From NCBI GenBank assembly GCA_020631855.1, contig JACKGU010000001.1:167601-231600 (forward strand): DNA of 64,000 bases, read 5' to 3'. This document shows, in pieces, positions 1 to 64,000 of the stretch. The DNA is from Candidatus Nomurabacteria bacterium. Lineage in GTDB: Bacteria; Patescibacteriota; WWE3; UBA101185; UBA10185. The position numbers and the translations under genes were made by a program. The notes under the pieces were generated by a model that saw only the letters and a list, made by a program, of their open reading frames with translations, did not search any database and was not told the origin of the DNA. The stretch's first letter is position 1, and the number at the start of each line of letters is the position of its first letter.

Positions 1-364
1 TATATTGTCAAACTTAGTTAAAGATAGGTCTAATCCGATGCTCGATGAAAAAGAAATCGCAAAAGTCTCTTCTTTAAAAGGTAACTTTAGCGGTAAGCCC
101 GCTGCAGTAAATGCGAACAATTTAATAGGCGAGGTTTATAAAAGATATGGCAAGGATCTTGTGATAGTAGGTTGTGGGGGTGTTTTTAATGCCAAAGATG
201 CTTATGAAAAGATAAAACTTGGTGCAAGCTTGGTTCAGTTGGTGACGGGGCTTGTTTATGAAGGGCCTACAGTTGCAGCAAATATAAATATGGGGCTGGT
301 TGAGTTGTTAAGAAAAGACGGATACGAAAACATTTCTGAAGCTATAGGTGTAGGTAATGCATAA
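1..364 (+). CDS. pyrD: Dihydroorotate dehydrogenase, C-terminal part. The gene is 5'-truncated by the window edge.
   Basis: The reading frame is open from position 2. The translation ends in the conserved DHODH C-terminus: ...GNFSGKPA...IVGCGGVFNAKDAYEKIKLGASLVQLVTGLVYEGP... Confidence 0.7.
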   Translation, partial: ILSNLVKDRSNPMLDEKEIAKVSSLKGNFSGKPAAVNANNLIGEVYKRYGKDLVIVGCGGVFNAKDAYEKIKLGASLVQLVTGLVYEGPTVAANINMGLVELLRKDGYENISEAIGVGNA

Positions 365-479
365 AAGCATTGAGTTAGAACATAAATTTGTCTATGCAGT
401 TTCGGATATGGCAGGCGAAGTATACTTTAAGCTTTAGTTTTGCTATTGCTGTATAGTTAGTTATAGAAAGGGAGGGCAC

Positions 480-944
480 GTGCAGATGTTAGTTTCGGTT
501 ATTAGCATCTTTTTAATAATAGCCGGTTTAGTTGTAGGATTAGGTGCAGTTACAGTTATAGATTTGCACGGTTTCTGTGCGAGGAAATCTTCTTATTGGA
601 CTGTGGCAACTATTGCTACGCATAAAATCACAAAGCCGTTAATCTGGCTAGGCATTTTATTACTTTCCTTGGGATTAACTTTTTTTTATTCGTCTTCAAT
701 TTTTTTGCCCCGGGTTGCAAAAATGCAACTTTTTCTTATAGCGGCGCTTGTACTTAACGGAGTGTATTTAAGTTTTGTAATTAGCCCTGCCTTGCTCATT
801 AAAGAAAAGCAGGGCAAAGCTTCAGAACTTCTTTCTTCGTCGATGCAGAGCAGGATAGCTGCCAGCATGCTAGTGTCTTTTTTTGGTTGGTGGGCGCTAG
901 TTTTATCTATAGCGTATATTTTTAGCAGACTATGGCAAAACTAA
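480..944 (+). CDS. Hypothetical polytopic membrane protein (154 aa).
   Basis: A GGAGG motif sits 7 nt upstream of a GTG/ATG start. The product has four predicted hydrophobic helices and no recognisable motif. Confidence 0.5.
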   Translation: MQMLVSVISIFLIIAGLVVGLGAVTVIDLHGFCARKSSYWTVATIATHKITKPLIWLGILLLSLGLTFFYSSSIFLPRVAKMQLFLIAALVLNGVYLSFVISPALLIKEKQGKASELLSSSMQSRIAASMLVSFFGWWALVLSIAYIFSRLWQN

Positions 945-1618
945 TAGGTTCTAAAATCAAACATGTTGTTCTAGATGCCGATGGCACGTTGTTTAAAACT
1001 GAAAACCCTTACTTATATGTAGCCCAGGCCTTGAACGTATACGAAGATGTCTTGGTTTTAATAAATAAATATCTCAGTAAAGATATCTCTTATGAAGAAC
1101 TGATAGAAAAAGAGACGTCTTTATTTTCTCGTACTTATAAAAAAATGACCGGCCGCCATCCCCATACAGGTGACTTGGAGAAGTACCTTCCTGTTCCCAA
1201 GCTGTTTGACGACGTTAAAGAGACCATAGAAGAGCTTCATCGGAGGCAAGTTCATGTTTATGTTATTAGTTCTGGGTTCTATTATTTAGTAGAGGATTTG
1301 GTTGCGTTGGGTATAAAACTAAGAGATATTCATGCAAATAAATTTTTGTATAACACGCACGGGGAGTTTGAAATGATAAAAATTGATGTTTCCGGAGAGA
1401 AAATTGATATCATGAAAAGTATATTTGGCAATTCTCTGGGTGATGTTGCTTATGTCGGTGATAATGCTTTTGATGAAAAGCTTTGCGAGTTTGTGCTATT
1501 ATCGGAAGGCACTGTTTTTTTTAAAACAACCGGTGAAAATTTATTTAAAATGAAGCACTCTTTTGCAAATAAAAATTTTCATAAAACTAAGACTTTGTCA
1601 GATATCTTATCTTTTTGA
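932..1618 (+). CDS. HAD-superfamily hydrolase.
   Basis: It has the N-terminal DxDGT motif (VVLDADGTLF) and a C-terminal GDxxxD-like motif (VGDNAFDEKL). These give the HAD motif I/IV architecture. Confidence 0.65.
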   Translation: MAKLIGSKIKHVVLDADGTLFKTENPYLYVAQALNVYEDVLVLINKYLSKDISYEELIEKETSLFSRTYKKMTGRHPHTGDLEKYLPVPKLFDDVKETIEELHRRQVHVYVISSGFYYLVEDLVALGIKLRDIHANKFLYNTHGEFEMIKIDVSGEKIDIMKSIFGNSLGDVAYVGDNAFDEKLCEFVLLSEGTVFFKTTGENLFKMKHSFANKNFHKTKTLSDILSF

Positions 1619-1622
1619 TTTA

Positions 1623-1745
1623 TTTATAATTTCGTTACTCAAACCTACTTACGCGAGCTAGTAGATATAGTTTACCCAACATCTTGAGCTCTGCAAGGCA
1701 AAGAAATTACAGTAAAACACCTGCTTCAGCTGGTGGTGGTTAATA
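1623..1745 (+). repeat. Conserved ~123-nt intergenic element, copy 1. Candidate structured sRNA or repeat family.
   Basis: It begins TTATAATTTCGTTACT, contains CTACTT..AGCTAGTAG and a CTYTGC-loop-GCAAAG hairpin, and ends CCACCTGC..GCTGGTGGTGGTTAAT. It aligns along its full length with copies at 5727, 8429 and 30918. Confidence 0.6.
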
Positions 1746-1782
1746 TCTGCACTGATCCGAAAATATATTGAAGTGTAAATTT

Positions 1783-2163
1783 TTAGTTAATTTTGAATTT
1801 TTCCATTTGTCTTAGTATTCCTCTGCCGTGCTGACTATTAAAAACGGCTGTCATATCTGTATTACATTCGAATATGTCTCCTCCACTGTGTAAGTCTTTA
1901 AAGTTTGTCACGTCGTATTTTTGTGAATTTATGGTTATTATGCAGGTTTCCAGATTTGAGAGGGTTTCTGGTTTTTGGCCGGTATCAAGAGTTTTGGTAA
2001 GGTTGTTGTCAATAGTAGTTTTTGTATTTTCTACTTCGGCTAAGTTTTGTAATTTTTCTTTATTTTGCGCTGTGTCCGGTTGATAGTAAGTATATATGGC
2101 CCCGGTGAGTAAAATTGTAATAATTACTACATTAGCTATTAAAATCTTATTTATGAGTTTCAT
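1783..2163 (-). CDS. Cytochrome b5-like haem-binding domain protein with an N-terminal signal anchor.
   Basis: YDVTNFKDLHSGGD...FNSQHGRG matches the cytochrome b5 pattern YDVTxFxxxHPGG...H, which supplies two His ligands. The N-terminus (IANVVIITILLTGAIY) is hydrophobic. Its ATG overlaps the stop codon of the upstream gene by 4 nt. Confidence 0.6.
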   Translation of the reverse strand: MKLINKILIANVVIITILLTGAIYTYYQPDTAQNKEKLQNLAEVENTKTTIDNNLTKTLDTGQKPETLSNLETCIITINSQKYDVTNFKDLHSGGDIFECNTDMTAVFNSQHGRGILRQMEKFKIN

Positions 2164-3488
2164 TTTAATGCAAAATCCTCAAAAACTATGTTTTTTCTTG
2201 GAACTCCTAATTCTATAAACTGTTTGGCTAGCGATGCCATCATTTCTGTTGGCCCACAGAGCATCACCAGCGTATTCCTTACGTCCTTGCGGGCATCTTG
2301 CATGAAAACTCCCATTTCCGGTGCTAGAGTTTTTGCGGCTTGAATTTTACCTTTAATGCTAGAATACCAAAAAATAATTTCAATATTGCTCGTTTCTTTC
2401 GTTGTCGCTATAAGTTCGTTTTTATATACAGCATCGGTCTCGTTATTGGTGCAGTAAAACAAATGCATTTTGGTAGCGGGATCTGTCATATTAGATCCCA
2501 GTATGCTTAAAAAGGGCGTTATGCCTATTCCACCGGCTATAGCTATTATCCGTGGGGTTGTATTTATTTTGGAGCTAAAATCCCCGTAGGGACCATACAG
2601 GTACAGTTTTGCGCCTTTTTGTATTTTGCTGAGCTGTTCGGTATAGTCGCCTAAAATCTTAATTGCCAGTCTAATTTTCTTTGAGTTTGTTGGAGACGAG
2701 ATAGAGAAGGGGTGCTCCTCAGGTCCGATTTTAAAATCAGCTGTTCTCATGAATACGTATTGCCCTGCCTCAAAAATCATAGGTCGATTCTCGTTTTTAG
2801 GATTTAGTATAAGCTCAAAAATTGAACCTTTTTTAATAATTTCATCGACTACATAGTTGTACTTCGAGGTGAAGTTCTTGTAAATTATCAGTTTATACAT
2901 ATAGGCACTTATGCCTACTGCTACAACGCTCAGCATCCAAATTTTAAGAGGCTCGTTTCGTGAAACATCGCTTGTTATTGTTCCAATGTGTAGGCCTACA
3001 AAAACGAGCACCACCCCCATAAATTGATGGCTTATTTTCCACAAATGGTAGGGTATTTTGTTATATAAAGTTAGTGCCAGAAGAGCAATAAGTAGGTAAA
3101 AAGCGACAACCCCAAAGTTGTTCTCTAGGGTTTTACCCACAAAAAAATACTGAAGCGGAGAGGTGTCGCCGCCCCATGCATTCAAAACAAGAAGAGTAGG
3201 GTGATACAAGACCAAAATGAAAGCTGTGATGCCGATCACATGATGCACTCTATAGATTCTGTCCAAGCTGCCAAAAAGTTTTTCCAGGAACCTAGCTCTG
3301 GTACTTAAGACGTATGCCCATGACAGCAAGGTCGCAGCAATAAGAGAGAAGTATTGCGATAGCGCCAGAAAAGGCTTGTCGGCAATAGCTAAGATTGAGT
3401 TCTTGGACATTAAGAATAGTGCGGTTGTTAAGAAACATGAGACTAGAACTACGTATGGTCCCAGATTTTTTAATCCTTTAAATAACAT
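2160..3488 (-). CDS. Ferric-reductase-domain (NOX/FRE-like) membrane flavocytochrome.
   Basis: Six transmembrane helices carry two bis-His pairs at i,i+13 spacing (HVIGITAFILVLYH and HQFMGVVLVFVGLH). It has the FAD motif HPFSISS and the NAD(P)H motifs GGIGITPF and CGP. Confidence 0.75.
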   Translation of the reverse strand: MLFKGLKNLGPYVVLVSCFLTTALFLMSKNSILAIADKPFLALSQYFSLIAATLLSWAYVLSTRARFLEKLFGSLDRIYRVHHVIGITAFILVLYHPTLLVLNAWGGDTSPLQYFFVGKTLENNFGVVAFYLLIALLALTLYNKIPYHLWKISHQFMGVVLVFVGLHIGTITSDVSRNEPLKIWMLSVVAVGISAYMYKLIIYKNFTSKYNYVVDEIIKKGSIFELILNPKNENRPMIFEAGQYVFMRTADFKIGPEEHPFSISSPTNSKKIRLAIKILGDYTEQLSKIQKGAKLYLYGPYGDFSSKINTTPRIIAIAGGIGITPFLSILGSNMTDPATKMHLFYCTNNETDAVYKNELIATTKETSNIEIIFWYSSIKGKIQAAKTLAPEMGVFMQDARKDVRNTLVMLCGPTEMMASLAKQFIELGVPRKNIVFEDFALK

Positions 3489-3517
3489 TAGGTAACATTA
3501 TACTCTCCTCGATTCCT

Positions 3518-4390
3518 TTATGCCGATACCTGCTTTGTATGTAAATTTGGATAAGCAGCTGCTACAACAATTACCGTGCCGCCTATAAGTGTAGAAATAG
3601 AAAATACTTCATAGAAAAACAGCCACCCAAAAATAACTCCGAATAGAATCTCAGCCAGGCCTATCAGACTTCCTATGCTACCCTCTAAATATTTAAAACC
3701 TTCAATAGCCGCAAAATTAGCTATGAGCATGCTTATTGCATAAAATAGCTGCGCAGCCCAAACCGATGTGTTGGTAAAAGAAGGTATCGAGTCGTGATTA
3801 AGCAGCGCGAGGGGGGTATTTATTAGTATTTGGAGTGCAAAATAGCCAAGCATTATTTGAAATTCCGAATAATTTCCTGAAAGTTTTTTAGTAAGAACCA
3901 CAGTTGCTGCTCCGAGCGCGCCTGCTATACATGTTAGGCCTGCAGCCACTAATTGTCCCGGACCAAGGGAGAATTTATAAATTAAAGCCATACCTAGCAC
4001 AGATAAAGCTAGGCTGAAAAGTTTGGTTTTACTTATTTTCTCACTTAAAAACGTTTTACTAAGAACGTAACCCCCTATTACTAGAGAGGCGTAAAAAAGT
4101 AAAGTTGCCGTGCCGATTTGCAAGTGTTGAAATCCAAAGTAATATGGGGCTTGATTTATACCCCCGGCGAGCGCAATGACAATAAACCAAGGTAAGTCTT
4201 CTCTTCTAATTCTTTTTAGAAATCGTAATTTGTAATTGAGTACTAGAACAACTACTAATAAAAATAATCCTCTAGTCCAGGCTTGTGAGAAAGAGCCGAA
4301 AGAAGCCCCCATTAAGCGCGACCACACTCCGTATGAAGCATAAAATAGCGCAGATATTAAGATGTAGATAGTTCCTTTTGTGGTTGACAT
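3518..4390 (-). CDS. DMT/EamA-family transporter.
   Basis: It has about ten transmembrane helices and two EamA-like halves. I chose the internal start MSTTKGTIYIL; the longer ORF N-terminus is non-hydrophobic junk. Confidence 0.6.
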   Translation of the reverse strand: MSTTKGTIYILISALFYASYGVWSRLMGASFGSFSQAWTRGLFLLVVVLVLNYKLRFLKRIRREDLPWFIVIALAGGINQAPYYFGFQHLQIGTATLLFYASLVIGGYVLSKTFLSEKISKTKLFSLALSVLGMALIYKFSLGPGQLVAAGLTCIAGALGAATVVLTKKLSGNYSEFQIMLGYFALQILINTPLALLNHDSIPSFTNTSVWAAQLFYAISMLIANFAAIEGFKYLEGSIGSLIGLAEILFGVIFGWLFFYEVFSISTLIGGTVIVVAAAYPNLHTKQVSA

Positions 4391-4430
4391 GTATTGGATT
4401 ATAGTGAGCAAATTGTGTATCATCAAACTG

Positions 4431-5246
4431 ATGTCCGATAAAACAGACAGATTTATATCTTTATTGTTACCTCTGGGTCTTAGCAGAGATGAAGCAGCTT
4501 TATACCTGTTTTTGAGAGAAAACTCTAGTTGTACCGCCTTACAGTTAAGCAAGAAACTTGCTATCCCCCGAACACGGGTGTACCGAATATTGGACAATTT
4601 ACTAAAACTGGGAATGGTAAAAATCCTTCTCGGCGCTCGGGGCCAAAAATATGAGGCTTCCGGTAAGGAACAGATTGACGCTCTTATTGCACAAAGAGAG
4701 CACGAAACAAATTCTCTAAAAAGAAGTGTGGAGATTATAGAGGATCATTTGTCTTTATTGCCAAATTCTGTGGGTACACAGTCAAAGGTGTTGTATTATC
4801 GAGGCTTAGAGGGATTAAAGCAAATAACTTGGAATTCTTTAAAAGCCAAAGACGGCCTTCTTACTTTAGAAGTTACAGATATGAATGCTTTTTTTGATAA
4901 AGCTTACGCCGAGGATATGCGCCTTAGATTTATTGAGAAGAAGATAAAAATAAGAACCCTGACAAATGCGCGAAAAATTCTTTCTTGGACAAATGTAGCT
5001 AGCGAAATGGTTGAAAAATATTGGGAAATTCGACACATTCCGGAAAAACAACTGCGCATAAATTTCGAAATCCTCATTTATAATGATGTATATACCCTTT
5101 ATCGCTACCAGGATTCGGAGATATTTTGTGTGGAAATTTACAATAAAGAGTTGGCTGAGATGCAAAAGCAGCTATTTGAGTTTATGTGGAAAAACGCAAG
5201 AAAGTTCAAAGTTTTAAACAGTAGTGGGGAGGCTTTTTTGTTGTAA
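4431..5246 (+). CDS. TrmB-family HTH transcriptional regulator.
   Basis: The N-terminus LGLSRDEAALYLFLRENSSCTALQLSKKLAIPRTRVYRILDNLLKLGMV is a TrmB-type winged helix. The gene is divergent from the EamA transporter. The start was chosen at MSDKTDRF. Confidence 0.6.
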   Translation: MSDKTDRFISLLLPLGLSRDEAALYLFLRENSSCTALQLSKKLAIPRTRVYRILDNLLKLGMVKILLGARGQKYEASGKEQIDALIAQREHETNSLKRSVEIIEDHLSLLPNSVGTQSKVLYYRGLEGLKQITWNSLKAKDGLLTLEVTDMNAFFDKAYAEDMRLRFIEKKIKIRTLTNARKILSWTNVASEMVEKYWEIRHIPEKQLRINFEILIYNDVYTLYRYQDSEIFCVEIYNKELAEMQKQLFEFMWKNARKFKVLNSSGEAFLL

Positions 5247-5446
5247 AGAGGCGCGGCAGGGACTAGTTAATTATGTTGCGGATTACTTTATGCACGAAGT
5301 AGGGACGTCTGCATAATTTTATACTTGGGGCGATGTATATTGATACTGATCGACAGAGATCATTAAGAGTGGAAGGCCTGCTGCTGCCTACCGAAAACCC
5401 GACGATATATTCCTTGATCCAGCGTATCGTTCTTCTTGGCAGGGGC

Positions 5447-5520
5447 GGAAGGAATCGAACCCTCACAAACGGTTTTGGAGACCGTTGTACTACCATTATA
5501 CGACGCCCCTACATTTTTAC
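5447..5520 (-). tRNA. tRNA-Trp (anticodon CCA).
   Basis: The reverse complement AGGGGCGTCGTATAATGGTAGTACAACGGTCTCCAAAACCGTTTGTGAGGGTTCGATTCCTTCCGCCCCTGCCA folds as a cloverleaf. The anticodon loop is CTCCAAA. Confidence 0.9.
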
Positions 5521-5595
5521 CCGCCTTATTAGCTCAAACTACTAACTGAACCAAAATGTGTTAAAAACTCAAAGTATCGAGTCTTTTTTTTAAGA

Positions 5596-5672
5596 TGGAG
5601 CCCGCTGGCAGAGTCGAACTGCCGACCTCATCCTTACCATGGATGCGCTCTAACCAACTGAGCTAAGCGGGC
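5596..5672 (-). tRNA. tRNA-Thr (anticodon GGT).
   Basis: The reverse complement is GCCCGCTTAGCTCAGTTGGTTAGAGCGCATCCATGGTAAGGATG...TTCGACTCTGCCAGCGGGCTCCA. The anticodon loop ATGGTAA sits in a CATCC/GGATG stem. Confidence 0.9.
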
Positions 5673-5726
5673 GCTGTCAACTACTATACAATCTAATCCC
5701 ATATTTTTCCACTTTTTGTTTGTAGT

Positions 5727-5850
5727 TTTATAATCTCGTTACTTTAATCTGCTTGTGCTATCTAGTAGATGCGGTTTACTTAGGATGCTCGGCTTTGCAG
5801 CGCAAAGAAATTACAGTAAGCCGCCTGCGTAAGCTGATGGCGGTTGATTA
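5727..5850 (+). repeat. Conserved ~123-nt intergenic element, copy 2.
   Basis: TTATAATCTCGTTACT...GGCTTTGCAGCGCAAAGAAATTACAGTAAGCCGCCTGCGTAAGCTGATGGCGGTTGATT. Its terminal hairpin uses CCGCC/GGCGG where the other copies have CCACC/GGTGG, which is a compensatory change. Confidence 0.6.
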
Positions 5851-5928
5851 GGCGGCCTCTTTACACCTTTTAGCCATAACTGAAGTTCTTGACCCAATCT
5901 AATAGTATTTGCTGCAGTCTTTGGTCGT

Positions 5929-7056
5929 TTGATTATTTCTCACGGTTTGCTAAAATGCGGACACCGCAAGACTAGTAAAATGTTAATAACAGGGTTTTTA
6001 ACACAGAAACATATAACAAAGCTAAAAAAACTTATTTTTAGCGAGGAGGAGAAATTTTTAGTAAATAAAATTGCTCATTTTTCAATCCGACTAGGGCAAA
6101 CCTCAATAATCACTGCAGTTATAAAATCTCTTGAGGTTGGAATGACCTTTTTACTATATGTATTTTTAAACAAAGTGCGTTTATTGGGACTCTCTGCTCT
6201 GTACCCTCTATTTTTTTTATATGTGGCAGTCTCTGTGCTCGCATTTTTTTTGAGAACCGTTGTTTTTGGCTACTATTCTAACGCTTATAGTCGCTTGATA
6301 GGTGCAGTTTTGGACAACTTGATCTCGTTTTTACTGGATGACTACAGAGTTTCTTTAGCCACCGTGTCGGCAAATTTTCCAAGCCCTAAAGATATTGCTA
6401 ATAAAATCTCTGACGCCAGTAAAAGTTTGCTTTATATTGTATCGGTGCTATCTTCGATTATCGGCTTGGTGTTAGGGTTGCTAGTCCTTCTTGTCGCCTA
6501 TTTGTTTGTTGGGGAGCCTTTTTTGATAAATGTTGTTCTTATGTCTTTGTTATTTCTTGGGGCCTTCGCAATTTACGTTAGATTCGGATCTTTATACTAT
6601 CCATCGCAGAAAGCCTTCATGTCTTTAGTGGATAAATTCGACATTGATTTTAGCGGTACTCGGCCTTTGTTAATTCGTACAAACCTGAATTTATACCCTA
6701 AAGAGCTTAATAAGGCCCTTGAAGATACGGTGCGTGTCACTACCAAAATTAATTTAATTTCCAATGCTACCGCCTATATAGGTCCGATGTTGTTGGTTTT
6801 ATCCTTTTTTATACCCGCTCTTTCGCAGGATCTCAGCCATTATATAATTGTTGCCCTGTTCGTTGTTTCTAACACATTTGGGCATTCTGGCATTGTGAGT
6901 CACTACTATGCGGTAAATTTGTCCCGTGAACGTTTGGTAGAGTTTGATGCCATGTTAGACACAGTTCTTGAGACAGGGGCCGAATTAACCCCCCTCAGAT
7001 ACGACGATATATCAAACCATTATTTCAAAGATAATCCCTTTAAATCTCGTATCTAA
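5929..7056 (+). CDS. ABC-exporter-type transmembrane domain protein (six helices with long cytoplasmic loops).
   Basis: Three helix pairs are separated by 60–70-aa loops, the type-I exporter topology. It lies immediately upstream of an ABC-like ATPase gene. The start is uncertain and could be at M18. Confidence 0.5.
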   Translation: MIISHGLLKCGHRKTSKMLITGFLTQKHITKLKKLIFSEEEKFLVNKIAHFSIRLGQTSIITAVIKSLEVGMTFLLYVFLNKVRLLGLSALYPLFFLYVAVSVLAFFLRTVVFGYYSNAYSRLIGAVLDNLISFLLDDYRVSLATVSANFPSPKDIANKISDASKSLLYIVSVLSSIIGLVLGLLVLLVAYLFVGEPFLINVVLMSLLFLGAFAIYVRFGSLYYPSQKAFMSLVDKFDIDFSGTRPLLIRTNLNLYPKELNKALEDTVRVTTKINLISNATAYIGPMLLVLSFFIPALSQDLSHYIIVALFVVSNTFGHSGIVSHYYAVNLSRERLVEFDAMLDTVLETGAELTPLRYDDISNHYFKDNPFKSRI

Positions 7057-7126
7057 AGAGTGTATCGATGAAAGCCAAGGTCTTGAGATAAAGTCTTTAG
7101 TTTATATTTCAGGCCGTGGCGATTCT

Positions 7127-8023
7127 ATGAAAAATGTTTATCTAGACCATCTATTTCTTGAGAAAAATAAAGTTCATTTTTTAATAGGTGATTCCGGAAT
7201 AGGAAAATCTATATTTGGCAGGCTTATTACACTCAGGTACGAAGCTTTTAAGTGTGATTTTTTGGGTATGGGGGATTGTGATTTTAGAACATTTGAAAAT
7301 TTGGACGACGGATTAAAGGAGCTTCACTTTAGTAGTATAAGAAACATTGATACTAGCTATAGAAACGCGATTGGGGCCTATTTGGCATCAGATTTTGAGT
7401 GTAGGTTCTTTTTAACGCAGCTTGTGGAAACATTAAAAAGTAAGGCCGAGGTGGCAGGCTTTTTTGATTCCAGTGTGGATTACTATGGATCTAAGACAGC
7501 CGAGATATTAAAAGTGATGGAAGGCTATGATTTTAAATTTTGTAAAGAGGATTTTCTTGGGCTATCTAAGCAAGAACTTCGTGAATTAAGAGAGTGTTTT
7601 AGATCCCGAATAGAGTGGTTCCCCTCATCTAAAATATTTGCACTTTCGGCAATTTTTGAATATATGACTTTTACACATCTAAGATCTTTTATACCTGAAG
7701 CTTCGCTGTATTTTATGGATGCGGTACTATCCGAGCCTCCTGTTTCTCAGGGGCAGAGGCGCAGGATTCTTTTGGCTCTTGATGTATTGCTTGGAGGAGC
7801 CGTGATGGTTATTGATGAGCCATTTAGCAATATTGATCTTGGGGCGTCAAAAAGCATTTTATACAAGTTAAAAAACTATAATCAGGTTAATAATTCAGTG
7901 CTGTTAGTTTTGGACCAAAAAATACATCCCGAATTACTAGAGGTGTGTCGAAGCGAAGGTAATTTAGGTAAAGTTTTAGGCTTTTCTGATGAAGGTAAGG
8001 GTCTTAAGATAGTCGAGTTGTGA
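7127..8023 (+). CDS. Degenerate ABC-type ATPase (nucleotide-binding domain) with an ~80-aa insertion.
   Basis: Walker A is GDSGIGKS at aa 21–28. The signature-like motif VSQGQRRRILLA is at aa 206–217. Walker B is VMVIDEP at aa 226–232 and the D-loop is SNIDL. The Walker A to signature distance is about 180 aa, against about 100 in canonical domains. Confidence 0.5.
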   Translation: MKNVYLDHLFLEKNKVHFLIGDSGIGKSIFGRLITLRYEAFKCDFLGMGDCDFRTFENLDDGLKELHFSSIRNIDTSYRNAIGAYLASDFECRFFLTQLVETLKSKAEVAGFFDSSVDYYGSKTAEILKVMEGYDFKFCKEDFLGLSKQELRELRECFRSRIEWFPSSKIFALSAIFEYMTFTHLRSFIPEASLYFMDAVLSEPPVSQGQRRRILLALDVLLGGAVMVIDEPFSNIDLGASKSILYKLKNYNQVNNSVLLVLDQKIHPELLEVCRSEGNLGKVLGFSDEGKGLKIVEL

Positions 8024-8124
8024 GGTGCGTAAGGATTGTGGCCGGCCAAGCCCGGGCAAGGTTTGTGTGGGCTTGTGTATAGGTCGTATTCTCTAGCGTT
8101 GTTAATCTTCGAAAAAGGTTAATT

Positions 8125-8210
8125 TGGTGCCGGGAGCAGGATTTGAACCTGCGTAGGCTTGCGCCAGCTGATTTACAGTCAGCCCCGTTTGGCCACTTCG
8201 GTATCCCGGC
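8125..8210 (-). tRNA. tRNA-Tyr (anticodon GTA).
   Basis: The reverse complement GCCGGGATACCGAAGTGGCCAAACGGGGCTGACTGTAAATCAGC...GGTTCAAATCCTGCTCCCGGCACCA has a long variable arm. The anticodon loop is CTGTAAA. Confidence 0.9.
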
Positions 8211-8283
8211 ACGTTAAGTCAGTAAGTCTGTGGCAGTAGCCTGCGACAGAACTATAGCACTTTTGCATGAGCAGAACTCTATC

Positions 8284-8358
8284 TGGAGCCAGCGGTGAGA
8301 GTCGAACTCACGACCTATCCCTTACAAGAGGATTGCTCTGCCACTGAGCTACGCTGGC
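8284..8358 (-). tRNA. tRNA-Thr (anticodon TGT).
   Basis: The reverse complement GCCAGCGTAGCTCAGTGGCAGAGCAATCCTCTTGTAAGGGATAGGTCGTGAGTTCGACTCTCACCGCTGGCTCCA is a perfect cloverleaf. Confidence 0.9.
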
Positions 8359-8428
8359 CTCTGTATGGTTTAAACCATAGTGCCTCTGCATTTTAACACA
8401 TGTTAGTTTTATGGGGAATTACTTGTTT

Positions 8429-8553
8429 TTTATAATTTCATTACTTGAAACTACTTGTGTAAGCTAGTAGATGTATTTTAACCAACATGTTGGGCTTTGC
8501 AACGTAAAGAAATTATAGTAAACCACTTGTGTAGGCCGGTGGTGGTTGATTTC
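8429..8553 (+). repeat. Conserved ~123-nt intergenic element, copy 3.
   Basis: TTATAATTTCATTACT...CTACTTGTGTAAGCTAGTAG...CCAACATGTTGG...GCTTTGCAACGTAAAGAAATTATAGTAAACCAC...GGTGGTGGTTGATT. Confidence 0.6.
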
Positions 8554-8590
8554 GGACTTTTTCTATTTATGTTGATTTATTGGCAGGATT

Positions 8591-8935
8591 TCATTTTGAG
8601 GGTTTATCAGTTTGCAAAGTTTGTATAACTTCTTCTGTTTCTTTTTCCATAATTTTAAGAAGTTTTTCTTGGCGAGCTTCTATAATCTCAATTTTCTTTT
8701 CCCAGTCGCTTTGGGCGGCATGCAGTAAAGACATCATCAAAAAGGTTAGAATGGTTGTGGCCGTATTTATGAGAAGGTGCCAAATAGCATTAAATCCTAT
8801 AATGAGCCCAGAGGGAAGCCAGATGACAACCATTAAAAGCGAAATCCCGAACCAATACGGACTGCCTACGATTTTTGATACTCTTGTTGATAGCCCTTCA
8901 AATGCTTTACGTGTTTTACTTTGTGTTTTTGGCAT
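8591..8935 (-). CDS. Small two-helix membrane protein resembling the low-affinity iron permease (Fet4-like, PF04120-type) family.
   Basis: GSPYWFGISLLMVVIWLPSGLIIGFNAIWHLLINTATTILTFLMMSLL matches the family pattern (G.P..F......W......F...W.L.INT.TTI.TF). The opposite-strand ORF 8580–8942 is low-complexity and was rejected. Confidence 0.5.
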   Translation of the reverse strand: MPKTQSKTRKAFEGLSTRVSKIVGSPYWFGISLLMVVIWLPSGLIIGFNAIWHLLINTATTILTFLMMSLLHAAQSDWEKKIEIIEARQEKLLKIMEKETEEVIQTLQTDKPSK

Positions 8936-9124
8936 TACATAAATGTTAATGTTATTTTAACGCCAAGTCAAGGTAAAAATACGTCTGTGACAATTGCGTT
9001 TATAGAAATTCAACCTTTGTACAAGCATTTTTAGTTAAATAAGGCTTTAGGCTTGTAGTTTCTACTACCAGCGCTCCTTCAGCTCATTGACAGCAGCAGT
9101 GCTGTGTGTTTTAATCTCAAAGCT

Positions 9125-9400
9125 ATGTCAGTTATATGTGAAATTTGCGGAAAAGGCTATTTGAAGGGGAACCTCATATCTACAGGTATAGGTAAGCGCG
9201 TGTCTCGAAGAACAAATAGAACTCAAAAACCAAACATTAGAAATAAAAGAGTTGAAATAAATGGTCAAAAGGTTCTTGTAAAAATGTGCGCTTCTTGTTT
9301 AAAGAGAATAAAGTACGAAGAGAAAAAGCTTTTAGCTCAAAATGTTGCAGATTCCGCAGGTAGCGCAGAGACTGTAGCCGTTTCCGATACCCAGGCATAG
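9125..9400 (+). CDS. rpmB: 50S ribosomal protein L28 with a C-terminal extension.
   Basis: MSVICEICGKG...KPNIRNKRVEINGQKVLVKMCASCLKR fits the L28 pattern (C.ITGK..GN..S......NL...RV..NG....V.C..CLK). Confidence 0.7.
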   Translation: MSVICEICGKGYLKGNLISTGIGKRVSRRTNRTQKPNIRNKRVEINGQKVLVKMCASCLKRIKYEEKKLLAQNVADSAGSAETVAVSDTQA

Positions 9401-9432
9401 AAATTTCCGATCTTAAATTATCCTTGTAAGTT

Positions 9433-10446
9433 TTAGCCCCCAATTCTTTTTGAAGAATATCCAGATAGAAAGCTTTTCCAGTCTGTTATATTTTTCCCTT
9501 CGACCTGTATCCTCTTTATCACTAATACATTAGAGTTATTTATTTCCGCTTCGTATATTTTTATAACCTTATTGTTTTTTACATTTAGATCAAAAGTGTC
9601 AAACGCATTTGTTGTATTTTTATCATTGTTTAGGATTATTCCCTCAGATGTAAGAGTAATGCTGTCCTGCCTCATGTCTTGCAAGGTACTCCAGCAAACT
9701 GGCCATGGAAAATAAGCACGTATCATATTATTTATAATATTGACATTCTTTGACCAATTAATTCTCGCATCATCTCTGTATATGTATGTGCTTTTTGGGT
9801 GTGTAGGGGAGTAGCAGTAGGTTGCACTTGCGTGATCTTGTTCTTTTGGAGAAATTATATTTTTAACATAATCTTGGATTGTTTGCGGGAGCAAGTCGGC
9901 AGCAAAAATAAATAGTTTGTCATACAGTGACGCAGTAGTATCAAGTTTTTCTATTGGGAAGGAGCGTTGCGTAAGTATGTCCCCTGTGTCCATTCCCTCG
10001 TCCATGAGAATAAATGTAACCCCTGTATACTCGTCGCCGTTTAGCAATGATTGTTGCACCGGACTCGCGCCCCTATATTTTGGTAGTAATGAAAAATGTA
10101 CATTTATCATGCCATATTTTGCCTCTTGTATAATCTCTAGCGGTATTATGTAGCTGAAATCCGCAACAATGGCTATATCTACGTTATTCATTAATAGAGA
10201 CTTTTTTACAGTGTCAATGTTTTTCCTATCTTTTAAATTATCTACCTCAATGTAATGCACATTTTTACCCAGAGCCCATTTTTTTACACCGGTTTGCCTA
10301 ATATCTCTATTTCTTCCTACCTTTGTATCTGACTTTGTCACACATAAACATAGATTAAACTCAGAATAAAGGGCTTTTAAAATGGGTTCTGATTTATCTG
10401 ACGTGCCAAAAAAAGCGACATTAAGTGAATTAGTCTCATTCGTCAT
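9433..10446 (-). CDS. fmt: Methionyl-tRNA formyltransferase.
   Basis: It has the formyltransferase N-domain (HFSLLPKYRGASPVQQSLLNGDEYTGVTF) and a C-terminal domain. It is adjacent to def. Confidence 0.85.
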   Translation of the reverse strand: MTNETNSLNVAFFGTSDKSEPILKALYSEFNLCLCVTKSDTKVGRNRDIRQTGVKKWALGKNVHYIEVDNLKDRKNIDTVKKSLLMNNVDIAIVADFSYIIPLEIIQEAKYGMINVHFSLLPKYRGASPVQQSLLNGDEYTGVTFILMDEGMDTGDILTQRSFPIEKLDTTASLYDKLFIFAADLLPQTIQDYVKNIISPKEQDHASATYCYSPTHPKSTYIYRDDARINWSKNVNIINNMIRAYFPWPVCWSTLQDMRQDSITLTSEGIILNNDKNTTNAFDTFDLNVKNNKVIKIYEAEINNSNVLVIKRIQVEGKNITDWKSFLSGYSSKRIGG

Positions 10447-10958
10447 ATTAAATGATCTACCTCCTCCTCGGTGTATACTTTTCCGATAGTTTTTGTTGTA
10501 AATAGTATTCCATCCAGATGGTCAATTTCATGCTGAATTACTCTTGCCAGAAAGCCGGAAGCCTTAATCTTGTGCTTCCGACCTTTTATATCATAGAAAG
10601 ACACAGTAATGTTTGTTGAACGTTGTACATAGCCATAGACGTTAGGGATGCTAAGACACGCCTCAAGATCGACTTTTTTTGTAGAGCTTTTTGAAGTAAT
10701 GTCAGGGTTTATCATTATTATTTCAAGCTCTTGTGACTCGGAGATATACTTTTTAACTAAGCAAATTCTTTTCAGCACGCCAATTTGTGGGGCGGCAAGT
10801 CCTGCCCCTTCAGGGTGATTTTTTGCGTTTAAAGTGTCAATTAAGTCCTGAGCAAGCGACTCGGTCTCGGTGTCAAAGTTGCTTACCGCGGCGCACTGTT
10901 TTAAGAGCACTTCGGGTGTTTTTTCCTTGTTAACTTTGACTATTTCCTTAATTGCCAT
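10443..10958 (-). CDS. def: Peptide deformylase.
   Basis: It carries the motifs GAGLAAPQIG, EACLSIP and QHEIDHLDG. Confidence 0.9.
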   Translation of the reverse strand: MAIKEIVKVNKEKTPEVLLKQCAAVSNFDTETESLAQDLIDTLNAKNHPEGAGLAAPQIGVLKRICLVKKYISESQELEIIMINPDITSKSSTKKVDLEACLSIPNVYGYVQRSTNITVSFYDIKGRKHKIKASGFLARVIQHEIDHLDGILFTTKTIGKVYTEEEVDHLI

Positions 10959-11266
10959 GGGTCTATTTTATCATACTGAAATAGATTCTGTGCTTATACT
11001 GCTGCAAGGCCAACGTAAATACCGCCTTTATTTAAGAACATTCTTCAATGTAATAGAAGATTTTTGACTTTTGCTCATCTGATTGAGTTTAAAGCATTTT
11101 TTAAACGCTTTTTTGACAATTATTATGTTTCATGTATTCTTTTTTAAATAGAGCGAGAGATTTTTCTCTAGGTATCTGTTGAATTAGTAATTTTTGTCTG
11201 AGAATCTAATAAATCTCAGCGTTGTTATAAAGTGGTGCTTGAAAGGCCATTTATATAAAGGTAGAA

Positions 11267-13474
11267 ATGTCTAAACTTGTCATAGTAGAATCGCCTACAA
11301 AAGCAAAGACTTTATCTAAGATTTTAGATAAATCTTATGTGATAGAAGCCTCAATGGGTCATATCAGGGATTTGCCTAAAAAAGGTTTAGCAGTTGATGT
11401 AGAGCATAATTTTGAACCTAGTTATGAGGTTCCGGAAAAAGCTCAAAAAGTTGTTAATGCTTTAAAAAAGAAGTTAGCAGACACGGATGTGGTAGTGCTG
11501 GCAACAGACCCTGATAGGGAAGGGGAGGCAATAGCCTGGCATTTACAGCAGATTCTGACTTCAGTTAAAAAATACAAGACTATGAGATACGAAAGGGTGG
11601 TTTTTCACGAGCTTACACGAGATGCCGTATTAGAAGCTTTTACACACCCAAGCGAGCTTAACCTAAATTTAGTTGATGCACAGCAGGCAAGAAGAGTTTT
11701 AGATAGGCTGGTTGGCTATAAGCTGTCGCCTTTATTGTGGAAGAAAGTACGTTTTGGGCTTTCGGCCGGTAGGGTTCAGAGCGTGGCTGTAAGATTAATT
11801 GTTGAAAAAGAGAGAGAGCGTTTAGCTTTTATTCCTGAGGAATATTGGACTTTAATTTCTAATTTAGCTTTCGGGGTAGGAGAAAAAAAGCATTCTATAA
11901 AGGCGGAGCTTGAGAAAAAAGACGATAAAAAAATTACAATTGATAATCAAAAAGATGCTCAAAAAGCACAGAATGACCTTGAAAAAGCACTTTATACCCT
12001 TTCTGCAGTTGATAAAATAGAACGAAAAAGACAAGCAAACCCGCCATTTAGAACTTCGACGCTGCAGCAGGCAATGTCAAATTTATACGGTTTCACGGCA
12101 TCCAGAACAATGAGTGCCGCGCAAAAACTTTTTGAACAAGGTCTGATAACGTACCACAGAACAGATTCTTTTAATTTAGCTCCTCAATTTGTGGCCAGTG
12201 CTAGGGCGTATGTTAAAGATAATTATGGACAAGAGTATTTGCCGACTGATCCCGTTTTTTACAAAACAAAGTCAAAAAATGCCCAAGAGGCACACGAAGC
12301 CATTAGGCCTACAGATGTATTTTTACACCCTTCCAAGCTTAAAAAAACTATTGCTGAAGATGCACGAAAAGTTTATGTAACAGTTTGGCGCAGGGCGCTA
12401 GAGTGCCAGATGGCGCCGGCTATTTATGATCAAACAACTTTTAAAATAACAACCAATAACAATTATGGATTAAAAACAACCGGCTCAATAATCAAGTTTT
12501 CCGGCTGGATGGCGATTGGGGAGAAGTTGGGTTTGAAGATGTCGGGAGATGATGTAGCTCTGCCCGATATTAAAGAGGGCTCGGCTTTAGATTTAGTTTC
12601 TGTTGAATCAACTCAGCACTTTACGCAGCCTCCGGCACGCTATTCTGATGCCACTTTAATTAAAAAAATGGAAGAACTGGGTATCGGCAGGCCTTCCACC
12701 TACGCACCAACACTAAGTACGATACAAAGACGCGGATACGTTGAAAAAGAGGGTAAATACTACAAACCAAAGCCCGTTGCATTAGTAGTTACTGATTTAT
12801 TGGTTGGTAATTTCCCTAATATTGCCGGTTATGATTTTACGGCTGAAATGGAAAACGAGCTGGATTTAATAGCTGAGGGTGAAAAAAAATGGGTCCCGGT
12901 TGTTAAAGCCTTTTACGAACCTTTTGAAAAACAGGTTGAAGAAAAAGATAAGACATTAAGTAAGCACGACATTACAAATTTGGGAGAAACTGATGAAAAA
13001 TGCCCTGAATGCGGAAAGACTTTGATAATTAAACTTGGAAAATTTGGCACTTTTTTAAGTTGTTCCGGTTATCCCGAATGCGAGTATGCCAGGCCAATTG
13101 AAGGCTCGTCTTCGGAAAACGAGAACGGAGAGACTGTTGATTATGGTAAGTGCACAGTTTGCGAAGATGGTATTTTTGTATTAAAACAAGGGCGTTTTGG
13201 CAAATTTTTAGCTTGTTCGAATTATCCAAAATGTAAAACAACAAAGCCTTTCTTGGAAAAAATTGGCATGCATTGCCCCGATTGTAGCGATGGGGAGGTT
13301 ATCGTGAAAAAAGCCAAGGGCCGTTCTTTTTATGGATGCAGTAATTACCCAGAGTGCAAGTACGCCAGTTGGAAAAACCCTTTGCAAAAGGATGCGAAAG
13401 ATCGAAGCACGCAGGATTCTTCTTTAGTTGAGATTGAGTCTGATGTTGCTGTTGATGAGTCAGAAGAAAGCTAA
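11267..13474 (+). CDS. topA: DNA topoisomerase I with C-terminal C4 zinc ribbons.
   Basis: It has a Toprim N-terminus (LVIVESPTKAKT), the catalytic region TYHRTDS, and repeated CxxC...CxxC ribbons (CPECGK..., CTVCEDG..., CPDCSDG...). Confidence 0.9.
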   Translation: MSKLVIVESPTKAKTLSKILDKSYVIEASMGHIRDLPKKGLAVDVEHNFEPSYEVPEKAQKVVNALKKKLADTDVVVLATDPDREGEAIAWHLQQILTSVKKYKTMRYERVVFHELTRDAVLEAFTHPSELNLNLVDAQQARRVLDRLVGYKLSPLLWKKVRFGLSAGRVQSVAVRLIVEKERERLAFIPEEYWTLISNLAFGVGEKKHSIKAELEKKDDKKITIDNQKDAQKAQNDLEKALYTLSAVDKIERKRQANPPFRTSTLQQAMSNLYGFTASRTMSAAQKLFEQGLITYHRTDSFNLAPQFVASARAYVKDNYGQEYLPTDPVFYKTKSKNAQEAHEAIRPTDVFLHPSKLKKTIAEDARKVYVTVWRRALECQMAPAIYDQTTFKITTNNNYGLKTTGSIIKFSGWMAIGEKLGLKMSGDDVALPDIKEGSALDLVSVESTQHFTQPPARYSDATLIKKMEELGIGRPSTYAPTLSTIQRRGYVEKEGKYYKPKPVALVVTDLLVGNFPNIAGYDFTAEMENELDLIAEGEKKWVPVVKAFYEPFEKQVEEKDKTLSKHDITNLGETDEKCPECGKTLIIKLGKFGTFLSCSGYPECEYARPIEGSSSENENGETVDYGKCTVCEDGIFVLKQGRFGKFLACSNYPKCKTTKPFLEKIGMHCPDCSDGEVIVKKAKGRSFYGCSNYPECKYASWKNPLQKDAKDRSTQDSSLVEIESDVAVDESEES

Positions 13475-13493
13475 CTGAGGCCTAATAAGGCTT

Positions 13494-14822
13494 TTACTCT
13501 ATTGTTGGATAGATCGGAAACCTTGATGCAAAATCTGCAACTTCTTTCTTAATCTCTTTTAAGTAGGTATCTGTTTTCAATTTTTTCAAAAACACGGCTC
13601 TCTTTTCTTTATTTTCCCCTTTTGAATTATTGCTGAAGTTGGTATCCATGGATCTAACGGTATAGTTAAGTGTTTTGTCTATTATTGTAGCCACATATTC
13701 CATTTGCTCCTCTTTCATGCCCCTGGATGTTAGCGCCGGTGAGCCTAGCCTTATTCCGGAAGGGTAGAATGGGGTCTTTGTATCAAAAGGAATTATATTG
13801 CGGTTTACGATTACGCCTGCATACTCTAAGGCCCAAGCTGCGGCCCACCCATCTATATTCTTTGCAGATACATCTAGCAATAATAGATGGGTATCGGTTC
13901 CGCCGGAAATTATCGTGTATCCTTTTTTTATAAACACATTGCAGAGTGCTTTAGAGTTCAGGACTACCTGATTAATGTATTCGGTGAATTGAGGGCTTTG
14001 GGCTTCGCCCAAAGCCACAGCAATACCCGCAATGTTGTTTAGATGTGGGCCCCCTTGGGTGCCGGGGATAATTGCCTTATCAATTTTACTTGCTAGCTCA
14101 GGGTCTTTGTTAGTACCGGCGTCAGTAGTTAAAATTAAGGCACCTCGGGGGCCCCTTAATGTTTTATGTGTCGTGGTGGTTATTATGTCGGCGAAAGGAG
14201 TTGGGGAAGGGTGTGTTTTTGCAACTACAAGGCCTGCAATATGTGAGATGTCCGCCATATGATACGCCCCGACCTCTTTTGCTATTTCTCCTATTAATTT
14301 AAAATCTATTGTTCTAGAATATGCGCTGCCTCCGGATATAATAAGTTTGGGCTTATGTTGGTGCGCCATCTCTCTCATCACTTTGTAGTCAATAAAACCT
14401 TCAGGACTCACCCCATACTGAATTGAGTTAAAAAACTTTCCTGATAGTGTTACCTTGGGGTGGCCGTGAGTTAAGTGCCCTCCTGACGACAAGCTCATGC
14501 CCATTATCGTATCTCCAACATCTAAAAGTGCAAATAATACTGCAAGGTTCGCAGGGGAGCCGGAATTTGCTTGGACATTGGCAAAGGGTGTATCAAATAA
14601 AATTTTCGCTCTCTGTATAGCCAGTTTTTCTATTTGATCGGCATACTTATTCCCTTGGTAATATCTTTTTTCGGGGTATCCTTCGGCATATTTATTGGTA
14701 AAAACTGATCCCAAAGCCCTAAGTACGTTTTTTGATACGTAATTTTCGCTTGGAATGAGCTGAAGTTCTGCTCGTTGTCTACGAGTTTCCATTTTTATAA
14801 TCCGATTTACATTTTTATCCAT
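13494..14822 (-). CDS. glyA: Serine hydroxymethyltransferase.
   Basis: It has the PLP-lysine region TTTTHKTLRGPRG and SHMT signature similarity throughout. Confidence 0.9.
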   Translation of the reverse strand: MDKNVNRIIKMETRRQRAELQLIPSENYVSKNVLRALGSVFTNKYAEGYPEKRYYQGNKYADQIEKLAIQRAKILFDTPFANVQANSGSPANLAVLFALLDVGDTIMGMSLSSGGHLTHGHPKVTLSGKFFNSIQYGVSPEGFIDYKVMREMAHQHKPKLIISGGSAYSRTIDFKLIGEIAKEVGAYHMADISHIAGLVVAKTHPSPTPFADIITTTTHKTLRGPRGALILTTDAGTNKDPELASKIDKAIIPGTQGGPHLNNIAGIAVALGEAQSPQFTEYINQVVLNSKALCNVFIKKGYTIISGGTDTHLLLLDVSAKNIDGWAAAWALEYAGVIVNRNIIPFDTKTPFYPSGIRLGSPALTSRGMKEEQMEYVATIIDKTLNYTVRSMDTNFSNNSKGENKEKRAVFLKKLKTDTYLKEIKKEVADFASRFPIYPTIE

Positions 14823-14964
14823 TGTTTAGCGATTATATAATGATTTCAAATTTATTTACAGATTATCACGGTTATTGTTGACACCTGCCAGAATTGCTTC
14901 TCACAGACCTCCTTTTATGCTATAAGTTACATATGTATACAGAAAATGCCGAAGGCCATTTTAT

Positions 14965-15939
14965 ATGGAAAGCGGTCGCATTATAGGACGCGCTGGGAAT
15001 GAGAGAAGAGCCCCAAGTGCGGTCGTTAATGAGCGACCCACTGAGGATGCGGTAATAGCGCTAGAAAATGAAGAAGAGTCTTATAAAATTCGAGCAGCGT
15101 TTCTAACTCTATTAATAGGTGCGGTGGATTTAAAAGGCCGAACAAAGGGACCCGATACCCCGAGCATTAAGCTTAGTCGGATATTTCATAAAGTTGTAGC
15201 TTTACACCGCTTTGGTTTTACTCGAGAAGCATTCGAGCTCATTATAAGTGCCGCTATAACAAACAGCCTTTCTTGCGCTCAGGATAATAAGGAGGCGATA
15301 GTGACTAGTGCTCTAGTAAACTTTGATGCCGAGGAATTAGGGCTTCCTCCTTGGCAGGCAAAATTTTATTTGAGTGTCTGTTTTGATCTTTTGGAACAAG
15401 ATTGCCGTGTTCTCGAAGAAGGAAATACTGCAATTTTCGGCAGTAGTGAGCGACAAGCACTGGCCTTTGCCTTAAATAATAACTTAACCCCAGATTTTAT
15501 AAATTCTGCGCTAGAAGAAATTTTTTTTCCACGCCTTAGGCAAGAAGGTAGCAGTATCCTGCCCCCTGCTGATTCTCTGGGAAAGGCCTACTTCAGTGCA
15601 AGCCTGGGCCTGTACCGTATTTTTTTACATCATTATCGCGCTATAAAAAATAGCTCAGGTGGTAGCGCCCCTGTTGAGTTGGAGTCGGGTACAATAGTGC
15701 CCGCGGGTAATCCGCCTCCCTTTACTGGAGATTCTATGAGGGCTATGTTTAATAGGGTGTCTGCGCGCCTTTTGGGTATAGTTACTTGGGCCGAACAAGG
15801 CCCCCTTTCACTCCCAAGAGGTACAACACCCCCTCTGATCGGCGAAGAGAGGGGTGACCTGTATGAGGCTTGCCTTACACTAACTGATTTGTTCCCTGGC
15901 TTTGGTCGCTCAAGTCTCAGGAAAATCATAAGTCGGTAG
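14965..15939 (+). CDS. Hypothetical protein (324 aa) with compositionally atypical, GC-rich coding sequence.
   Basis: The 975-nt uninterrupted ORF is in a ~50% GC segment, against about 38–40% for neighbouring genes. It uses CGC/GGC/CCC-rich codons. No motif was recognised and the C-terminal part is Pro-rich. Confidence 0.45.
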   Translation: MESGRIIGRAGNERRAPSAVVNERPTEDAVIALENEEESYKIRAAFLTLLIGAVDLKGRTKGPDTPSIKLSRIFHKVVALHRFGFTREAFELIISAAITNSLSCAQDNKEAIVTSALVNFDAEELGLPPWQAKFYLSVCFDLLEQDCRVLEEGNTAIFGSSERQALAFALNNNLTPDFINSALEEIFFPRLRQEGSSILPPADSLGKAYFSASLGLYRIFLHHYRAIKNSSGGSAPVELESGTIVPAGNPPPFTGDSMRAMFNRVSARLLGIVTWAEQGPLSLPRGTTPPLIGEERGDLYEACLTLTDLFPGFGRSSLRKIISR

Positions 15940-16260
15940 ACATTATTTCTGGCTCATGCTACTATCCATGCTAGAAGTTGTGAGTCTAAAGATTCGCAAG
16001 CTAGGTCCCGAAGGTCCCTGGCAATAGCCTTTTAGTATTTAATGAAAAGGCACAGCTTTCGGGTGATGGTTTATTTATAAACCCAATTAGTAAAAGGGAA
16101 GCAGTAGGTAAGATTTAATCTTTGCTGTAAGAATGTAATTATTAAACACCTCTCCTTTCTCTTTAAATTATTGCCAAGTGCAGATTTTTATAAATACTGC
16201 TAAATGCTAATTTGTGTAAAAACGAATTTGCAGTTTATAAATATTAATTTTAAGGAAATT

Positions 16261-17391
16261 ATGTCAAAACCATATAAGTTACCAAAAGTCGAAGATCTTT
16301 TTTCAGCAGGGGTGCACTTTGGCCATCAAGTCCGAAGGTGGAATCCTGCGATGTCGGAATATATCTACGACACAAGAAGAAACGTACATATTATAGATTT
16401 ACAAAAAACCCACGCTAAGCTCGAGGAGGCTTGCGATTATTTATACGATTTGGCGTCTAAGGGAGAGAAAATAATTTTTGTCGGTACAAAAAGACAGGCA
16501 AAAGAGATGCTCGAAGTAGAGGCCAAAAGATGCGGAGCATTATTCGTTTCAGAGCGGTGGTTGGGTGGAATTATAACTAATTTCCAAGAAGTTAAGAAGA
16601 ATATAGATAGGTTTCTTATGCACATTAGAAAAATGGAAAGCGGAGAATATCAATCTTACACAAAGAAAGAACGCTTGTTGATTGAGAGAAAAATTGAAAA
16701 ATTACGCAAAGCAATTGGCGGCCTTGTGGGCTTACATTCGAGTCCTGCGGCACTGTTTGTTATTGATTCAAAAAGAGAAAAAACAGCTATAAGAGAAGCA
16801 AAGGCAAGCGGTGTAAAAGTTGTAGCTCTTGTTGATACAAACTCAAATCCTCGAGATGTTGATTATGTAATTCCGGGTAATGACGATGCAATAAAATCTG
16901 TTGCTTTAATATTAAATGCAGTCTCTGATGCCATTGAGGCAGGGTATAAGGTTTTTGAAAAAGATGCCGCAAAAATAGCTGATGAAAAAAAGCAAAATGA
17001 TTCGGATAAAGCAAAAGATGAGGTCTCTCTCGATAAGGTTGTGCCTGTTGTAGTTACATCAACTGAATCTCCTGTGGCTTCGTCCGAAGCAGGAAAGAGG
17101 CTAATCGAAAGAGTTAATAAAGGCGATGTTTCGGATCTAGACAGCGCTAAAGGCATAGAAGATACCGTAGAAGATACAGAAAAGTCTACCAGCAAGACAG
17201 ATAGAGAGCCTGTTGCAAAGAAAGTAGAAAAAAAAGAGAGTTCAAGGGAGAAAAAGGTTGTAGAAAAAGTATCAAAGACTAAAGCTGAAGAAAAGGCAAA
17301 AAAACCTGTCAAGAAGGCTACAGCAAAGGTAGCGGGAAAAAAGCCAGAAAAAACCCCAGTAAAAAAGTCAACTAAAAAAAGTAATAAATAA
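16261..17391 (+). CDS. rpsB: 30S ribosomal protein S2 with a ~140-aa K/E-rich C-terminal tail.
   Basis: The N-terminus AGVHFGHQVRRWNPAM... is the S2 core. Residues 250–376 form a lysine/glutamate-rich low-complexity tail. Confidence 0.9.
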   Translation: MSKPYKLPKVEDLFSAGVHFGHQVRRWNPAMSEYIYDTRRNVHIIDLQKTHAKLEEACDYLYDLASKGEKIIFVGTKRQAKEMLEVEAKRCGALFVSERWLGGIITNFQEVKKNIDRFLMHIRKMESGEYQSYTKKERLLIERKIEKLRKAIGGLVGLHSSPAALFVIDSKREKTAIREAKASGVKVVALVDTNSNPRDVDYVIPGNDDAIKSVALILNAVSDAIEAGYKVFEKDAAKIADEKKQNDSDKAKDEVSLDKVVPVVVTSTESPVASSEAGKRLIERVNKGDVSDLDSAKGIEDTVEDTEKSTSKTDREPVAKKVEKKESSREKKVVEKVSKTKAEEKAKKPVKKATAKVAGKKPEKTPVKKSTKKSNK

Positions 17392-17404
17392 GGAGAAAAA
17401 GAAC

Positions 17405-17860
17405 ATGAATTTAGATGTACAGACAATTAAAAAACTACGTGAAGAAACTGGAGCAGGTGTTTTAGAGGTGAAACAAGCTCTCGAAAAATACGATGGGGAC
17501 TATGAAAAGTCAAAAGCTGAGCTTATGGAAAAGGGTCTTGCTAAGGCGGCAAAGAAATCGGAACGTGTAACAAGAGATGGATCGATCGTGTCTTATATAC
17601 ATAATGGCGCCAAGGTTGGAAGTTTGGTTAATGTTGCGTGCGAAACCGATTTTGTTGCTAAGACAGACGACTTCCAGAAGCTTTGCAGAGAAATTGCAAT
17701 GCAAGCAGCTACTGAAGATTATGAAAGTGTAGAAGACTTATTAAACGCCGAATACATAAGAGATACAAGCAAAAAAATTAAAGATCTAATTCAGGAAACA
17801 ATAGCAAAAGTCGGTGAAAATATTGAACTAAAAGCAATTTGCAGATTTTCTGTCAGATAA
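17405..17860 (+). CDS. tsf: Elongation factor Ts (short form, 151 aa).
   Basis: The UBA-like N-terminus is IKKLREETGAGVLEVKQALE and the core contains TDFVAKTDDF. It follows rpsB directly. Confidence 0.85.
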   Translation: MNLDVQTIKKLREETGAGVLEVKQALEKYDGDYEKSKAELMEKGLAKAAKKSERVTRDGSIVSYIHNGAKVGSLVNVACETDFVAKTDDFQKLCREIAMQAATEDYESVEDLLNAEYIRDTSKKIKDLIQETIAKVGENIELKAICRFSVR

Positions 17861-17885
17861 AGTTGTTTGGTGTTATTATATTTTT

Positions 17886-18434
17886 ATGACTAATTCTGAA
17901 TTAAAAGCTAAACTTCAAAGTTCTTTAGATTTTCTTAAAGAAGAACTGTCGTATGTGCGTACAGGTCGCGCTACGCCAACCATGCTTGATGAGATTAAAG
18001 TTAATGCCTACGGATCAATGCTGACCTTAAAAGAGGTTGGAACCTTGAGCGTATTAGATGCTCAGACCTTGTCTGTTGTTCCTTGGGATAAAAGCTTGCT
18101 GAAAGAAATCGCTAAAGCTATTAGAGAGAGCCAGCTTAAACTTAATCCCGCAGAGCAGGGCGGTAGTGTTATAGTTCCTATTCCTCAGTTAACCGAAGAG
18201 CGCAGACTTGAATTTGTAAAGATTGTGTCTGTGAAAGTTGAGGAATGCAAAGTTGCCATCAGACATGTACGAAATGATGCTATGAAAGACATAGACCAAG
18301 CTTTCGCAAGGAAAGAATTTGGGGAAGACGAAAAGTTCTCTTTTAAGGAGGAGGTTGAGGACACAGTTAAAGATTTTATTAGTAAGGCCGACGAACTTGG
18401 GGATTCTAAGAAACAAGACTTGCTTGCCAAATAG
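17886..18434 (+). CDS. frr: Ribosome recycling factor.
   Basis: RRF family similarity (VRTGRATPTMLDEIKV...EERR). It lies in the tsf-frr gene order. Confidence 0.85.
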   Translation: MTNSELKAKLQSSLDFLKEELSYVRTGRATPTMLDEIKVNAYGSMLTLKEVGTLSVLDAQTLSVVPWDKSLLKEIAKAIRESQLKLNPAEQGGSVIVPIPQLTEERRLEFVKIVSVKVEECKVAIRHVRNDAMKDIDQAFARKEFGEDEKFSFKEEVEDTVKDFISKADELGDSKKQDLLAK

Positions 18435-18455
18435 CTCGGTCTGGAACTTACAAAT

Positions 18456-19622
18456 ATGGTAGCAATAGCGATTTTTATATTAATATTCTCCTTGCTGGTT
18501 ATAATTCACGAGTTTGGTCATTTTATTGTTGCCAAAAAGTTAGGAGTGCGAGTTGATGAGTTTGGGTTTGGCATGCCTCCCAGAATATTTGGTAAAAAGG
18601 TTGGGGAGACTATATATTCTATAAATTTGCTTCCTTTTGGAGGCTTTGTCCAGCTACTAGGCGTTGATGAGAATGAGGGCCCTGTTGCAGAGGCTAAAAA
18701 AAACCCTCGTAATTTTTTATCTAAAAAACCTTTTCAAAAATTAGCAATATTATTAGGTGGTGTGATAATGAACCTATTACTGGCTTTTGTGCTATACGCT
18801 GTTTTCTTTTCGATCAGTGGTTATAAGTCCTCCCTCATCCCCTTAATTAGTGATTATCGATTTAAATACGGCGAGGTTTCGAAATTAAGTAACTTAATTG
18901 TCGATGTGCAGGATAATTCTCCGGCTGCGCAAGAAGATCTTGTTCCAGGAGAAGCTATTATTGAGATAGATCAAATTCCGGTTTATAATATAGGAGATAT
19001 TCAAGCCGCTCTGAGAAATAAAGCGGGCCAGGCTGTAACCTTATTAATTACCGACGCAAGATCTTCCGAATATAATGTAAGAAAAGTGGAAATTACCCCT
19101 TCGTCTAATCAAGCAGGGGAGGGAATAATAGGTGTTTACATTGGAGAGGCTGTAAATATTGATTACAGCAGAGGGTCCTCAAAATACCTAGCAGGCCCAA
19201 TGCATTCTTATAATATGCTCGCATATTCGGCCAACGTTATAGGCACGCTTTTTCAATCTTCTCTGGCTTATAAAAGTCTTGAGCCTGTTTCTTCGGGATT
19301 TTCCGGTCCTGTCGGTATATATTCCGTTGTTAAAGGGATTATTGCTTATGCAAGTCAGCTTGAGAACCCCGCTCAAAGAGTCCAAGTATTAACTTTGGCA
19401 CTAATTGACTTAACCGCCCTTCTATCCCTTTCTTTAGCACTTCTAAACGCGATGCCGTTTCCAGCCTTAGATGGAGGTCGCGTTGTTTTTGTAATCTTTG
19501 AGGCAATTACAAAAAAACAAATTAGCCAGGCAGCAGAAATGCGAATACACAAGTTTGGTATCATTTTTCTTATGGGCTTATTGGCGTTGGTAACTGTTAA
19601 AGACTTGCTCAATATATTTTAG
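18456..19622 (+). CDS. rseP: RIP metalloprotease RseP (site-2 protease).
   Basis: It has HEFGHF at the N-terminus, a PDZ domain and a C-terminal NAMPFPALDGGR (LDG motif). Confidence 0.85.
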   Translation: MVAIAIFILIFSLLVIIHEFGHFIVAKKLGVRVDEFGFGMPPRIFGKKVGETIYSINLLPFGGFVQLLGVDENEGPVAEAKKNPRNFLSKKPFQKLAILLGGVIMNLLLAFVLYAVFFSISGYKSSLIPLISDYRFKYGEVSKLSNLIVDVQDNSPAAQEDLVPGEAIIEIDQIPVYNIGDIQAALRNKAGQAVTLLITDARSSEYNVRKVEITPSSNQAGEGIIGVYIGEAVNIDYSRGSSKYLAGPMHSYNMLAYSANVIGTLFQSSLAYKSLEPVSSGFSGPVGIYSVVKGIIAYASQLENPAQRVQVLTLALIDLTALLSLSLALLNAMPFPALDGGRVVFVIFEAITKKQISQAAEMRIHKFGIIFLMGLLALVTVKDLLNIF

Positions 19623-19681
19623 TAAGTTTTTTATCTGTTTTAGATTTGTCAAATCTACCCCATCTGTAATATACTAGGACT

Positions 19682-20035
19682 GTGTACGACCAAAATTGCT
19701 TATTTTGTAAAATTGTGCAAGGCCAGGAACCGTGCGTTAAAGTGCTTGAAACTGAAGACTTTTTAGTTATAGAGAATAAGTTTCCTACGGCTCCTATTCA
19801 TTTGCTGGTTTTGGACAAGCAGCATCGTGAAAAAAATGATACTATATCAGGTGCGTATAAGAACGTTGGTTACTGGGATAGCCTGTTTACTGCCATAAAT
19901 GAAACTATAAGGTATAAAAACCTTGACAAAACGGGCTACAAACTGGTAAACAATGGGGCTGGGTATAACCATTTTGAACACGAGCATTTTCATATTTTGG
20001 GAGGCTCCGAAAATGAGCCCGGCGGAACCACCTAA
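19682..20035 (+). CDS. HIT-family protein.
   Basis: It has the histidine triad HEHFHILGG and the N-terminal CLFCKIV motif. The start is GTG. Confidence 0.75.
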   Translation: MYDQNCLFCKIVQGQEPCVKVLETEDFLVIENKFPTAPIHLLVLDKQHREKNDTISGAYKNVGYWDSLFTAINETIRYKNLDKTGYKLVNNGAGYNHFEHEHFHILGGSENEPGGTT

Positions 20036-20126
20036 CCTTAGGGGTTAGGTTTTTGTTGACGCTCCGGTACGTATGTGCCTGAGTTCAGTCTAAATTAAAC
20101 AGATAACGGAGGTGTTTTTTAATTTT

Positions 20127-20321
20127 ATGGCGAAAATTAAAGTCAGAAACAACGAGTCTTTAGAGCAGGCCCTTAGGAGGTTTAACAGAGAAGTTCTTAA
20201 AGCAGGAATTATAAGAGAGATTAATAACCGCAGACACTATCGAAAGCCTAGCGAGATCAAAGCGGAGAAGGTTAAAGAGAAGAATCGGAAGATTATGTTT
20301 GAGAAAAGAAAGAATAGCTAA
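20127..20321 (+). CDS. rpsU: 30S ribosomal protein S21.
   Basis: MAKIKVRNNESLEQALRRFNREVLKAG... matches the S21 consensus. Confidence 0.85.
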   Translation: MAKIKVRNNESLEQALRRFNREVLKAGIIREINNRRHYRKPSEIKAEKVKEKNRKIMFEKRKNS

Positions 20322-20323
20322 AG

Positions 20324-20626
20324 ATGCTTATAGAACAATTAAAAAATGATATGAAAGAAGCAATGAAGAGCAAAGACTCTTTCAAGCTCTCTGTTATAAG
20401 GTTTTTATTGGCTCAAATAAAGAATAAGGAAATAGAGCTTAGATCCGAAGACCGCTCATTGGAAGAGTCGGATGCTGTTTCTGTGTTAAAAAAGCAGATA
20501 AAGCAACGAAATCAATCTATTGAACTTTACTCAAAAGGCAACAGACACGATTTAGTAGAAAAAGAAAAGCTTGAGCTGGAAGTGCTGAACGCTTACTACG
20601 AGAAGTTTGCACCTGCAGTAGAGTAG
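20324..20626 (+). CDS. GatB/YqeY-domain protein.
   Basis: YqeY family similarity (MLIEQLKNDMKEAMKSKD...LEVLNAYY). Confidence 0.7.
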   Translation: MLIEQLKNDMKEAMKSKDSFKLSVIRFLLAQIKNKEIELRSEDRSLEESDAVSVLKKQIKQRNQSIELYSKGNRHDLVEKEKLELEVLNAYYEKFAPAVE

Positions 20627-20632
20627 GTAAGC

Positions 20633-21040
20633 ATGCCAGCAATAAATTTACCAGAAAATGTTTACATTACAGTAAAGATATCCGGGGACTCAGAGATAAG
20701 AAAATTAAATAAAAAATACCTAAAAAGAGATTGTCCTACAGATGTTTTATCTTTCAATTTGGATCAAGAAACAGACCAAGGATATTTGTTGGGTGAGATT
20801 ATAGTTAATAAGCAGCAAGCTTTGAAACAAGCCGGGAAATATGGAAATGATTTAGAGCACGAGATTGCGGCACTTGTCGAGCATGGCGTTCTTCATCTTC
20901 TAGGGGTTCACCACTCACATGACGACGAAAATTCTGTTCACGGTGTTAGCACAAAAAAAGCTACTAACGAAAATACTAATGACGGTTCCAAACAAGACGC
21001 AAGAGAAGTTATTAAAGACGAGGGAGAAGGATCTTTATAA
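20633..21040 (+). CDS. ybeY: Endoribonuclease YbeY.
   Basis: It has DVLSF and the metal site HGVLHLLGVHH (H..LH...G..H). Confidence 0.8.
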   Translation: MPAINLPENVYITVKISGDSEIRKLNKKYLKRDCPTDVLSFNLDQETDQGYLLGEIIVNKQQALKQAGKYGNDLEHEIAALVEHGVLHLLGVHHSHDDENSVHGVSTKKATNENTNDGSKQDAREVIKDEGEGSL

Positions 21041-21573
21041 TGCTGGTTGTTGGTTTAGGTAATCCTGGAGAGAAATACACCACTACTCGACACAATGTCG
21101 GGTTTATGCTATTAGATCAACTTGCACGTAAGTACGACTTAGCTTGGAGTTTTAATAAAAAAATTAATGCTGAGATTGCAACTTATTTTTCTACCCATGA
21201 CGTTGGAAAAAATAAGGTAATTTTGTTAAAACCTCAAACTTTTGTAAACGAATCCGGTACTGCTGTGAAAGCAGCAATGAACTTCTTTAACATTTCAATG
21301 CAGGATTTGCTAGTTGTTCATGACGATCTGGACTTTGATTTTGGTACTGTGAAGAAAGTTAAGGATCGGAGCGATGCGGGGCACAATGGCGTAAAAAGTA
21401 TAACCAAATATTTGGGTTCCAGTGACTATGGAAGATTGCGTTTTGGTATTGGTAGGCCTGAAGATTCTAGAATTAATTCTGTTGATTATGTTTTAGGTAA
21501 TTTTACCGATAAAGAGCTACGCGCGGTAAAAGAATATGATCTTGAACCCATCATTGCCTCGAATTTATATTAG
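21040..21573 (+). CDS. pth: Peptidyl-tRNA hydrolase.
   Basis: The N-terminus is LVVGLGNPGEKYTTTRHNVGF and it has the HNG motif. Confidence 0.9.
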   Translation: MLVVGLGNPGEKYTTTRHNVGFMLLDQLARKYDLAWSFNKKINAEIATYFSTHDVGKNKVILLKPQTFVNESGTAVKAAMNFFNISMQDLLVVHDDLDFDFGTVKKVKDRSDAGHNGVKSITKYLGSSDYGRLRFGIGRPEDSRINSVDYVLGNFTDKELRAVKEYDLEPIIASNLY

Positions 21574-21609
21574 TTGAATAATTTTTAGAAATAGAAGTAT
21601 ACTGATTAG

Positions 21610-23307
21610 GTGTACTATACAAAATATCGACCCCAAAAATTTAGCGAAATAATCAAACCAAATCTTGCTGCTGAAGTTCTTATGAAACAAGCTGTTGAAG
21701 GCAAGATAGGCCATGCGTATCTTTTTATAGGTTCCAGAGGTACAGGGAAAACAACTACAGCTAGGATTTTGGCTAAAGCCATAAATTGTTTAAATTTGGA
21801 AAAAAACGGCGACCCGTGTAATAAATGTAAGAATTGCGTGTCTATAGCTAAAGGTGCTTTTATGGATTTGATAGAGATAGATGCCGCAAGTAACAGAGGC
21901 ATTGATGATATTAGAACTTTGCGCGACATGGTGAATTTAGCTCCTACCTCAGGTAAAGGCAAAGTTTATATAATCGACGAAGTGCACATGTTAACCAACG
22001 AAGCCTTTAATGCTTTGCTCAAAACTTTAGAAGAGCCCCCTGCGAGGGTTACATTTATTTTATGTACTACCGAAGCCCACAAAGTTCCCGACACCGTAAG
22101 ATCCAGATGTCAGGTTTTAAAGTTTAAGAGAGCGACGATAGAGCAGATTGTAGAGAAGCTGGAAAACATATTAAAGGAGGAAGTAAACAAGGATCTCTCT
22201 AAGCAAGATCTTACAAAGATAGCGCAGGCCGCCTTTGGGGGCTTTAGGGATGCTGAAACTCTCCTACAGCAAGTAATTGAAGGTAGTATGGAGATCAGCT
22301 CTTTTGTCGGCTTAAATTCCAGCCAAACCATAGTAGATTTTATTGAAAACCTAATTTCAAAAGATTCGAGTTCGGCTTTGCTATTGCTAAACAAATTAGT
22401 GGATGAAGGGCTGGATATAAATGTTTGGTTAATGGACGTTCTTTCTTATTTGAGAGATATGTTGTTTATAAAACAGGGAATAGACTCTGCCTTGGTTGAT
22501 ATGCCTGCTGAAACTATGAAGGAAATAATTCAGCAAGCCAAAAAAATATCTTCAGCTGAGCTCGTCTTTTATATCGAGTCCTTATTAGAATCACAGATAA
22601 AAATGACAAGGTCTTTTATAGCACATTTGCCTTTAGAGATAGCAGTAGTAAAAATTTGTTCCAAATCTTTTGACTCGGAATCTGTAAGCAGAAACGCGCA
22701 CGATTTGCCAAGCGTACCCCCGGAAGTTTTAAGAACAGCTAAAAACACAAAAAATGAATCTATAAAAACTGCCACAAGGGGCAATCGGAAAGAAGCGCCC
22801 GGCGTTTCTTCTTCGCTCGTCGAAAGGTCCGGAGCAGTGTCGGTATTAGCGGCCCAACCCGACGTTCCTGAATCAGTGATTCCAGAAATAGAGGCTTTAA
22901 TTAACGAAGAAGATTGTGTTATTGCTTTAGAAGAAATACAGCAAACCTGGAATGAGCTACTAAAAAATATTTCAACAATTAATAGTTCAATCTCTGCATT
23001 GTTAAAGAATGCTCGTCCTACAAAGGTTGTAGGTGCAAAGGTCGTGATTCAAGTTGCATTTTCTTTTCATAAAGAAAGGCTAGAAGCTCAGAAAAATAGA
23101 CAGATTGTTGAACGCGCTCTGCTTTCTTTGATGAACCGGCCTTTAACCTATGAATGTCATGTTGGTGGGGAGAGGCCTGTAAGAAAAAACAAAGGGGAAA
23201 CCGGAGATCTAACTGATAAAAATATTTCTGCACCAATTTTCTCCGGTACTTCAGAGGAGTTAAAAAATAATATATTAGAAGTTTTTGATGGGGGACTGCC
23301 GTTATAG
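21610..23307 (+). CDS. dnaX: DNA polymerase III subunit gamma/tau.
   Basis: It has the AAA+ Walker A GSRGTGKTT, a CxxC zinc module (CNKCKNC) and the box VIILCTTE-like sequence. Confidence 0.9.
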   Translation: MYYTKYRPQKFSEIIKPNLAAEVLMKQAVEGKIGHAYLFIGSRGTGKTTTARILAKAINCLNLEKNGDPCNKCKNCVSIAKGAFMDLIEIDAASNRGIDDIRTLRDMVNLAPTSGKGKVYIIDEVHMLTNEAFNALLKTLEEPPARVTFILCTTEAHKVPDTVRSRCQVLKFKRATIEQIVEKLENILKEEVNKDLSKQDLTKIAQAAFGGFRDAETLLQQVIEGSMEISSFVGLNSSQTIVDFIENLISKDSSSALLLLNKLVDEGLDINVWLMDVLSYLRDMLFIKQGIDSALVDMPAETMKEIIQQAKKISSAELVFYIESLLESQIKMTRSFIAHLPLEIAVVKICSKSFDSESVSRNAHDLPSVPPEVLRTAKNTKNESIKTATRGNRKEAPGVSSSLVERSGAVSVLAAQPDVPESVIPEIEALINEEDCVIALEEIQQTWNELLKNISTINSSISALLKNARPTKVVGAKVVIQVAFSFHKERLEAQKNRQIVERALLSLMNRPLTYECHVGGERPVRKNKGETGDLTDKNISAPIFSGTSEELKNNILEVFDGGLPL

Positions 23308-23427
23308 CGACTTTTTCCCGAAGTCCCTGACTGCCTAGCTTTGTTACATAATATTTTTACTAAGCCGCCTTCGCGACATTCCTGTTTTAAATAGAAAATA
23401 GCCTTATAAATATGCTAAACTCATCAT

Positions 23428-24057
23428 GTGAAAACTCCAAAACCAATTTCTGATTTAATACAAAACTTCGAACGTTTGCCGGGCATTGGACCTAAAACTG
23501 CCCAAAGACTGGTTTTTTATATGTTAAGGTTTCCCCAAGAAGAGCTTGATAAATTTGGGCAGAACATTGCAGAGTTAAAAACTAAAACTAAGATTTGCAG
23601 TGTATGTAAAAACATTGATCAAGAAGACCCCTGTTGCATATGCTCTGATAGTAGTAGGGATATTGACTTGATAGCCGTAGTGACAACCCCGCTGGATTTA
23701 TATGCTCTAGAGAGGGCAGGTTTTAAAGGCTTGTATCATGTTTTACACGGCGTGATAGACCCATTAAATAACATTGGTCCCGAAGAAATTTATTTGAAAG
23801 AACTTCTATCAAGAATAGACGATATTTCTCCCACAGCAGATGCCCCTTTGGAATTATTAATGGCAACAAATACGGGAATGGAAGGCGAATCTACTGCCAT
23901 TTATATAAGCAGGGCCATTAGGGAAAAAGGTTATTCGAATGATATTATAAAAATAACTAGAATTGCTCGTGGGCTTCCTGTTGGGGGAGACGTTGAATAT
24001 GCTGACGACCTTACCCTTCATAGAGCTTTAGAGGGGCGGAGTAATTTTGATTTATGA
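23428..24057 (+). CDS. recR: Recombination protein RecR.
   Basis: It has an HhH motif (LPGIGPKTAQRL), a C4 zinc finger and a Toprim domain. Confidence 0.9.
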   Translation: MKTPKPISDLIQNFERLPGIGPKTAQRLVFYMLRFPQEELDKFGQNIAELKTKTKICSVCKNIDQEDPCCICSDSSRDIDLIAVVTTPLDLYALERAGFKGLYHVLHGVIDPLNNIGPEEIYLKELLSRIDDISPTADAPLELLMATNTGMEGESTAIYISRAIREKGYSNDIIKITRIARGLPVGGDVEYADDLTLHRALEGRSNFDL

Positions 24058-25427
24058 TTAAAATATATAATTCTTTAACCAAAAAGGTAGAAGATTTTAA
24101 GCCGATACACGAAGGAACGGTGTCCATGTACACTTGTGGGCCCACAGTCTACTCATATGCCCATATTGGTAATTTTAGAACTTATGTTTCGGCTGATATT
24201 ATTTACAGAACTTTCTTAGTCAATGATTATAAGGTTCGTTACATCATTAACCTTACGGATGTAGGCCATTTATCTGATGATGCGGATGATGGGGACGACA
24301 AGGTTGAAAAAATGGCTAAAGAAGAAGGTAAAAGCGCAAGAGACATTACTGACTTTTACATTAAAAGATTTTTAATCGATTATGAAAAATTGCGTATAAT
24401 CAAGCCTAAGAAATTCACAAGGGCTACCGAATATATTAAAGAACAGGTAAGTCTTGTTAGTGAGTTAGAGAAGAGGGGCTATACATATAGAACTTCAGAT
24501 GGGGTTTATTTTGATACTTCTAGGTTTGAAAAATACGGAGAACTCTCTGGTCATTTTGCAGAAGATATTTTGGAGGGTGCCAGGGTTGAGATAAATCCTG
24601 AGAAGCGAAATCCTACGGATTTCGCTCTCTGGAAACTTTCTCCTAAAGATGAGAAAAGATGGCAAGAATGGGAATCACCGTGGGGAATCGGTTTTCCGGG
24701 ATGGCACATTGAATGTTCGGCCATGGCACTAAAGGAGCTGGGTCAAACAATAGACGTTCATTTAGGAGGAGAAGACTTATTAATGCATCATCAGAATGAG
24801 ATTGCACAAAGTGAGTGTGCTACCGGCAAAGAGTTCGTTCATTACTGGATGCACGCTGCTTTCTTGAAAATAGATGGGGGAAAGATGTCTAAAAGTTTGA
24901 ATAACATGTATACCTTGGAAGATATTGAGGCAAAAGGGTTTGATCCTTTATCCTTGAGGTATTTTTATCTAAGTGGCCATTATCGAACTTCTTTAAATTT
25001 TACTTGGGAAGCTTTGCAGTCTGCTCAAACAGCTTTAAAAAAGCTATATCAAGTTGTTGAGGGCTACTCCCCAATTCAGGAAGAAACGTTTGCCAAGGAC
25101 TACCTGTCACGTTTTATGGACGTTGTAAATAACGATTTCAATATGCCCCAGGCACTTGCAACAATGTGGGATTTACTAAAAAGTGATGTTAGTGAGCAGA
25201 CCAAGATCTGCACTTTGTTGAAGATGGATGAGGTTTTGGGGCTGGATATTGAGAGTCATGTTGGAATGACTATTCCTGAGGAGATAGTAAATTTAGCTGA
25301 AACCCGAAATACCTATCGAAGAAATGGTATTTGGGATAAGGCCGATCAGTTGCGAAAGCAGTTAGAGGCGTCCGGCTACTTGGTAGAGGATAGGGGAGAT
25401 TCCTATAAAATCAGAAGAAGGATCTAA
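24054..25427 (+). CDS. cysS: Cysteinyl-tRNA synthetase.
   Basis: It has the class-I HIGH-like motif (YAHIGN) and KMSKS. Confidence 0.9.
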   Translation: MIKIYNSLTKKVEDFKPIHEGTVSMYTCGPTVYSYAHIGNFRTYVSADIIYRTFLVNDYKVRYIINLTDVGHLSDDADDGDDKVEKMAKEEGKSARDITDFYIKRFLIDYEKLRIIKPKKFTRATEYIKEQVSLVSELEKRGYTYRTSDGVYFDTSRFEKYGELSGHFAEDILEGARVEINPEKRNPTDFALWKLSPKDEKRWQEWESPWGIGFPGWHIECSAMALKELGQTIDVHLGGEDLLMHHQNEIAQSECATGKEFVHYWMHAAFLKIDGGKMSKSLNNMYTLEDIEAKGFDPLSLRYFYLSGHYRTSLNFTWEALQSAQTALKKLYQVVEGYSPIQEETFAKDYLSRFMDVVNNDFNMPQALATMWDLLKSDVSEQTKICTLLKMDEVLGLDIESHVGMTIPEEIVNLAETRNTYRRNGIWDKADQLRKQLEASGYLVEDRGDSYKIRRRI

Positions 25428-25435
25428 TCTTCTGG

Positions 25436-27433
25436 CTAGTTTACTTGCCACCTCGTGTTGGTGGGTTTAAATAAACTTTTCAATTGTACTAAGTATTTAG
25501 GCTCGTACGTAAAGTTCTCTGACGGGGTAATTTCGTTATTTGTGCCTTGTAGGGTGCGTTGGAAATCTATTGTTTCTGCAACATAAAAACCTTTAAGATT
25601 TAAGGTAGCTGTTGTATTAACAATATCATACGCGGTGTATATTGTGCCGTTAGTGATTATAGCTGCAGTGAGATCCGTGACCGTTCTTCGTATTAGCACA
25701 TCCCCGCTAACAACAAACAGAAGTGCTGATTCATTGCGTATGTTCAGGTTAGTGCTAATTGTGAGATCTCCGTTTATGAAAATAACTTGGTTGAAGGTTG
25801 CTGTACTGTGGTTGTTGGGGACCCTTGAACTGCTAAGTGTGTAGCTCCCGTTTCGTACAAAAACCCCTGAAGTAGTTGGTAGATTGGTGGTGGCGCCCAT
25901 CGAGGTTTTAGTGTCTATTGTGTTGTTGTAAATTTCTTCGTAGGAAGTATGGTAAGCTTGAGAATTTCTAATGTACCAGTCTTGGGTTGAGGTAAAAAAA
26001 TCAATCCCGTATCCCGCCACTTCTACAAGAGCATCTGTATTAGGTAATTCGGGCTCTGCCAGCATGTCAATGTTGTTATTGGATTTTACTGCCCCATTTC
26101 CCCTAAGTTTTATCCAGGGACCGTTTATACAGTAGTTTTTAGTTGTGGCATTTCCCGCCATGTCTTGGGCATAGAATTTAACGGTTTTACATATTCTCCA
26201 GGTTGAGTTACAGAAGTTAGTGTGTTGGGTTTGTAGATATGCATCTGAGTCTTCGTCGGCTAAAACCCCATATTCTAAATCCGCAAAACCTCCTGCTATC
26301 CAGGGCGTGTTACATCTTTCCAAATCCGTATATACCCCATAAGGGCTGGTAGTATTTGTTACATACTGATATTTGTTAACTTCTGTTGATAATCCCGATA
26401 CGAAATCACTAACGTTGGTGAAAACATATAGATGGTGATCGCTGGGCCCACCTACTTGTCTAAAAGCCCCTGAGTCGTGCCAGTTGGATGGGGGCGTCTG
26501 GTCTACTTTGAAGGTTGTACAGTTTTTTACCGGTTCGTTGCAAGAGTAGGTTTCGGTGTTACCTTGGTTGTCTACGCTGTAGTACTGTATGGTGTGTAAT
26601 ACGCTGTCGCTGCCAACAGTAAGACTTGTGCTGGTGTCTTGAATCGAAGAGTTGATATTCGTACCGTCAATATATAGCGCGCCAGGACCTTCGAGCCCTA
26701 TTTCTAGATAAACCCCCTTAGTACTAATGTTTGGAATCGTAAAATTAAGTGATTTTCTAATCCACCCTGTAGTTCCGGAAATTACGGAAGTTCTAGCAAT
26801 TTCGTATGTTGAATTATCGTTCTTTACACCCATAATTTTTACGTATGCATTTCCTTCCGCATTATCAACTTTTAGCCAAGCAGAAGCGCTCATGCTGTCG
26901 TAAGGGGTCGCAGATGCGTAGGCAGAAAAATTTGATATTGCATGCCATGTTCCGCCTGTAGTTTCTAATAAAGCTGAAGAAACTTCATATCCTGGGGCAT
27001 AGTCTTTAACGTATTGCGACGCCTGAACCTCAGGATCGTCCACAGACAACTCCCAAGACTCGATTCCTGTATTTGTTGCACCCGGTGTTTCAAAAGATGA
27101 GTTTTGTATTAAATTTTGTGTATCACTAAAAGTAGTTGTTTGCCATGACCCGTTATTGAGCTTGTAGTTTATAGATTTGATTCCACTTAGGGTATCTGAC
27201 GCCGTAAGTTTTATGTTTACCGGAGTGGTGTACCAGCCGTTATCTCCATTCGGCGTGCTTGGTGTGAGCTCTATGGTTGTTATGGGCGGGGTGTTGTCTA
27301 ACTCTTCTGCCATCACAGAAGACCTTGTCGGCTTTTCATTCAAGATAGAATTTATTGTCAGGATAAAGATTGAGCATAGAGTAATAAACTTTTCAAATTT
27401 TTTGAGGTCGTGTTGAATATACGAGTTGGGCAT
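25436..27433 (-). CDS. Large secreted or surface protein (665 aa) with an N-terminal signal anchor.
   Basis: The N-terminus has a hydrophobic segment (FITLCSIFILTINSIL). The rest is S/T/N-rich and beta-rich with no catalytic motif. Confidence 0.55.
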   Translation of the reverse strand: MPNSYIQHDLKKFEKFITLCSIFILTINSILNEKPTRSSVMAEELDNTPPITTIELTPSTPNGDNGWYTTPVNIKLTASDTLSGIKSINYKLNNGSWQTTTFSDTQNLIQNSSFETPGATNTGIESWELSVDDPEVQASQYVKDYAPGYEVSSALLETTGGTWHAISNFSAYASATPYDSMSASAWLKVDNAEGNAYVKIMGVKNDNSTYEIARTSVISGTTGWIRKSLNFTIPNISTKGVYLEIGLEGPGALYIDGTNINSSIQDTSTSLTVGSDSVLHTIQYYSVDNQGNTETYSCNEPVKNCTTFKVDQTPPSNWHDSGAFRQVGGPSDHHLYVFTNVSDFVSGLSTEVNKYQYVTNTTSPYGVYTDLERCNTPWIAGGFADLEYGVLADEDSDAYLQTQHTNFCNSTWRICKTVKFYAQDMAGNATTKNYCINGPWIKLRGNGAVKSNNNIDMLAEPELPNTDALVEVAGYGIDFFTSTQDWYIRNSQAYHTSYEEIYNNTIDTKTSMGATTNLPTTSGVFVRNGSYTLSSSRVPNNHSTATFNQVIFINGDLTISTNLNIRNESALLFVVSGDVLIRRTVTDLTAAIITNGTIYTAYDIVNTTATLNLKGFYVAETIDFQRTLQGTNNEITPSENFTYEPKYLVQLKSLFKPTNTRWQVN

Positions 27434-27502
27434 TAATTAAATTCTAGATACCCGAACCATTAATGTCAAAGATTATTAGGTATTGGTTTTAGTTTTTTTA
27501 TC

Positions 27503-28813
27503 CTACAGCTTGATCGTGTCTTGTTTTTGTTTTCCGGTTTCAAGATCTTTTATAATGGCGGATTTTGTAGCTATTTCCTCAGGGCCAATTAAAACTACGT
27601 TTTTAACACCCATTTTATCAGCATATTTTAGTTGTTTTTCCAGTTTCGTATTTTGTTCTAACCAAGTTAGAACCTTAAAGCCCTTAGATCTTAAATAATT
27701 AGCATAGCTTTGAGATATAGAAAAATAAGAATCGCTTTCTTCCTTATTTTCAACAGGCCACAGAGTTACAAGGTAGTCAAAAGCGCTGTCAAAATGGGGC
27801 AAAAGATTCCACCCTACTAAAAATTCCAACAAGGTCATGTCTCCTAAGGCAAAGCCGGTAGATGGAAGTTCCACATCAGCAAATATTTCAATAAGTTTAT
27901 CAAAACGTTCTCCGCCAAATAGGGACCTTCTATTATCCGGGCTTAGGTCAAAAACCTCGTAGACCATGCCGTCGCTGTAATCAAAGCCTCTGATTATTGA
28001 GGGGTCAAACTCACAGTAAGGCTTTAATCCGGCATTTTCGATCAGTTTAAATACTTCGGTAATTGCAACGTATCCCTTGTTTTCATATAAAGTATTTTGA
28101 GGTATTATGCTCGGTAATCCTTCAAGATTAGAGTTCATAAAGCCGACCACTTTTTCTGTCTGCTCTTCGTTTAGTCCTATTTCTCTAAGGCCTTCTCTAA
28201 AGTCCTTCTCAGGCATTTTAGTTTTCTTATCCATAAATTTTCTAGTTTGAAGTTGTATATTTTCTTCGAGTTTTAAAACGTCTTGAAGTAGCGCCGAAAT
28301 AAGTCTTCTATCGCTTATTTTTAATCTAAACATATTAGAAGTTGCTCCAAAAGTTTGCATTAGGAAAATTATGATTGAGAAGATTTCAAAATCGGCAGTA
28401 ACTGCCCCCACCCCAAAAATGTTAACTTCTAGTTGGTAGAATTCTCGGCCCCGGCCTTTTTGTGGCTTCTCATATCTCCAATTGTTGCCTATCATGTACC
28501 ATCTTAGAGGCTTAGTAAGAGCCTTGTATCGTTGCGCAATCATTCTTACTGTTCCTGGAGTAAGTTCGGGTCTGATCGCTATCTTGCGGTTTCCTGCATC
28601 AACTAGTGAAAGCAGCTGGTTGTTTACTATTTCTTCTCCGGTTTTTGCCGCAAAGATCTCAAAAGGTTCCAGAATGGGAAAGCTGTATTCTTGGTATCCA
28701 AAGCTTTTGCAGACCTTTTTCCATGTATCGAAGATATAGTTTTGAATAAGCATGTCCTCAGGATAAAAATCTCTAGCTCCTTTGTAAGGTTGAGTTGATA
28801 ATTTATCTTTCAT
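27503..28813 (-). CDS. hisS: Histidyl-tRNA synthetase.
   Basis: It has class-II aaRS motifs (RPELTPGTVR, FYQLEVNIFG, GGERFDKL) and an anticodon-binding C-terminus. Confidence 0.85.
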   Translation of the reverse strand: MKDKLSTQPYKGARDFYPEDMLIQNYIFDTWKKVCKSFGYQEYSFPILEPFEIFAAKTGEEIVNNQLLSLVDAGNRKIAIRPELTPGTVRMIAQRYKALTKPLRWYMIGNNWRYEKPQKGRGREFYQLEVNIFGVGAVTADFEIFSIIIFLMQTFGATSNMFRLKISDRRLISALLQDVLKLEENIQLQTRKFMDKKTKMPEKDFREGLREIGLNEEQTEKVVGFMNSNLEGLPSIIPQNTLYENKGYVAITEVFKLIENAGLKPYCEFDPSIIRGFDYSDGMVYEVFDLSPDNRRSLFGGERFDKLIEIFADVELPSTGFALGDMTLLEFLVGWNLLPHFDSAFDYLVTLWPVENKEESDSYFSISQSYANYLRSKGFKVLTWLEQNTKLEKQLKYADKMGVKNVVLIGPEEIATKSAIIKDLETGKQKQDTIKL

Positions 28814-28964
28814 ATTTAATCCTTCTTTAATTTTGCAGACTGAAGTTTGTGTCGAGTGCTACAATTTTGCCTGCTTTCTTTATTATATTACATAAAATTA
28901 GAATAATTTACACCGAAGCATTCTATAATTAATTTTCAGAGCAAGCTGATTCTGAGAATAGCCA

Positions 28965-29492
28965 CTAATCCTGATTTAGGCTTAAGATTTCTACAACCTC
29001 AAATTCTTTGCCAAGCGCTTTTTCCGCTTTTTCTATTTGCGACAGCTGTCTTGGAAAGTTTACGAGGGTTCTATCCGGAATGATTATTACATCGGGATTT
29101 AGCTGTACATATCTTTGAGTTTGAATCTCAAACGAGGCGTCGGAGTTGTAGTCATTGAGGCTAGAATCCAACCTCACTACGTAATCGACGCTTTTTTGCT
29201 GAAGCATCATTTGGAGCCTATTCTCGTAAGAATTGATGGCCGTGGGAACTTTTTTGATTGCTTTGAGGGTTTCGGTTGTCTCCATGCCGACAAAGAGTGT
29301 GTCGCAGTAATTTTTGGCTATCGTTAGATAGTTTATGTGCCCGATATGTAGCATATCAAAAATACCCGAGAGGTAGCCACATTTGATTTTTTGTTTTTTA
29401 AGTATGTTTATACGTTTTATAGCTGTTGAAAACGACAGTATGTTTGTGTTTAAAAAAAGAAAATTATCGGTATTCGCTGTAAGCAAGTGCAT
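28965..29492 (-). CDS. HxGH nucleotidyltransferase of the cytidylyltransferase type (TagD/RfaE-domain-II-like).
   Basis: GIFDMLHIGHINYL..AKNYCDTLFVGM matches G.FD.LH.GH...L..A......L.VG. Confidence 0.5.
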   Translation of the reverse strand: MHLLTANTDNFLFLNTNILSFSTAIKRINILKKQKIKCGYLSGIFDMLHIGHINYLTIAKNYCDTLFVGMETTETLKAIKKVPTAINSYENRLQMMLQQKSVDYVVRLDSSLNDYNSDASFEIQTQRYVQLNPDVIIIPDRTLVNFPRQLSQIEKAEKALGKEFEVVEILSLNQD

Positions 29493-29534
29493 GTTTTTAT
29501 TTTATCAAATCGGCTTTTATTGTATGCTTTAGAA

Positions 29535-30917
29535 ATGGATATTGTTCATAGATCGCGTCGGTTGGCAGCAGGCAGGGCAGGGAAGGAGTCTTTCTCCGGA
29601 CCTGTTGTGTATTGGATGAGTAGAGACCAGCGGGTGGGGGGCAACTGGGCCCTGTTATTTGCTCAGAAAATAGCCCTGGAAGCTCGCAAGCCTTTATTGG
29701 TGGTGTTTTGTCTTGTAGACTCGCATTTGACTTCTCAGCGAGGCGATAGGAACTATTCTTATATGCTTGGCGGACTGTCGCTGGTTCGAGAAGATCTTGC
29801 AGACCTAAATATACCCTTTATTATCCTAAATGGAGAGCCTCCCCAGAAATTACTGCAGTTTGTCGAGAAGTTCAGCGTTTCTGCTTTAATAAGCGATTTT
29901 TCCCCTATCAGAGAAGGGAGGGAGTGGCGAAATGGTGTAGCAAAGAAGATTAATTGCTCTTTTTACGAAGTTGACACACATAACATTGTTCCCGCATGGG
30001 TGACGTCGGACAAACAGGAATACTCAGCAAGAACCATAAGAAGCAAGCTTGTCAAAAAGCTGCCAGACTATCTTGTACCATTTAAGGTTGTACAAAGGCA
30101 GAATAGGGAAGTTACCGAAGACTTCCTAACTTTGATACCGAATGAGATTGGTTTTACAAATAAAATATTAAGTGTGAAATCTTACGAAGGTTTAAGTGCA
30201 GTTTCTCCCGAGAGGTTATTACAGGAATTTATAGACTTGAAATTAGACTCATACTCTAGGTCTAGAAACAACCCTTTAGTAGATGGTACCTCTAATCTGT
30301 CAGCCGCACTTCATTTCGGCCATATCTCATCTCAAGGTGTAATTCTAAAGATTATAGAGGAGTTTGGAAAAACGAACAAATATGATGTTCAAAAGTATCT
30401 TGAAAACCCCAAGGGTAACTTTTTCGATGAAATTATAGTGAGAAAGGAGCTGGCGGATAATTTTTGCTTATATAATAAAAACTATGACAATTATCTCGGC
30501 TTTCCCAATTGGGCGCAAAAATCTCTGAACGCGCACCGTGGCGATAAACGAGATACAGTTTATACTATAAGGCAGCTGGAGCAGGCTGAAACACACGATG
30601 ATCTTTGGAATGCGGCTCAGGTTCAGATGGTTTCGACAGGAAAAATGCATGGATATTTGAGAATGTATTGGGCAAAAAAAATTCTCGAGTGGAGCTCGTC
30701 TCCGGAAGAGGCTATTATTTCGTCTATCTATTTAAACGATAAATATGAGCTAGATGGAAGAGATCCAAATGGTTATGCCGGCATTGCGTGGTCGATCGGG
30801 GGACTGCATGATAGGCCTTGGTTCGACCGGCCGATTTTCGGACAAGTAAGATACATGAGTTATAGTGGAATGAAAAGAAAGTTCGATGTTGAATCCTTTG
30901 TAAAGCTTTATGTTTGA
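29535..30917 (+). CDS. phr: Deoxyribodipyrimidine photolyase (class II-like).
   Basis: VVYWMSRDQRVGGNWAL is the hallmark of class II photolyases. The C-terminal FAD-binding region is SAALHFGHIS...W..L. The start at M17 avoids overlap with the divergent upstream gene. Confidence 0.75.
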   Translation: MDIVHRSRRLAAGRAGKESFSGPVVYWMSRDQRVGGNWALLFAQKIALEARKPLLVVFCLVDSHLTSQRGDRNYSYMLGGLSLVREDLADLNIPFIILNGEPPQKLLQFVEKFSVSALISDFSPIREGREWRNGVAKKINCSFYEVDTHNIVPAWVTSDKQEYSARTIRSKLVKKLPDYLVPFKVVQRQNREVTEDFLTLIPNEIGFTNKILSVKSYEGLSAVSPERLLQEFIDLKLDSYSRSRNNPLVDGTSNLSAALHFGHISSQGVILKIIEEFGKTNKYDVQKYLENPKGNFFDEIIVRKELADNFCLYNKNYDNYLGFPNWAQKSLNAHRGDKRDTVYTIRQLEQAETHDDLWNAAQVQMVSTGKMHGYLRMYWAKKILEWSSSPEEAIISSIYLNDKYELDGRDPNGYAGIAWSIGGLHDRPWFDRPIFGQVRYMSYSGMKRKFDVESFVKLYV

Positions 30918-31043
30918 AATCAACCACCACCAGCTTATGCAGGTGGTTTGCTGTAATTTCTTTGCACTGCAAAGCACAACGTGTTGGGCAAACTACACCG
31001 ACTAGCTTACGCAAGTAGTATTAAGTAACGAAACTATAAAACT
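30918..31043 (-). repeat. Conserved ~123-nt intergenic element, copy 4, in inverted orientation.
   Basis: The reverse complement reads TTTATAGTTTCGTTACT...CTACTTGCGTAAGCTAGT...GCTTTGCAGTGCAAAGAAATTACAGCAAACCACCTGCATAAGCTGGTGGTGGTTGATTT. It abuts the photolyase stop codon. Confidence 0.6.
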
Positions 31044-31151
31044 AGGGGACGCAGTCTCTTGAGCCTTGTTGGTTTTTGTCGTTATTTTTTTTTGGTATTT
31101 AGAAGAGGGAAGTTTTGCAGAGAAAAATAAAGTGGGGGGGGCTTTGGGGAG

Positions 31152-31181
31152 AAGAGGGCTACGGCCTTCGGCCGTAGCCCC
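31152..31181. terminator. GC-rich stem-loop between convergent genes.
   Basis: GGGCTACGGCC-TTCG-GCCGTAGCCC is a perfect 11-bp stem with a tetraloop. There is no clean U-tract, so it may act as a bidirectional terminator or a stability element. Confidence 0.4.
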
Positions 31182-31201
31182 TCACTTCTCTACAGTGTGA
31201 G

Positions 31202-34200
31202 TTAGGAAAGCTTTCTTCTAACTCTTATACCTGCTACTGCTGAGGTTAAGCCCAGTACAGTAAGTGCAAGGTTAGTTTCGGCTCCTGTCTCTGGAAGCTC
31301 AGTTATCTCTTTGTTTACGTAACAAACTTTTGCATCTTCGCTTCCTACCTCATCTCCGTCGTAGTAGACTTCGACTTTGTTCTTTACACACTTATCTACG
31401 TTCTCTTTGTCAAATTCAGAGTCTCTGACCTTGACTTCGATTATGAAGGTCTTGGTTTTTCCTTCTTTGAAGTTTTCCCAGTATTCAGTCAGTCCTGATC
31501 CGCCTATTTTCTTAAGTTCGTCAGGTAGGAAGTCTTCCATCTTCATGTTGTCAAGTTCGTCTTTACCTTCGTTTTTAACTCTAATTCTGAACTCTAAGAC
31601 GTCGTCTTTTTTGACATTGGTTACTTTATCTAACCATTCATCGTCGCCCTTGATTCTAACTTCTTTATCAACATCTATCTTTATTTCCTTTTCTTCTTCC
31701 TCTTCATCTTCTATTACTTTCAAGTCAAAATCAGCGTCGTCACATACCTTTTCGTCTTTAGGCATTCCGGCAACTATACATACGATGTTCTCTGAGTCTA
31801 AATTGTGACTTCCTGTATTGTCGTAGTCGACAACTGTGGACACAAAATATACTACTTTAGTTTCACCGATTTTTAATGTGCCTATATCTAAGGTACAGTC
31901 TTTTCCTGCACCTATGCCGTTGCTACATGACCAATCAAATCCGTACGCTTTACTCTTTTCTGCATTATACTCAGTATATGCAGGTACTTTGTCGCTAATT
32001 ACCACATTGGCCAATTCGGTTTCACCGGTGTTTCTTACGCTTATCTTAAAGGCTATATCGTCACCTTTTTCGTATGTAGTGTCGTCTCCGGTTGACTTAG
32101 AGATATCTATATCTTTTTTGATGTCGATTCCCGGTACAGGTACAATATCGTCATCCCAAACCAGCGTATTTGTTACGTCGTCGCAGTATACTTTTTCAAA
32201 GTCCCCTGCTACTTGATCTGTAATACATGCTTGGTTGTAGATTTCATCATCTTCAGATTTTTCGATATCCGATTTGATTTTAGCAACTACTTTTAATGTA
32301 ATTCTTCCGCCTGCATCTAAATCGAACCCGTCTGAGTCTGATCTAATAACCCCTGTAGATTCGTTGTACACAAAATCATTTCTGAAGCTCTCAGGAGATA
32401 CTGACAGAGCAACAGTAGCGTAGTCTATTTCACTAGGTACTGCGTCGTTGAAGGCAACGTCTGTTGCATCGCCCTTACCGACATTTGCAATTCTGATCTC
32501 GTATCTTATCTGTTCGCCTGGTTTGTATACTTTGTTACCATCAAGGTTGACCTTCTCTATTGTTAGTTCAGGTTCTTCTACCACTATGTCTTCCATCATG
32601 CAAAGGTAGTCTTCAGTACACTGAGGATCGCTTGCATTAAATGGGTTGCTACAATCTTGAGTTTCACCTGCAAGATTTGTAAACTCTAGGCTTGCGTGGT
32701 TAGTATACTTTACTGAATTTGCTGGGCAAATTCCATTGCTGTTGTTGTCAGGCATGTCTGTTACTTTAACCTGTGCATATATATCAAACTTAGCATCAGG
32801 CTGTAAGTCTACTGTAGTTATGTTACATACAAGCTCGCTGTTATTTGTAATAAAGTTACACTGGTTGTAGTTGAAACCATCGTAATCGGTTGTCAATTTA
32901 CCTGTGTACTCAAGTACATTGTTATCCACTTCATTTAGGTCATCGTTAATCAACATCGGGTTAGCTCTAACTACTCCTCCGTCTTGCCATGATCCAAAGT
33001 ACGCACCTTCTCCTGTGTTAGTTACACGGAATTTTATCCATGCCTTGTCGTCTACTTTGACTTGGGTAATTTCATTCTGTGAAGGTTTGTCGTTACTATC
33101 TCCATAGAATTTTTTTACTATATCAAGATCAAAGTCTTCTTCTTCAACTCTAAGCAGACAAATGTCTGTAATTGAGCATGAAGGGTCGTTGGCGTCGTCT
33201 GTACAAGTCATTGTGTCGTCGTTTAAGAATACTGTGTTAGGTACTTCGCAGTCCTCGTTTGTTAGGTATCCTTCAAGCACGTTAACTTTGAAATATACTT
33301 TGCTTGTTTCGCCTTTATCTATAGAACCTTCGAATACACAGCTGACATCCTGCCCGCTATTTGTACAAGTAAAGTCGCTGTTTTCAGGCTGATACTGCCC
33401 TTCATATCTAAAGTTATTGGCTAATGTGTCAGACAGTGTTCGTGTTTCGTTGTATACATACTGTCCCTTGGTGTTGTCCAAAGTGAATTCGACCCAAACA
33501 TTTTCGCCTTCGTAAGCTGTTTCTTTTACCTGTGAAGGGTTAGGCTGCCCGTTATTATCGGCAACAAATCTTTTTTGAACTTCGATTTCGCAAGAACCTG
33601 TGTACCAAACAAAGGCATCTTTAGCTAAACAGAAGGTAGGAACCCCGTTTGGATCCAAAGGCCAGTTTGCAGGATCAGAAGGATCTCCACCATTATCTAT
33701 TACTAAGTAGTGTTGGGTAATCATGTCGGTTGTACAGGTTGCGTTGAATATATCCATCTGTACTGTACTTCCGCATGTAAGTCCGGTTCCGGTTTCAATC
33801 TTTTTCTTTTCGTCTAATTGACCTAAGCTTAAAGATCTTCCACTTAATGCTTTATACACATAGTTAGCTGATTTTCCACAGGCTAACCAAGGGTTGCCTC
33901 CGGTGACTTCAGCATCGCAAACGTACGCATGTGCCTTTTCGTTAATGCTGCCGGCTTGGCAATAAGGTGCATTAACATCCAGTTCATATGCTGTTCCGCC
34001 TTCGTATCCTGGGAATGTATAACACTGGCCTTCCTGATTTACAGGGTAGCCTCGGTCGTTACACATAGTTTTACTTAAATCTAACCATCCCGGGTTCCAG
34101 TTGGTGGCTCTAACATCTGTGACGTCATTGAACGGAGGTATAAAGGTAATGTTATTACCGTCTACGTCGTGTGTTCCACAAACGTCTGTGAAGCCGTATT

Positions 34201-34432
34201 CCATGCTTCTCGCCAATACTGGCCCGCCTTGTGTCTGTCTTCCTCCAAAGCTTATATCTAGTGAGCTGATAAGCCCAGCAGAGTAAGCTGCGGTGGCTGA
34301 GGACACTACTGCAACAACAGCAATGACGCTCACGACAGTAGCGCGGCTAAATTTTTTACTTCTTTTTCTGTGAGTCATAGATTTGAACACAGAGAATATT
34401 TTAGAAAAAATACTTTCTTTTCTTTTATTCAT
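31202..34432 (-). CDS. Giant LPXTG-anchored cell-surface protein (1076 aa) with repeated DUF11-like beta-sandwich modules.
   Basis: The C-terminus is LPETG (nt 31283–31297), then a hydrophobic stretch, then RVRRKLS. The N-terminal signal peptide is MNKRKESIFSKIFSV...VVSVIAVVAVV. Internal modules repeat (e.g. VYKPGEQIRYEIRIANVGKGDATDVAFNDAVP and VRNTGETELANVVISDKVP). Confidence 0.8.
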   Translation of the reverse strand: MNKRKESIFSKIFSVFKSMTHRKRSKKFSRATVVSVIAVVAVVSSATAAYSAGLISSLDISFGGRQTQGGPVLARSMEYGFTDVCGTHDVDGNNITFIPPFNDVTDVRATNWNPGWLDLSKTMCNDRGYPVNQEGQCYTFPGYEGGTAYELDVNAPYCQAGSINEKAHAYVCDAEVTGGNPWLACGKSANYVYKALSGRSLSLGQLDEKKKIETGTGLTCGSTVQMDIFNATCTTDMITQHYLVIDNGGDPSDPANWPLDPNGVPTFCLAKDAFVWYTGSCEIEVQKRFVADNNGQPNPSQVKETAYEGENVWVEFTLDNTKGQYVYNETRTLSDTLANNFRYEGQYQPENSDFTCTNSGQDVSCVFEGSIDKGETSKVYFKVNVLEGYLTNEDCEVPNTVFLNDDTMTCTDDANDPSCSITDICLLRVEEEDFDLDIVKKFYGDSNDKPSQNEITQVKVDDKAWIKFRVTNTGEGAYFGSWQDGGVVRANPMLINDDLNEVDNNVLEYTGKLTTDYDGFNYNQCNFITNNSELVCNITTVDLQPDAKFDIYAQVKVTDMPDNNSNGICPANSVKYTNHASLEFTNLAGETQDCSNPFNASDPQCTEDYLCMMEDIVVEEPELTIEKVNLDGNKVYKPGEQIRYEIRIANVGKGDATDVAFNDAVPSEIDYATVALSVSPESFRNDFVYNESTGVIRSDSDGFDLDAGGRITLKVVAKIKSDIEKSEDDEIYNQACITDQVAGDFEKVYCDDVTNTLVWDDDIVPVPGIDIKKDIDISKSTGDDTTYEKGDDIAFKISVRNTGETELANVVISDKVPAYTEYNAEKSKAYGFDWSCSNGIGAGKDCTLDIGTLKIGETKVVYFVSTVVDYDNTGSHNLDSENIVCIVAGMPKDEKVCDDADFDLKVIEDEEEEEKEIKIDVDKEVRIKGDDEWLDKVTNVKKDDVLEFRIRVKNEGKDELDNMKMEDFLPDELKKIGGSGLTEYWENFKEGKTKTFIIEVKVRDSEFDKENVDKCVKNKVEVYYDGDEVGSEDAKVCYVNKEITELPETGAETNLALTVLGLTSAVAGIRVRRKLS

Positions 34433-34890
34433 TTTTTTACGTGGAGGGCAAATCCTACGTCCAAAAACTATAGACCAAAAAGGGTTATTGAAATGGGGCC
34501 TATAGTTCATATAATTTTGAACTGTTGAGATTGTATCATAGAACCCTATAGCAGTCAACTCTAAGGTATAAAGCAATTTCAACATCCCGATGTGGTCTGT
34601 TTCTCGCATTTCTTATTCAGAAATTTATTGTTATATAGTTATTCCCAACTTATTTGTAGATGTCTTTTTGGGGCTCTGTTGCAGCGTTCTCACAGATTGT
34701 CTCTCTGCGTCTAGTTCCCGGAGCTTGGCGGGCGCTTGTGGTTTTATGGCACCCCTCACCCTCGGTCTTATGGCACATATTTGAAATATTTGCTTGTAAT
34801 AATGTAGTACAGAAGTTGAACTTTTAAGTTGGGCCGGGGCACTAAGTAAGTACTTTGAACTCTTCTCTTTATGAAGTAAAATACCTCTGT

Positions 34891-36000
34891 ATGTCTTTAT
34901 CAATAGGGATCGTAGGTCTTCCAAATGTAGGTAAGTCAACTTTATTTAACGCAATGCTTAAAAGGCAAGTAGCGCTAGCGGCTAATTACCCTTTTGCAAC
35001 CATTGAGCCAAATATTGGTATTGTAGACCTTCCTGATGAAAGACTTAATAAACTGGCTGAGGTTGTACTTAAGGAATTTAGGGTGTCTCCCGAAAGAATT
35101 GTGCCCGCGACCGTAAAGTTCGTTGATATAGCGGGCCTTGTTGAAGGTGCCTCTGCCGGAGAAGGATTGGGGAATCAGTTTCTGGGGCATATAAAGGACG
35201 TGAGCGCTATTGTACAGGTTGTTAGGGATTTTTCAGATGAGAATGTAATACGAGAGGGCTCGATAGAGCCGAAGTCTGACATTGAGGTTATAAACACGGA
35301 ACTCATGTTGGCCGACCTCCAGACTATTAATAGTAGAATTGAGCGCCATGCGGGTGTGTTAAAGAAGGAAAAAACTCTTGAAAATCTTCATAAGCAGGAG
35401 CTGTATCTATCTATCAAGGTTGCTTTGGAGAAAGGAGCTTCACTTTTATCTTTAGGTTTTTCATCCGAGGATCTGGAGCTTTTAAAGGATTTACATTTAT
35501 TAAATTTAAAACCTAAAATATATGTTCTGAACTGTGATGAAGATGCTGTAGCGGACGGCACATCTATTCCAAGCCTAGATTTTTTGGAAAGTCACGATAG
35601 TCATGTTGTGAAGTTGTGTGCAAAGATTGAATCCGAGCTATGTTCCCTTTCCGACGAGGACAGAAGTGCTTATATGCGGGAACTGGGGTTATCTGAGAGC
35701 GGCTTGGACGTAGTTATTAAGACAGGCTTTGCTTTGTTGGGACTTCAGACTTATTTTACAGCTGGGCCGAAAGAGGTACGTGCTTGGACTATAAAAAAAG
35801 GAGACAAGGCTCCAAAAGCGGCCGGCGTGATTCACACAGACTTCGAAAAGGGCTTTATTAAGGCTGAGGTTTTTTCATTTGAGGATTTGGTCATGTACGG
35901 TAGCTTCAAGGAGTGTAAGGCCCGTGGGGTAGCTCGCATCGAGGGCAAGGATTATATTATGCAAGAAGGGGATGTAGTGGAATTTAGAGTTAATGCTTAG
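34891..36000 (+). CDS. ychF: Ribosome-binding ATPase YchF.
   Basis: The G1 motif is GIVGLPNVGKST. It has the YchF-specific coiled-coil region and a TGS domain. Confidence 0.9.
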   Translation: MSLSIGIVGLPNVGKSTLFNAMLKRQVALAANYPFATIEPNIGIVDLPDERLNKLAEVVLKEFRVSPERIVPATVKFVDIAGLVEGASAGEGLGNQFLGHIKDVSAIVQVVRDFSDENVIREGSIEPKSDIEVINTELMLADLQTINSRIERHAGVLKKEKTLENLHKQELYLSIKVALEKGASLLSLGFSSEDLELLKDLHLLNLKPKIYVLNCDEDAVADGTSIPSLDFLESHDSHVVKLCAKIESELCSLSDEDRSAYMRELGLSESGLDVVIKTGFALLGLQTYFTAGPKEVRAWTIKKGDKAPKAAGVIHTDFEKGFIKAEVFSFEDLVMYGSFKECKARGVARIEGKDYIMQEGDVVEFRVNA

Positions 36001-36078
36001 GATACTATCTTTAATCTAGTTAGGGTAGAATATCTATAGTAGACATTTAAGAAATCTTTTGTATAATCAATTTGCGTT

Positions 36079-36363
36079 ATGAAACAATACGAATTAATGA
36101 CAATAACAGATATTGATCTTGGTGAAGACGGCTCAAGAGATATATCCAATAAAATTAAAGACTTAATAGCTTCCAAAAAAGGTAAAGTCCTCGATAGTGA
36201 TTTCTGGGGCAAAAGACGATTTGCTTACGAAATAGATCACAAATCGGAGGGTTTTTATGAGGTTATGAATTTCGAGCTACCTGCCGATGCAGTTTCAGCT
36301 TTAAAATCAGAATTAAATTATATTACCGGCTTGGTTAGGTATTTAGTTACAGCAACAAATTAA
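36079..36363 (+). CDS. rpsF: 30S ribosomal protein S6.
   Basis: MKQYELMTI...WGKRRFAYEI matches the S6 consensus. It is in the S6-SSB-S18 gene order. Confidence 0.85.
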   Translation: MKQYELMTITDIDLGEDGSRDISNKIKDLIASKKGKVLDSDFWGKRRFAYEIDHKSEGFYEVMNFELPADAVSALKSELNYITGLVRYLVTATN

Positions 36364-36392
36364 CAGCATATACATATTGCTAAGGAGGTCAA

Positions 36393-36857
36393 ATGACTGC
36401 AAGAGATGTTAACAAAGTTATTTTAATCGGAAATCTTACAAGAGATCCTGAAGTTAGATATACCCCTCAGGGTACTGCTGTTGCAAATTTTACTATTGCA
36501 ACAAATAGATCCTGGTCCATTGATGGTGAGAAAAAGGAAGCTGTAGATTTCCATAATGTTGTAGCATGGAACAAGTTGGCCGAACTTTGTGGCCAGCTTC
36601 TTACAAAAGGTACAAAAGTCTATGTTGAAGGCAGACTTCAAACTAGAAACTGGGTAGGCGATGACGGTGTAAAAAGATATAGAACAGAGATTAATATTGA
36701 TGAAATGATAGTGCTAATCTCAAAAGGATCTTTGGCCGAAGAAGATTCTTACGATGAGACGCATGCTGTAGGAGAAGAGAGGTCCGAAGAGTCAGTAGAT
36801 GGAGTCGATATTGATGATTTATTGAATGAATTAGAAGAAAATTCGGTTGAAGAATAA
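36393..36857 (+). CDS. ssb: Single-stranded DNA-binding protein.
   Basis: It has an OB fold (NKVILIGNLTRDPEVRYTPQGTAVANFTIATN) and an acidic C-terminal tail (DDLLNELEENSVEE). Confidence 0.9.
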   Translation: MTARDVNKVILIGNLTRDPEVRYTPQGTAVANFTIATNRSWSIDGEKKEAVDFHNVVAWNKLAELCGQLLTKGTKVYVEGRLQTRNWVGDDGVKRYRTEINIDEMIVLISKGSLAEEDSYDETHAVGEERSEESVDGVDIDDLLNELEENSVEE

Positions 36858-36858
36858 T

Positions 36859-37095
36859 ATGGCAAAAAGAACAAAACAGAAACAAGTAGAGACTGAATGC
36901 TACTTCACAAAAACAAATACAACTCCTAACTATAAGGATGTACTAATACTTAGAAGATTCATTTCCGATAGGGGCAAGATTATACCTCAGGGTAGGTCCG
37001 GTGTAACTGCAAAGAACCAGAGAGTTCTTTCCCAGGAGATAAAAAAAGCTAGATACATGGCTTTACTTCCTTATACCGATCAACATTCGATATAG
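36859..37095 (+). CDS. rpsR: 30S ribosomal protein S18.
   Basis: It has DVLILRRFISDRGKIIPQGRSGVTAKNQRVLSQEIKKARYMALLPY. Confidence 0.85.
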   Translation: MAKRTKQKQVETECYFTKTNTTPNYKDVLILRRFISDRGKIIPQGRSGVTAKNQRVLSQEIKKARYMALLPYTDQHSI

Positions 37096-37129
37096 TTGCT
37101 CGATCTTTTCGCAAGATAGATGATTTATG

Positions 37130-37166
37130 GGGGCCCCGATCTATGATCGGGGCCCCTCAATTTTTC
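37130..37166 (+). terminator. Rho-independent terminator after rpsR.
   Basis: GGGGCCCCGATC-TAT-GATCGGGGCCCC is a perfect 12-bp stem. It is followed by TCAATTTTTC. Confidence 0.75.
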
Positions 37167-37210
37167 TTGATTTGCTTTCAACACACAGCGTCAAATGTTA
37201 TTATTTTTAC

Positions 37211-38236
37211 ATGCCCGTTTTGTCATTCTACGAAGGCTACTCTGAGCTGACATTTGTATATTCTGAATCCGATAAATCCAAGGTGGGGAACGAGTTGTTG
37301 GAGCTTGACGCTAAGCCGGAGATCTTTAAGTTGCCCTTCGTTTACAGCGCAAATCTTTATTCCTGCTCGTTTTCAAAAGAGCAGTTTTATAAGGAAGTTT
37401 TTTCTTTGGTTTATAGTCAGTTGGGAATTACAAAAGACCAACTACCCGGTCTAGAATTTTACGCTTCCGGTTATATTAAGGTGCCTGATTCTCTTCCTCT
37501 TAAACCGAAAAAGTCCTTTTGCGTATCCGACTTTATACACGAGCCATATTTATTTGTAGGTTCGGATTTTCTAATCCAACAAGGCTGCTTTACTTCTCTT
37601 TTGCCCGTGTCCTATTTGACTCAGTACGCAAACTTCTATTCTAATTACAGTATCTATCCGGGCATGAAACTAACAGAGCCTAGAGACATTGTTTTAACAG
37701 ACCAGCTTGTAAGAGATTCTATGTATTTCTCTTCCTTATCTTCTTCTCTAAACTTGAAACCGAAAAAACCTGTAACAAAAAAGGCTGTTTTCACAGGCGA
37801 GAGGCTTTCCAACTACGAGGAAAACAAGGCCCTTTCGTTGTTACTTATGCTTGATTTGTTGATATATCCTGGTATGTATCAACTACAGCTTGATAAATCA
37901 AACCTTTTGCCGGCACTTTTTGCGTTAGATATTACCAATTTCGGCCTACTTTCAATAGGTTCCGCAATAGTATCCCCGGGTTATAACGAGGTGTTATTTA
38001 AATCTGAAGCCGCAAGCCAGCAATTTTTTGAAATTTCGGAAGATTCAATTTTTATATTGCCTCTGGATGCCGAAGAGCAGGGGGTTGTGGCGGTTAAATC
38101 GGAGTTAGGAACTATGGAATATGAAGTTAAGGGCGGCGAGGTGGGTTTGGTGTTTGACGCTCGTAGGCGAGATATGGGGCCGGTTTATAAAGATGTGTAT
38201 ATTAACATGATTGAACAAAATTTATTGAGAATATAA
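37211..38236 (+). CDS. Hypothetical protein (342 aa).
   Basis: The ORF starts after the terminator. The longer ORF-track start at 37127 lies inside the terminator stem. No motif was recognised. Confidence 0.5.
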   Translation: MPVLSFYEGYSELTFVYSESDKSKVGNELLELDAKPEIFKLPFVYSANLYSCSFSKEQFYKEVFSLVYSQLGITKDQLPGLEFYASGYIKVPDSLPLKPKKSFCVSDFIHEPYLFVGSDFLIQQGCFTSLLPVSYLTQYANFYSNYSIYPGMKLTEPRDIVLTDQLVRDSMYFSSLSSSLNLKPKKPVTKKAVFTGERLSNYEENKALSLLLMLDLLIYPGMYQLQLDKSNLLPALFALDITNFGLLSIGSAIVSPGYNEVLFKSEAASQQFFEISEDSIFILPLDAEEQGVVAVKSELGTMEYEVKGGEVGLVFDARRRDMGPVYKDVYINMIEQNLLRI

Positions 38237-38237
38237 T

Positions 38238-39230
38238 ATGGCTTATTACATACCTGTATACAGAAAAATGAACCTTCACAGAGAAAGCTTAGTAAGAAGA
38301 GAACTTCCTATTGAAGGTGATTTGATAGTGAAGGTGGGGGATTCGGTTTTGCCTTTTACGAAGATCGGCCGTGCAACCATATCGAAAGATTTTCTGGTTC
38401 TTCCTCCTAAAATAAAAATTCAGAGGTCAATGTTGCCGAAACCATTAATTTACGAAGGCGAGGTGCTCGGTAGAGCCGGCTTTAGGAGTTTTAAAGCCCC
38501 GTTCAATGGCTATTTCGAAGAAGATTCTATTAACGGCCTTGTTTACAAGAGAGAGAAGCAGGATTATTGGATGTTGGCCGGTGTTTGGGGGGTAGTTAGT
38601 GAGGTCGTTGGTGGCCGAAGTGTCACTATTAAAGCCCAAGTTATTGATATAAATTTTTCTGCCGCTTGCGGCACAGACCATATGGCCGAATTGATAGTTT
38701 TTCCAAACCCGTCAAAGCTTTTGGATTTAGAATATTTACAAAATTTTTCAAAAGGAATTAAGGGCAAGATCGTATATGTTGGTGATTTTTTACGTAAAGA
38801 GCTGGTACTCAAGGCAATTGAACTAAAGGTAGGCGCGTTGATTGGGGGCAGTATAGAGAAAGATATTTTTAACTTGGCGAAAAGCAGGGGTTTAGGAGTT
38901 GGTATAACGACCGGATTTGGCCAGCTACAAACACCAAGCAAAGTTTTTGATTTTCTTAAGACAGTCTCCAATCGACACGTTTTCATAGATGTTTCGGATG
39001 GCAAATTAACTATTCCAATTCCGTCCGAATTCAATACCTCCTCTTTTGCAGAGAATGGAGAATCTATTTGCGAGGTTAAAAAAGAGGTTCCTGTGTTAGT
39101 TTTGCAGAGCCCATACTTTGGAAGAGAGGGAAAAGTAGACGATATACAGAATGATAAAATTTATGTTAAACTCAACGAGTCAGAAGAGGTACACGAGATT
39201 AATAATTCCAACCTTCTGGCCCTCTTATAA
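38238..39230 (+). CDS. Hypothetical protein (330 aa) with N-terminal barrel-sandwich-like segments.
   Basis: It is separated by 1 nt from the upstream ORF. EGDLIVKVGDSVLPFTKIGRA resembles a lipoyl/hybrid-barrel motif. No catalytic motif was found. Confidence 0.5.
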   Translation: MAYYIPVYRKMNLHRESLVRRELPIEGDLIVKVGDSVLPFTKIGRATISKDFLVLPPKIKIQRSMLPKPLIYEGEVLGRAGFRSFKAPFNGYFEEDSINGLVYKREKQDYWMLAGVWGVVSEVVGGRSVTIKAQVIDINFSAACGTDHMAELIVFPNPSKLLDLEYLQNFSKGIKGKIVYVGDFLRKELVLKAIELKVGALIGGSIEKDIFNLAKSRGLGVGITTGFGQLQTPSKVFDFLKTVSNRHVFIDVSDGKLTIPIPSEFNTSSFAENGESICEVKKEVPVLVLQSPYFGREGKVDDIQNDKIYVKLNESEEVHEINNSNLLALL

Positions 39231-39234
39231 AGCT

Positions 39235-40458
39235 ATGCAACAGAATCGAAAATCTTCATTTCAATACATATTCACCATATTCATAGTAAGTGTATTGATG
39301 TTTTTTTTAGGGCTGTATTTTGGCCAAAGGGGTTATTCAGTTAACCTGGTAAATAATCCTCCAAAAATTGAGATTTTAAATAAACGGCCGATAAGTTCTG
39401 AAGTCGATTTTTCGTTGTTTTGGGAAGTTTGGGACGAGGTTAACGCCTCTCACCTAGAAAGACCTCTTGATCCCGAAAAACTCCTTTACGGAGCAATTTC
39501 AGGCATGGTAGATGCAATTGGCGATCCTTATACTTCTTTTTTGCCGCCGGAGTTGAATGAGAGTGTTAACGCTTCGTTGGACGGGAAGTATGAGGGAATA
39601 GGGGCCGAGTTAGGTTTTCGAGAAGATCAGCTCATCATTGTAGCTCCTTTTGAAGGCTCTCCTGCGATAAAATCCGGAGTACGAGCCGGAGATAAGATTA
39701 TTAAAATTAACGGCGAAATGACTGTGGGTTTGAGTATTACCGAAGCAGTAGCAAAAATACGAGGCGCAGCCGGTACAGAGGTTGTATTGACTTTGCAGAG
39801 AGGCGATGCTACTTCGTTTGACATCAGTATTGTAAGAGGAGTTATAACAGTAGATAGCGTTACCTGGGAATACAAGGGTGACGGCATCGCCTACATTCGC
39901 GTAAGTAGATTTGGCGGATCGACAAATGCCGAGTGGAGTAAAGCAGTAGAGGAGATCACCGTGCAAGTTCCTCAGCTTGATTCTGTTGTTTTAGATTTGC
40001 GCGGAAATCCGGGCGGTTACCTCCAATCAGCCGTATATTTGGCTGAAGAATTCTTAAATAAAAAGGTTGTTGTTATTGAGCAATTCCCCGATGGCAATGA
40101 AATTACGCTCAAGGCGGATAGAGTTGGTAAATTCGAGAAGCTCCCCAAAATAATCATCTTGCTTGATGGGGGAAGTGCTTCTGCTTCAGAAATTTTAGCT
40201 TCAGCCCTAAAAGATAATTTGGATACTGTGACTATTGTTGGTACAACTTCTTTTGGAAAGGGAACAATCCAAGATGTTCGAGAATTTAAAGAAGATGGAT
40301 CTGCTTTGCATGTTAGTATTGCTAAGTGGCTCACGCCCAATAAAGAATGGGTTCACAAAAAAGGCATTGAGCCGGACGTTTTAGTTGAAGTAAGTGACGA
40401 GGATCTGGCAAATGAGTTAGATCCTCAGCTCGATAGAGCTTTGGAGCTTGCAAAATAA
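39235..40458 (+). CDS. ctpA: Carboxyl-terminal processing protease (S41 family) with a PDZ domain.
   Basis: It has an N-terminal membrane anchor, a PDZ domain (GDKIIKINGE) and the S41 core (LRGNPGG..., GGSASASEILA). Confidence 0.8.
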   Translation: MQQNRKSSFQYIFTIFIVSVLMFFLGLYFGQRGYSVNLVNNPPKIEILNKRPISSEVDFSLFWEVWDEVNASHLERPLDPEKLLYGAISGMVDAIGDPYTSFLPPELNESVNASLDGKYEGIGAELGFREDQLIIVAPFEGSPAIKSGVRAGDKIIKINGEMTVGLSITEAVAKIRGAAGTEVVLTLQRGDATSFDISIVRGVITVDSVTWEYKGDGIAYIRVSRFGGSTNAEWSKAVEEITVQVPQLDSVVLDLRGNPGGYLQSAVYLAEEFLNKKVVVIEQFPDGNEITLKADRVGKFEKLPKIIILLDGGSASASEILASALKDNLDTVTIVGTTSFGKGTIQDVREFKEDGSALHVSIAKWLTPNKEWVHKKGIEPDVLVEVSDEDLANELDPQLDRALELAK

Positions 40459-40502
40459 AGGTTATGTTTTGCATATTTTATTAATAATTCTATAATTTTT
40501 AT

Positions 40503-41645
40503 ATGGAACAAGGTTTTATTTCAAGAATAATAGGTAATTCAAAGAGGTTTATAAAGGGATTTTTCTGGTTCGGTGCATTTTTATCTATTGTTTTGGCGGC
40601 ATTTTTTTACAACAGGTCGGCGCAAAAAAGTGACCACGACTTAGAAGTTCCCGCTCGTCAAAAAATAATTTTACAAAATAAAGATGTTGAAGAAGAGTCC
40701 GCTCTAATACAAATGATAGATAAGGTCTCACCTTCTGTTGTTTCTATAGTAGTTAAAACTACCGGTTTTGACATTTTCAACGGAAGTTACTCTGTGGAAG
40801 ATGGTATTGGTACGGGTTTTATTGTTGATGAAAAGGGATTAATTGTTACAAACGATCATGTCGTTGACTCTGTCAAGTCCAACTATGCGGTTGTGACCTC
40901 TGATGGTACTACATATGATGTAAAAAGAATCAGTAAAGACCCTTACGCTGATTTGGCGATATTGGAAATAGATGCCTCCGGACTCCCGGTTGTTGAGTTA
41001 GGGGATTCTTCAATATTAAGGCTTGGTCAGACAGCTGTAGCAATAGGTAATGCACTAGGGACTTACGATAACACAGTTACTTCCGGAGTGGTTTCAGGAA
41101 TTGCCAGGCAAGTGGTTGCATCTTTAGGTTTTGGTGACAGTAAAACATACGAAGACGTTATTCAAACCGATGCGGCTTTAAACCCCGGTAATTCGGGAGG
41201 GCCACTTTTAAACTTGGAGGGGCAGGTAATTGGAATTAATGTAGCTACAATATGGGGAGCTGAAAATATCGGCTTTGCCATACCTGTAAATACTTTAAAA
41301 CCTTTACTTGAAGTTTATATGAGCGAGGGCCGTCTTATTAGGCCCTATTTAGGAGTTTCATATAACATGGTAAGTAAAAATCTTGCTGAATTAAGAGATC
41401 TTCCTGAGGGCGCTTTTATCTTATCTGTGTCTCCCAATTCCCCTGCTGAGGAAGGTGGCTTACGAAGAGGAGACATAATTATTAAAATTGATGACGTTAA
41501 CATTACGGAATCAAGCACTCTAAGCGCAGTTATCGCCAATAAGAGGGTAGGGGACAAATTAACCATTCGGGTAGTTCGTGAAGATGAGGAGCTTGAAATT
41601 TCAGTAGTTTTAGCTGAGTTTCCGGATACGTCAGTTTTTGAGTAA
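40503..41645 (+). CDS. htrA: HtrA/DegP-family serine protease with a PDZ domain.
   Basis: The trypsin-like catalytic triad context is TNDHVV, DLAILEI and GNSGGPLLN. It has a C-terminal PDZ domain. Confidence 0.85.
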   Translation: MEQGFISRIIGNSKRFIKGFFWFGAFLSIVLAAFFYNRSAQKSDHDLEVPARQKIILQNKDVEEESALIQMIDKVSPSVVSIVVKTTGFDIFNGSYSVEDGIGTGFIVDEKGLIVTNDHVVDSVKSNYAVVTSDGTTYDVKRISKDPYADLAILEIDASGLPVVELGDSSILRLGQTAVAIGNALGTYDNTVTSGVVSGIARQVVASLGFGDSKTYEDVIQTDAALNPGNSGGPLLNLEGQVIGINVATIWGAENIGFAIPVNTLKPLLEVYMSEGRLIRPYLGVSYNMVSKNLAELRDLPEGAFILSVSPNSPAEEGGLRRGDIIIKIDDVNITESSTLSAVIANKRVGDKLTIRVVREDEELEISVVLAEFPDTSVFE

Positions 41646-41765
41646 ATCGAACACTAGTTTTTTCTAAATTTTTTTACTGCAATAGAGGCGCAAACTTCAG
41701 TTTTTGGATTTAGATAAAAGTGGGTAGCAATAAAGAAGAGCCTAAGAGCTTAGATCCATTGTAAT

Positions 41766-42734
41766 TCAAGCTTTATCAAATTCAGTGGTCATTAATGTTG
41801 TTAACATGGATTTGATGTCCCCATCCATAATAGCTTCGAGGTTATGCCAGCTCTGCTTAATCCTATGATCTGTAACTCTGCTTTGTGGGAAATTATATGT
41901 CCTAATTTTTTCATGTCTTTCGCCTGTCCCAATAGACGACAGCCTTAGATCTGCCAGTTTTTGCACTCTTTGTTCTTGCATAGAAGTAAACAGCTTAGAT
42001 TCAAGCATTGTCATGGCTTTAGCCCTGTTCTTGCCTTGTGTGCGTTCTTCTTGACACTCTACTACCACTCCTGTTGGAACGTGAGTTAGTCTTACTGAAG
42101 TACTGACTTTGTTTACGTTTTGACCTCCCGAGCCTCCTGAACGGAAAAAGTCCATTTTCACGTCTTCCGGCTTTATATCTATGTTTACGTTTTTAAGTTC
42201 CGGGAGTACAGCAACCGTTGCAGTCGACGTATGTATTCTGCCTGCGCTTTCTGTTTTTGGAACCCTTTGCACCCTGTGAACCCCGGCCTCGTTAGCCAAA
42301 AGCCTATAAGCGCCTAAGCCCCGAATAGAAAATATAGCAGTCTTTATCCCTCCAACCTCGTTGTCTGAGTAAAATAATTCCTCAACTCGCCAGTTCATTC
42401 TCTCTGCGAATCGTATGTACATTCTGTAAAGGTCGTGTGCAAATAGGCCTGCTTCGTCCCCTCCTGTGCCCGATCTAATTTCTATTGTTGCAACATTTTG
42501 ATTAATTGTTTCTTGCGAATTCTCGCTTTCGGATTCTTCTTCTGCATACTCTCCTTTAAGCGAGCCAATAGAGTTGGAAATATCTTTTATTTGTTTGTAT
42601 AACGAGGACAGCTCTTCCTGATAAAGTTTTAACATTTGTTGATCTTTTTCTTGAGATAACAGAGGATTTATTTCTGAGGCACGTTTTTGCAACACTTCTT
42701 TTTCGTGCTCAAGGTTGTTTATTATTTCATCCAT
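41766..42734 (-). CDS. prfA: Peptide chain release factor 1.
   Basis: It has the GGQ motif ([12 protein letters not shown]) and the PKT (PxT) anticodon-mimic motif in [19 protein letters not shown], which identifies RF1. Confidence 0.8.
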
Positions 42735-42773
42735 ATGTGAATTATAGCAGAGAAGAGGTGCCTGTTTTTTCTT

Positions 42774-43085
42774 TTAGCTCTTTTTTGAGGCCTCTTCCAT
42801 TAGCTCTTTTAGTGTTTTTGGTTCATCTGTAACTTTCTCTTTCTCTTTTGATTTTTTATTTTTTGCGGCTGCTTTTTTCTTTTGCGATTCATCAAGCTTC
42901 TTTTGAAATTTATCTATTCTTCCTTCTGTGTCAACAAACTTCTGTTTGCCAGTATAGTATGGGTGGCAGTTACTGCAGATATCTACCTTGAAATCATCGA
43001 GCGTAGAGCTTGTTGTAAAAACAGTTCCGCAAGCACATGTAATCTTAATATTTTTATTCACCTGTGGGTGTATGTCTTTTTTCAT
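42774..43085 (-). CDS. rpmE: 50S ribosomal protein L31 with a K-rich C-terminal extension.
   Basis: [10 protein letters not shown]...CACG...[12 protein letters not shown] is the L31 zinc ribbon. Confidence 0.85.
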
Positions 43086-43110
43086 GCAAGAAGTAGTATA
43101 GCAGATTATA

Positions 43111-44928
43111 TTATTTGTTCAACCTAATTACTATCTTTCCAAGATTTCTGTCTTCAACTATGTAGAAAATTCCTTGCCTGGGTCTTGCGGATCTGCCCAC
43201 TATATGGGTGCCGGAAAATTCTGCGGTTCTTTGGGTCTTGTCTGTTTTGTTTACTACAACCATCAACTCCCCCCGCCCCGGTCTATCAGGTTCTGGAGTA
43301 TCTTTTATTTTCTTAGCTGTCTGTTGAGAAAAAACTACCACAGTACCGTCGAGATCGTAAAAGAATTTCTCTAGGGTGACTTGCGCCTCTCCAGATTCTC
43401 CTGTTCTTACAAAGCTAGCTTTCATAAATACCTCACGGTGTACCCCACAGAAGCTTGTTTCTCCTACGTGGATTCCCAATCTATTATGTGAGAAGGGGGT
43501 TTGTCTTCCTGTAATTTTAGTAGTAGCCAGATAAGTAACATCTTCGATTTCGGTTAGGAGATATTTTTTAGTTCGTCTTCCGCATAACCCCTCTATTGAA
43601 AGCCTTTGATCTACAGCCTTGTACAGCAGTAGCTCTCTAGCCTTTAACATGCCGGCGAGTAGAAATTGTTGCTCGCTATTCCCCATTTGTTGCGGGCTGT
43701 GTTTTTGTTGTAGGTCTTGTATGGTTTTATCAAGTTCTTGCAAAAAAATTTGACGAGCGGAGACGTAACTTGGTATAAGTACTCTGGCAATTGTATCGAG
43801 TGGCTCGCTCCTTCTGGGGCCTTCCGGTAACTGAAAATTTTTATGATTCTGTTGTTGTAAAATAGCTGGTTCGGTGAATAGGCTTCCAAGCCCTGCGATC
43901 ACGTTCGCAAATCTCTCCAGCACCCGTGTTTGTTCATTAACTCCATCTTCGCAAAATCTCATTATTATGGGCAGTTTACTATGTACTAGTTCGTGTATAA
44001 ATTCTTTGAGTTCTTGGTGAAGTTTCTCTCTCGGTTTTTTCCAGAGATCCACTATCGCCCCATGGGCCATTCCTGCAAAGAAACCCATATTTGTTTGTAA
44101 ACCGGCATCGTCAATAATTTTTTTAGTCGCTATAGCATTTATTGCCATTACAAGATTTCTAAGCTCTATCCCGAATACCGTTTCTGTAAAAATAACTTCC
44201 GGTTCTAAACTTTCTTCTTTTTCTATTTTTATTTTTGCAATAGCTTCCACAGGGGCGACTCTTTTTATTGGCGTGTGTGGAAGTGCTGAAGTTCGTGCCA
44301 AACTAAAACCTAAGGCAGCAGTTGCCAACGAGAATCTGAATAAGAATTCTCTTCTACCTATTGTATTCGTAGCGCAGTAAATTGGGGTTGGTATATTTGT
44401 TGCAGATAAGTCGTCATTTTTTTTTATTTCAATTAAATCTGTTCCTGCTAAGATAGCTAGTAGCAATAATTCTGTGTTTCTCCAGGGACCCATATCGCCA
44501 CCTCCTTCAGCAGCGATTCTTGCACCTTGTTTACTAAGTCCCTCGTAATAAAGCTGGGCAGCCAGGCCATCTATTCTGGCATCAAAAGCACATATTGCGC
44601 CGCCATTACGATAAAGCTCGCGAAGAAGTTCCTCGTGCTTCGTACGTTCTCTATGTGTCGATCCGTATCCGATGTTTTCTCTTCTGATTTGTGCCAGAGC
44701 ACTCCAAGCTCTCACAGTGTCTCTGAGGCCCATTCTACGTATGGTTTCTAGTTGGTTGGTTCTAAGAATAGATCCAAGAGAATATAATTCCAATTCTCCG
44801 CAAAGAAGAGAATTTATGGGATTTTCTGGATCTATGTCTAATTCCCTTAGCAATGCTGCGGTTACAGCATGATTCCAGAATTTATAATTGCAGGGTGGTT
44901 CATTTCCTGATCTTTTTTCATTAGACAT
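43111..44928 (-). CDS. Hypothetical HExxH-motif protein (605 aa) with an internal twin-arginine-like motif; GC-rich.
   Basis: HELVH at aa 312–316 is followed by Glu at +12, +16 and +22, which is a gluzincin-like arrangement. [25 protein letters not shown] at aa 190–214 resembles a Tat signal or a transmembrane anchor. Local GC is about 45–50%. Confidence 0.5.
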
Positions 44929-44963
44929 GTTTTTGTTGTTAATGAAGCCAAAATGGCTCTAGT

Positions 44964-45947
44964 TTACTTTCTGTTGGTCTCTGCTCCTACAACACCTATT
45001 ACAATTATTATTATGCCTAAAAATGCAGCCGGAGTAGGGGATTCTTGCAAAAGTACAAACGAGATAGGTATAGTAAAAAGAGGCCCTAAATAGCTGAAAA
45101 TAGCAGTATCTGCGGCTTTGGCTCTTTTTAGCCCCCATTCAAACGCTACATACGCAACAATAGAAGACAAGATAGCCATATACAAAATACCGGCTATAGG
45201 TATTATTGTTAGATTTGTAAGATCAAAGGCTTTCATATACCTATTCTCGATAAGCATTAATGGAAATATTGATACAAGGCTCACATAAAAGGTAAAACCG
45301 GTATGAAGGGTAGGGGAGTAACTTCGTGTCATTCGATTAAGCCGGAGTCTCTTTAAGATTGTTGTCAGGGTTGATGAATTTTCGCCCATGACGTGCTTGG
45401 ATACAATTATATAGGCTGTGAAAGCAACATTATAAATAAGCACTGCCAGGTTGCCTAAAACTCGAAGCCCCTGCTCTAGCTCCGTATGTTGACCTTTAAA
45501 CAGCATCGGCTCGAGCATTATTAGCAAAGTACCCAGAGTTGCAATAAAAACTCCCAGCTTTGCTTTATAGTTCAGTTTTTCGTTGTAGAAAAAATGACCC
45601 GCAGCAATAACCATAATAGGTGCAGATGTTCCTAGAATTGCAGCATCCAGAGATGTTGTGTATTTTACACCCACAAATACAAATGCCAGCGCTGTCTGTC
45701 CAAGTAAACCCAGTATTACAAGATTTTTTATATCTTTTGTTGCTATCGGAGTTTTTTTAAGTTCAACAATCATCACAGGCAACATAAGGATGCATACAAG
45801 CAGAAAGCGTAAAAATAAAAATGTAAAAACAGGTATATACTGCTCTGTTATTTTTATAATCGGAAGGGCTCCGCCCCATATTGCGGTAGCAAGTATTAAT
45901 GCTCCGTAGGCACGAAGTTTAAGGTTGTTGTGTGTTCTATTAGGCAT
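44964..45947 (-). CDS. DMT/EamA-family transporter.
   Basis: It has ten transmembrane helices and the EamA N-terminus LRAYGALILATAIWGGALPIIK. The start is at MPNRTHN. Confidence 0.65.
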   Translation of the reverse strand: MPNRTHNNLKLRAYGALILATAIWGGALPIIKITEQYIPVFTFLFLRFLLVCILMLPVMIVELKKTPIATKDIKNLVILGLLGQTALAFVFVGVKYTTSLDAAILGTSAPIMVIAAGHFFYNEKLNYKAKLGVFIATLGTLLIMLEPMLFKGQHTELEQGLRVLGNLAVLIYNVAFTAYIIVSKHVMGENSSTLTTILKRLRLNRMTRSYSPTLHTGFTFYVSLVSIFPLMLIENRYMKAFDLTNLTIIPIAGILYMAILSSIVAYVAFEWGLKRAKAADTAIFSYLGPLFTIPISFVLLQESPTPAAFLGIIIIVIGVVGAETNRK

Positions 45948-45995
45948 TGTTTTAATTATACATAAATCGAAAAAGTTATGTGATAATATATCAAT

Positions 45996-46649
45996 ATGGA
46001 AATTACATACATAGGGCATTCGTGCTTTAAAATCAAAGGAAAAAATATTTCATTAGTTATTGACCCTTACGACCCTACTATGCTTGGTTACAAATTACCG
46101 ACTCTTAGTGCTGACGCTGTTTTATTGACACACGATCATCCGGACCACGCAAATGTTCAAGGCGTGAAGGATTACAGGTTAGTTATTTCGGCTCCGGGAG
46201 AGTATGAAATTTCTGATGTTTTTGTTTATGGACTTCAAACATTTCATGATGAATCGGAAGGCTCCAAGCGAGGCAATAATACTATTTATTCAATAGAAAT
46301 AGATGATTTTAGTTTAATGCATCTTGGAGACTTGGGGCATATATTATCTGCCGAAACCTTAGAAAAGATAGGTACTGTAGATGTTTTGATGATCCCGGTG
46401 GGCGGAGTTTACACTATTGATTCTGCAGCTGCGGTAAAGGTAATTTCTTCAATAGAACCGGGGATCATTATTCCCATGCATTATCAAACAGCGGATCTAA
46501 AAATGGCCGGAGACAAATTAGACTCCTTGGATAAGTTCTTAGACGAGATGGGTATTGAAAAGCCAAGAACTGAAGGGAAGTTAAAGTTGTCATCGCGTAG
46601 CGATGTGCCGGCTGAGTCTACTGTGACTGTTCTAACCCCGGAACACTAA
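45996..46649 (+). CDS. MBL-fold metal-dependent hydrolase.
   Basis: It has the HxHxDH motif (LTHDHPDHAN). Confidence 0.7.
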   Translation: MEITYIGHSCFKIKGKNISLVIDPYDPTMLGYKLPTLSADAVLLTHDHPDHANVQGVKDYRLVISAPGEYEISDVFVYGLQTFHDESEGSKRGNNTIYSIEIDDFSLMHLGDLGHILSAETLEKIGTVDVLMIPVGGVYTIDSAAAVKVISSIEPGIIIPMHYQTADLKMAGDKLDSLDKFLDEMGIEKPRTEGKLKLSSRSDVPAESTVTVLTPEH

Positions 46650-46681
46650 AAGTATTCGTAGTTTTCGTGAGAGGTTAATTT

Positions 46682-48037
46682 ATGGCAAGCTCTAATAAAC
46701 ACAAAGCAAGTGACCCAGTAAATATGGGAGTTCCTCCTCATGATCTTGATACAGAAAAATCTGTTTTAGGGGCGTTATTGCTGGATCAAGATGCAATTGT
46801 TAAAGTTGTTGAATTTTTAAGACCCTCTAATTTTTATAAAGAAGCCCACGCTAATATTTATCAGGCTATACTAAACTTATACGAAAAAAGAGATCCGGCC
46901 GATCTTATAACTGTTCCGAACGAGCTTAAAAAAATGAAACTGCTAGAAGCTTCAGGAGGCGTGTCTTACTTAACAGATCTTGTAAACTCTGTTCCTACTG
47001 CGGCGAACATAGAGCACTATGCTCAGTTAATTTCAGAGTATTCTATAAAGAGATCTTTGCTTTCTGTGTCTGGAGAGATAGGAACACTTGTGTTTTCCGA
47101 ACCCGATGTTGAAGAGCTTTTAGACAAATCCGAACAACTTTTGTTTTCAGTTTCACAAGACCGCCTTCATCAAGATTTTTTTTCAGTCAAAGATATTTTG
47201 GAAATTACTTTCGAAAGATTAGATGAGTTGAGTAAAACCAGAGGTGCTTTGCGTGGTGTTTCAACCGGGCTGCCAAACCTTGACAAGATGCTATCAGGTT
47301 TAAGAGAAGGAGAGTTAATTATTTTAGCTGCACGTCCGTCTGTAGGAAAATCAAGTTTGGCTATTAATATTGCCCAGCACGCGGCGACAAAAAATAAAAC
47401 GGGAGTTGTAATTTTTTCTTTAGAAATGGGTAAAGAGGCAATTGTTGACCGCATGGTTTCTACACAAGGAGATATTGATAACTGGCGAATTGCCACCGGT
47501 AATCTTGAAGAAGAGGATTTTGAAAAATATTCTATAGCTTCGGGGGAGCTTGCTGAGGCGCCTTTGCTGATAGACGACACTCCTGGGATGAGCGTGTTGG
47601 AAATGAGAACCAAAGCCCGCAGGCTAAGTTTGGAGAGAGACATTGGTCTTATAATAATTGACTACCTACAGCTTATTAAAGCACCTTCAGCCGAGAGCCG
47701 AGTTCAAGAGGTATCTAAGATTTCTCAGGCTTTAAAAAATCTCGCCAGAGAGCTAAATGTTCCTGTTCTTGCTTTATCTCAGCTTTCAAGGGCTGTCGAA
47801 CAGCGTGGAGGCGACAAGCGGCCCCAACTAAGTGACCTTAGAGACTCAGGTTCTATTGAACAAGATGCAGATGTCGTTATGTTTTTGTATCGACCTGACG
47901 AAGAGGATCGTTCGTCGCTTAATCTAATAGTTGCAAAGCACCGTAATGGACCTACCGGAGAGCTTGATCTGTTCTTCAGAGGTGATAGAACGAAGTTTTT
48001 TGAAGTAACAAGGCAGAAAGACGAAGCTCAAAGCTAA
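46682..48037 (+). CDS. dnaB: Replicative DNA helicase DnaB.
   Basis: It has the DnaB N-terminal domain (LGALLLD), Walker A ARPSVGKSS, Walker B IIIDYLQL and an arginine finger. Confidence 0.9.
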   Translation: MASSNKHKASDPVNMGVPPHDLDTEKSVLGALLLDQDAIVKVVEFLRPSNFYKEAHANIYQAILNLYEKRDPADLITVPNELKKMKLLEASGGVSYLTDLVNSVPTAANIEHYAQLISEYSIKRSLLSVSGEIGTLVFSEPDVEELLDKSEQLLFSVSQDRLHQDFFSVKDILEITFERLDELSKTRGALRGVSTGLPNLDKMLSGLREGELIILAARPSVGKSSLAINIAQHAATKNKTGVVIFSLEMGKEAIVDRMVSTQGDIDNWRIATGNLEEEDFEKYSIASGELAEAPLLIDDTPGMSVLEMRTKARRLSLERDIGLIIIDYLQLIKAPSAESRVQEVSKISQALKNLARELNVPVLALSQLSRAVEQRGGDKRPQLSDLRDSGSIEQDADVVMFLYRPDEEDRSSLNLIVAKHRNGPTGELDLFFRGDRTKFFEVTRQKDEAQS

Positions 48038-48119
48038 CCGCTGTATTTTTGTGATGCCGGTAACGCACGGTGTCGACATTCTCCAAATAACTTGATATAA
48101 CATATACGCAAATGTTCGT

Positions 48120-48206
48120 GCCGTGGTGGCGGAATGGTATACGCGTTGGTCTCAAAAACCAATGGGATTTTTTCCCGTGTGGGTTCGACTCCCACCCACG
48201 GCACCA
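48120..48206 (+). tRNA. tRNA-Leu (anticodon CAA), type II with a long variable arm.
   Basis: GCCGTGGTGGCGGAATGGTATACGCGTTGGTCTCAAAAACCAATGGGATTTTTTCCCGTGTGGGTTCGACTCCCACCCACGGCACCA. The acceptor stem is GCCGTGG/CCACGGC. The anticodon stem is TTGGT/ACCAA with loop CTCAAAA. Confidence 0.85.
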
Positions 48207-48225
48207 GTCACAGAAAGGGGACAAT

Positions 48226-48777
48226 ATGATAGCAACAGAACTAAAAACAGGCACAATATTCAAGGAAAACGAAGTTCCTTATTTAGTCTTGAAGTACACG
48301 CATACTAAAGTTGCCAGATCAGGGGCAAATGTAAAGGTTAAAGCAAAGAGCCTTTTAAACGGCTCCGTTATAGAGAAAAGTTATAACGGCACAACAAAGC
48401 TGGAAGAAGCGGATATATTTAGAAAAAGCGCCCAGTATCTTTATAAAGAAGGCGGTTATATTTTTATGGATCCTGATACTTTTGAGCAATTTACAATTCC
48501 TGAAGATATATTAGGAGAGTCGGCGCAGTTTTTGCGAGAAGGGGAGAGTGTGCAAGTACTTTATTTTGAGGACGCCCCTATTTCTGTTGAGCTTCCGATA
48601 AGTATGCTTTTTGAAGTAACTTACACCGAGCCTGGTTTTAAGGGTAACACTGTTTCAAATGTCTATAAAGACGCTACAGTTGATAACGGGGCTGTTGTGA
48701 AAGTTCCTTCCTTTATTAATATTGGCGAAAAGGTTAAAATAGATACAAGAACAGGCGAGTACATTTCCAGAGCTTAG
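48226..48777 (+). CDS. efp: Elongation factor P.
   Basis: MIATELKTGTIF...VKPGKGGAF-like region (TKVARSGANVKVK) and three OB/KOW domains. The ORF-track N-terminus overlaps tRNA-Leu and was trimmed to M39. Confidence 0.9.
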   Translation: MIATELKTGTIFKENEVPYLVLKYTHTKVARSGANVKVKAKSLLNGSVIEKSYNGTTKLEEADIFRKSAQYLYKEGGYIFMDPDTFEQFTIPEDILGESAQFLREGESVQVLYFEDAPISVELPISMLFEVTYTEPGFKGNTVSNVYKDATVDNGAVVKVPSFINIGEKVKIDTRTGEYISRA

Positions 48778-48858
48778 GAATGGTATTTATTTGGAGATGT
48801 TTCTGAGCAATATTTGCTCATGTTCGATTTGCCGCACCTCGAACTATTCTAATAACTT

Positions 48859-49776
48859 ATGTTACCCGCTATTTTAACTATCAACACTTTTACTCTTTCT
48901 ACGTACTATATTTTTGGGTTTATAGGATTCTTGTTCTCACTTTTTATTGTTTGGTATGAGGCGAAGCGAGATGGTTTCGAGCTTGAAAAAGCTTTAGATA
49001 TTTTTTTTGTGTCTTTTGGGGCTGCAGCACTTTCCGGGTACTTTTTTAAGCTTGAGATCGCATACTTTGTTTTTTGGCTTATTGTTTATATTTGGGCTAA
49101 GCATATTAATTGGTCACACTTTAGGTTGTATGATATTTTTTCTACTGCTCTGTACATCGAATTTATTTGGGTATTTGCAGGGTTAATATTAACTAACAGT
49201 TTCCCGGACTATTCAGTGCAGATTTACCTGTTTTCCTTGGTTTTACTGGTTTTATTTATTTTCGGTTTTTTATTTAGGGTAAAACTTACTTCCGGTTTTA
49301 CTTTCTCGCTTTCAACCATTGTGGCCGGCTCAGGGCTGTTTCTTTTATTTCGCAGTGTGCTGGTATTGCCTTTTTACATATCCTTATTTACAATAAGCAT
49401 AGTAACTCTTTATTTAAGGCAAAAAAGCATGAGTAGTCTACCACAAACTTTTATAGACAGAATGAAATCTCTTTTAAAAAGGAAAAACGCCCAGCTTGAA
49501 GCTGAGCAAAAATCTCTATTGGATAAAGATCCGTATTTAGCTCCAGGAAGAACCGAGGAGAATGAAATATTGGATGATGTCAACGAAGATCTTGAAAAAG
49601 AGCTTTACGATAAAAAAGTGAATTTTATTCGTTCTCTTCAGTCCCAAGTTCAAAGAGCCTTGGCTCGAATGCGCGCAGGGAAGTACGGTGTGTGCGAGGT
49701 CTGTGGTAAGGAAATAGGCAAAGAGCGGTTGGAAGCTCTTCCAGAGGCTACAAGATGCGTTCAGCATGCTGAGTAA
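48859..49776 (+). CDS. Lgt-like polytopic membrane domain fused in frame to a DksA/TraR-family C4 zinc-finger domain. It may be two genes.
   Basis: Residues 1–190 form about six transmembrane helices. The N-terminus resembles Lgt TM1–TM2 (FIVWYEAKRDGF..ALDIFFVSFGAAALSGYFF), but the Lgt signature GNFxNxE was not found. Residues 191–305 (MSSLPQTF...GKYGVCEVCGKEIGKERLEALPEATRCVQHAE) are a YteA/DksA-like domain. An internal ATG at 49429 has AAGG upstream. Confidence 0.5.
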   Translation: MLPAILTINTFTLSTYYIFGFIGFLFSLFIVWYEAKRDGFELEKALDIFFVSFGAAALSGYFFKLEIAYFVFWLIVYIWAKHINWSHFRLYDIFSTALYIEFIWVFAGLILTNSFPDYSVQIYLFSLVLLVLFIFGFLFRVKLTSGFTFSLSTIVAGSGLFLLFRSVLVLPFYISLFTISIVTLYLRQKSMSSLPQTFIDRMKSLLKRKNAQLEAEQKSLLDKDPYLAPGRTEENEILDDVNEDLEKELYDKKVNFIRSLQSQVQRALARMRAGKYGVCEVCGKEIGKERLEALPEATRCVQHAE

Positions 49777-50098
49777 CTTAGCTCAATCTGTGTTTTTTCT
49801 CAACCCTAATTGCAAGGGCGTTGCGTTTCTTCTCATTAATCCATATGTCGGTTTTGTGTTAAACGCGTTGTCGTTGTTGGTTATAATTATTCTTCTTAGC
49901 ACCCGGTTTAGAAATCGTGGTGAAAGGTTTTTTGCGCTGCTTATTTTTTCCGGAGGATTGTTCCATCTCTTATCGCGTTTAGTGTCGGGGTGTGTTTATG
50001 ATTACTTTAATGTTTTTGGAATAAGCTTTGACTTGGCCGATGTATTTATAAATTTAGGGCTTTTTGGTTTAACACTGTGTATTTTAAAACAGAAATAA
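49766..50098 (+). CDS. lspA: Lipoprotein signal peptidase II (short form, 110 aa).
   Basis: The N-terminus has LNPNCKGVAFLL (N.G.AF). The C-terminus GGLFHLLSRLVSGCVYDYFNVFGISFDLADVFINLG fits the LspA pattern G..GNL.DR...G.V.D......FN.AD..I..G. Confidence 0.65.
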   Translation: MLSNLAQSVFFLNPNCKGVAFLLINPYVGFVLNALSLLVIIILLSTRFRNRGERFFALLIFSGGLFHLLSRLVSGCVYDYFNVFGISFDLADVFINLGLFGLTLCILKQK

Positions 50099-50116
50099 TT
50101 AGGTTAATATATTAAC

Positions 50117-50506
50117 ATGGGTGATACATTTATAAACAAAACAATTCTCCTTGTAGAAGATGAAGATGATATAAGATCAGTATATGCTGAAGTGCTTAAA
50201 GACGACGGCTTTACTGTTATAGAAGCTTCAGACGGCTTGTCGGCATATGATTTGGCCGTGAATAAATTTTGGGATTTAATGCTTTTGGACATCATGATCC
50301 CAAAACTTGACGGTATAGGTTTAATGAAAAGATTGGCTAGGGAAGATAAGCTGGATTCACGCCCGGTAATTTTGCTTACAAATCTAGGTAATGACAGTGT
50401 TATAGCTGAAGCTTTTGACTTAGGTGCCTCCGGTTACTTAATGAAGGCGGAAATTACGCCGGACAAGATTCTGCAGGAGATAAAGGCTTATCTAAAAATA
50501 AGCTAA
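50117..50506 (+). CDS. Stand-alone response-regulator receiver (CheY-like) domain protein.
   Basis: ILLVEDEDDIR...DLMLLDIMIPKLDG carries the phospho-acceptor Asp. The conserved Lys region is LTNLG. Confidence 0.8.
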   Translation: MGDTFINKTILLVEDEDDIRSVYAEVLKDDGFTVIEASDGLSAYDLAVNKFWDLMLLDIMIPKLDGIGLMKRLAREDKLDSRPVILLTNLGNDSVIAEAFDLGASGYLMKAEITPDKILQEIKAYLKIS

Positions 50507-50566
50507 TTTGATTCAGATTTTTGTTATAATAACCTTTGGTATTAATATATGAGGAAAGGAAGTAAG

Positions 50567-50935
50567 ATGGCGAAAATAATTCTCATAGAGGATGAACAGG
50601 CTCTTTCAGAGGTATATTCCGAAGTATTAAGAGATGCGGGGTATGAGGTGTCGCAATGCTTTGACGGCGAGGAAGGCCTAAAGACTTTAAGAGCAGGTTC
50701 TTGGGATTTACTTTTGCTGGACTTAATGTTGCCTAAAATTGATGGAATAGAGATTTTGCAGCAGCTTGTGAATGAAGGCTTGCTTGAGGGTAGAAGTGTT
50801 ATAATGCTGACAAATTTAGGCAGCGATGAACTTGTAAATAAATGTTCGGTACTTGGCGCAAAAGAGTTTTTGATCAAATCTGATATTGACCCTAAGGTGT
50901 TGGTTGAGGCTGTAGGAAAGGCGCTCTCAAAATAA
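50567..50935 (+). CDS. Stand-alone response-regulator receiver domain protein (paralogue).
   Basis: MAKIILIEDEQ...DLLLLDLMLPKIDG...MLTNLG. A good RBS GAGGAAAGGAAG sits upstream. No output domain and no histidine kinase is present in the window. Confidence 0.8.
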   Translation: MAKIILIEDEQALSEVYSEVLRDAGYEVSQCFDGEEGLKTLRAGSWDLLLLDLMLPKIDGIEILQQLVNEGLLEGRSVIMLTNLGSDELVNKCSVLGAKEFLIKSDIDPKVLVEAVGKALSK

Positions 50936-51024
50936 ACTCGGATTTACTAGAGAATTTTATCCAATTCAATAAGAACGTTTTTACATCTTTAAGATTGCCT
51001 TTGCTTCTTTCGCTAAAATAATTT

Positions 51025-51714
51025 ATGAACTTAAAAGACAGAATAATTTTTGAAGATGATTTGATTTTAGTTTTAGACAAACCGGCAGGTGTTGTGGTGA
51101 ATATATCTCAAACCTCTCCCGAGTCAACTGTTCAGAACTTTGTGGCGGAATATCTAAATCTACATCCATATAAAGATAGAGAAGATGATTTTTATCAAAG
51201 ATGTGGCATTGTGCATAGGCTAGATAAAGCAACTTCCGGAGTTCTGGTTGTGGCAAAGACACCGGATTCTTTTGTTGACATTCAAAGTTTATTTAAAGAT
51301 AGAAAAATTCAAAAAGTTTATGTAGCCATTGTTCACGGGAAGATAGAAGACGCAAAAATTATTATTGACGCGCCCCTTTCCAGAGATCCAAAAAGACGAA
51401 CAAAGTTTGCAGTAGTTAAGGGAGGCAAAGAAAGTTCCACTGATATATCGGTTATTAAAAACTTTGCTTTAAGGGGCGAAGAGTTAACTGAAGTCGAAGT
51501 TAAACCTCTAACAGGCAGAACACACCAAATACGTGTGCATTTGGCCGCAATTAATAGCCCGATAGTGGGAGATGTTCTATATTCCACACGTAAAAAACTG
51601 ATTTGGTCCCAGGAGTGCGGCATTAATAGAATGTTATTACATGCAAAAGCACTAACTATTCCCGGATACGGGGAGTTCCAAGCTTCGGTGCCTTCTGATT
51701 TTAACCTAATTTAA
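51025..51714 (+). CDS. RluA-family pseudouridine synthase.
   Basis: It has the catalytic motif HRLDKATSGVLVVAKT. Confidence 0.8.
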   Translation: MNLKDRIIFEDDLILVLDKPAGVVVNISQTSPESTVQNFVAEYLNLHPYKDREDDFYQRCGIVHRLDKATSGVLVVAKTPDSFVDIQSLFKDRKIQKVYVAIVHGKIEDAKIIIDAPLSRDPKRRTKFAVVKGGKESSTDISVIKNFALRGEELTEVEVKPLTGRTHQIRVHLAAINSPIVGDVLYSTRKKLIWSQECGINRMLLHAKALTIPGYGEFQASVPSDFNLI

Positions 51715-51826
51715 AGAGATCTGATTTACATGATAATGTGTGAGATGGCCAAAACATACTTAAATGGTCTGTTCTAGGTTGGATAACTTTACACAACATG
51801 GGTTATTGCAGTAGAATCAAAACAGT

Positions 51827-52984
51827 ATGCCCACTACTGCCAAATCGCTAAGCAAAAACAAATCTTTTAAAGCAAAAACCTTAAGAGGTTCTAAAGGTAA
51901 AACAAAGGCATCTGCGTTAAAAAGAAACTCACGATCCTTAAAGATTAAATCTAAATCCACTTATAAAAATAAAAAAATTGCTAAAAAAAGAAGTTTTGCA
52001 TCGTATTTTCCTTTATTTGTGTTGTTTGTTGCGTCATTAGTAATTTTATCTGCAACTGTCATGTATAAAAATTATTTACAAGGATTTGCTTCAGCATCTT
52101 CTATTTCTGCATTTTCTCTGCAAGACACCGACATTTTTTCAGCGGCGGTTGTTTATGTAGACTCCATGCCACAGCTAGGTAAAGACTATACTCCAGATGT
52201 AATTTCGGCAGTAATATACATTTATGACACGAACAATATGTCAATAAATGTTTTTAACATCGATAATGATTTAGAGATCGACATGCCGGGCAGGCTTGGG
52301 GACGACACATTAGAAAAAATTTATGCGCTTTCTCTAATGATAACAAACGGCGACACGGCGGAATCGGATCATTATATTAAGCATTCTCTATCCAGATTAA
52401 TAGGTTTTCCTATAGACAGGCTAGTTGTTGCTTCGGATGAAGATCGTTCTGACGTAGAGAGCCTTCTATTAAGAGGGGCAGAAATTTCACCCTTGCTCAT
52501 AAAAGACATAAATTTGTATGTAAATGAGGTTAGCACCGATCTAACCAAACAGGAAATACTTTACATTGCAAGAGAAGCAAATAAGTCCCAAGGAAACATT
52601 TCGGAAATTGATTTAACATCTGATTTGTCTCAAAGTTCTGATAGTTTGATTCAGGAAATTACATTTGGATCGGAGATCTCGGTTGAGGGAAAGACCGTAG
52701 CAGTTTTAAACGGTACAACAACAGTAGGTGCGGCAAATGATGTTGCACGGGCAATAGAGAACATGGGAGGCAGAGTTATTACCGTTGGAAATGCAGATAG
52801 GCAGCACGACACAACCACTCTTTTGATTGATGACCCGGATAGTGCTGCAGCAAGAGGCATATACCGTTTCTTTGACATTTCTGATATAAGGCTTAAAGAT
52901 AATCCTGGAGATATTATAGACGCTGAAGTTAATAGAGCCGACATAGTTTTTATTGTCGGAGTTGACATGCTAGATCAGCTTTGA
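51827..52984 (+). CDS. LytR-CpsA-Psr (LCP) family protein with a LytR_C domain.
   Basis: The N-terminus is K-rich followed by one transmembrane helix. The LCP-like core is VIYIYDTNNMSINVFNIDNDLEIDMPGRLG..KIYAL. The C-terminus VAVLNGTTTVGAANDVARAIENMGGRVITVGNA is a LytR C-terminal domain. Confidence 0.65.
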   Translation: MPTTAKSLSKNKSFKAKTLRGSKGKTKASALKRNSRSLKIKSKSTYKNKKIAKKRSFASYFPLFVLFVASLVILSATVMYKNYLQGFASASSISAFSLQDTDIFSAAVVYVDSMPQLGKDYTPDVISAVIYIYDTNNMSINVFNIDNDLEIDMPGRLGDDTLEKIYALSLMITNGDTAESDHYIKHSLSRLIGFPIDRLVVASDEDRSDVESLLLRGAEISPLLIKDINLYVNEVSTDLTKQEILYIAREANKSQGNISEIDLTSDLSQSSDSLIQEITFGSEISVEGKTVAVLNGTTTVGAANDVARAIENMGGRVITVGNADRQHDTTTLLIDDPDSAAARGIYRFFDISDIRLKDNPGDIIDAEVNRADIVFIVGVDMLDQL

Positions 52985-53014
52985 GAGACTTAGACAAGAG
53001 TCTTTCGAGCCTCT

Positions 53015-55558
53015 TTGTTTTGTCGAAAAGTCCGATCCACATCACCTAAAAACATGTTTGAATTGTTATACGTATTAGTGCCCATACTTACTGTTGTAGG
53101 TATTGTATATGTCCTTTTTTTTAATCGTAGAGTCTCGAAAGGCTATATAGTTGCCGATTCGGTTTTTCCCGATTTTAAGCTACTTGAGATTCAGGTTCCC
53201 AAGAACGAAGATGCGTCGAAGGATTCCGCAATCTCTTCTTTATCGGCCGAACATTTATTTGCAGCTCTGCACGGAATACTAAAAGAAGAATCAAATATTC
53301 AAGAGCACGTATCTTTGGAGATAAAAGGTGATAAAGAAGGTATTAAGTTCTACGTTGGTGCCCCTGCAAGTATTTTAAAATACATCGAGAGCCAAATTTA
53401 TGCCCAATACCCCCAGGCTCATATTAGTGTTTACAACGGCCATAACTATTTAGGCGATCGCACAGGTATTTTTGAGGTCGGATCTATGAGCTTGGAAAAA
53501 GATTTCATTTTTCCAATAAGGGTTTTTAGGGATTTTGAGATAGATCCTCTTGCTAACATTGCTTCAACACTCTCTGAAATTAAAGAAGATGATCAAATAA
53601 TTATTCAAACGCTTTTTAAACCTGTGCCCGATGGTTGGCAAGAGAAGGGCTATAAATATTTGGCGGCTGTTACAGGAGGAAATTCTGTAGAATCTGACCC
53701 TTTTTTAAAAGACATTTCTCGCAGTTTATTTACGGAAATATTAAGTATATTAAAAAATATTCCTGTTATTATGATTCGTGGCTATGCAGATGAACCACAG
53801 GGCCAATTTAAGGTAAGAGAAGGAGGCGGGGTAAGGCTCTCGGCTTTTCAAGAGTTAGAGATTAAGGCTGTTGAGCACAAACTCACGCACATGGGCTTTG
53901 CGGTTCAAATGCGCGTGTACATAGCCTCGGCGACTTCCGGAAGAATAGATGACCTGAAACGTTCGGTTGGCTCTGCGTATAAACAGTTCAGCATGACAGG
54001 TCTTAACAGCATGAACCTGACATTGGAGTCGAACAGGCGCTCGGCATTAGACGACTTTAGAGTAAGGCAATTCGATGCTTATAAGTCTTTTATTCTAAAT
54101 TCCGAAGAGTTGGCGACTATTTTTCATCTCCCGTCAGCCTCTTCGGATCTTCCAAGTATTTCGTGGGTATATTCCAGAAAATCAGAACCGCCTTCAGTTT
54201 TGCCCACCGAAGATTGTACTTACATTGGCGATACTGTGTACCGCGGAAAAAAAGTTCGTTTTGGCCTTTCTAATGGAGACGACAGGCTTCGCCATATGTA
54301 TCTTATTGGTAAATCAGGTACCGGAAAATCTACTTTGATGGAGGCGATGGTTTTGCAGGATATTATAAGAGGGGAGGGGGTCTGTTTACTTGATCCTCAC
54401 GGCGAGACTATTGATAAGGTTTTGGATCGTATTCCCGATCATAGAATTGAAGATGTAGTCGTTGTTGACCCTTCTGATACGGAAATGCCCGTCGGGATAA
54501 ATTTATTAGAGTTGTCGCATCCCGATCAAAAAAATTTGATGGCTTCAGGGTTGGTTTCTGCAATTAGGCATCACTTTGATTATTCTTGGGGGCCCAGGCT
54601 GGAGTATTTATTAAATTACTCACTTTTAACATTGTTGGAGGTTCCCGGAACATCTATGCTTGGCGTGACAAGGTTATTGGAGGATGTAAACTATCAAAAA
54701 TATATTTTACACAATGTAAAAGATCCCGTTATTCAAGCATTTTGGGACAAGGAATACAAGGAAATGAGGGGCAATGCTAAGTTAGTTACTGAGGCTATAG
54801 CGCCAATTCAGAACAAAGTAAACCGCTTTCTATCTTCAAGCACAATTAGAAATATTCTTGTTCAGAGAAGATCCACTATTGATATTTGGGACATAATGAA
54901 TTCGGGCAAAATTTTGTTGATAAACTTATCAAAAGGAAAGATAGGAGAAGACAATGCCAATCTCTTAGGGGCTTTGTTGGTTTCTCGAATTCAGTTTTAC
55001 GCTTTACAAAGAGCAAATATAACTTACGACAAGCGGAAGCCCTTTTATCTTTATGTAGACGAGTTTCAAAATTTTGCCACCGGCAGCTTTGAGTCAATTC
55101 TATCTGAATCGAGAAAATATAAGTTAGGTTTATACCTGACTCATCAGTACACCGCACAGCTTCCCGAGGATCTCCAGAAGGCGGTTTTCGGTAATGTTGG
55201 TACAATTGCGGCTTTTTCACTTGGAGCCCCGGATGCTCGCATATTACAAAGTGAGTTCGCCCCGTATTTTGACTCCGAGGACATCATTTCTCTAGAGAGA
55301 TTTAATATATACATTAAACTTATGATTGATGGCATGACTTCTTTGCCGTTTTCAGCTAAAATATTATTGCCATGGGAAGAAGAAGGTCTCATACCAAAGA
55401 CAGGCAATAGAGAGAAAATTCTTGAGCTCAGTCGACGTAAGTACGGGGTGCCGAGAGATCGCGTAGAGTCAGCTGTCAATAAATGGATTGAAAGGCCTTT
55501 TGACAAAGGCATGGCAATAGCTGAACAAATTAAGAGAGGTGGTACAAATGGACAATAG
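53015..55558 (+). CDS. Membrane-anchored P-loop ATPase of the HerA/FtsK/VirB4 (DUF87-like) clade (847 aa).
   Basis: A transmembrane helix is at aa 17–36 (LLYVLVPILTVVGIVYVLFF). About 400 aa of N-terminal domain has unknown function. Walker A is LIGKSGTGKST and is followed by VCLLDPHGE, which resembles the HerA DPHGEY motif. Walker B is YLYVDEFQNF. The start could be M14. Confidence 0.6.
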   Translation: MFCRKVRSTSPKNMFELLYVLVPILTVVGIVYVLFFNRRVSKGYIVADSVFPDFKLLEIQVPKNEDASKDSAISSLSAEHLFAALHGILKEESNIQEHVSLEIKGDKEGIKFYVGAPASILKYIESQIYAQYPQAHISVYNGHNYLGDRTGIFEVGSMSLEKDFIFPIRVFRDFEIDPLANIASTLSEIKEDDQIIIQTLFKPVPDGWQEKGYKYLAAVTGGNSVESDPFLKDISRSLFTEILSILKNIPVIMIRGYADEPQGQFKVREGGGVRLSAFQELEIKAVEHKLTHMGFAVQMRVYIASATSGRIDDLKRSVGSAYKQFSMTGLNSMNLTLESNRRSALDDFRVRQFDAYKSFILNSEELATIFHLPSASSDLPSISWVYSRKSEPPSVLPTEDCTYIGDTVYRGKKVRFGLSNGDDRLRHMYLIGKSGTGKSTLMEAMVLQDIIRGEGVCLLDPHGETIDKVLDRIPDHRIEDVVVVDPSDTEMPVGINLLELSHPDQKNLMASGLVSAIRHHFDYSWGPRLEYLLNYSLLTLLEVPGTSMLGVTRLLEDVNYQKYILHNVKDPVIQAFWDKEYKEMRGNAKLVTEAIAPIQNKVNRFLSSSTIRNILVQRRSTIDIWDIMNSGKILLINLSKGKIGEDNANLLGALLVSRIQFYALQRANITYDKRKPFYLYVDEFQNFATGSFESILSESRKYKLGLYLTHQYTAQLPEDLQKAVFGNVGTIAAFSLGAPDARILQSEFAPYFDSEDIISLERFNIYIKLMIDGMTSLPFSAKILLPWEEEGLIPKTGNREKILELSRRKYGVPRDRVESAVNKWIERPFDKGMAIAEQIKRGGTNGQ

Positions 55559-56270
55559 AGATTTAAAAGAGAGGCTTTTAAATTTAAAATCAAACCTAGC
55601 AAAAGTTATTTCGGAGATAGATAAAATTTATGCGGCTTTGGATAGGGTTGAAGATTCACCTCCAGCAAAAAAGGACCCAAGTCTCTTAGTGGCCGCGCAG
55701 CTTCCGAGAGAGGTTGACCTCCCGGTGGCACCGGTTGCCGTTGAAGAAGCCGCGAACGCGATTGAAACATCTTATTTAAACCAAGTTGCAGAGACGGATG
55801 CCGGCATTCGAGGTAGTTTTGACGGCTTAAACTTGGTTACTCTAGAAGGGGAAACTTACGAGGTTCCTGCAAATTATGCAGCAAAAACAAAATTAGTTTG
55901 TGGAGACACTCTAATTATGCAGTCGCATGAAGGTCGTAACTTATTTAAGGTGATAGACAGGGTTCCGACCATAGAGATTTCAGGAATAGCAATGAAAAAA
56001 GATGATGGGTGGTTTATTTTAAACGCCGACAAGTCCTATAAAATCTCGGATGCTGCTGCTGACTTTAACAAGCTCAGTGAGCACTGTGAGGTTAAAGTTC
56101 TAATACCGGAAAATTCAAGTAATTGTAATTTTGCAACTTTTGTCGAGGCAGTGTGTGAGGACGAAAATAAAGGTTCTACATCCTCCGCTGATACTTCGGA
56201 AGGTAGTTCGGCCCCCAAAGACCTTTCTTTAGGAAATCTTCGCGTCATAGAAGATGATGATCTTCGTTAA
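55548..56270 (+). CDS. Hypothetical protein (240 aa) translationally coupled to the upstream ATPase.
   Basis: Its ATG overlaps the upstream TAG (ATGGACAATAG). The N-terminus is a coiled coil and the C-terminus is acidic and S-rich. No motif was found. Confidence 0.5.
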   Translation: MDNRDLKERLLNLKSNLAKVISEIDKIYAALDRVEDSPPAKKDPSLLVAAQLPREVDLPVAPVAVEEAANAIETSYLNQVAETDAGIRGSFDGLNLVTLEGETYEVPANYAAKTKLVCGDTLIMQSHEGRNLFKVIDRVPTIEISGIAMKKDDGWFILNADKSYKISDAAADFNKLSEHCEVKVLIPENSSNCNFATFVEAVCEDENKGSTSSADTSEGSSAPKDLSLGNLRVIEDDDLR

Positions 56271-56354
56271 GTAAGATATATTTACATGCCTGAGAGTCTC
56301 TAAGAGTTTTTCTATAATGTTAGTCTAAAGATTGTAGCTTTTTTCTTCTGAGTA

Positions 56355-57017
56355 TTATTCGTCGTCAAAACTATCAACTTCAATTTCGTGCTCTTCGATA
56401 GAGCCTTTTTTCATGTATGGCCTAACATCCTGTTTTTCTTGTTTGAAAATAGGCCTATCGGCTTTAAGCAGTATATCAACACAGTTTTTTGTCTCATTTG
56501 ATTGACCGATGTACTGTGCGCTCACCTTCGCGCCTTCCTTTGTGTGAAGATATATTTTTAGGGCCATGGGACCTCCGATTTGAGCTATTTCTTTTGAACT
56601 GTGTATTAGAAGTGTTTTAGTTTTTAAAATTCTCATACTAAACGTTTGTCCTTTTGCCAGCCTTTCCCATATCTTTGATTTACTTATAACTTCAGCTTTA
56701 ACTTCCTCAGATGTCCCGGGCTCTTTTATTACTGCGCCGGAGTTAATTGCAACTTTAGCTGATTTTGATTTTGCGAGTTCGTAGTTCTTTTTAGCTATTT
56801 GATTTATGGGGTCTTGTTCAAGAACCGCCTTAAACATCTTGCTGGCATTTCTGAAATCTTTAGATAGTAAATATGCCCTTCCAAGTCTAATTTTAGCTTG
56901 AAGGTTCGTGGGATCAAGGTCTAACAGCTCTTTGTTTGTGGCTATTGCTTCTGCCCAGTTTTCACATAGCGCTAACTTAATGGCCTTTTTTTCAAGTGCT
57001 GATAAGCTTTGTTGCAT
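56355..57017 (-). CDS. TPR-repeat protein.
   Basis: It has two or three TPR-like helical repeats (NWAEAIATNKELLDLDPTNLQAKIRLGRAYLLSKDFRNASKMFKAVLEQDP) and a C-terminal domain of unknown function. Confidence 0.5.
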   Translation of the reverse strand: MQQSLSALEKKAIKLALCENWAEAIATNKELLDLDPTNLQAKIRLGRAYLLSKDFRNASKMFKAVLEQDPINQIAKKNYELAKSKSAKVAINSGAVIKEPGTSEEVKAEVISKSKIWERLAKGQTFSMRILKTKTLLIHSSKEIAQIGGPMALKIYLHTKEGAKVSAQYIGQSNETKNCVDILLKADRPIFKQEKQDVRPYMKKGSIEEHEIEVDSFDDE

Positions 57018-57196
57018 GTGTATGAAGTTATCAAAAATACACCAAAAGTCAATAAACAGTTTTAAGTGTTTGGCCAAAAAAGCTTTTATAAAAGCTGAAA
57101 TTTAAAAATAGATTTTGCTGTCAGACTTTTCCTAGTAGCGCCTTAAATAAATTTTTCGGACTGCTTTAGAGAATAAAGCGTGGTAGAATATTATGT

Positions 57197-57733
57197 ATGT
57201 CGGGGCATTCAAAATGGTCAAATATTAAAAGAAAAAAGGAAATTACCGACGCAAAGAAGAGCAAAGTTTTTTCCAAAATGAGTCGATTAATAACTGTTGC
57301 TGCAAGAGACGGGGGCGCAGACCCTGATATGAACCCTACTTTGCGATTAGCAGTAGATAGGGCCAAGCAAGCGAATATGCCGAGTGAAAATATAGATAAA
57401 GCTATTAAGAAAGGCTCAGGGGCTTTAGAAGGTGCTAAATTTGAACGAGTAGTGTATGAGGGTTACGGACCCTATGGTGTGGCTTTCATGATAACGACCT
57501 TGACCGATAATAGAAACAGAACAGTGTCGGAAATTAAAAACATTTTCAGTAAAGCTGGAGGTTCTCTTGGGACCCCGGGTAGTACATCGTATATTTTTGA
57601 TTCTTTAACCTTCGAACCCTCATTCAGAATTGCACTAGAGTCTGAAGAGCAGTTAAAAAAAATAGAAAATTTGGAAGAAGCACTTGAAGATCAAGATGAT
57701 GTGCAAGAAATTTACTCGAACTACGAATTATGA
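57197..57733 (+). CDS. yebC: YebC/PmpR-family protein (short form, 178 aa).
   Basis: MSGHSKWSNIKRKK...KMSRLITVAARDGGADPDMNPTLRLAVDRAK...DVQEIYSNYE. It is about 65 aa shorter than the canonical protein. Confidence 0.8.
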   Translation: MSGHSKWSNIKRKKEITDAKKSKVFSKMSRLITVAARDGGADPDMNPTLRLAVDRAKQANMPSENIDKAIKKGSGALEGAKFERVVYEGYGPYGVAFMITTLTDNRNRTVSEIKNIFSKAGGSLGTPGSTSYIFDSLTFEPSFRIALESEEQLKKIENLEEALEDQDDVQEIYSNYEL

Positions 57734-58236
57734 TAATTATAGGAATAGATCCAGGAACGGCTAAAACCGGGTATGCAGTAATGGAATACCCTAAAAACTA
57801 CAATAAGAGCTCGAAAAGATCGGGCAATTTAATTGAATGCGCGTGTATTGATACTCCTTCGGAGGCAACGATGCACGATAGATTAAGTCAGTTATACGAT
57901 GAGTTGAAAAATATATCTTCTAGGACAAAACCAAAAATGATGGTTATTGAAAAGCTCTTTTTTAACACAAATATTAAAACAGCAATGACGGTAGGGCAGG
58001 CAAGAGGGGTATCTCTTTTGGTAGCTTCACAGCATGCCATGGAGGTTGTTGAGTATACAGCCCTGCAAGCCAAGCAGACCCTTACGGGATATGGACGTGC
58101 CTCAAAGAAGGAGATGCAAGAAGCGGTTCGAGAGTACATGCGGCTTGAAAAAGTCATTAAACCCGACGATGCCAATGACGCCTTAGCAATGATTTTGTGT
58201 CACGTAGAGAAAACACGCATTCCCGAACAAAATTAA
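57730..58236 (+). CDS. ruvC: Holliday-junction resolvase RuvC.
   Basis: IIGIDPGTAKTGYAV...MVIEKLFF and the acidic catalytic residues. The ATGA start/stop overlaps yebC. Confidence 0.85.
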   Translation: MIIIGIDPGTAKTGYAVMEYPKNYNKSSKRSGNLIECACIDTPSEATMHDRLSQLYDELKNISSRTKPKMMVIEKLFFNTNIKTAMTVGQARGVSLLVASQHAMEVVEYTALQAKQTLTGYGRASKKEMQEAVREYMRLEKVIKPDDANDALAMILCHVEKTRIPEQN

Positions 58237-58250
58237 GTATAATAATAGTT

Positions 58251-59147
58251 ATGGATCCCTTAACTCATTTAAAGAACGAAGTATCAAGACTCTTTATTGA
58301 AAGAAGGAAGAGTTTAGGCTATAAGGGAGCCCTTCTACAGTTTTTTAATGATCTTATAAACAAGAGGTCCATTTATATCGTGGCCTCTATATTAACTCCC
58401 GTAACATTATTTTTTGCTTCGCGGTACGCAACAACTGTAAGTTCGCTGATAATTATCTCCTTCGCACTTACGGCAACGATACTGGTAGCGATTGTGGCAC
58501 TCGCCTTGCTCAGCAGGGTGAGGGGATTCGCTTTCATATACTTTTTGATACCGGTTTCCTATTTGGTATTAGGGGTTCTATTCTCTTTATATTTTTTCCC
58601 TAATTTAGGATATTTAATAAAAATGGCATCTTTTATTGGTCTTGGTTTTGTTGTCTATGCTCTTTCTCTTGTCAATAATATTTTTGTTGTGGTCGAAGAA
58701 AAGCAGTCTGTTATTCCGCTATACAGCGCCGGACTGGCTTGGGTTCAAATTATTCTCATTTTAATCGCTATACCTTTTTATTCGGGAATATATAAAGTAC
58801 CCGCAAATTTTGTTGTACAGAACATTTTGTTATTTTTTTCAACCTTTTCTTTTTATATATACATGCATTGGGCGGTTAATTTAGATAAGGACCTAATTAA
58901 AACCCCACTTAAAGAGAAGGGAAGTTTAGCTTTTGTATTATCGTTGCTTCCGGTCGTTTTAAATACCGGCCTGCTATTTTACCCGGTAGAAGCTTTTCTA
59001 AAGGGTATTTTTAGCTCCACAGTGTTGTTGTCCGGCTTAATTTATATTCAAGCACACTATAAAAATAGAATAAATTCTAAACTTTTGTATAATTATTTTG
59101 TCTTAGGTAGCATTTTTTATATAATTCTTTTTATATTTAAACCTTGA
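58251..59147 (+). CDS. Hypothetical polytopic membrane protein.
   Basis: It has about eight hydrophobic helices and no motif. It sits where ruvA would be expected. Confidence 0.45.
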   Translation: MDPLTHLKNEVSRLFIERRKSLGYKGALLQFFNDLINKRSIYIVASILTPVTLFFASRYATTVSSLIIISFALTATILVAIVALALLSRVRGFAFIYFLIPVSYLVLGVLFSLYFFPNLGYLIKMASFIGLGFVVYALSLVNNIFVVVEEKQSVIPLYSAGLAWVQIILILIAIPFYSGIYKVPANFVVQNILLFFSTFSFYIYMHWAVNLDKDLIKTPLKEKGSLAFVLSLLPVVLNTGLLFYPVEAFLKGIFSSTVLLSGLIYIQAHYKNRINSKLLYNYFVLGSIFYIILFIFKP

Positions 59148-59427
59148 TTATCCTTTTAATACGGCCTTTAGATCAGGGAACAGGGAACTATATTCTAATG
59201 TAGATTGCACATTTGTCATAAACCCGATCACTATAGGGTAGCATCTGCTAACATTTTTCAAAAACCCCAAATAACTATAGGGTTATATATTTTAATAAAA
59301 AACACAAAATAATGAAGAAAGTTTTATATAAAAGTTGTTTTTAGCTTGTTGTTGAGCTTTAAAATGTATTTTACAGTTGAAAATAGTAAAAGATCTTTAC
59401 CCCAAAGAGAAGAGGGAGGGGGACGAT

Positions 59428-59502
59428 TGTCATACTTACCCTATAGTATGTTTGTCATACTTTTCTTTTTGTACGTTTGTCATACTTTTTTAAAGCGGTG
59501 CA
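59428..59502 (+). repeat. Three direct repeats (iteron-like) of TTGTCATACTT at exact 25-bp spacing.
   Basis: The copies start at 59428, 59453 and 59478. They lie within a 1.15 kb AT-rich gene-free region. Confidence 0.6.
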
Positions 59503-60308
59503 ATTATTGTATTGTGGATAATTCGGGTGGTCGTTTGTAGTTTTTGTTTGAGGGCCTGTTTTAAAAAATATAAATGAATAATAAATAGATCTATTTATAT
59601 ATAAAATGGTCAATTATTGTTTTCAATATTACTTTTAGATCTTTACACTCCCCATTTATCGTTTGTCTGGGTGCGTTAATAGTGCTTTTTACTTAAACAA
59701 GGTTTAACTAGATACCCTACGTCGTTAAACATACATTATACGACGTTACTCAAAGGTCTCAACTTGTGCCCTTTCTTAGCTTTTTAACGGTGTTATTTCT
59801 ACTAAATTCATTTTTAAATTTTTGCATTAATAAATACCATCGTAACTTTCCTATTACAATTTCCTTTTTAATTTTTATATTTTATTTTAAATTACGTTAT
59901 ACTTATTTATATTATTTTCCCCGCTTTTTTGCCGCCTTTGTTTTATCTACCCCCTCTTCCTAGTTTGCTTGCTGTTTTCTTACTTTTCGCGTAAAAGTAT
60001 ATCTTTATTTCTGCAACGGGAAGACCCCGTGCTTATCTCGTGGATGAAAGCGCGAGCTTTCAACCGCAAAAAAGAAGAGTCCGGAGACTTTAGTTCGCGG
60101 AGTCTTTATTCTTGGCTTTGTTAAGGCCTAAAATGGCTGTTTGGGCCTATTTTGACTTCTAAGGCATTTTTCCAAAAAAGTTGAGTTGCATATCTTTGAA
60201 TCTGGCTTCCTTGAGGATTCGGGCCAGGGAGATGGTGCTCATTGCAATATTGTTCGCTCTTAGTTAAGTATATTTCTGCTAATGTCGTTAAAGTGTTAAA
60301 ATTAGATA

Positions 60309-61328
60309 ATGAATAATTTCAAACATTATGTGTCGAACTATTTAGAGTACTGTGAAATAGAAAAAAATCTTTCTCAGAACACTATTAAAATGTACGACTT
60401 TTATTTAAATGATTATTTAACATGGGCCCAAGGATATTTAGGTAAGGATGAAATTCATATAGAAGACATTACATACGAAGTTGTAAAGAAATACAGGCTT
60501 TTTTTAAATAGAAGAAAAAGCACGAAATCGCATGAAGAATTCAAGAAATCGACCCAAAAGACTTTTTTGGTTGCTCTAAGGTCCTTCCTTAAGTATTTAA
60601 TAGTTGAGGAAAATTTGGCTGTTTTGTCGCCGGATCAAATAATTTTAGGTAAGCCGGAACCCTCGATTCCTAAAGTTTTGGATGAGACTCAGTTAGTGAG
60701 GTTGCTGGACGTGCAAAATCTAAGTAAGAAGTCGGGAATTAGAGACAGGGCTATACTTGAGACTCTTTTTAGCACAGGTTTGCGGGTGGGTGAGCTTGTG
60801 GCGTTGAACAGAGACGAAGTTAACACGGATTCAGGAGAATTTACGGTCATTGGTAAAGGCAAGAAGGTTCGAACAGTTTATCTAAGCGAGAATGCTAAAG
60901 TTTGGATACGTCGTTATTTAGATACGCGACGCGATGACTACGCTCCCCTTTTTTTGCGTTATTCCGGAAAAAAAATGGAACCGTCCGATATTGAAGGCGA
61001 ATCTTTAAGATTAACTGCCAGAAGTGTACAGCGTTTAGTTAAAAAATATGTTTTACGTTCGGGCTTAGCAGTTGATGCAACCCCTCATACTTTGAGGCAC
61101 ACTTTTGCCACCGGCCTATTGCAGGAAGGCGCCGACCTTAGAAGTGTTCAGGAGTTACTTGGTCATAGTAATGTTTCTACAACTCAAATCTATACCCATG
61201 TAACAAATCGCCAGCTTAAAGAAGCGCATAAAAAGTACCATAAAGATATTACAACAACTGCAGATTCTAAAAATGATTATGTTGAAAATGATCCTCGTCG
61301 AATAAAATCGGAAGAAGAGATAGAGTAA
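60309..61328 (+). CDS. Tyrosine recombinase (XerC/XerD-like integrase).
   Basis: It has an N-terminal SAM-like domain and a catalytic C-terminus: LRVGELVAL (the R), HTLRHTFATGLL (HxxR), and LLGHSNVSTTQIYTHV (H and Y). Confidence 0.85.
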   Translation: MNNFKHYVSNYLEYCEIEKNLSQNTIKMYDFYLNDYLTWAQGYLGKDEIHIEDITYEVVKKYRLFLNRRKSTKSHEEFKKSTQKTFLVALRSFLKYLIVEENLAVLSPDQIILGKPEPSIPKVLDETQLVRLLDVQNLSKKSGIRDRAILETLFSTGLRVGELVALNRDEVNTDSGEFTVIGKGKKVRTVYLSENAKVWIRRYLDTRRDDYAPLFLRYSGKKMEPSDIEGESLRLTARSVQRLVKKYVLRSGLAVDATPHTLRHTFATGLLQEGADLRSVQELLGHSNVSTTQIYTHVTNRQLKEAHKKYHKDITTTADSKNDYVENDPRRIKSEEEIE

Positions 61329-61365
61329 ATATTGTACCCACGATATTTAGTCTTTTGGCACATTT

Positions 61366-63024
61366 CTATGCTTGAGTAGAGTGTTCGACAAGCAAATCAT
61401 CCAAGGCTGCTTTTTCTTGATTTTCGAGTTTGTCGGCATTTATCAAGATGCTGCGCTCGCGTCGGCTAGATTTTTCATTGGCGTTCATATAGTCAAATTT
61501 GCTTTCAGTCGTATCTACAAGTATAAATTTAGCTGAGTCTATTAAGAAGTTTGAGAAAGAATACTCAGCATTTATTTGGGTGCTTATTCCTAGTCCTGAT
61601 CTTGTTTCTTTAACGCTTTTATCTTCAAGTCTTTTGCGAGTAAGTATTTTTAAGCCATCGGTGTCGGAGATTTCTACCACCCTAGACTCTTTTTTTAATG
61701 TTGAATCATCTCTAGTCATGTCATGATCTTTTAGCGAATCTGTATTTTGATTTTGGTCTTGGGGTGCAGCTCCATAATTGCTGTTTCCATTAGGATAGGC
61801 CCCGTAGCCGTAGTTGTTATAGGGATCGTTGGCATTTAGTCCATAATTTCCTTGCGAATTTAAGCCATTATTAGTTCCATACGAAGGGTAGTTATTGTTG
61901 AAGTCGTCGTAGAGGTAAGGGTCGTCAAAACCATTATTAAAGCCCTGGTTTGAAGTTGCAAAAGGATCTCCGTTGTTTGCCGGTTGTTGTAACGGTTGTA
62001 TGCCCTGTTTCTGAGATACGTTTGTTGTTGTTTTTGTTCCAAAGGTTACTACTTGGTTAAGTTTGCAAGTTTCAACGGATACCATTTTTTTATTTTTGAT
62101 GATGTGTATATTTACTATGTCAAATACATTTTGCAGGTTTCCCATTGAAGATAGAAGTTCTTCCTTGTCGTAGTAATTATTTGGCGAGGCCACAACTTTT
62201 GCAACAAAAACGTTAAAGGCTTGTATAGCTACAGGGTGCATTGAGCTGAATATTAAGTTGGTGTCGGTCGGAAAGCTTACGATGTTTGCAGCCTGTTTGG
62301 CATGTAAATCTGGTTCGTAAAGCTCTTCTCTTACGAGAATGTCCCAATACTCATAAGCTACTTTATTTGTTTCACGGTGTGCAACTGTGGTTTGAATAAC
62401 AACAAAGTCCGGCTCACCTTCAATTGCCACCGGTCTGTATTCGCAGAACTTTGGATTAAGTTTGTAGCGCTCGTCTAGCTTCCTGTTTCTGGGAATATCG
62501 AACGGGTGTAATGAGCCTTCGTACATAGAAGTTCCTTTTCTATAGTTCTTCGGAGTTAGTTTGTGCAGTTTTTTATCTCCGTGAACATAAAATATACCTT
62601 GTTGAACTCTATGCTTACTCCCAACCCCCTCCACAAGATCCGTATAGAACATTTTGTTTGTTTTAGTACTTCCGGTAGTAGGATCTGTAGTGCGGCCCCG
62701 CTCCTGTATATGTGGCATTACATCTATTGAAACCTTGATTCTGGATGAAAAAGCGAACATGAGGATTCTCTTTAATATTTCAGCTGTATTCTTTCCTCTA
62801 GAGAAAAAGTCATACTCTGTTTCGAAGTCACATGGTACGCAGTTGTAATTTTCAGTTAATAACGGAGATAACTCTGCTTCAATTTCAGAAAGAGATTCGT
62901 CCCCGGTTGCTAAAGGATTCTCCAAGGTAAACTTGAAGTTCCCACGTCTGTTTTCAGAATATCCGAACTCTGATCCTGATTGTCCGTAACCTTTATTTCC
63001 AAAGCTATTAAAAGAATTAAACAT
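61366..63024 (-). CDS. Hypothetical protein with a central N/Y/G-rich low-complexity region.
   Basis: The start was chosen at MFNSF... because of a GAGGT RBS. Residues ~355–440 are QPANNGDPF...NNYGYGAYPNGNSNYGAAPQDQNQN. The flanking domains have no recognisable motif. Confidence 0.5.
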   Translation of the reverse strand: MFNSFNSFGNKGYGQSGSEFGYSENRRGNFKFTLENPLATGDESLSEIEAELSPLLTENYNCVPCDFETEYDFFSRGKNTAEILKRILMFAFSSRIKVSIDVMPHIQERGRTTDPTTGSTKTNKMFYTDLVEGVGSKHRVQQGIFYVHGDKKLHKLTPKNYRKGTSMYEGSLHPFDIPRNRKLDERYKLNPKFCEYRPVAIEGEPDFVVIQTTVAHRETNKVAYEYWDILVREELYEPDLHAKQAANIVSFPTDTNLIFSSMHPVAIQAFNVFVAKVVASPNNYYDKEELLSSMGNLQNVFDIVNIHIIKNKKMVSVETCKLNQVVTFGTKTTTNVSQKQGIQPLQQPANNGDPFATSNQGFNNGFDDPYLYDDFNNNYPSYGTNNGLNSQGNYGLNANDPYNNYGYGAYPNGNSNYGAAPQDQNQNTDSLKDHDMTRDDSTLKKESRVVEISDTDGLKILTRKRLEDKSVKETRSGLGISTQINAEYSFSNFLIDSAKFILVDTTESKFDYMNANEKSSRRERSILINADKLENQEKAALDDLLVEHSTQA

Positions 63025-63113
63025 ATATTGACCTCGTTTTTTAAGATAAGCGGATTTTACCACAAATTACTATAAGGTGCAATTTATCTATCAACTTGAC
63101 TTTGAAGGCCGCT

Positions 63114-63848
63114 TTAGCCTTCTATAAAGGACTTTAATGGCTCAAAGGTTGCGCGGTGATGCTCGCATGGACCTAAGAGTCTAATTTGTTCTATATGCAG
63201 TTTAGTGCCGTAACCTTTGTTTTTGTCAAAGCCGTATAGGGGAAATTCATCGTGTATCTTAAGCATCAAGCCATCCCTATAGGTCTTGGCTAGAATTGAT
63301 GCTGCCCCGATCGTAAGGCTTAGTTGGTCCCCTCTCGTAACATTTGTCTGCTTGCTCGAATTGAAAGCGTTTATCTTGTATTGGTCTGTTAATACATGTT
63401 CAACATCTATATTTAGATTTTTTAATGCACTGAAGAACCCGGCTTGTGTTGCTTTTGCCAGTCCTATGTTGTCTAGTGTGTGGTTGTCTATCTCGAAAAT
63501 GCTGTATTTAAGAGCACTTTGCTTAATAAAAACAGCACTTTCCTCCCTTTTTTTAGCAGATAACTTCTTGGAATCGTTGATTTGCGCTGTTTGTTCCAGG
63601 AATAGTGTAACGTCGTTATTTATGTTTTCGTCGGTTTTGTGAGCCAGATCCTGGATTTTATTGATGCTGTTGAATATTTGTTGTAAATCTAGCGCAACTG
63701 CAGAAAAAACCATCGGTCCTGCTAAAGGTCCCCGCCCGACTTCGTCTATTCCTACGATATGACGCAAACCCTTGTTATACAGCTCTTTTTCATAAACAAG
63801 CCTTTTTTTGAGAGATTCGATGGTTGTAAATATTTTTTTATGCGTCAT
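63114..63848 (-). CDS. rnhB: Ribonuclease HII.
   Basis: IVGIDEVGRGPLAGPMV carries the DEDD catalytic residues. Confidence 0.9.
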   Translation of the reverse strand: MTHKKIFTTIESLKKRLVYEKELYNKGLRHIVGIDEVGRGPLAGPMVFSAVALDLQQIFNSINKIQDLAHKTDENINNDVTLFLEQTAQINDSKKLSAKKREESAVFIKQSALKYSIFEIDNHTLDNIGLAKATQAGFFSALKNLNIDVEHVLTDQYKINAFNSSKQTNVTRGDQLSLTIGAASILAKTYRDGLMLKIHDEFPLYGFDKNKGYGTKLHIEQIRLLGPCEHHRATFEPLKSFIEG

Positions 63849-64000
63849 TTATAATTTATTTATTGAGATAATCCTGCGAACTCAATTTTTAGATAAAAGC
63901 TTAGGTACAGGCATCAAAGAAGGTCCCTTGAATTTGACTAGTCGTGCCTTATTAATGTTGTTATTTGAAGATGAAAAGAGGGCTATTCTTCCTCATTTTC

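Follow-up and report, generated by a model that had tools for sequence, protein, structure and literature searches.

A large part of bacterial diversity belongs to the Patescibacteria (CPR), ultra-small, host-dependent bacteria that lack nucleotide synthesis and are naturally transformable. In a 64-kb stretch of WWE3 DNA (the window, meaning the whole stretch analysed), a gene for a membrane-anchored P-loop ATPase overlaps the gene for a second protein, and a preliminary description of the locus had read it as a candidate transfer, envelope or anti-phage system. Does the pair constitute a strain-variable island of this kind, or does it belong to the core of the lineage, and what might it do there? 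Our analyses indicate that the pair is conserved and belongs to the core, that it is not a strain-variable transfer or defence island, that the ATPase joins a VirB4-type N-domain to a coupling-protein-type motor in one polypeptide, and that OB-type modules have repeatedly been coupled, fused or swapped at its C-terminus.

The four open reading frames that had been placed in the locus (those of a LytR_C protein, the ATPase, its partner and a TPR protein) are real and lie where they had been put (Table 1). Deposited 834-aa proteins from WWE3/'Nomurabacteria', annotated as 'ATP-binding protein', match the ATPase product at 100% identity; because the deposited identical protein has this length, translation probably starts at ATG 53054 and not at TTG 53015, so that the 847 aa given previously hold for the open reading frame from the TTG but probably not for the protein. 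The overlap of the ATPase stop codon with the partner start was borne out, and a Shine-Dalgarno-like run, GAGGTGG, sits within the ATPase gene just 5' of the partner ATG. Promoter and terminator consensus scans around the locus returned site counts equal to those of shuffled sequence.

Table 1. Positions of the genes, domains and motifs of the locus within the window.
Feature	Position	Strand	Remarks
Upstream LytR_C-domain gene	51827-52984	+	ORF of 385 aa
LytR_C domain of upstream protein	52694-52912	+	PF13399, aa 290-362, E 6e-8
DUF8128/T4CP-like ATPase gene	53054-55558	+	834 aa from ATG 53054; ORF to TTG 53015, 847 aa
ATPase N-domain (Pfam DUF8128)	53054-54211	+	aa 1-386; alpha+beta fold resembling the VirB4/TrwK N-terminal domain
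ATPase N-terminal transmembrane helix	53063-53122	+	hydrophobic aa 4-23 of the 834-aa form; then NRRVSK
P-loop nucleotide-binding domain, TrwB/VirD4 type	54212-55555	+	Pfam, hhalign, family HMM
Walker A GKSGTGKST	54308-54334	+	motif in ATPase
DPHGE	54392-54406	+	motif in ATPase
Walker B YLYVDEFQNF	55046-55075	+	motif in ATPase
ATPase/partner gene overlap	55548-55558	+	11 nt, ATGGACAATAG; partner ATG 55548, ATPase TAG 55556-55558
Partner gene	55548-56270	+	240 aa; longer ORF form begins 55539
Partner N-terminal long helix	55554-55652	+	then helical linkers
Partner tandem OB-fold core	55803-56153	+	aa 86-202; pLDDT >93 in AF2 model
Partner low-complexity acidic tail	56154-56267	+	conserved tip DDDLR at 56253-56267
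TPR protein gene	56355-57017	-	220 aa from ATG 57017; longer ORF form to 57077; convergent to partner gene

The ATPase carries the single N-terminal transmembrane helix that had been claimed for it: an AF2 model places a helix at aa 2-26, and a clear hydrophobic 19-mer occupies the N-terminus of 68 of the 87 family members, several more being borderline. By the positive-inside rule, the remainder of the protein is predicted to be cytoplasmic. The N-domain of about 400 aa, which had been described as lacking recognizable motifs, turned out to be classified already, as PF26449 (DUF8128) in precomputed annotation. When its AF2 model (pLDDT 85.6, pTM 0.80) was compared with the PDB by Foldseek, the best 14 matches were all TrwK/VirB4 chains, with E values of 2e-7 (probability 1.0) to 2e-3. 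Because the query has a non-P-loop alpha+beta topology, the match probably lies in the N-terminal domain of TrwK/VirB4. The N-domain occurs as a separate open reading frame in several Parcubacteria-type lineages. A literature search returned no paper mentioning DUF8128, nor any mentioning DUF87 together with Patescibacteria.

The nucleotide-binding domain contains the Walker A, DPHGE and Walker B motifs that had been reported for it. Walker A is present in all family members and [YF][LF]YVDEF in 84 of 87; about 240 aa separate the two Walker motifs, and the alignment to TrwB_AAD_bind spans aa 426-718. The protein had been assigned to the HerA/FtsK/VirB4/TraG (DUF87) clade, and at that level the assignment stands, with DUF87 (PF01935) as the best Pfam match (35.4 bits against a cut-off of 23.2, E 1.5e-8); the nearest relatives by sequence are, more narrowly, TrwB-type coupling proteins. 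In particular, TrwB_AAD_bind scored 26.4 bits (cut-off 20.5), the Pfam families T4SS-DNA_transf and TraG-D_C also matched, and TrwB was the sole PDB relative by sequence (hhalign probability 88.5, E 2.7e-6, compared with a probability of 4 for TrwK). Consistent with this, an HMM of the ATPase family gave TrwB 28.8 bits, the best of six references, as against 1.2 for FtsK, -2.5 for TrwK and -5.0 for PrgJ. Neither AAA_10 (16.1 bits, Pfam cut-off 27.5) nor NCBIfam helicase_HerA (13.5 bits, cut-off 970) reached its threshold, and Pfam scans of the ATPase found no match to CagE_TrbE_VirB or to the FtsK_SpoIIIE motor and gamma domains. An FtsK analogue was considered and rejected, the FtsK score against the family HMM being at noise level and Southlakia having a separate canonical FtsK, which is essential.

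Because its N-domain matches TrwK/VirB4 and its nucleotide-binding domain is nearest to TrwB, the ATPase is a VirB4/VirD4 hybrid. With TrwB/VirD4 (R388 TrwB, PDB 1e9r/1gl6) it shares the form of a membrane-anchored P-loop ATPase with RH..G..GxGKS...DPxG and an hhhhDE Walker B, as well as a long insertion that separates the two Walker motifs and may be helical here too. Canonical T4CPs, however, have two transmembrane helices directly before the nucleotide-binding domain, whereas the window ATPase has one such helix and a 360-aa VirB4-like N-domain; it is, moreover, chromosomal and core, the scans of the window show no relaxase or T4SS gene beside it, and members of its family are coupled to OB or S1 modules or to basic tails, as neighbours or in fusions. 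Like VirB4/TraC/TrwK (R388, PDB 7o42/7o43/8rtd), it is built of two modules, an alpha+beta domain at the N-terminus and a P-loop domain after it, and its N-terminal membrane helix recalls VirB3-VirB4 fusions, but outside the P-loop its sequence does not resemble that of TrwK or PrgJ, and it lies outside any VirB3/VirB6/VirB8 cluster. HerA/DUF87 proteins belong to the same P-loop clade but differ in their HAS-barrel, which the ATPase lacks, and in having a NurA-type partner, which it also lacks; FtsK/SpoIIIE proteins differ in their alpha, beta and gamma domains, none of which it possesses.

The ATPase belongs to one of the few large, core, lineage-enriched protein families of Patescibacteria without an assigned function. 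It has at least 766 homologues, of which the best 120 are full-length and 56-62% identical, with PF26449 and PF01935 in all and PF10412 in most. Family matches at 34-58% identity extend over many CPR classes, among them WWE3, Saccharibacteria and Dojka-, Gracili-, Peregrini-, Uhr-, Buchanan- and Doudnabacteria. Because at least 598 species across these classes carry the ATPase, the notion of a system apart from universally conserved housekeeping genes largely falls for this protein. By domain content it is a member of the already catalogued Patescibacteria 'T4CP homologue' family: Quinonero-Coronel et al. (2025) counted 5,713 VirD4-like T4CP homologues, spread over 2,918 of 3,035 genomes; just 148 of these homologues lie near virB4, and VirB4 itself is found in 2,417 of these genomes, about 500 fewer. 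Those homologues and SEML1_0293 of Southlakia epibionticum have the same domains: in a protein of roughly 900 aa, PF10412, PF12696 and PF01935 occupy about aa 400-720.

SEML1_0293, which Wang et al. flagged as a core, Patescibacteria-enriched family, is likely to be the orthologue of the window ATPase, a relationship that we infer from domain content and gene context. It is non-essential; its paralogue SEML1_0142 is essential, as are the Southlakia T4SS genes, and the genuine VirB4 of that organism is a different protein, SEML1_0008. Wang et al. recognized neither a coupling protein nor a relaxase in the Southlakia T4SS, although a VirD4-like component is listed for it in a FEMS review. Those Saccharibacteria proteins that are closest to the window ATPase lie in the SEML1_0293-like context DprA-TopA-sigma/HARE-HTH-ATPase. 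Unlike the window copy, Saccharibacteria copies have a basic low-complexity tail of 80-250 aa and no adjoining partner gene. A 'hydrophobic-basic' motif ends 21 of 82 ATPase tails, compared with 44 of 765 background open reading frames; because the tail sequences are phylogenetically non-independent, we leave this motif as an observation only.

The long N-terminal helix and acidic DDDLR tip of the partner agree with the N-terminal coiled coil and acidic C-terminus described for it previously. Between them, the AF2 model contains a tandem OB-fold core with conserved residues N109, Y110, K113, K123, K134 and R141, whose aromatic and basic side chains would suit nucleic-acid handling; after aa 205, pLDDT falls below 60 and the chain is disordered. 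Foldseek of the partner retrieved the cold-shock-domain pair of RNase R/RNase II, the Rho N-domain, Unr, IF1 and Stn1/Ten1, all of them ssRNA- or ssDNA-binding OB proteins, with weak E values of 1e-3 to 0.3, and the partner may accordingly bind single-stranded nucleic acid. OB folds of the S1 and cold-shock types have RNA as their ligand more often than DNA, and the OB domain of the partner family is not basic (median net charge 0). By sequence, the partner matched nothing in Pfam (E<=10) or NCBIfam (E<=0.1), the SSB family PF00436 included, and a profile search against the PDB returned low-complexity noise and no relative. The acidic tip is kept in nine of the first nine homologues; in the wider family (n=57), 19 members end in DDDLR and others in EDELR, EEELS, EEVDF and similar. 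The partner resembles SSB in its OB fold, disordered linker and acidic tip ending in hydrophobic residues (DDDLR, EEVDF, EIDF; the E. coli SSB tip is DDDIPF), but differs from it in lacking SSB-family sequence similarity and in carrying a coiled coil at its N-terminus as well as a pair of cold-shock/S1-like OB folds.

That the downstream gene is a genuine partner of the ATPase, as had been suggested from the overlap, is upheld by its distribution. The partner lies directly 3' of a DUF8128 ATPase in all 11 informative close metagenomic loci and in four of six look-ups of more distant homologues (loci with this order include L085, L086, L088, L089, L145 and L168); in one locus, L004, it is fused to the ATPase C-terminus (E 2e-34). 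In three further homologues (P0082, P0113 and P0114), a canonical S1 domain occupies the partner's place at the ATPase C-terminus, and at the locus of P0114 (L084) the partner and TPR genes are absent and synteny is otherwise identical. Compared by hhalign, the OB core of the partner and this S1 domain gave a probability of 0.1; homology was rejected, and the S1 domain is therefore a non-homologous replacement. In five loci (L011-13, L077 and L145), the partner stands between two ATPase paralogues.

The partner family also has members away from the ATPase, and the majority of ATPase homologues stand without a partner within 7 kb. In a metagenomic scan with partner alignment A2, 64 of the best 80 partner-family loci lacked an ATPase within 5 kb; of these 64, 42 lay directly upstream of dnaX(-dnaB); most relatives are short OB proteins beside dnaX-dnaB, and the order in L087 and L090 is rplJ(-rplL)-OB-dnaX-dnaB. 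The long tail with its acidic tip is confined to the ATPase-linked subfamily. The partner itself belongs to an unannotated OB family, of which Southlakia SEML1_0404 is a probable Saccharibacteria member, situated beside dnaX-dnaB. Wang et al. assigned to SEML1_0404 two ECOD 'Nucleic acid-binding proteins' domains, one of them from RNase II 2id0. Because SEML1_0404 is essential and unlinked to the non-essential SEML1_0293, the OB protein has a function of its own, and its adjacency to the ATPase in WWE3 could partly reflect lineage synteny.

The surroundings of the pair are those of a core locus. The gene order is identical in other WWE3 genomes, and the locus is therefore not strain-variable, as the preliminary description had allowed it might be. 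The block LytR_C protein-ATPase-partner-TPR is kept in WWE3 and Microgenomates-like loci, always preceded by RluD and running on into YebC-RuvC. In the window, base composition is flat around the locus. Depending on the lineage, the ATPase neighbours are DnaB, YebC, RuvC(AB) and XerC; DprA and TopA; DnaX; or EndoV and Mfd, and these settings favour a link with nucleic acid. In Parcubacteria-type loci the ATPase follows secDF, and in Saccharibacteria it faces the dcw cluster; these two contexts are not about DNA and speak against a role with nucleic acid. Pfam scans of 24 window proteins, comprising most of the larger open reading frames of the 64 kb, revealed housekeeping functions only and no T4SS, relaxase, pilus or defence gene, so that the co-occurrence with VirB6/VirD4-like or pilus genes that had been envisaged did not materialize: neither VirB6 nor VirB4 is encoded in the window, and VirB3/VirB6/VirB8-type genes are absent from it and from 80 related loci. 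The family HMM detected no second copy of the ATPase in the 64 kb, and the partner has no second copy there either. On these scans, a conjugative element or T4SS cluster in the window was rejected.

The upstream product, with a basic N-terminus and one hydrophobic segment, is a membrane protein, but its description as an LCP protein is unsupported: Pfam gives LytR_C only, with no LytR_cpsA_psr catalytic domain (PF03816) even at E<=10, and a sequence search found no PDB relative. By eye, it may have a divergent LCP-like core. Its gene keeps synteny with the ATPase across loci of WWE3, Microgenomates-like and Dojkabacteria type, which amounts to lineage-level synteny and nothing beyond. The TPR protein on the opposite strand was confirmed (Pfam TPR_19, E 3.7e-7); its gene directly follows the partner wherever the partner has an acidic-Leu tip, and it is a possible third component.

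The window ATPase is thus the WWE3 copy of a chromosomal, lineage-core ATPase, and we suggest, with slightly better than even confidence, that together with an OB adaptor it acts as a membrane motor handling nucleic acid. Like its relatives, the ATPase would form a ring on the cytoplasmic side of the membrane. The translationally coupled partner would be an adaptor of SSB-like build, in which an oligomerizing helix and a pair of OB folds precede a flexible linker with an acidic tip; its OB module may hold single-stranded nucleic acid and pass the strand to the motor, or receive it from the motor, which would spend ATP moving the single strand at the membrane, and the tip might dock the adaptor onto the ATPase or the neighbouring TPR protein. 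Candidate pathways are ssDNA entry in natural transformation, substrate delivery to a T4SS encoded elsewhere, and chromosome processing. The hybrid architecture, the OB coupling and the OB family each yield hypotheses that are testable in the genetically tractable Southlakia.

Two other explanations of the pair seem to us unlikely to differing degrees. The ATPase may be the T4CP of a Patescibacteria T4SS encoded elsewhere, recruiting protein or DNA substrates with the partner as substrate adaptor or chaperone; we think this improbable, if worth keeping in view. It would account for TrwB being the closest solved relative and for the matches to Pfam coupling-protein families, T4CP genes often lie away from virB4, most CPR genomes have a VirB4 system, and the FEMS review's VirD4-like component could be such a protein. 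However, the Southlakia T4SS genes are essential and SEML1_0293 is not, the essential paralogue SEML1_0142 is the better candidate for a T4SS partner, Wang et al. saw no coupling protein in that T4SS, T4CP homologues outnumber VirB4 across genomes, and the architecture is unlike that of canonical T4CPs. Rather more doubtful is the proposal that the adjacency is incidental, the partner being a replication- or translation-associated OB protein with an essential task apart from the ATPase, and the ATPase acting on, say, proteins or envelope precursors. The many partner relatives at dnaX or rplJ, the ATPase homologues without a partner, and the essentiality of SEML1_0404 but not of SEML1_0293 agree with it; the 11-nt overlap and the ribosome-binding site that lies within the coding region of the ATPase, the true fusion in L004, the S1 replacement in the same synteny, the partner genes between ATPase paralogues and the restriction of the long acidic tail to the ATPase-linked subfamily argue against it.

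An envelope-biogenesis or cell-division module formed with the LytR_C and TPR proteins is highly unlikely. The conserved four-gene block and the secDF and dcw neighbourhoods point in that direction, but the continuity of the block with RluD and YebC-RuvC gives it the look of plain lineage synteny, in most other lineages neither the LytR_C nor the TPR gene accompanies the ATPase, Pfam detects no LCP catalytic domain, and OB and S1 modules indicate nucleic acid and not glycopolymers. We regard as very remote indeed an anti-phage system, with a HerA-type ATPase and a variable effector, or a remnant of a conjugative element. DUF87/HerA is the best Pfam match of the ATPase, and PADLOC gave it weak matches to mad8 (E 1.9e-10) and HerA (E 1.5e-6); these cover only the generic P-loop region, however, and PADLOC returned nothing for the partner, the LytR_C protein or the TPR protein, so the anti-phage idea is without support and a defence system was rejected. 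Besides, the gene belongs to the core, occupies a single locus and keeps its place among housekeeping genes in many classes, base composition around it is flat, no cargo in the form of a nuclease, effector, relaxase or integrase accompanies it, and the XerC-like gene close by is likewise part of the syntenic order.

The motor reading that we prefer can be taken one step further, to a proposal that we hold only tentatively and consider doubtful: the DUF8128 ATPases may represent a third, Patescibacteria-specific branch of the VirB4/VirD4 superfamily which, recruited with an SSB-like OB adaptor, would be the cytoplasmic motor that pulls single-stranded nucleic acid through ComEC, and so the missing counterpart of ComFA. 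Three observations are compatible with such a ComEC motor. In Southlakia, the com genes are dispensable, as is SEML1_0293, the only ComF homologue of that organism is of the ComFC and not the ComFA type, and Saccharibacteria keep the order DprA-TopA-ATPase.

The ATPase gene lies between genes for a LytR_C-domain protein and, in convergent orientation, a TPR protein, and its end overlaps the gene of its 240-aa partner; coordinates of these and other features in the window are collected in the table. The overlap proposed in the preliminary description was confirmed, the partner ATG lying 11 nt inside the ATPase gene with GAGGTGG immediately upstream; the motifs that it named were likewise all found, and the opposite-strand gene downstream does encode a TPR protein. 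The 847-aa length given for the ATPase, which counts from TTG, is disfavored: because deposited 'ATP-binding protein' entries (candidate division WWE3 or 'Candidatus Nomurabacteria') that are 100% identical to the window ATPase and sit on contigs of up to 630 kb are 834 aa long, the true start is most likely the downstream ATG. The label 'LCP protein' given to the upstream gene remains unverified, because LytR_C was the sole domain detected in its product: with the Pfam threshold relaxed to E ≤ 10 an LCP catalytic domain was still absent, and the PDB yielded no relative. Between the LytR_C gene and the ATG of the ATPase, 69 nt apart, is a 12-bp stem-loop with a T-rich run after it, in a region where terminator-like sites are no more numerous than in shuffled sequence.

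Coordinates of the ATPase locus and of other features in the window
Feature	Position	Strand	Remark
ORF	5929-7056	+	no Pfam family found
ORF	25436-27433	-	no Pfam family found
Surface protein	31202-34609	-	1,135 aa
ORF	37127-38236	+	no Pfam family found
ORF	38238-39230	+	no Pfam family found
ORF	43111-44928	-	no Pfam family found
EF-P ORF	48112-48777		mechanical ORF call
tRNA-Leu(CAA)	48120-48206	+	between dnaB and efp
DksA-like protein	48859-49776	+	305 aa
Response regulator	50117-50506	+	129 aa
Response regulator	50549-50935	+	128 aa
LytR_C-domain protein	51827-52984	+	ORF, 385 aa
Stem-loop and T-rich run	52980-53009	+	
ATPase ORF	53015-55558	+	847 aa counted from TTG
ATPase ATG	53054	+	most likely start
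Walker A	54308-54334		
DPHGE	54392-54406		
Walker B	55046-55075		
Partner ORF	55539/55548-56270	+	ORF call; ATG at 55548
ATPase TAG	55556-55558		
TPR protein	56355-57077 (ORF), 56355-57017 (gene)	-	ORF call
Low-complexity protein	61366-63063	-	565 aa

The N-terminal 386 residues of the ATPase, previously described as an unknown domain, carry a precomputed DUF8128 annotation and a predicted fold that matches TrwK, the VirB4 protein of the R388 type IV secretion system (T4SS). The AlphaFold2 model of this region (pLDDT 85.6, pTM 0.80) comprises a membrane helix and alpha+beta sandwiches, and TrwK/VirB4 chains from the T4SS of R388 took all of its first 14 places in a Foldseek search of the PDB (E 2.3e-7 to 1.7e-3, probability ~1.0, 7-10% identity); the matches beneath these were weak and to ferredoxin-like folds. 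The P-loop domain is closest by sequence to type IV coupling proteins (T4CPs), with TrwB as its sole PDB relative (hhalign probability 88.5, versus 4 for TrwK/VirB4). In bit scores, a family HMM built on 77 diverse ATPase members gave 28.8 for TrwB, 5.0 for PcfC, 2.2 for VirB11, 1.2 for FtsK, -2.5 for TrwK and -5.0 for PrgJ. Every member examined has Walker A, and 84/87 have [YF][LF]YVDEF. Because the fold of the N-domain matches TrwK/VirB4 and the P-loop domain is nearest TrwB, the protein is, as predicted from model and sequence, a hybrid in which a VirB4-type N-domain is joined to a motor of the VirD4/TrwB type, with a single-helix anchor.

The N-domain can also stand as a polypeptide of its own: in Uhr-, Buchanan- and Doudnabacteria and related loci, it is encoded by an ORF of 424-488 aa immediately upstream of the ATPase ORF. 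The latter is 500-668 aa long in these split, Parcubacteria-type loci (L047, L061, L070, L071, L074, L076, L080 and L082), and in 6/8 of them the split pair lies directly after, or at most two genes from, secD/secF. Tandem pairs of ATPase paralogues occur in L009, L011-L013, L023, L077 and L145; between the two in L011-L013 and L077 is a sigma-region-4-like gene, HARE-HTH-type by analogy with SEML1_0294 of Southlakia epibionticum. The ATPase of most Saccharibacteria ends in a basic low-complexity tail of 80-250 aa. Among L014-L081 the tails frequently contain both KKRRRRRKK-like runs and a short strand-like motif that is terminal or nearly so (ELRLR, EIRFH, LSIKH, VVLQIR); an ending of the form hydrophobic-R/K/H(-H) was seen in 21/82 ATPase tails versus 44/765 background ORFs, sequences that are phylogenetically non-independent.

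We found no relatives of the partner in Pfam, NCBIfam or the sequences of the PDB. A profile search gave 1,088 clusters at 50% identity, 976 of them with E ≤ 1e-10, and the word-indexed database yielded 102 related proteins. The AlphaFold2 model of the partner (pLDDT 81.8) shows a long helix at the N-terminus, a beta-domain spanning aa 86-202 (pLDDT >93) and a disordered tail. Its Foldseek matches were weak (E 1e-3 to 0.3) but uniform in kind, namely the cold-shock-domain pair of RNase R/RNase II, the RNA-binding domain of Rho, the cold-shock domains of Unr, IF1, and Stn1/Ten1; this indicates that the core consists of two OB folds in tandem, of the cold-shock/S1 type. The conserved residues include N109, Y110, K113, K123, K134 and R141, and the net charge of the domain is ~0. 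An acidic tip is conserved at the C-terminus, reading DDDLR in 19/57 members and EDELR, EEELS, EEVDF or EIDF in others. An OB fold, a disordered linker and an acidic tip also make up the plan of SSB, which the partner may be said to resemble by analogy, not homology.

The TPR carboxylate clamps of Hsp70/Hsp90 co-chaperones recognize C-terminal EEVD peptides, and by analogy the tip of the partner may be a peptide that docks on a carboxylate clamp of the TPR protein. A TPR gene follows the partner in 12/12 metagenomic loci with an acidic-Leu tip and enough DNA, as well as in the window and in L001, L003, L086 and L088, and is absent where the partner is tip-less and from an S1-fusion locus (L084), a co-occurrence that is confounded by lineage synteny. 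Together with L093-L105 and L121, the window and the four named loci carry a tipped partner and a TPR gene, their tips being DDDLR, EDDLR, EEELS and DEDELT.

The partner is partly tied to the ATPase. Besides the overlap of the two genes, the ATPase immediately precedes the partner in all 11 loci with enough DNA among the 14 close metagenomic ones whose partner has a long tail, and of the more distant partners looked up, 4/6 (Uhrbacteria, Woykebacteria and two others) likewise follow a DUF8128 ATPase. Moreover, the partner core is fused to the C-terminus of the ATPase in L004 (E 2e-34), a tail-less homologue lies between the two tandem paralogues in L011-L013, L077 and L145, and a canonical S1 domain, which is not homologous to the partner core, forms the C-terminus of the ATPase homologues P0082, P0113 and P0114. 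In L084, the locus of P0114, synteny is kept without a partner gene. Because a fused partner or a non-homologous S1 domain takes the place of the partner, the conserved requirement appears to be an OB-type module at the ATPase C-terminus.

By contrast, 64/80 of the best metagenomic partner relatives are short (~170 aa), tail-less proteins ending in WAA[LV]EA, and no ATPase was found within 5 kb of these 64. In 42 loci the short relative is directly followed by dnaX, with dnaB usually next, and likewise in L087 and L090. Short members occur at L106-L171 (42 loci), L085, L087 and L090, in the last of these downstream of rplJ-rplL. The short form appears to be an unannotated, probably essential OB protein of the Patescibacteria that is linked to replication or translation genes, and the partner family splits into this dnaX-linked form and a tailed, ATPase-linked one. 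In Southlakia, SEML1_0404 (171 aa) occupies the short-partner position; Wang et al. assigned it two domains of the ECOD group 'Nucleic acid-binding proteins', of which one derives from RNase II 2id0. It is essential by Tn-seq (scored NE/ES/ES), and its database matches are misnamed '50S ribosomal protein L7/L12', just as the window partner is in UniRef; we infer that it belongs to the partner family.

The preliminary description stands for the most part, with corrections to the start codon, the LCP label and the N-domain called unknown. Its view of the locus as novel, system-like and possibly variable, for transfer or defense, is only partly right. The ATPase is a syntenic lineage-core gene and not an island. 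At least 766 homologues were recovered by word-indexed search, the best 120 of which are full-length (56-62% identity), all with precomputed PF26449 (DUF8128) and PF01935 domains and most with PF10412. When each species was represented by a single genome, at least 598 matches were confirmed (34-58% identity over the full length), covering WWE3 and Saccharibacteria as well as Dojka-, Gracili-, Peregrini-, Uhr-, Buchanan-, Doudna- and Nomurabacteria. The gene order of the window is repeated in another WWE3 genome: MBL-DnaB-EF-P-DksA-like-LspA-like-response regulator-RluD-LytR_C protein-ATPase-partner-TPR(-), then YebC-RuvC-...-XerC-...-RNase HII. Pfam scans of most larger ORFs of the window returned only housekeeping genes (among them TopA, DnaX, CysS, HisS, SHMT, photolyase, S2, RseP-like, Ctp, HtrA, YchF and Fmt) and an LPXTG/DUF11 surface protein; no second copy of either family was found in the 64 kb, and base composition, at 36-44% G+C, does not shift at the locus. 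As a core gene of Patescibacteria the ATPase is already catalogued and close to universal; we found no mention of DUF8128 in the literature. Quinonero-Coronel et al. reported 5,713 VirD4-like T4CP homologues in 2,918/3,035 Patescibacteria genomes, 148 of them near virB4, and noted that exaptation 'cannot be ruled out'.

Southlakia encodes two ATPases that resemble the family, SEML1_0293 and SEML1_0142 (Wang et al.). The 921-aa SEML1_0293 (PF10412, PF12696 and PF01935 at ~aa 402-719) is flagged as core and Patescibacteria-enriched; it is non-essential, yet normalized reads drop from 5,817 to 2,940 to 1,372. SEML1_0142 (1,019 aa) and the preceding 139-aa gene SEML1_0141 are both essential. The order at SEML1_0293 is DprA-...-TopA-...-sigma/HARE-HTH-ATPase, and because the closest Saccharibacteria relatives of the window ATPase lie in the very same arrangement, facing the dcw cluster, gene context and domain content suggest that the window ATPase is of the SEML1_0293 type.

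The best-supported reading is that the ATPase would be a motor of the T4SS-ATPase superfamily, anchored in the membrane and driven by ATP, and that an OB module would present single-stranded nucleic acid to it. Here this module would be a separate SSB-like adaptor; some relatives would have it fused, as an S1 domain or as the partner, and the basic tails would play its part in most Saccharibacteria. DNA-metabolism neighbors of the ATPase recur in unrelated lineages (DnaB, YebC, RuvC(AB) and XerC; DprA and TopA; DnaX; EndoV and Mfd), with secDF and the dcw cluster as exceptions. RNA is also a possible substrate, because it is the usual ligand of cold-shock/S1 folds and because the short partners sit between rplJL and dnaX.

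Ring assembly, nucleic-acid binding, the direction of transport and the pathway are inferred for such a motor, and our data do not tell apart uptake of single-stranded DNA in transformation, T4SS delivery and chromosome processing. In Southlakia, transformation requires ComEC, which like ComF and DprA is non-essential; we found no ComFA in the Southlakia tables, the sole ComF homologue being a ComFC-like phosphoribosyltransferase. The T4SS of this organism (SEML1_0006-0019, with SEML1_0008 as VirB4) is essential and has been described without a recognizable coupling protein, and the organism has a separate canonical FtsK, likewise essential. New here are the structural identity of the ATPase N-domain, the recognition of the partner as OB/SSB-like, the pattern of fusion and replacement at the ATPase C-terminus and the split of the partner family.

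Elsewhere in the window, the presence of tRNA-Leu(CAA) implies that the mechanical ORF overextends the 5' end of EF-P, whose real start, by eye, is probably near MIATELKTG. In the DksA-like protein, the first ~190 aa include several hydrophobic segments and the C-terminus bears a DksA/TraR-type C4 zinc finger (the syntenic gene of L001 matches zf-dskA_traR); a membrane-anchored protein of this kind is unusual. The tandem response regulators are single-domain proteins, one or two copies of which are kept at this position in WWE3 loci, with no adjoining histidine kinase obvious by eye. The 565-aa protein, which has no Pfam match, contains a long N/G/Y/Q-rich low-complexity region, and the surface protein combines DUF11 repeats with an LPXTG cell-wall anchor motif, as in a sortase-type substrate.
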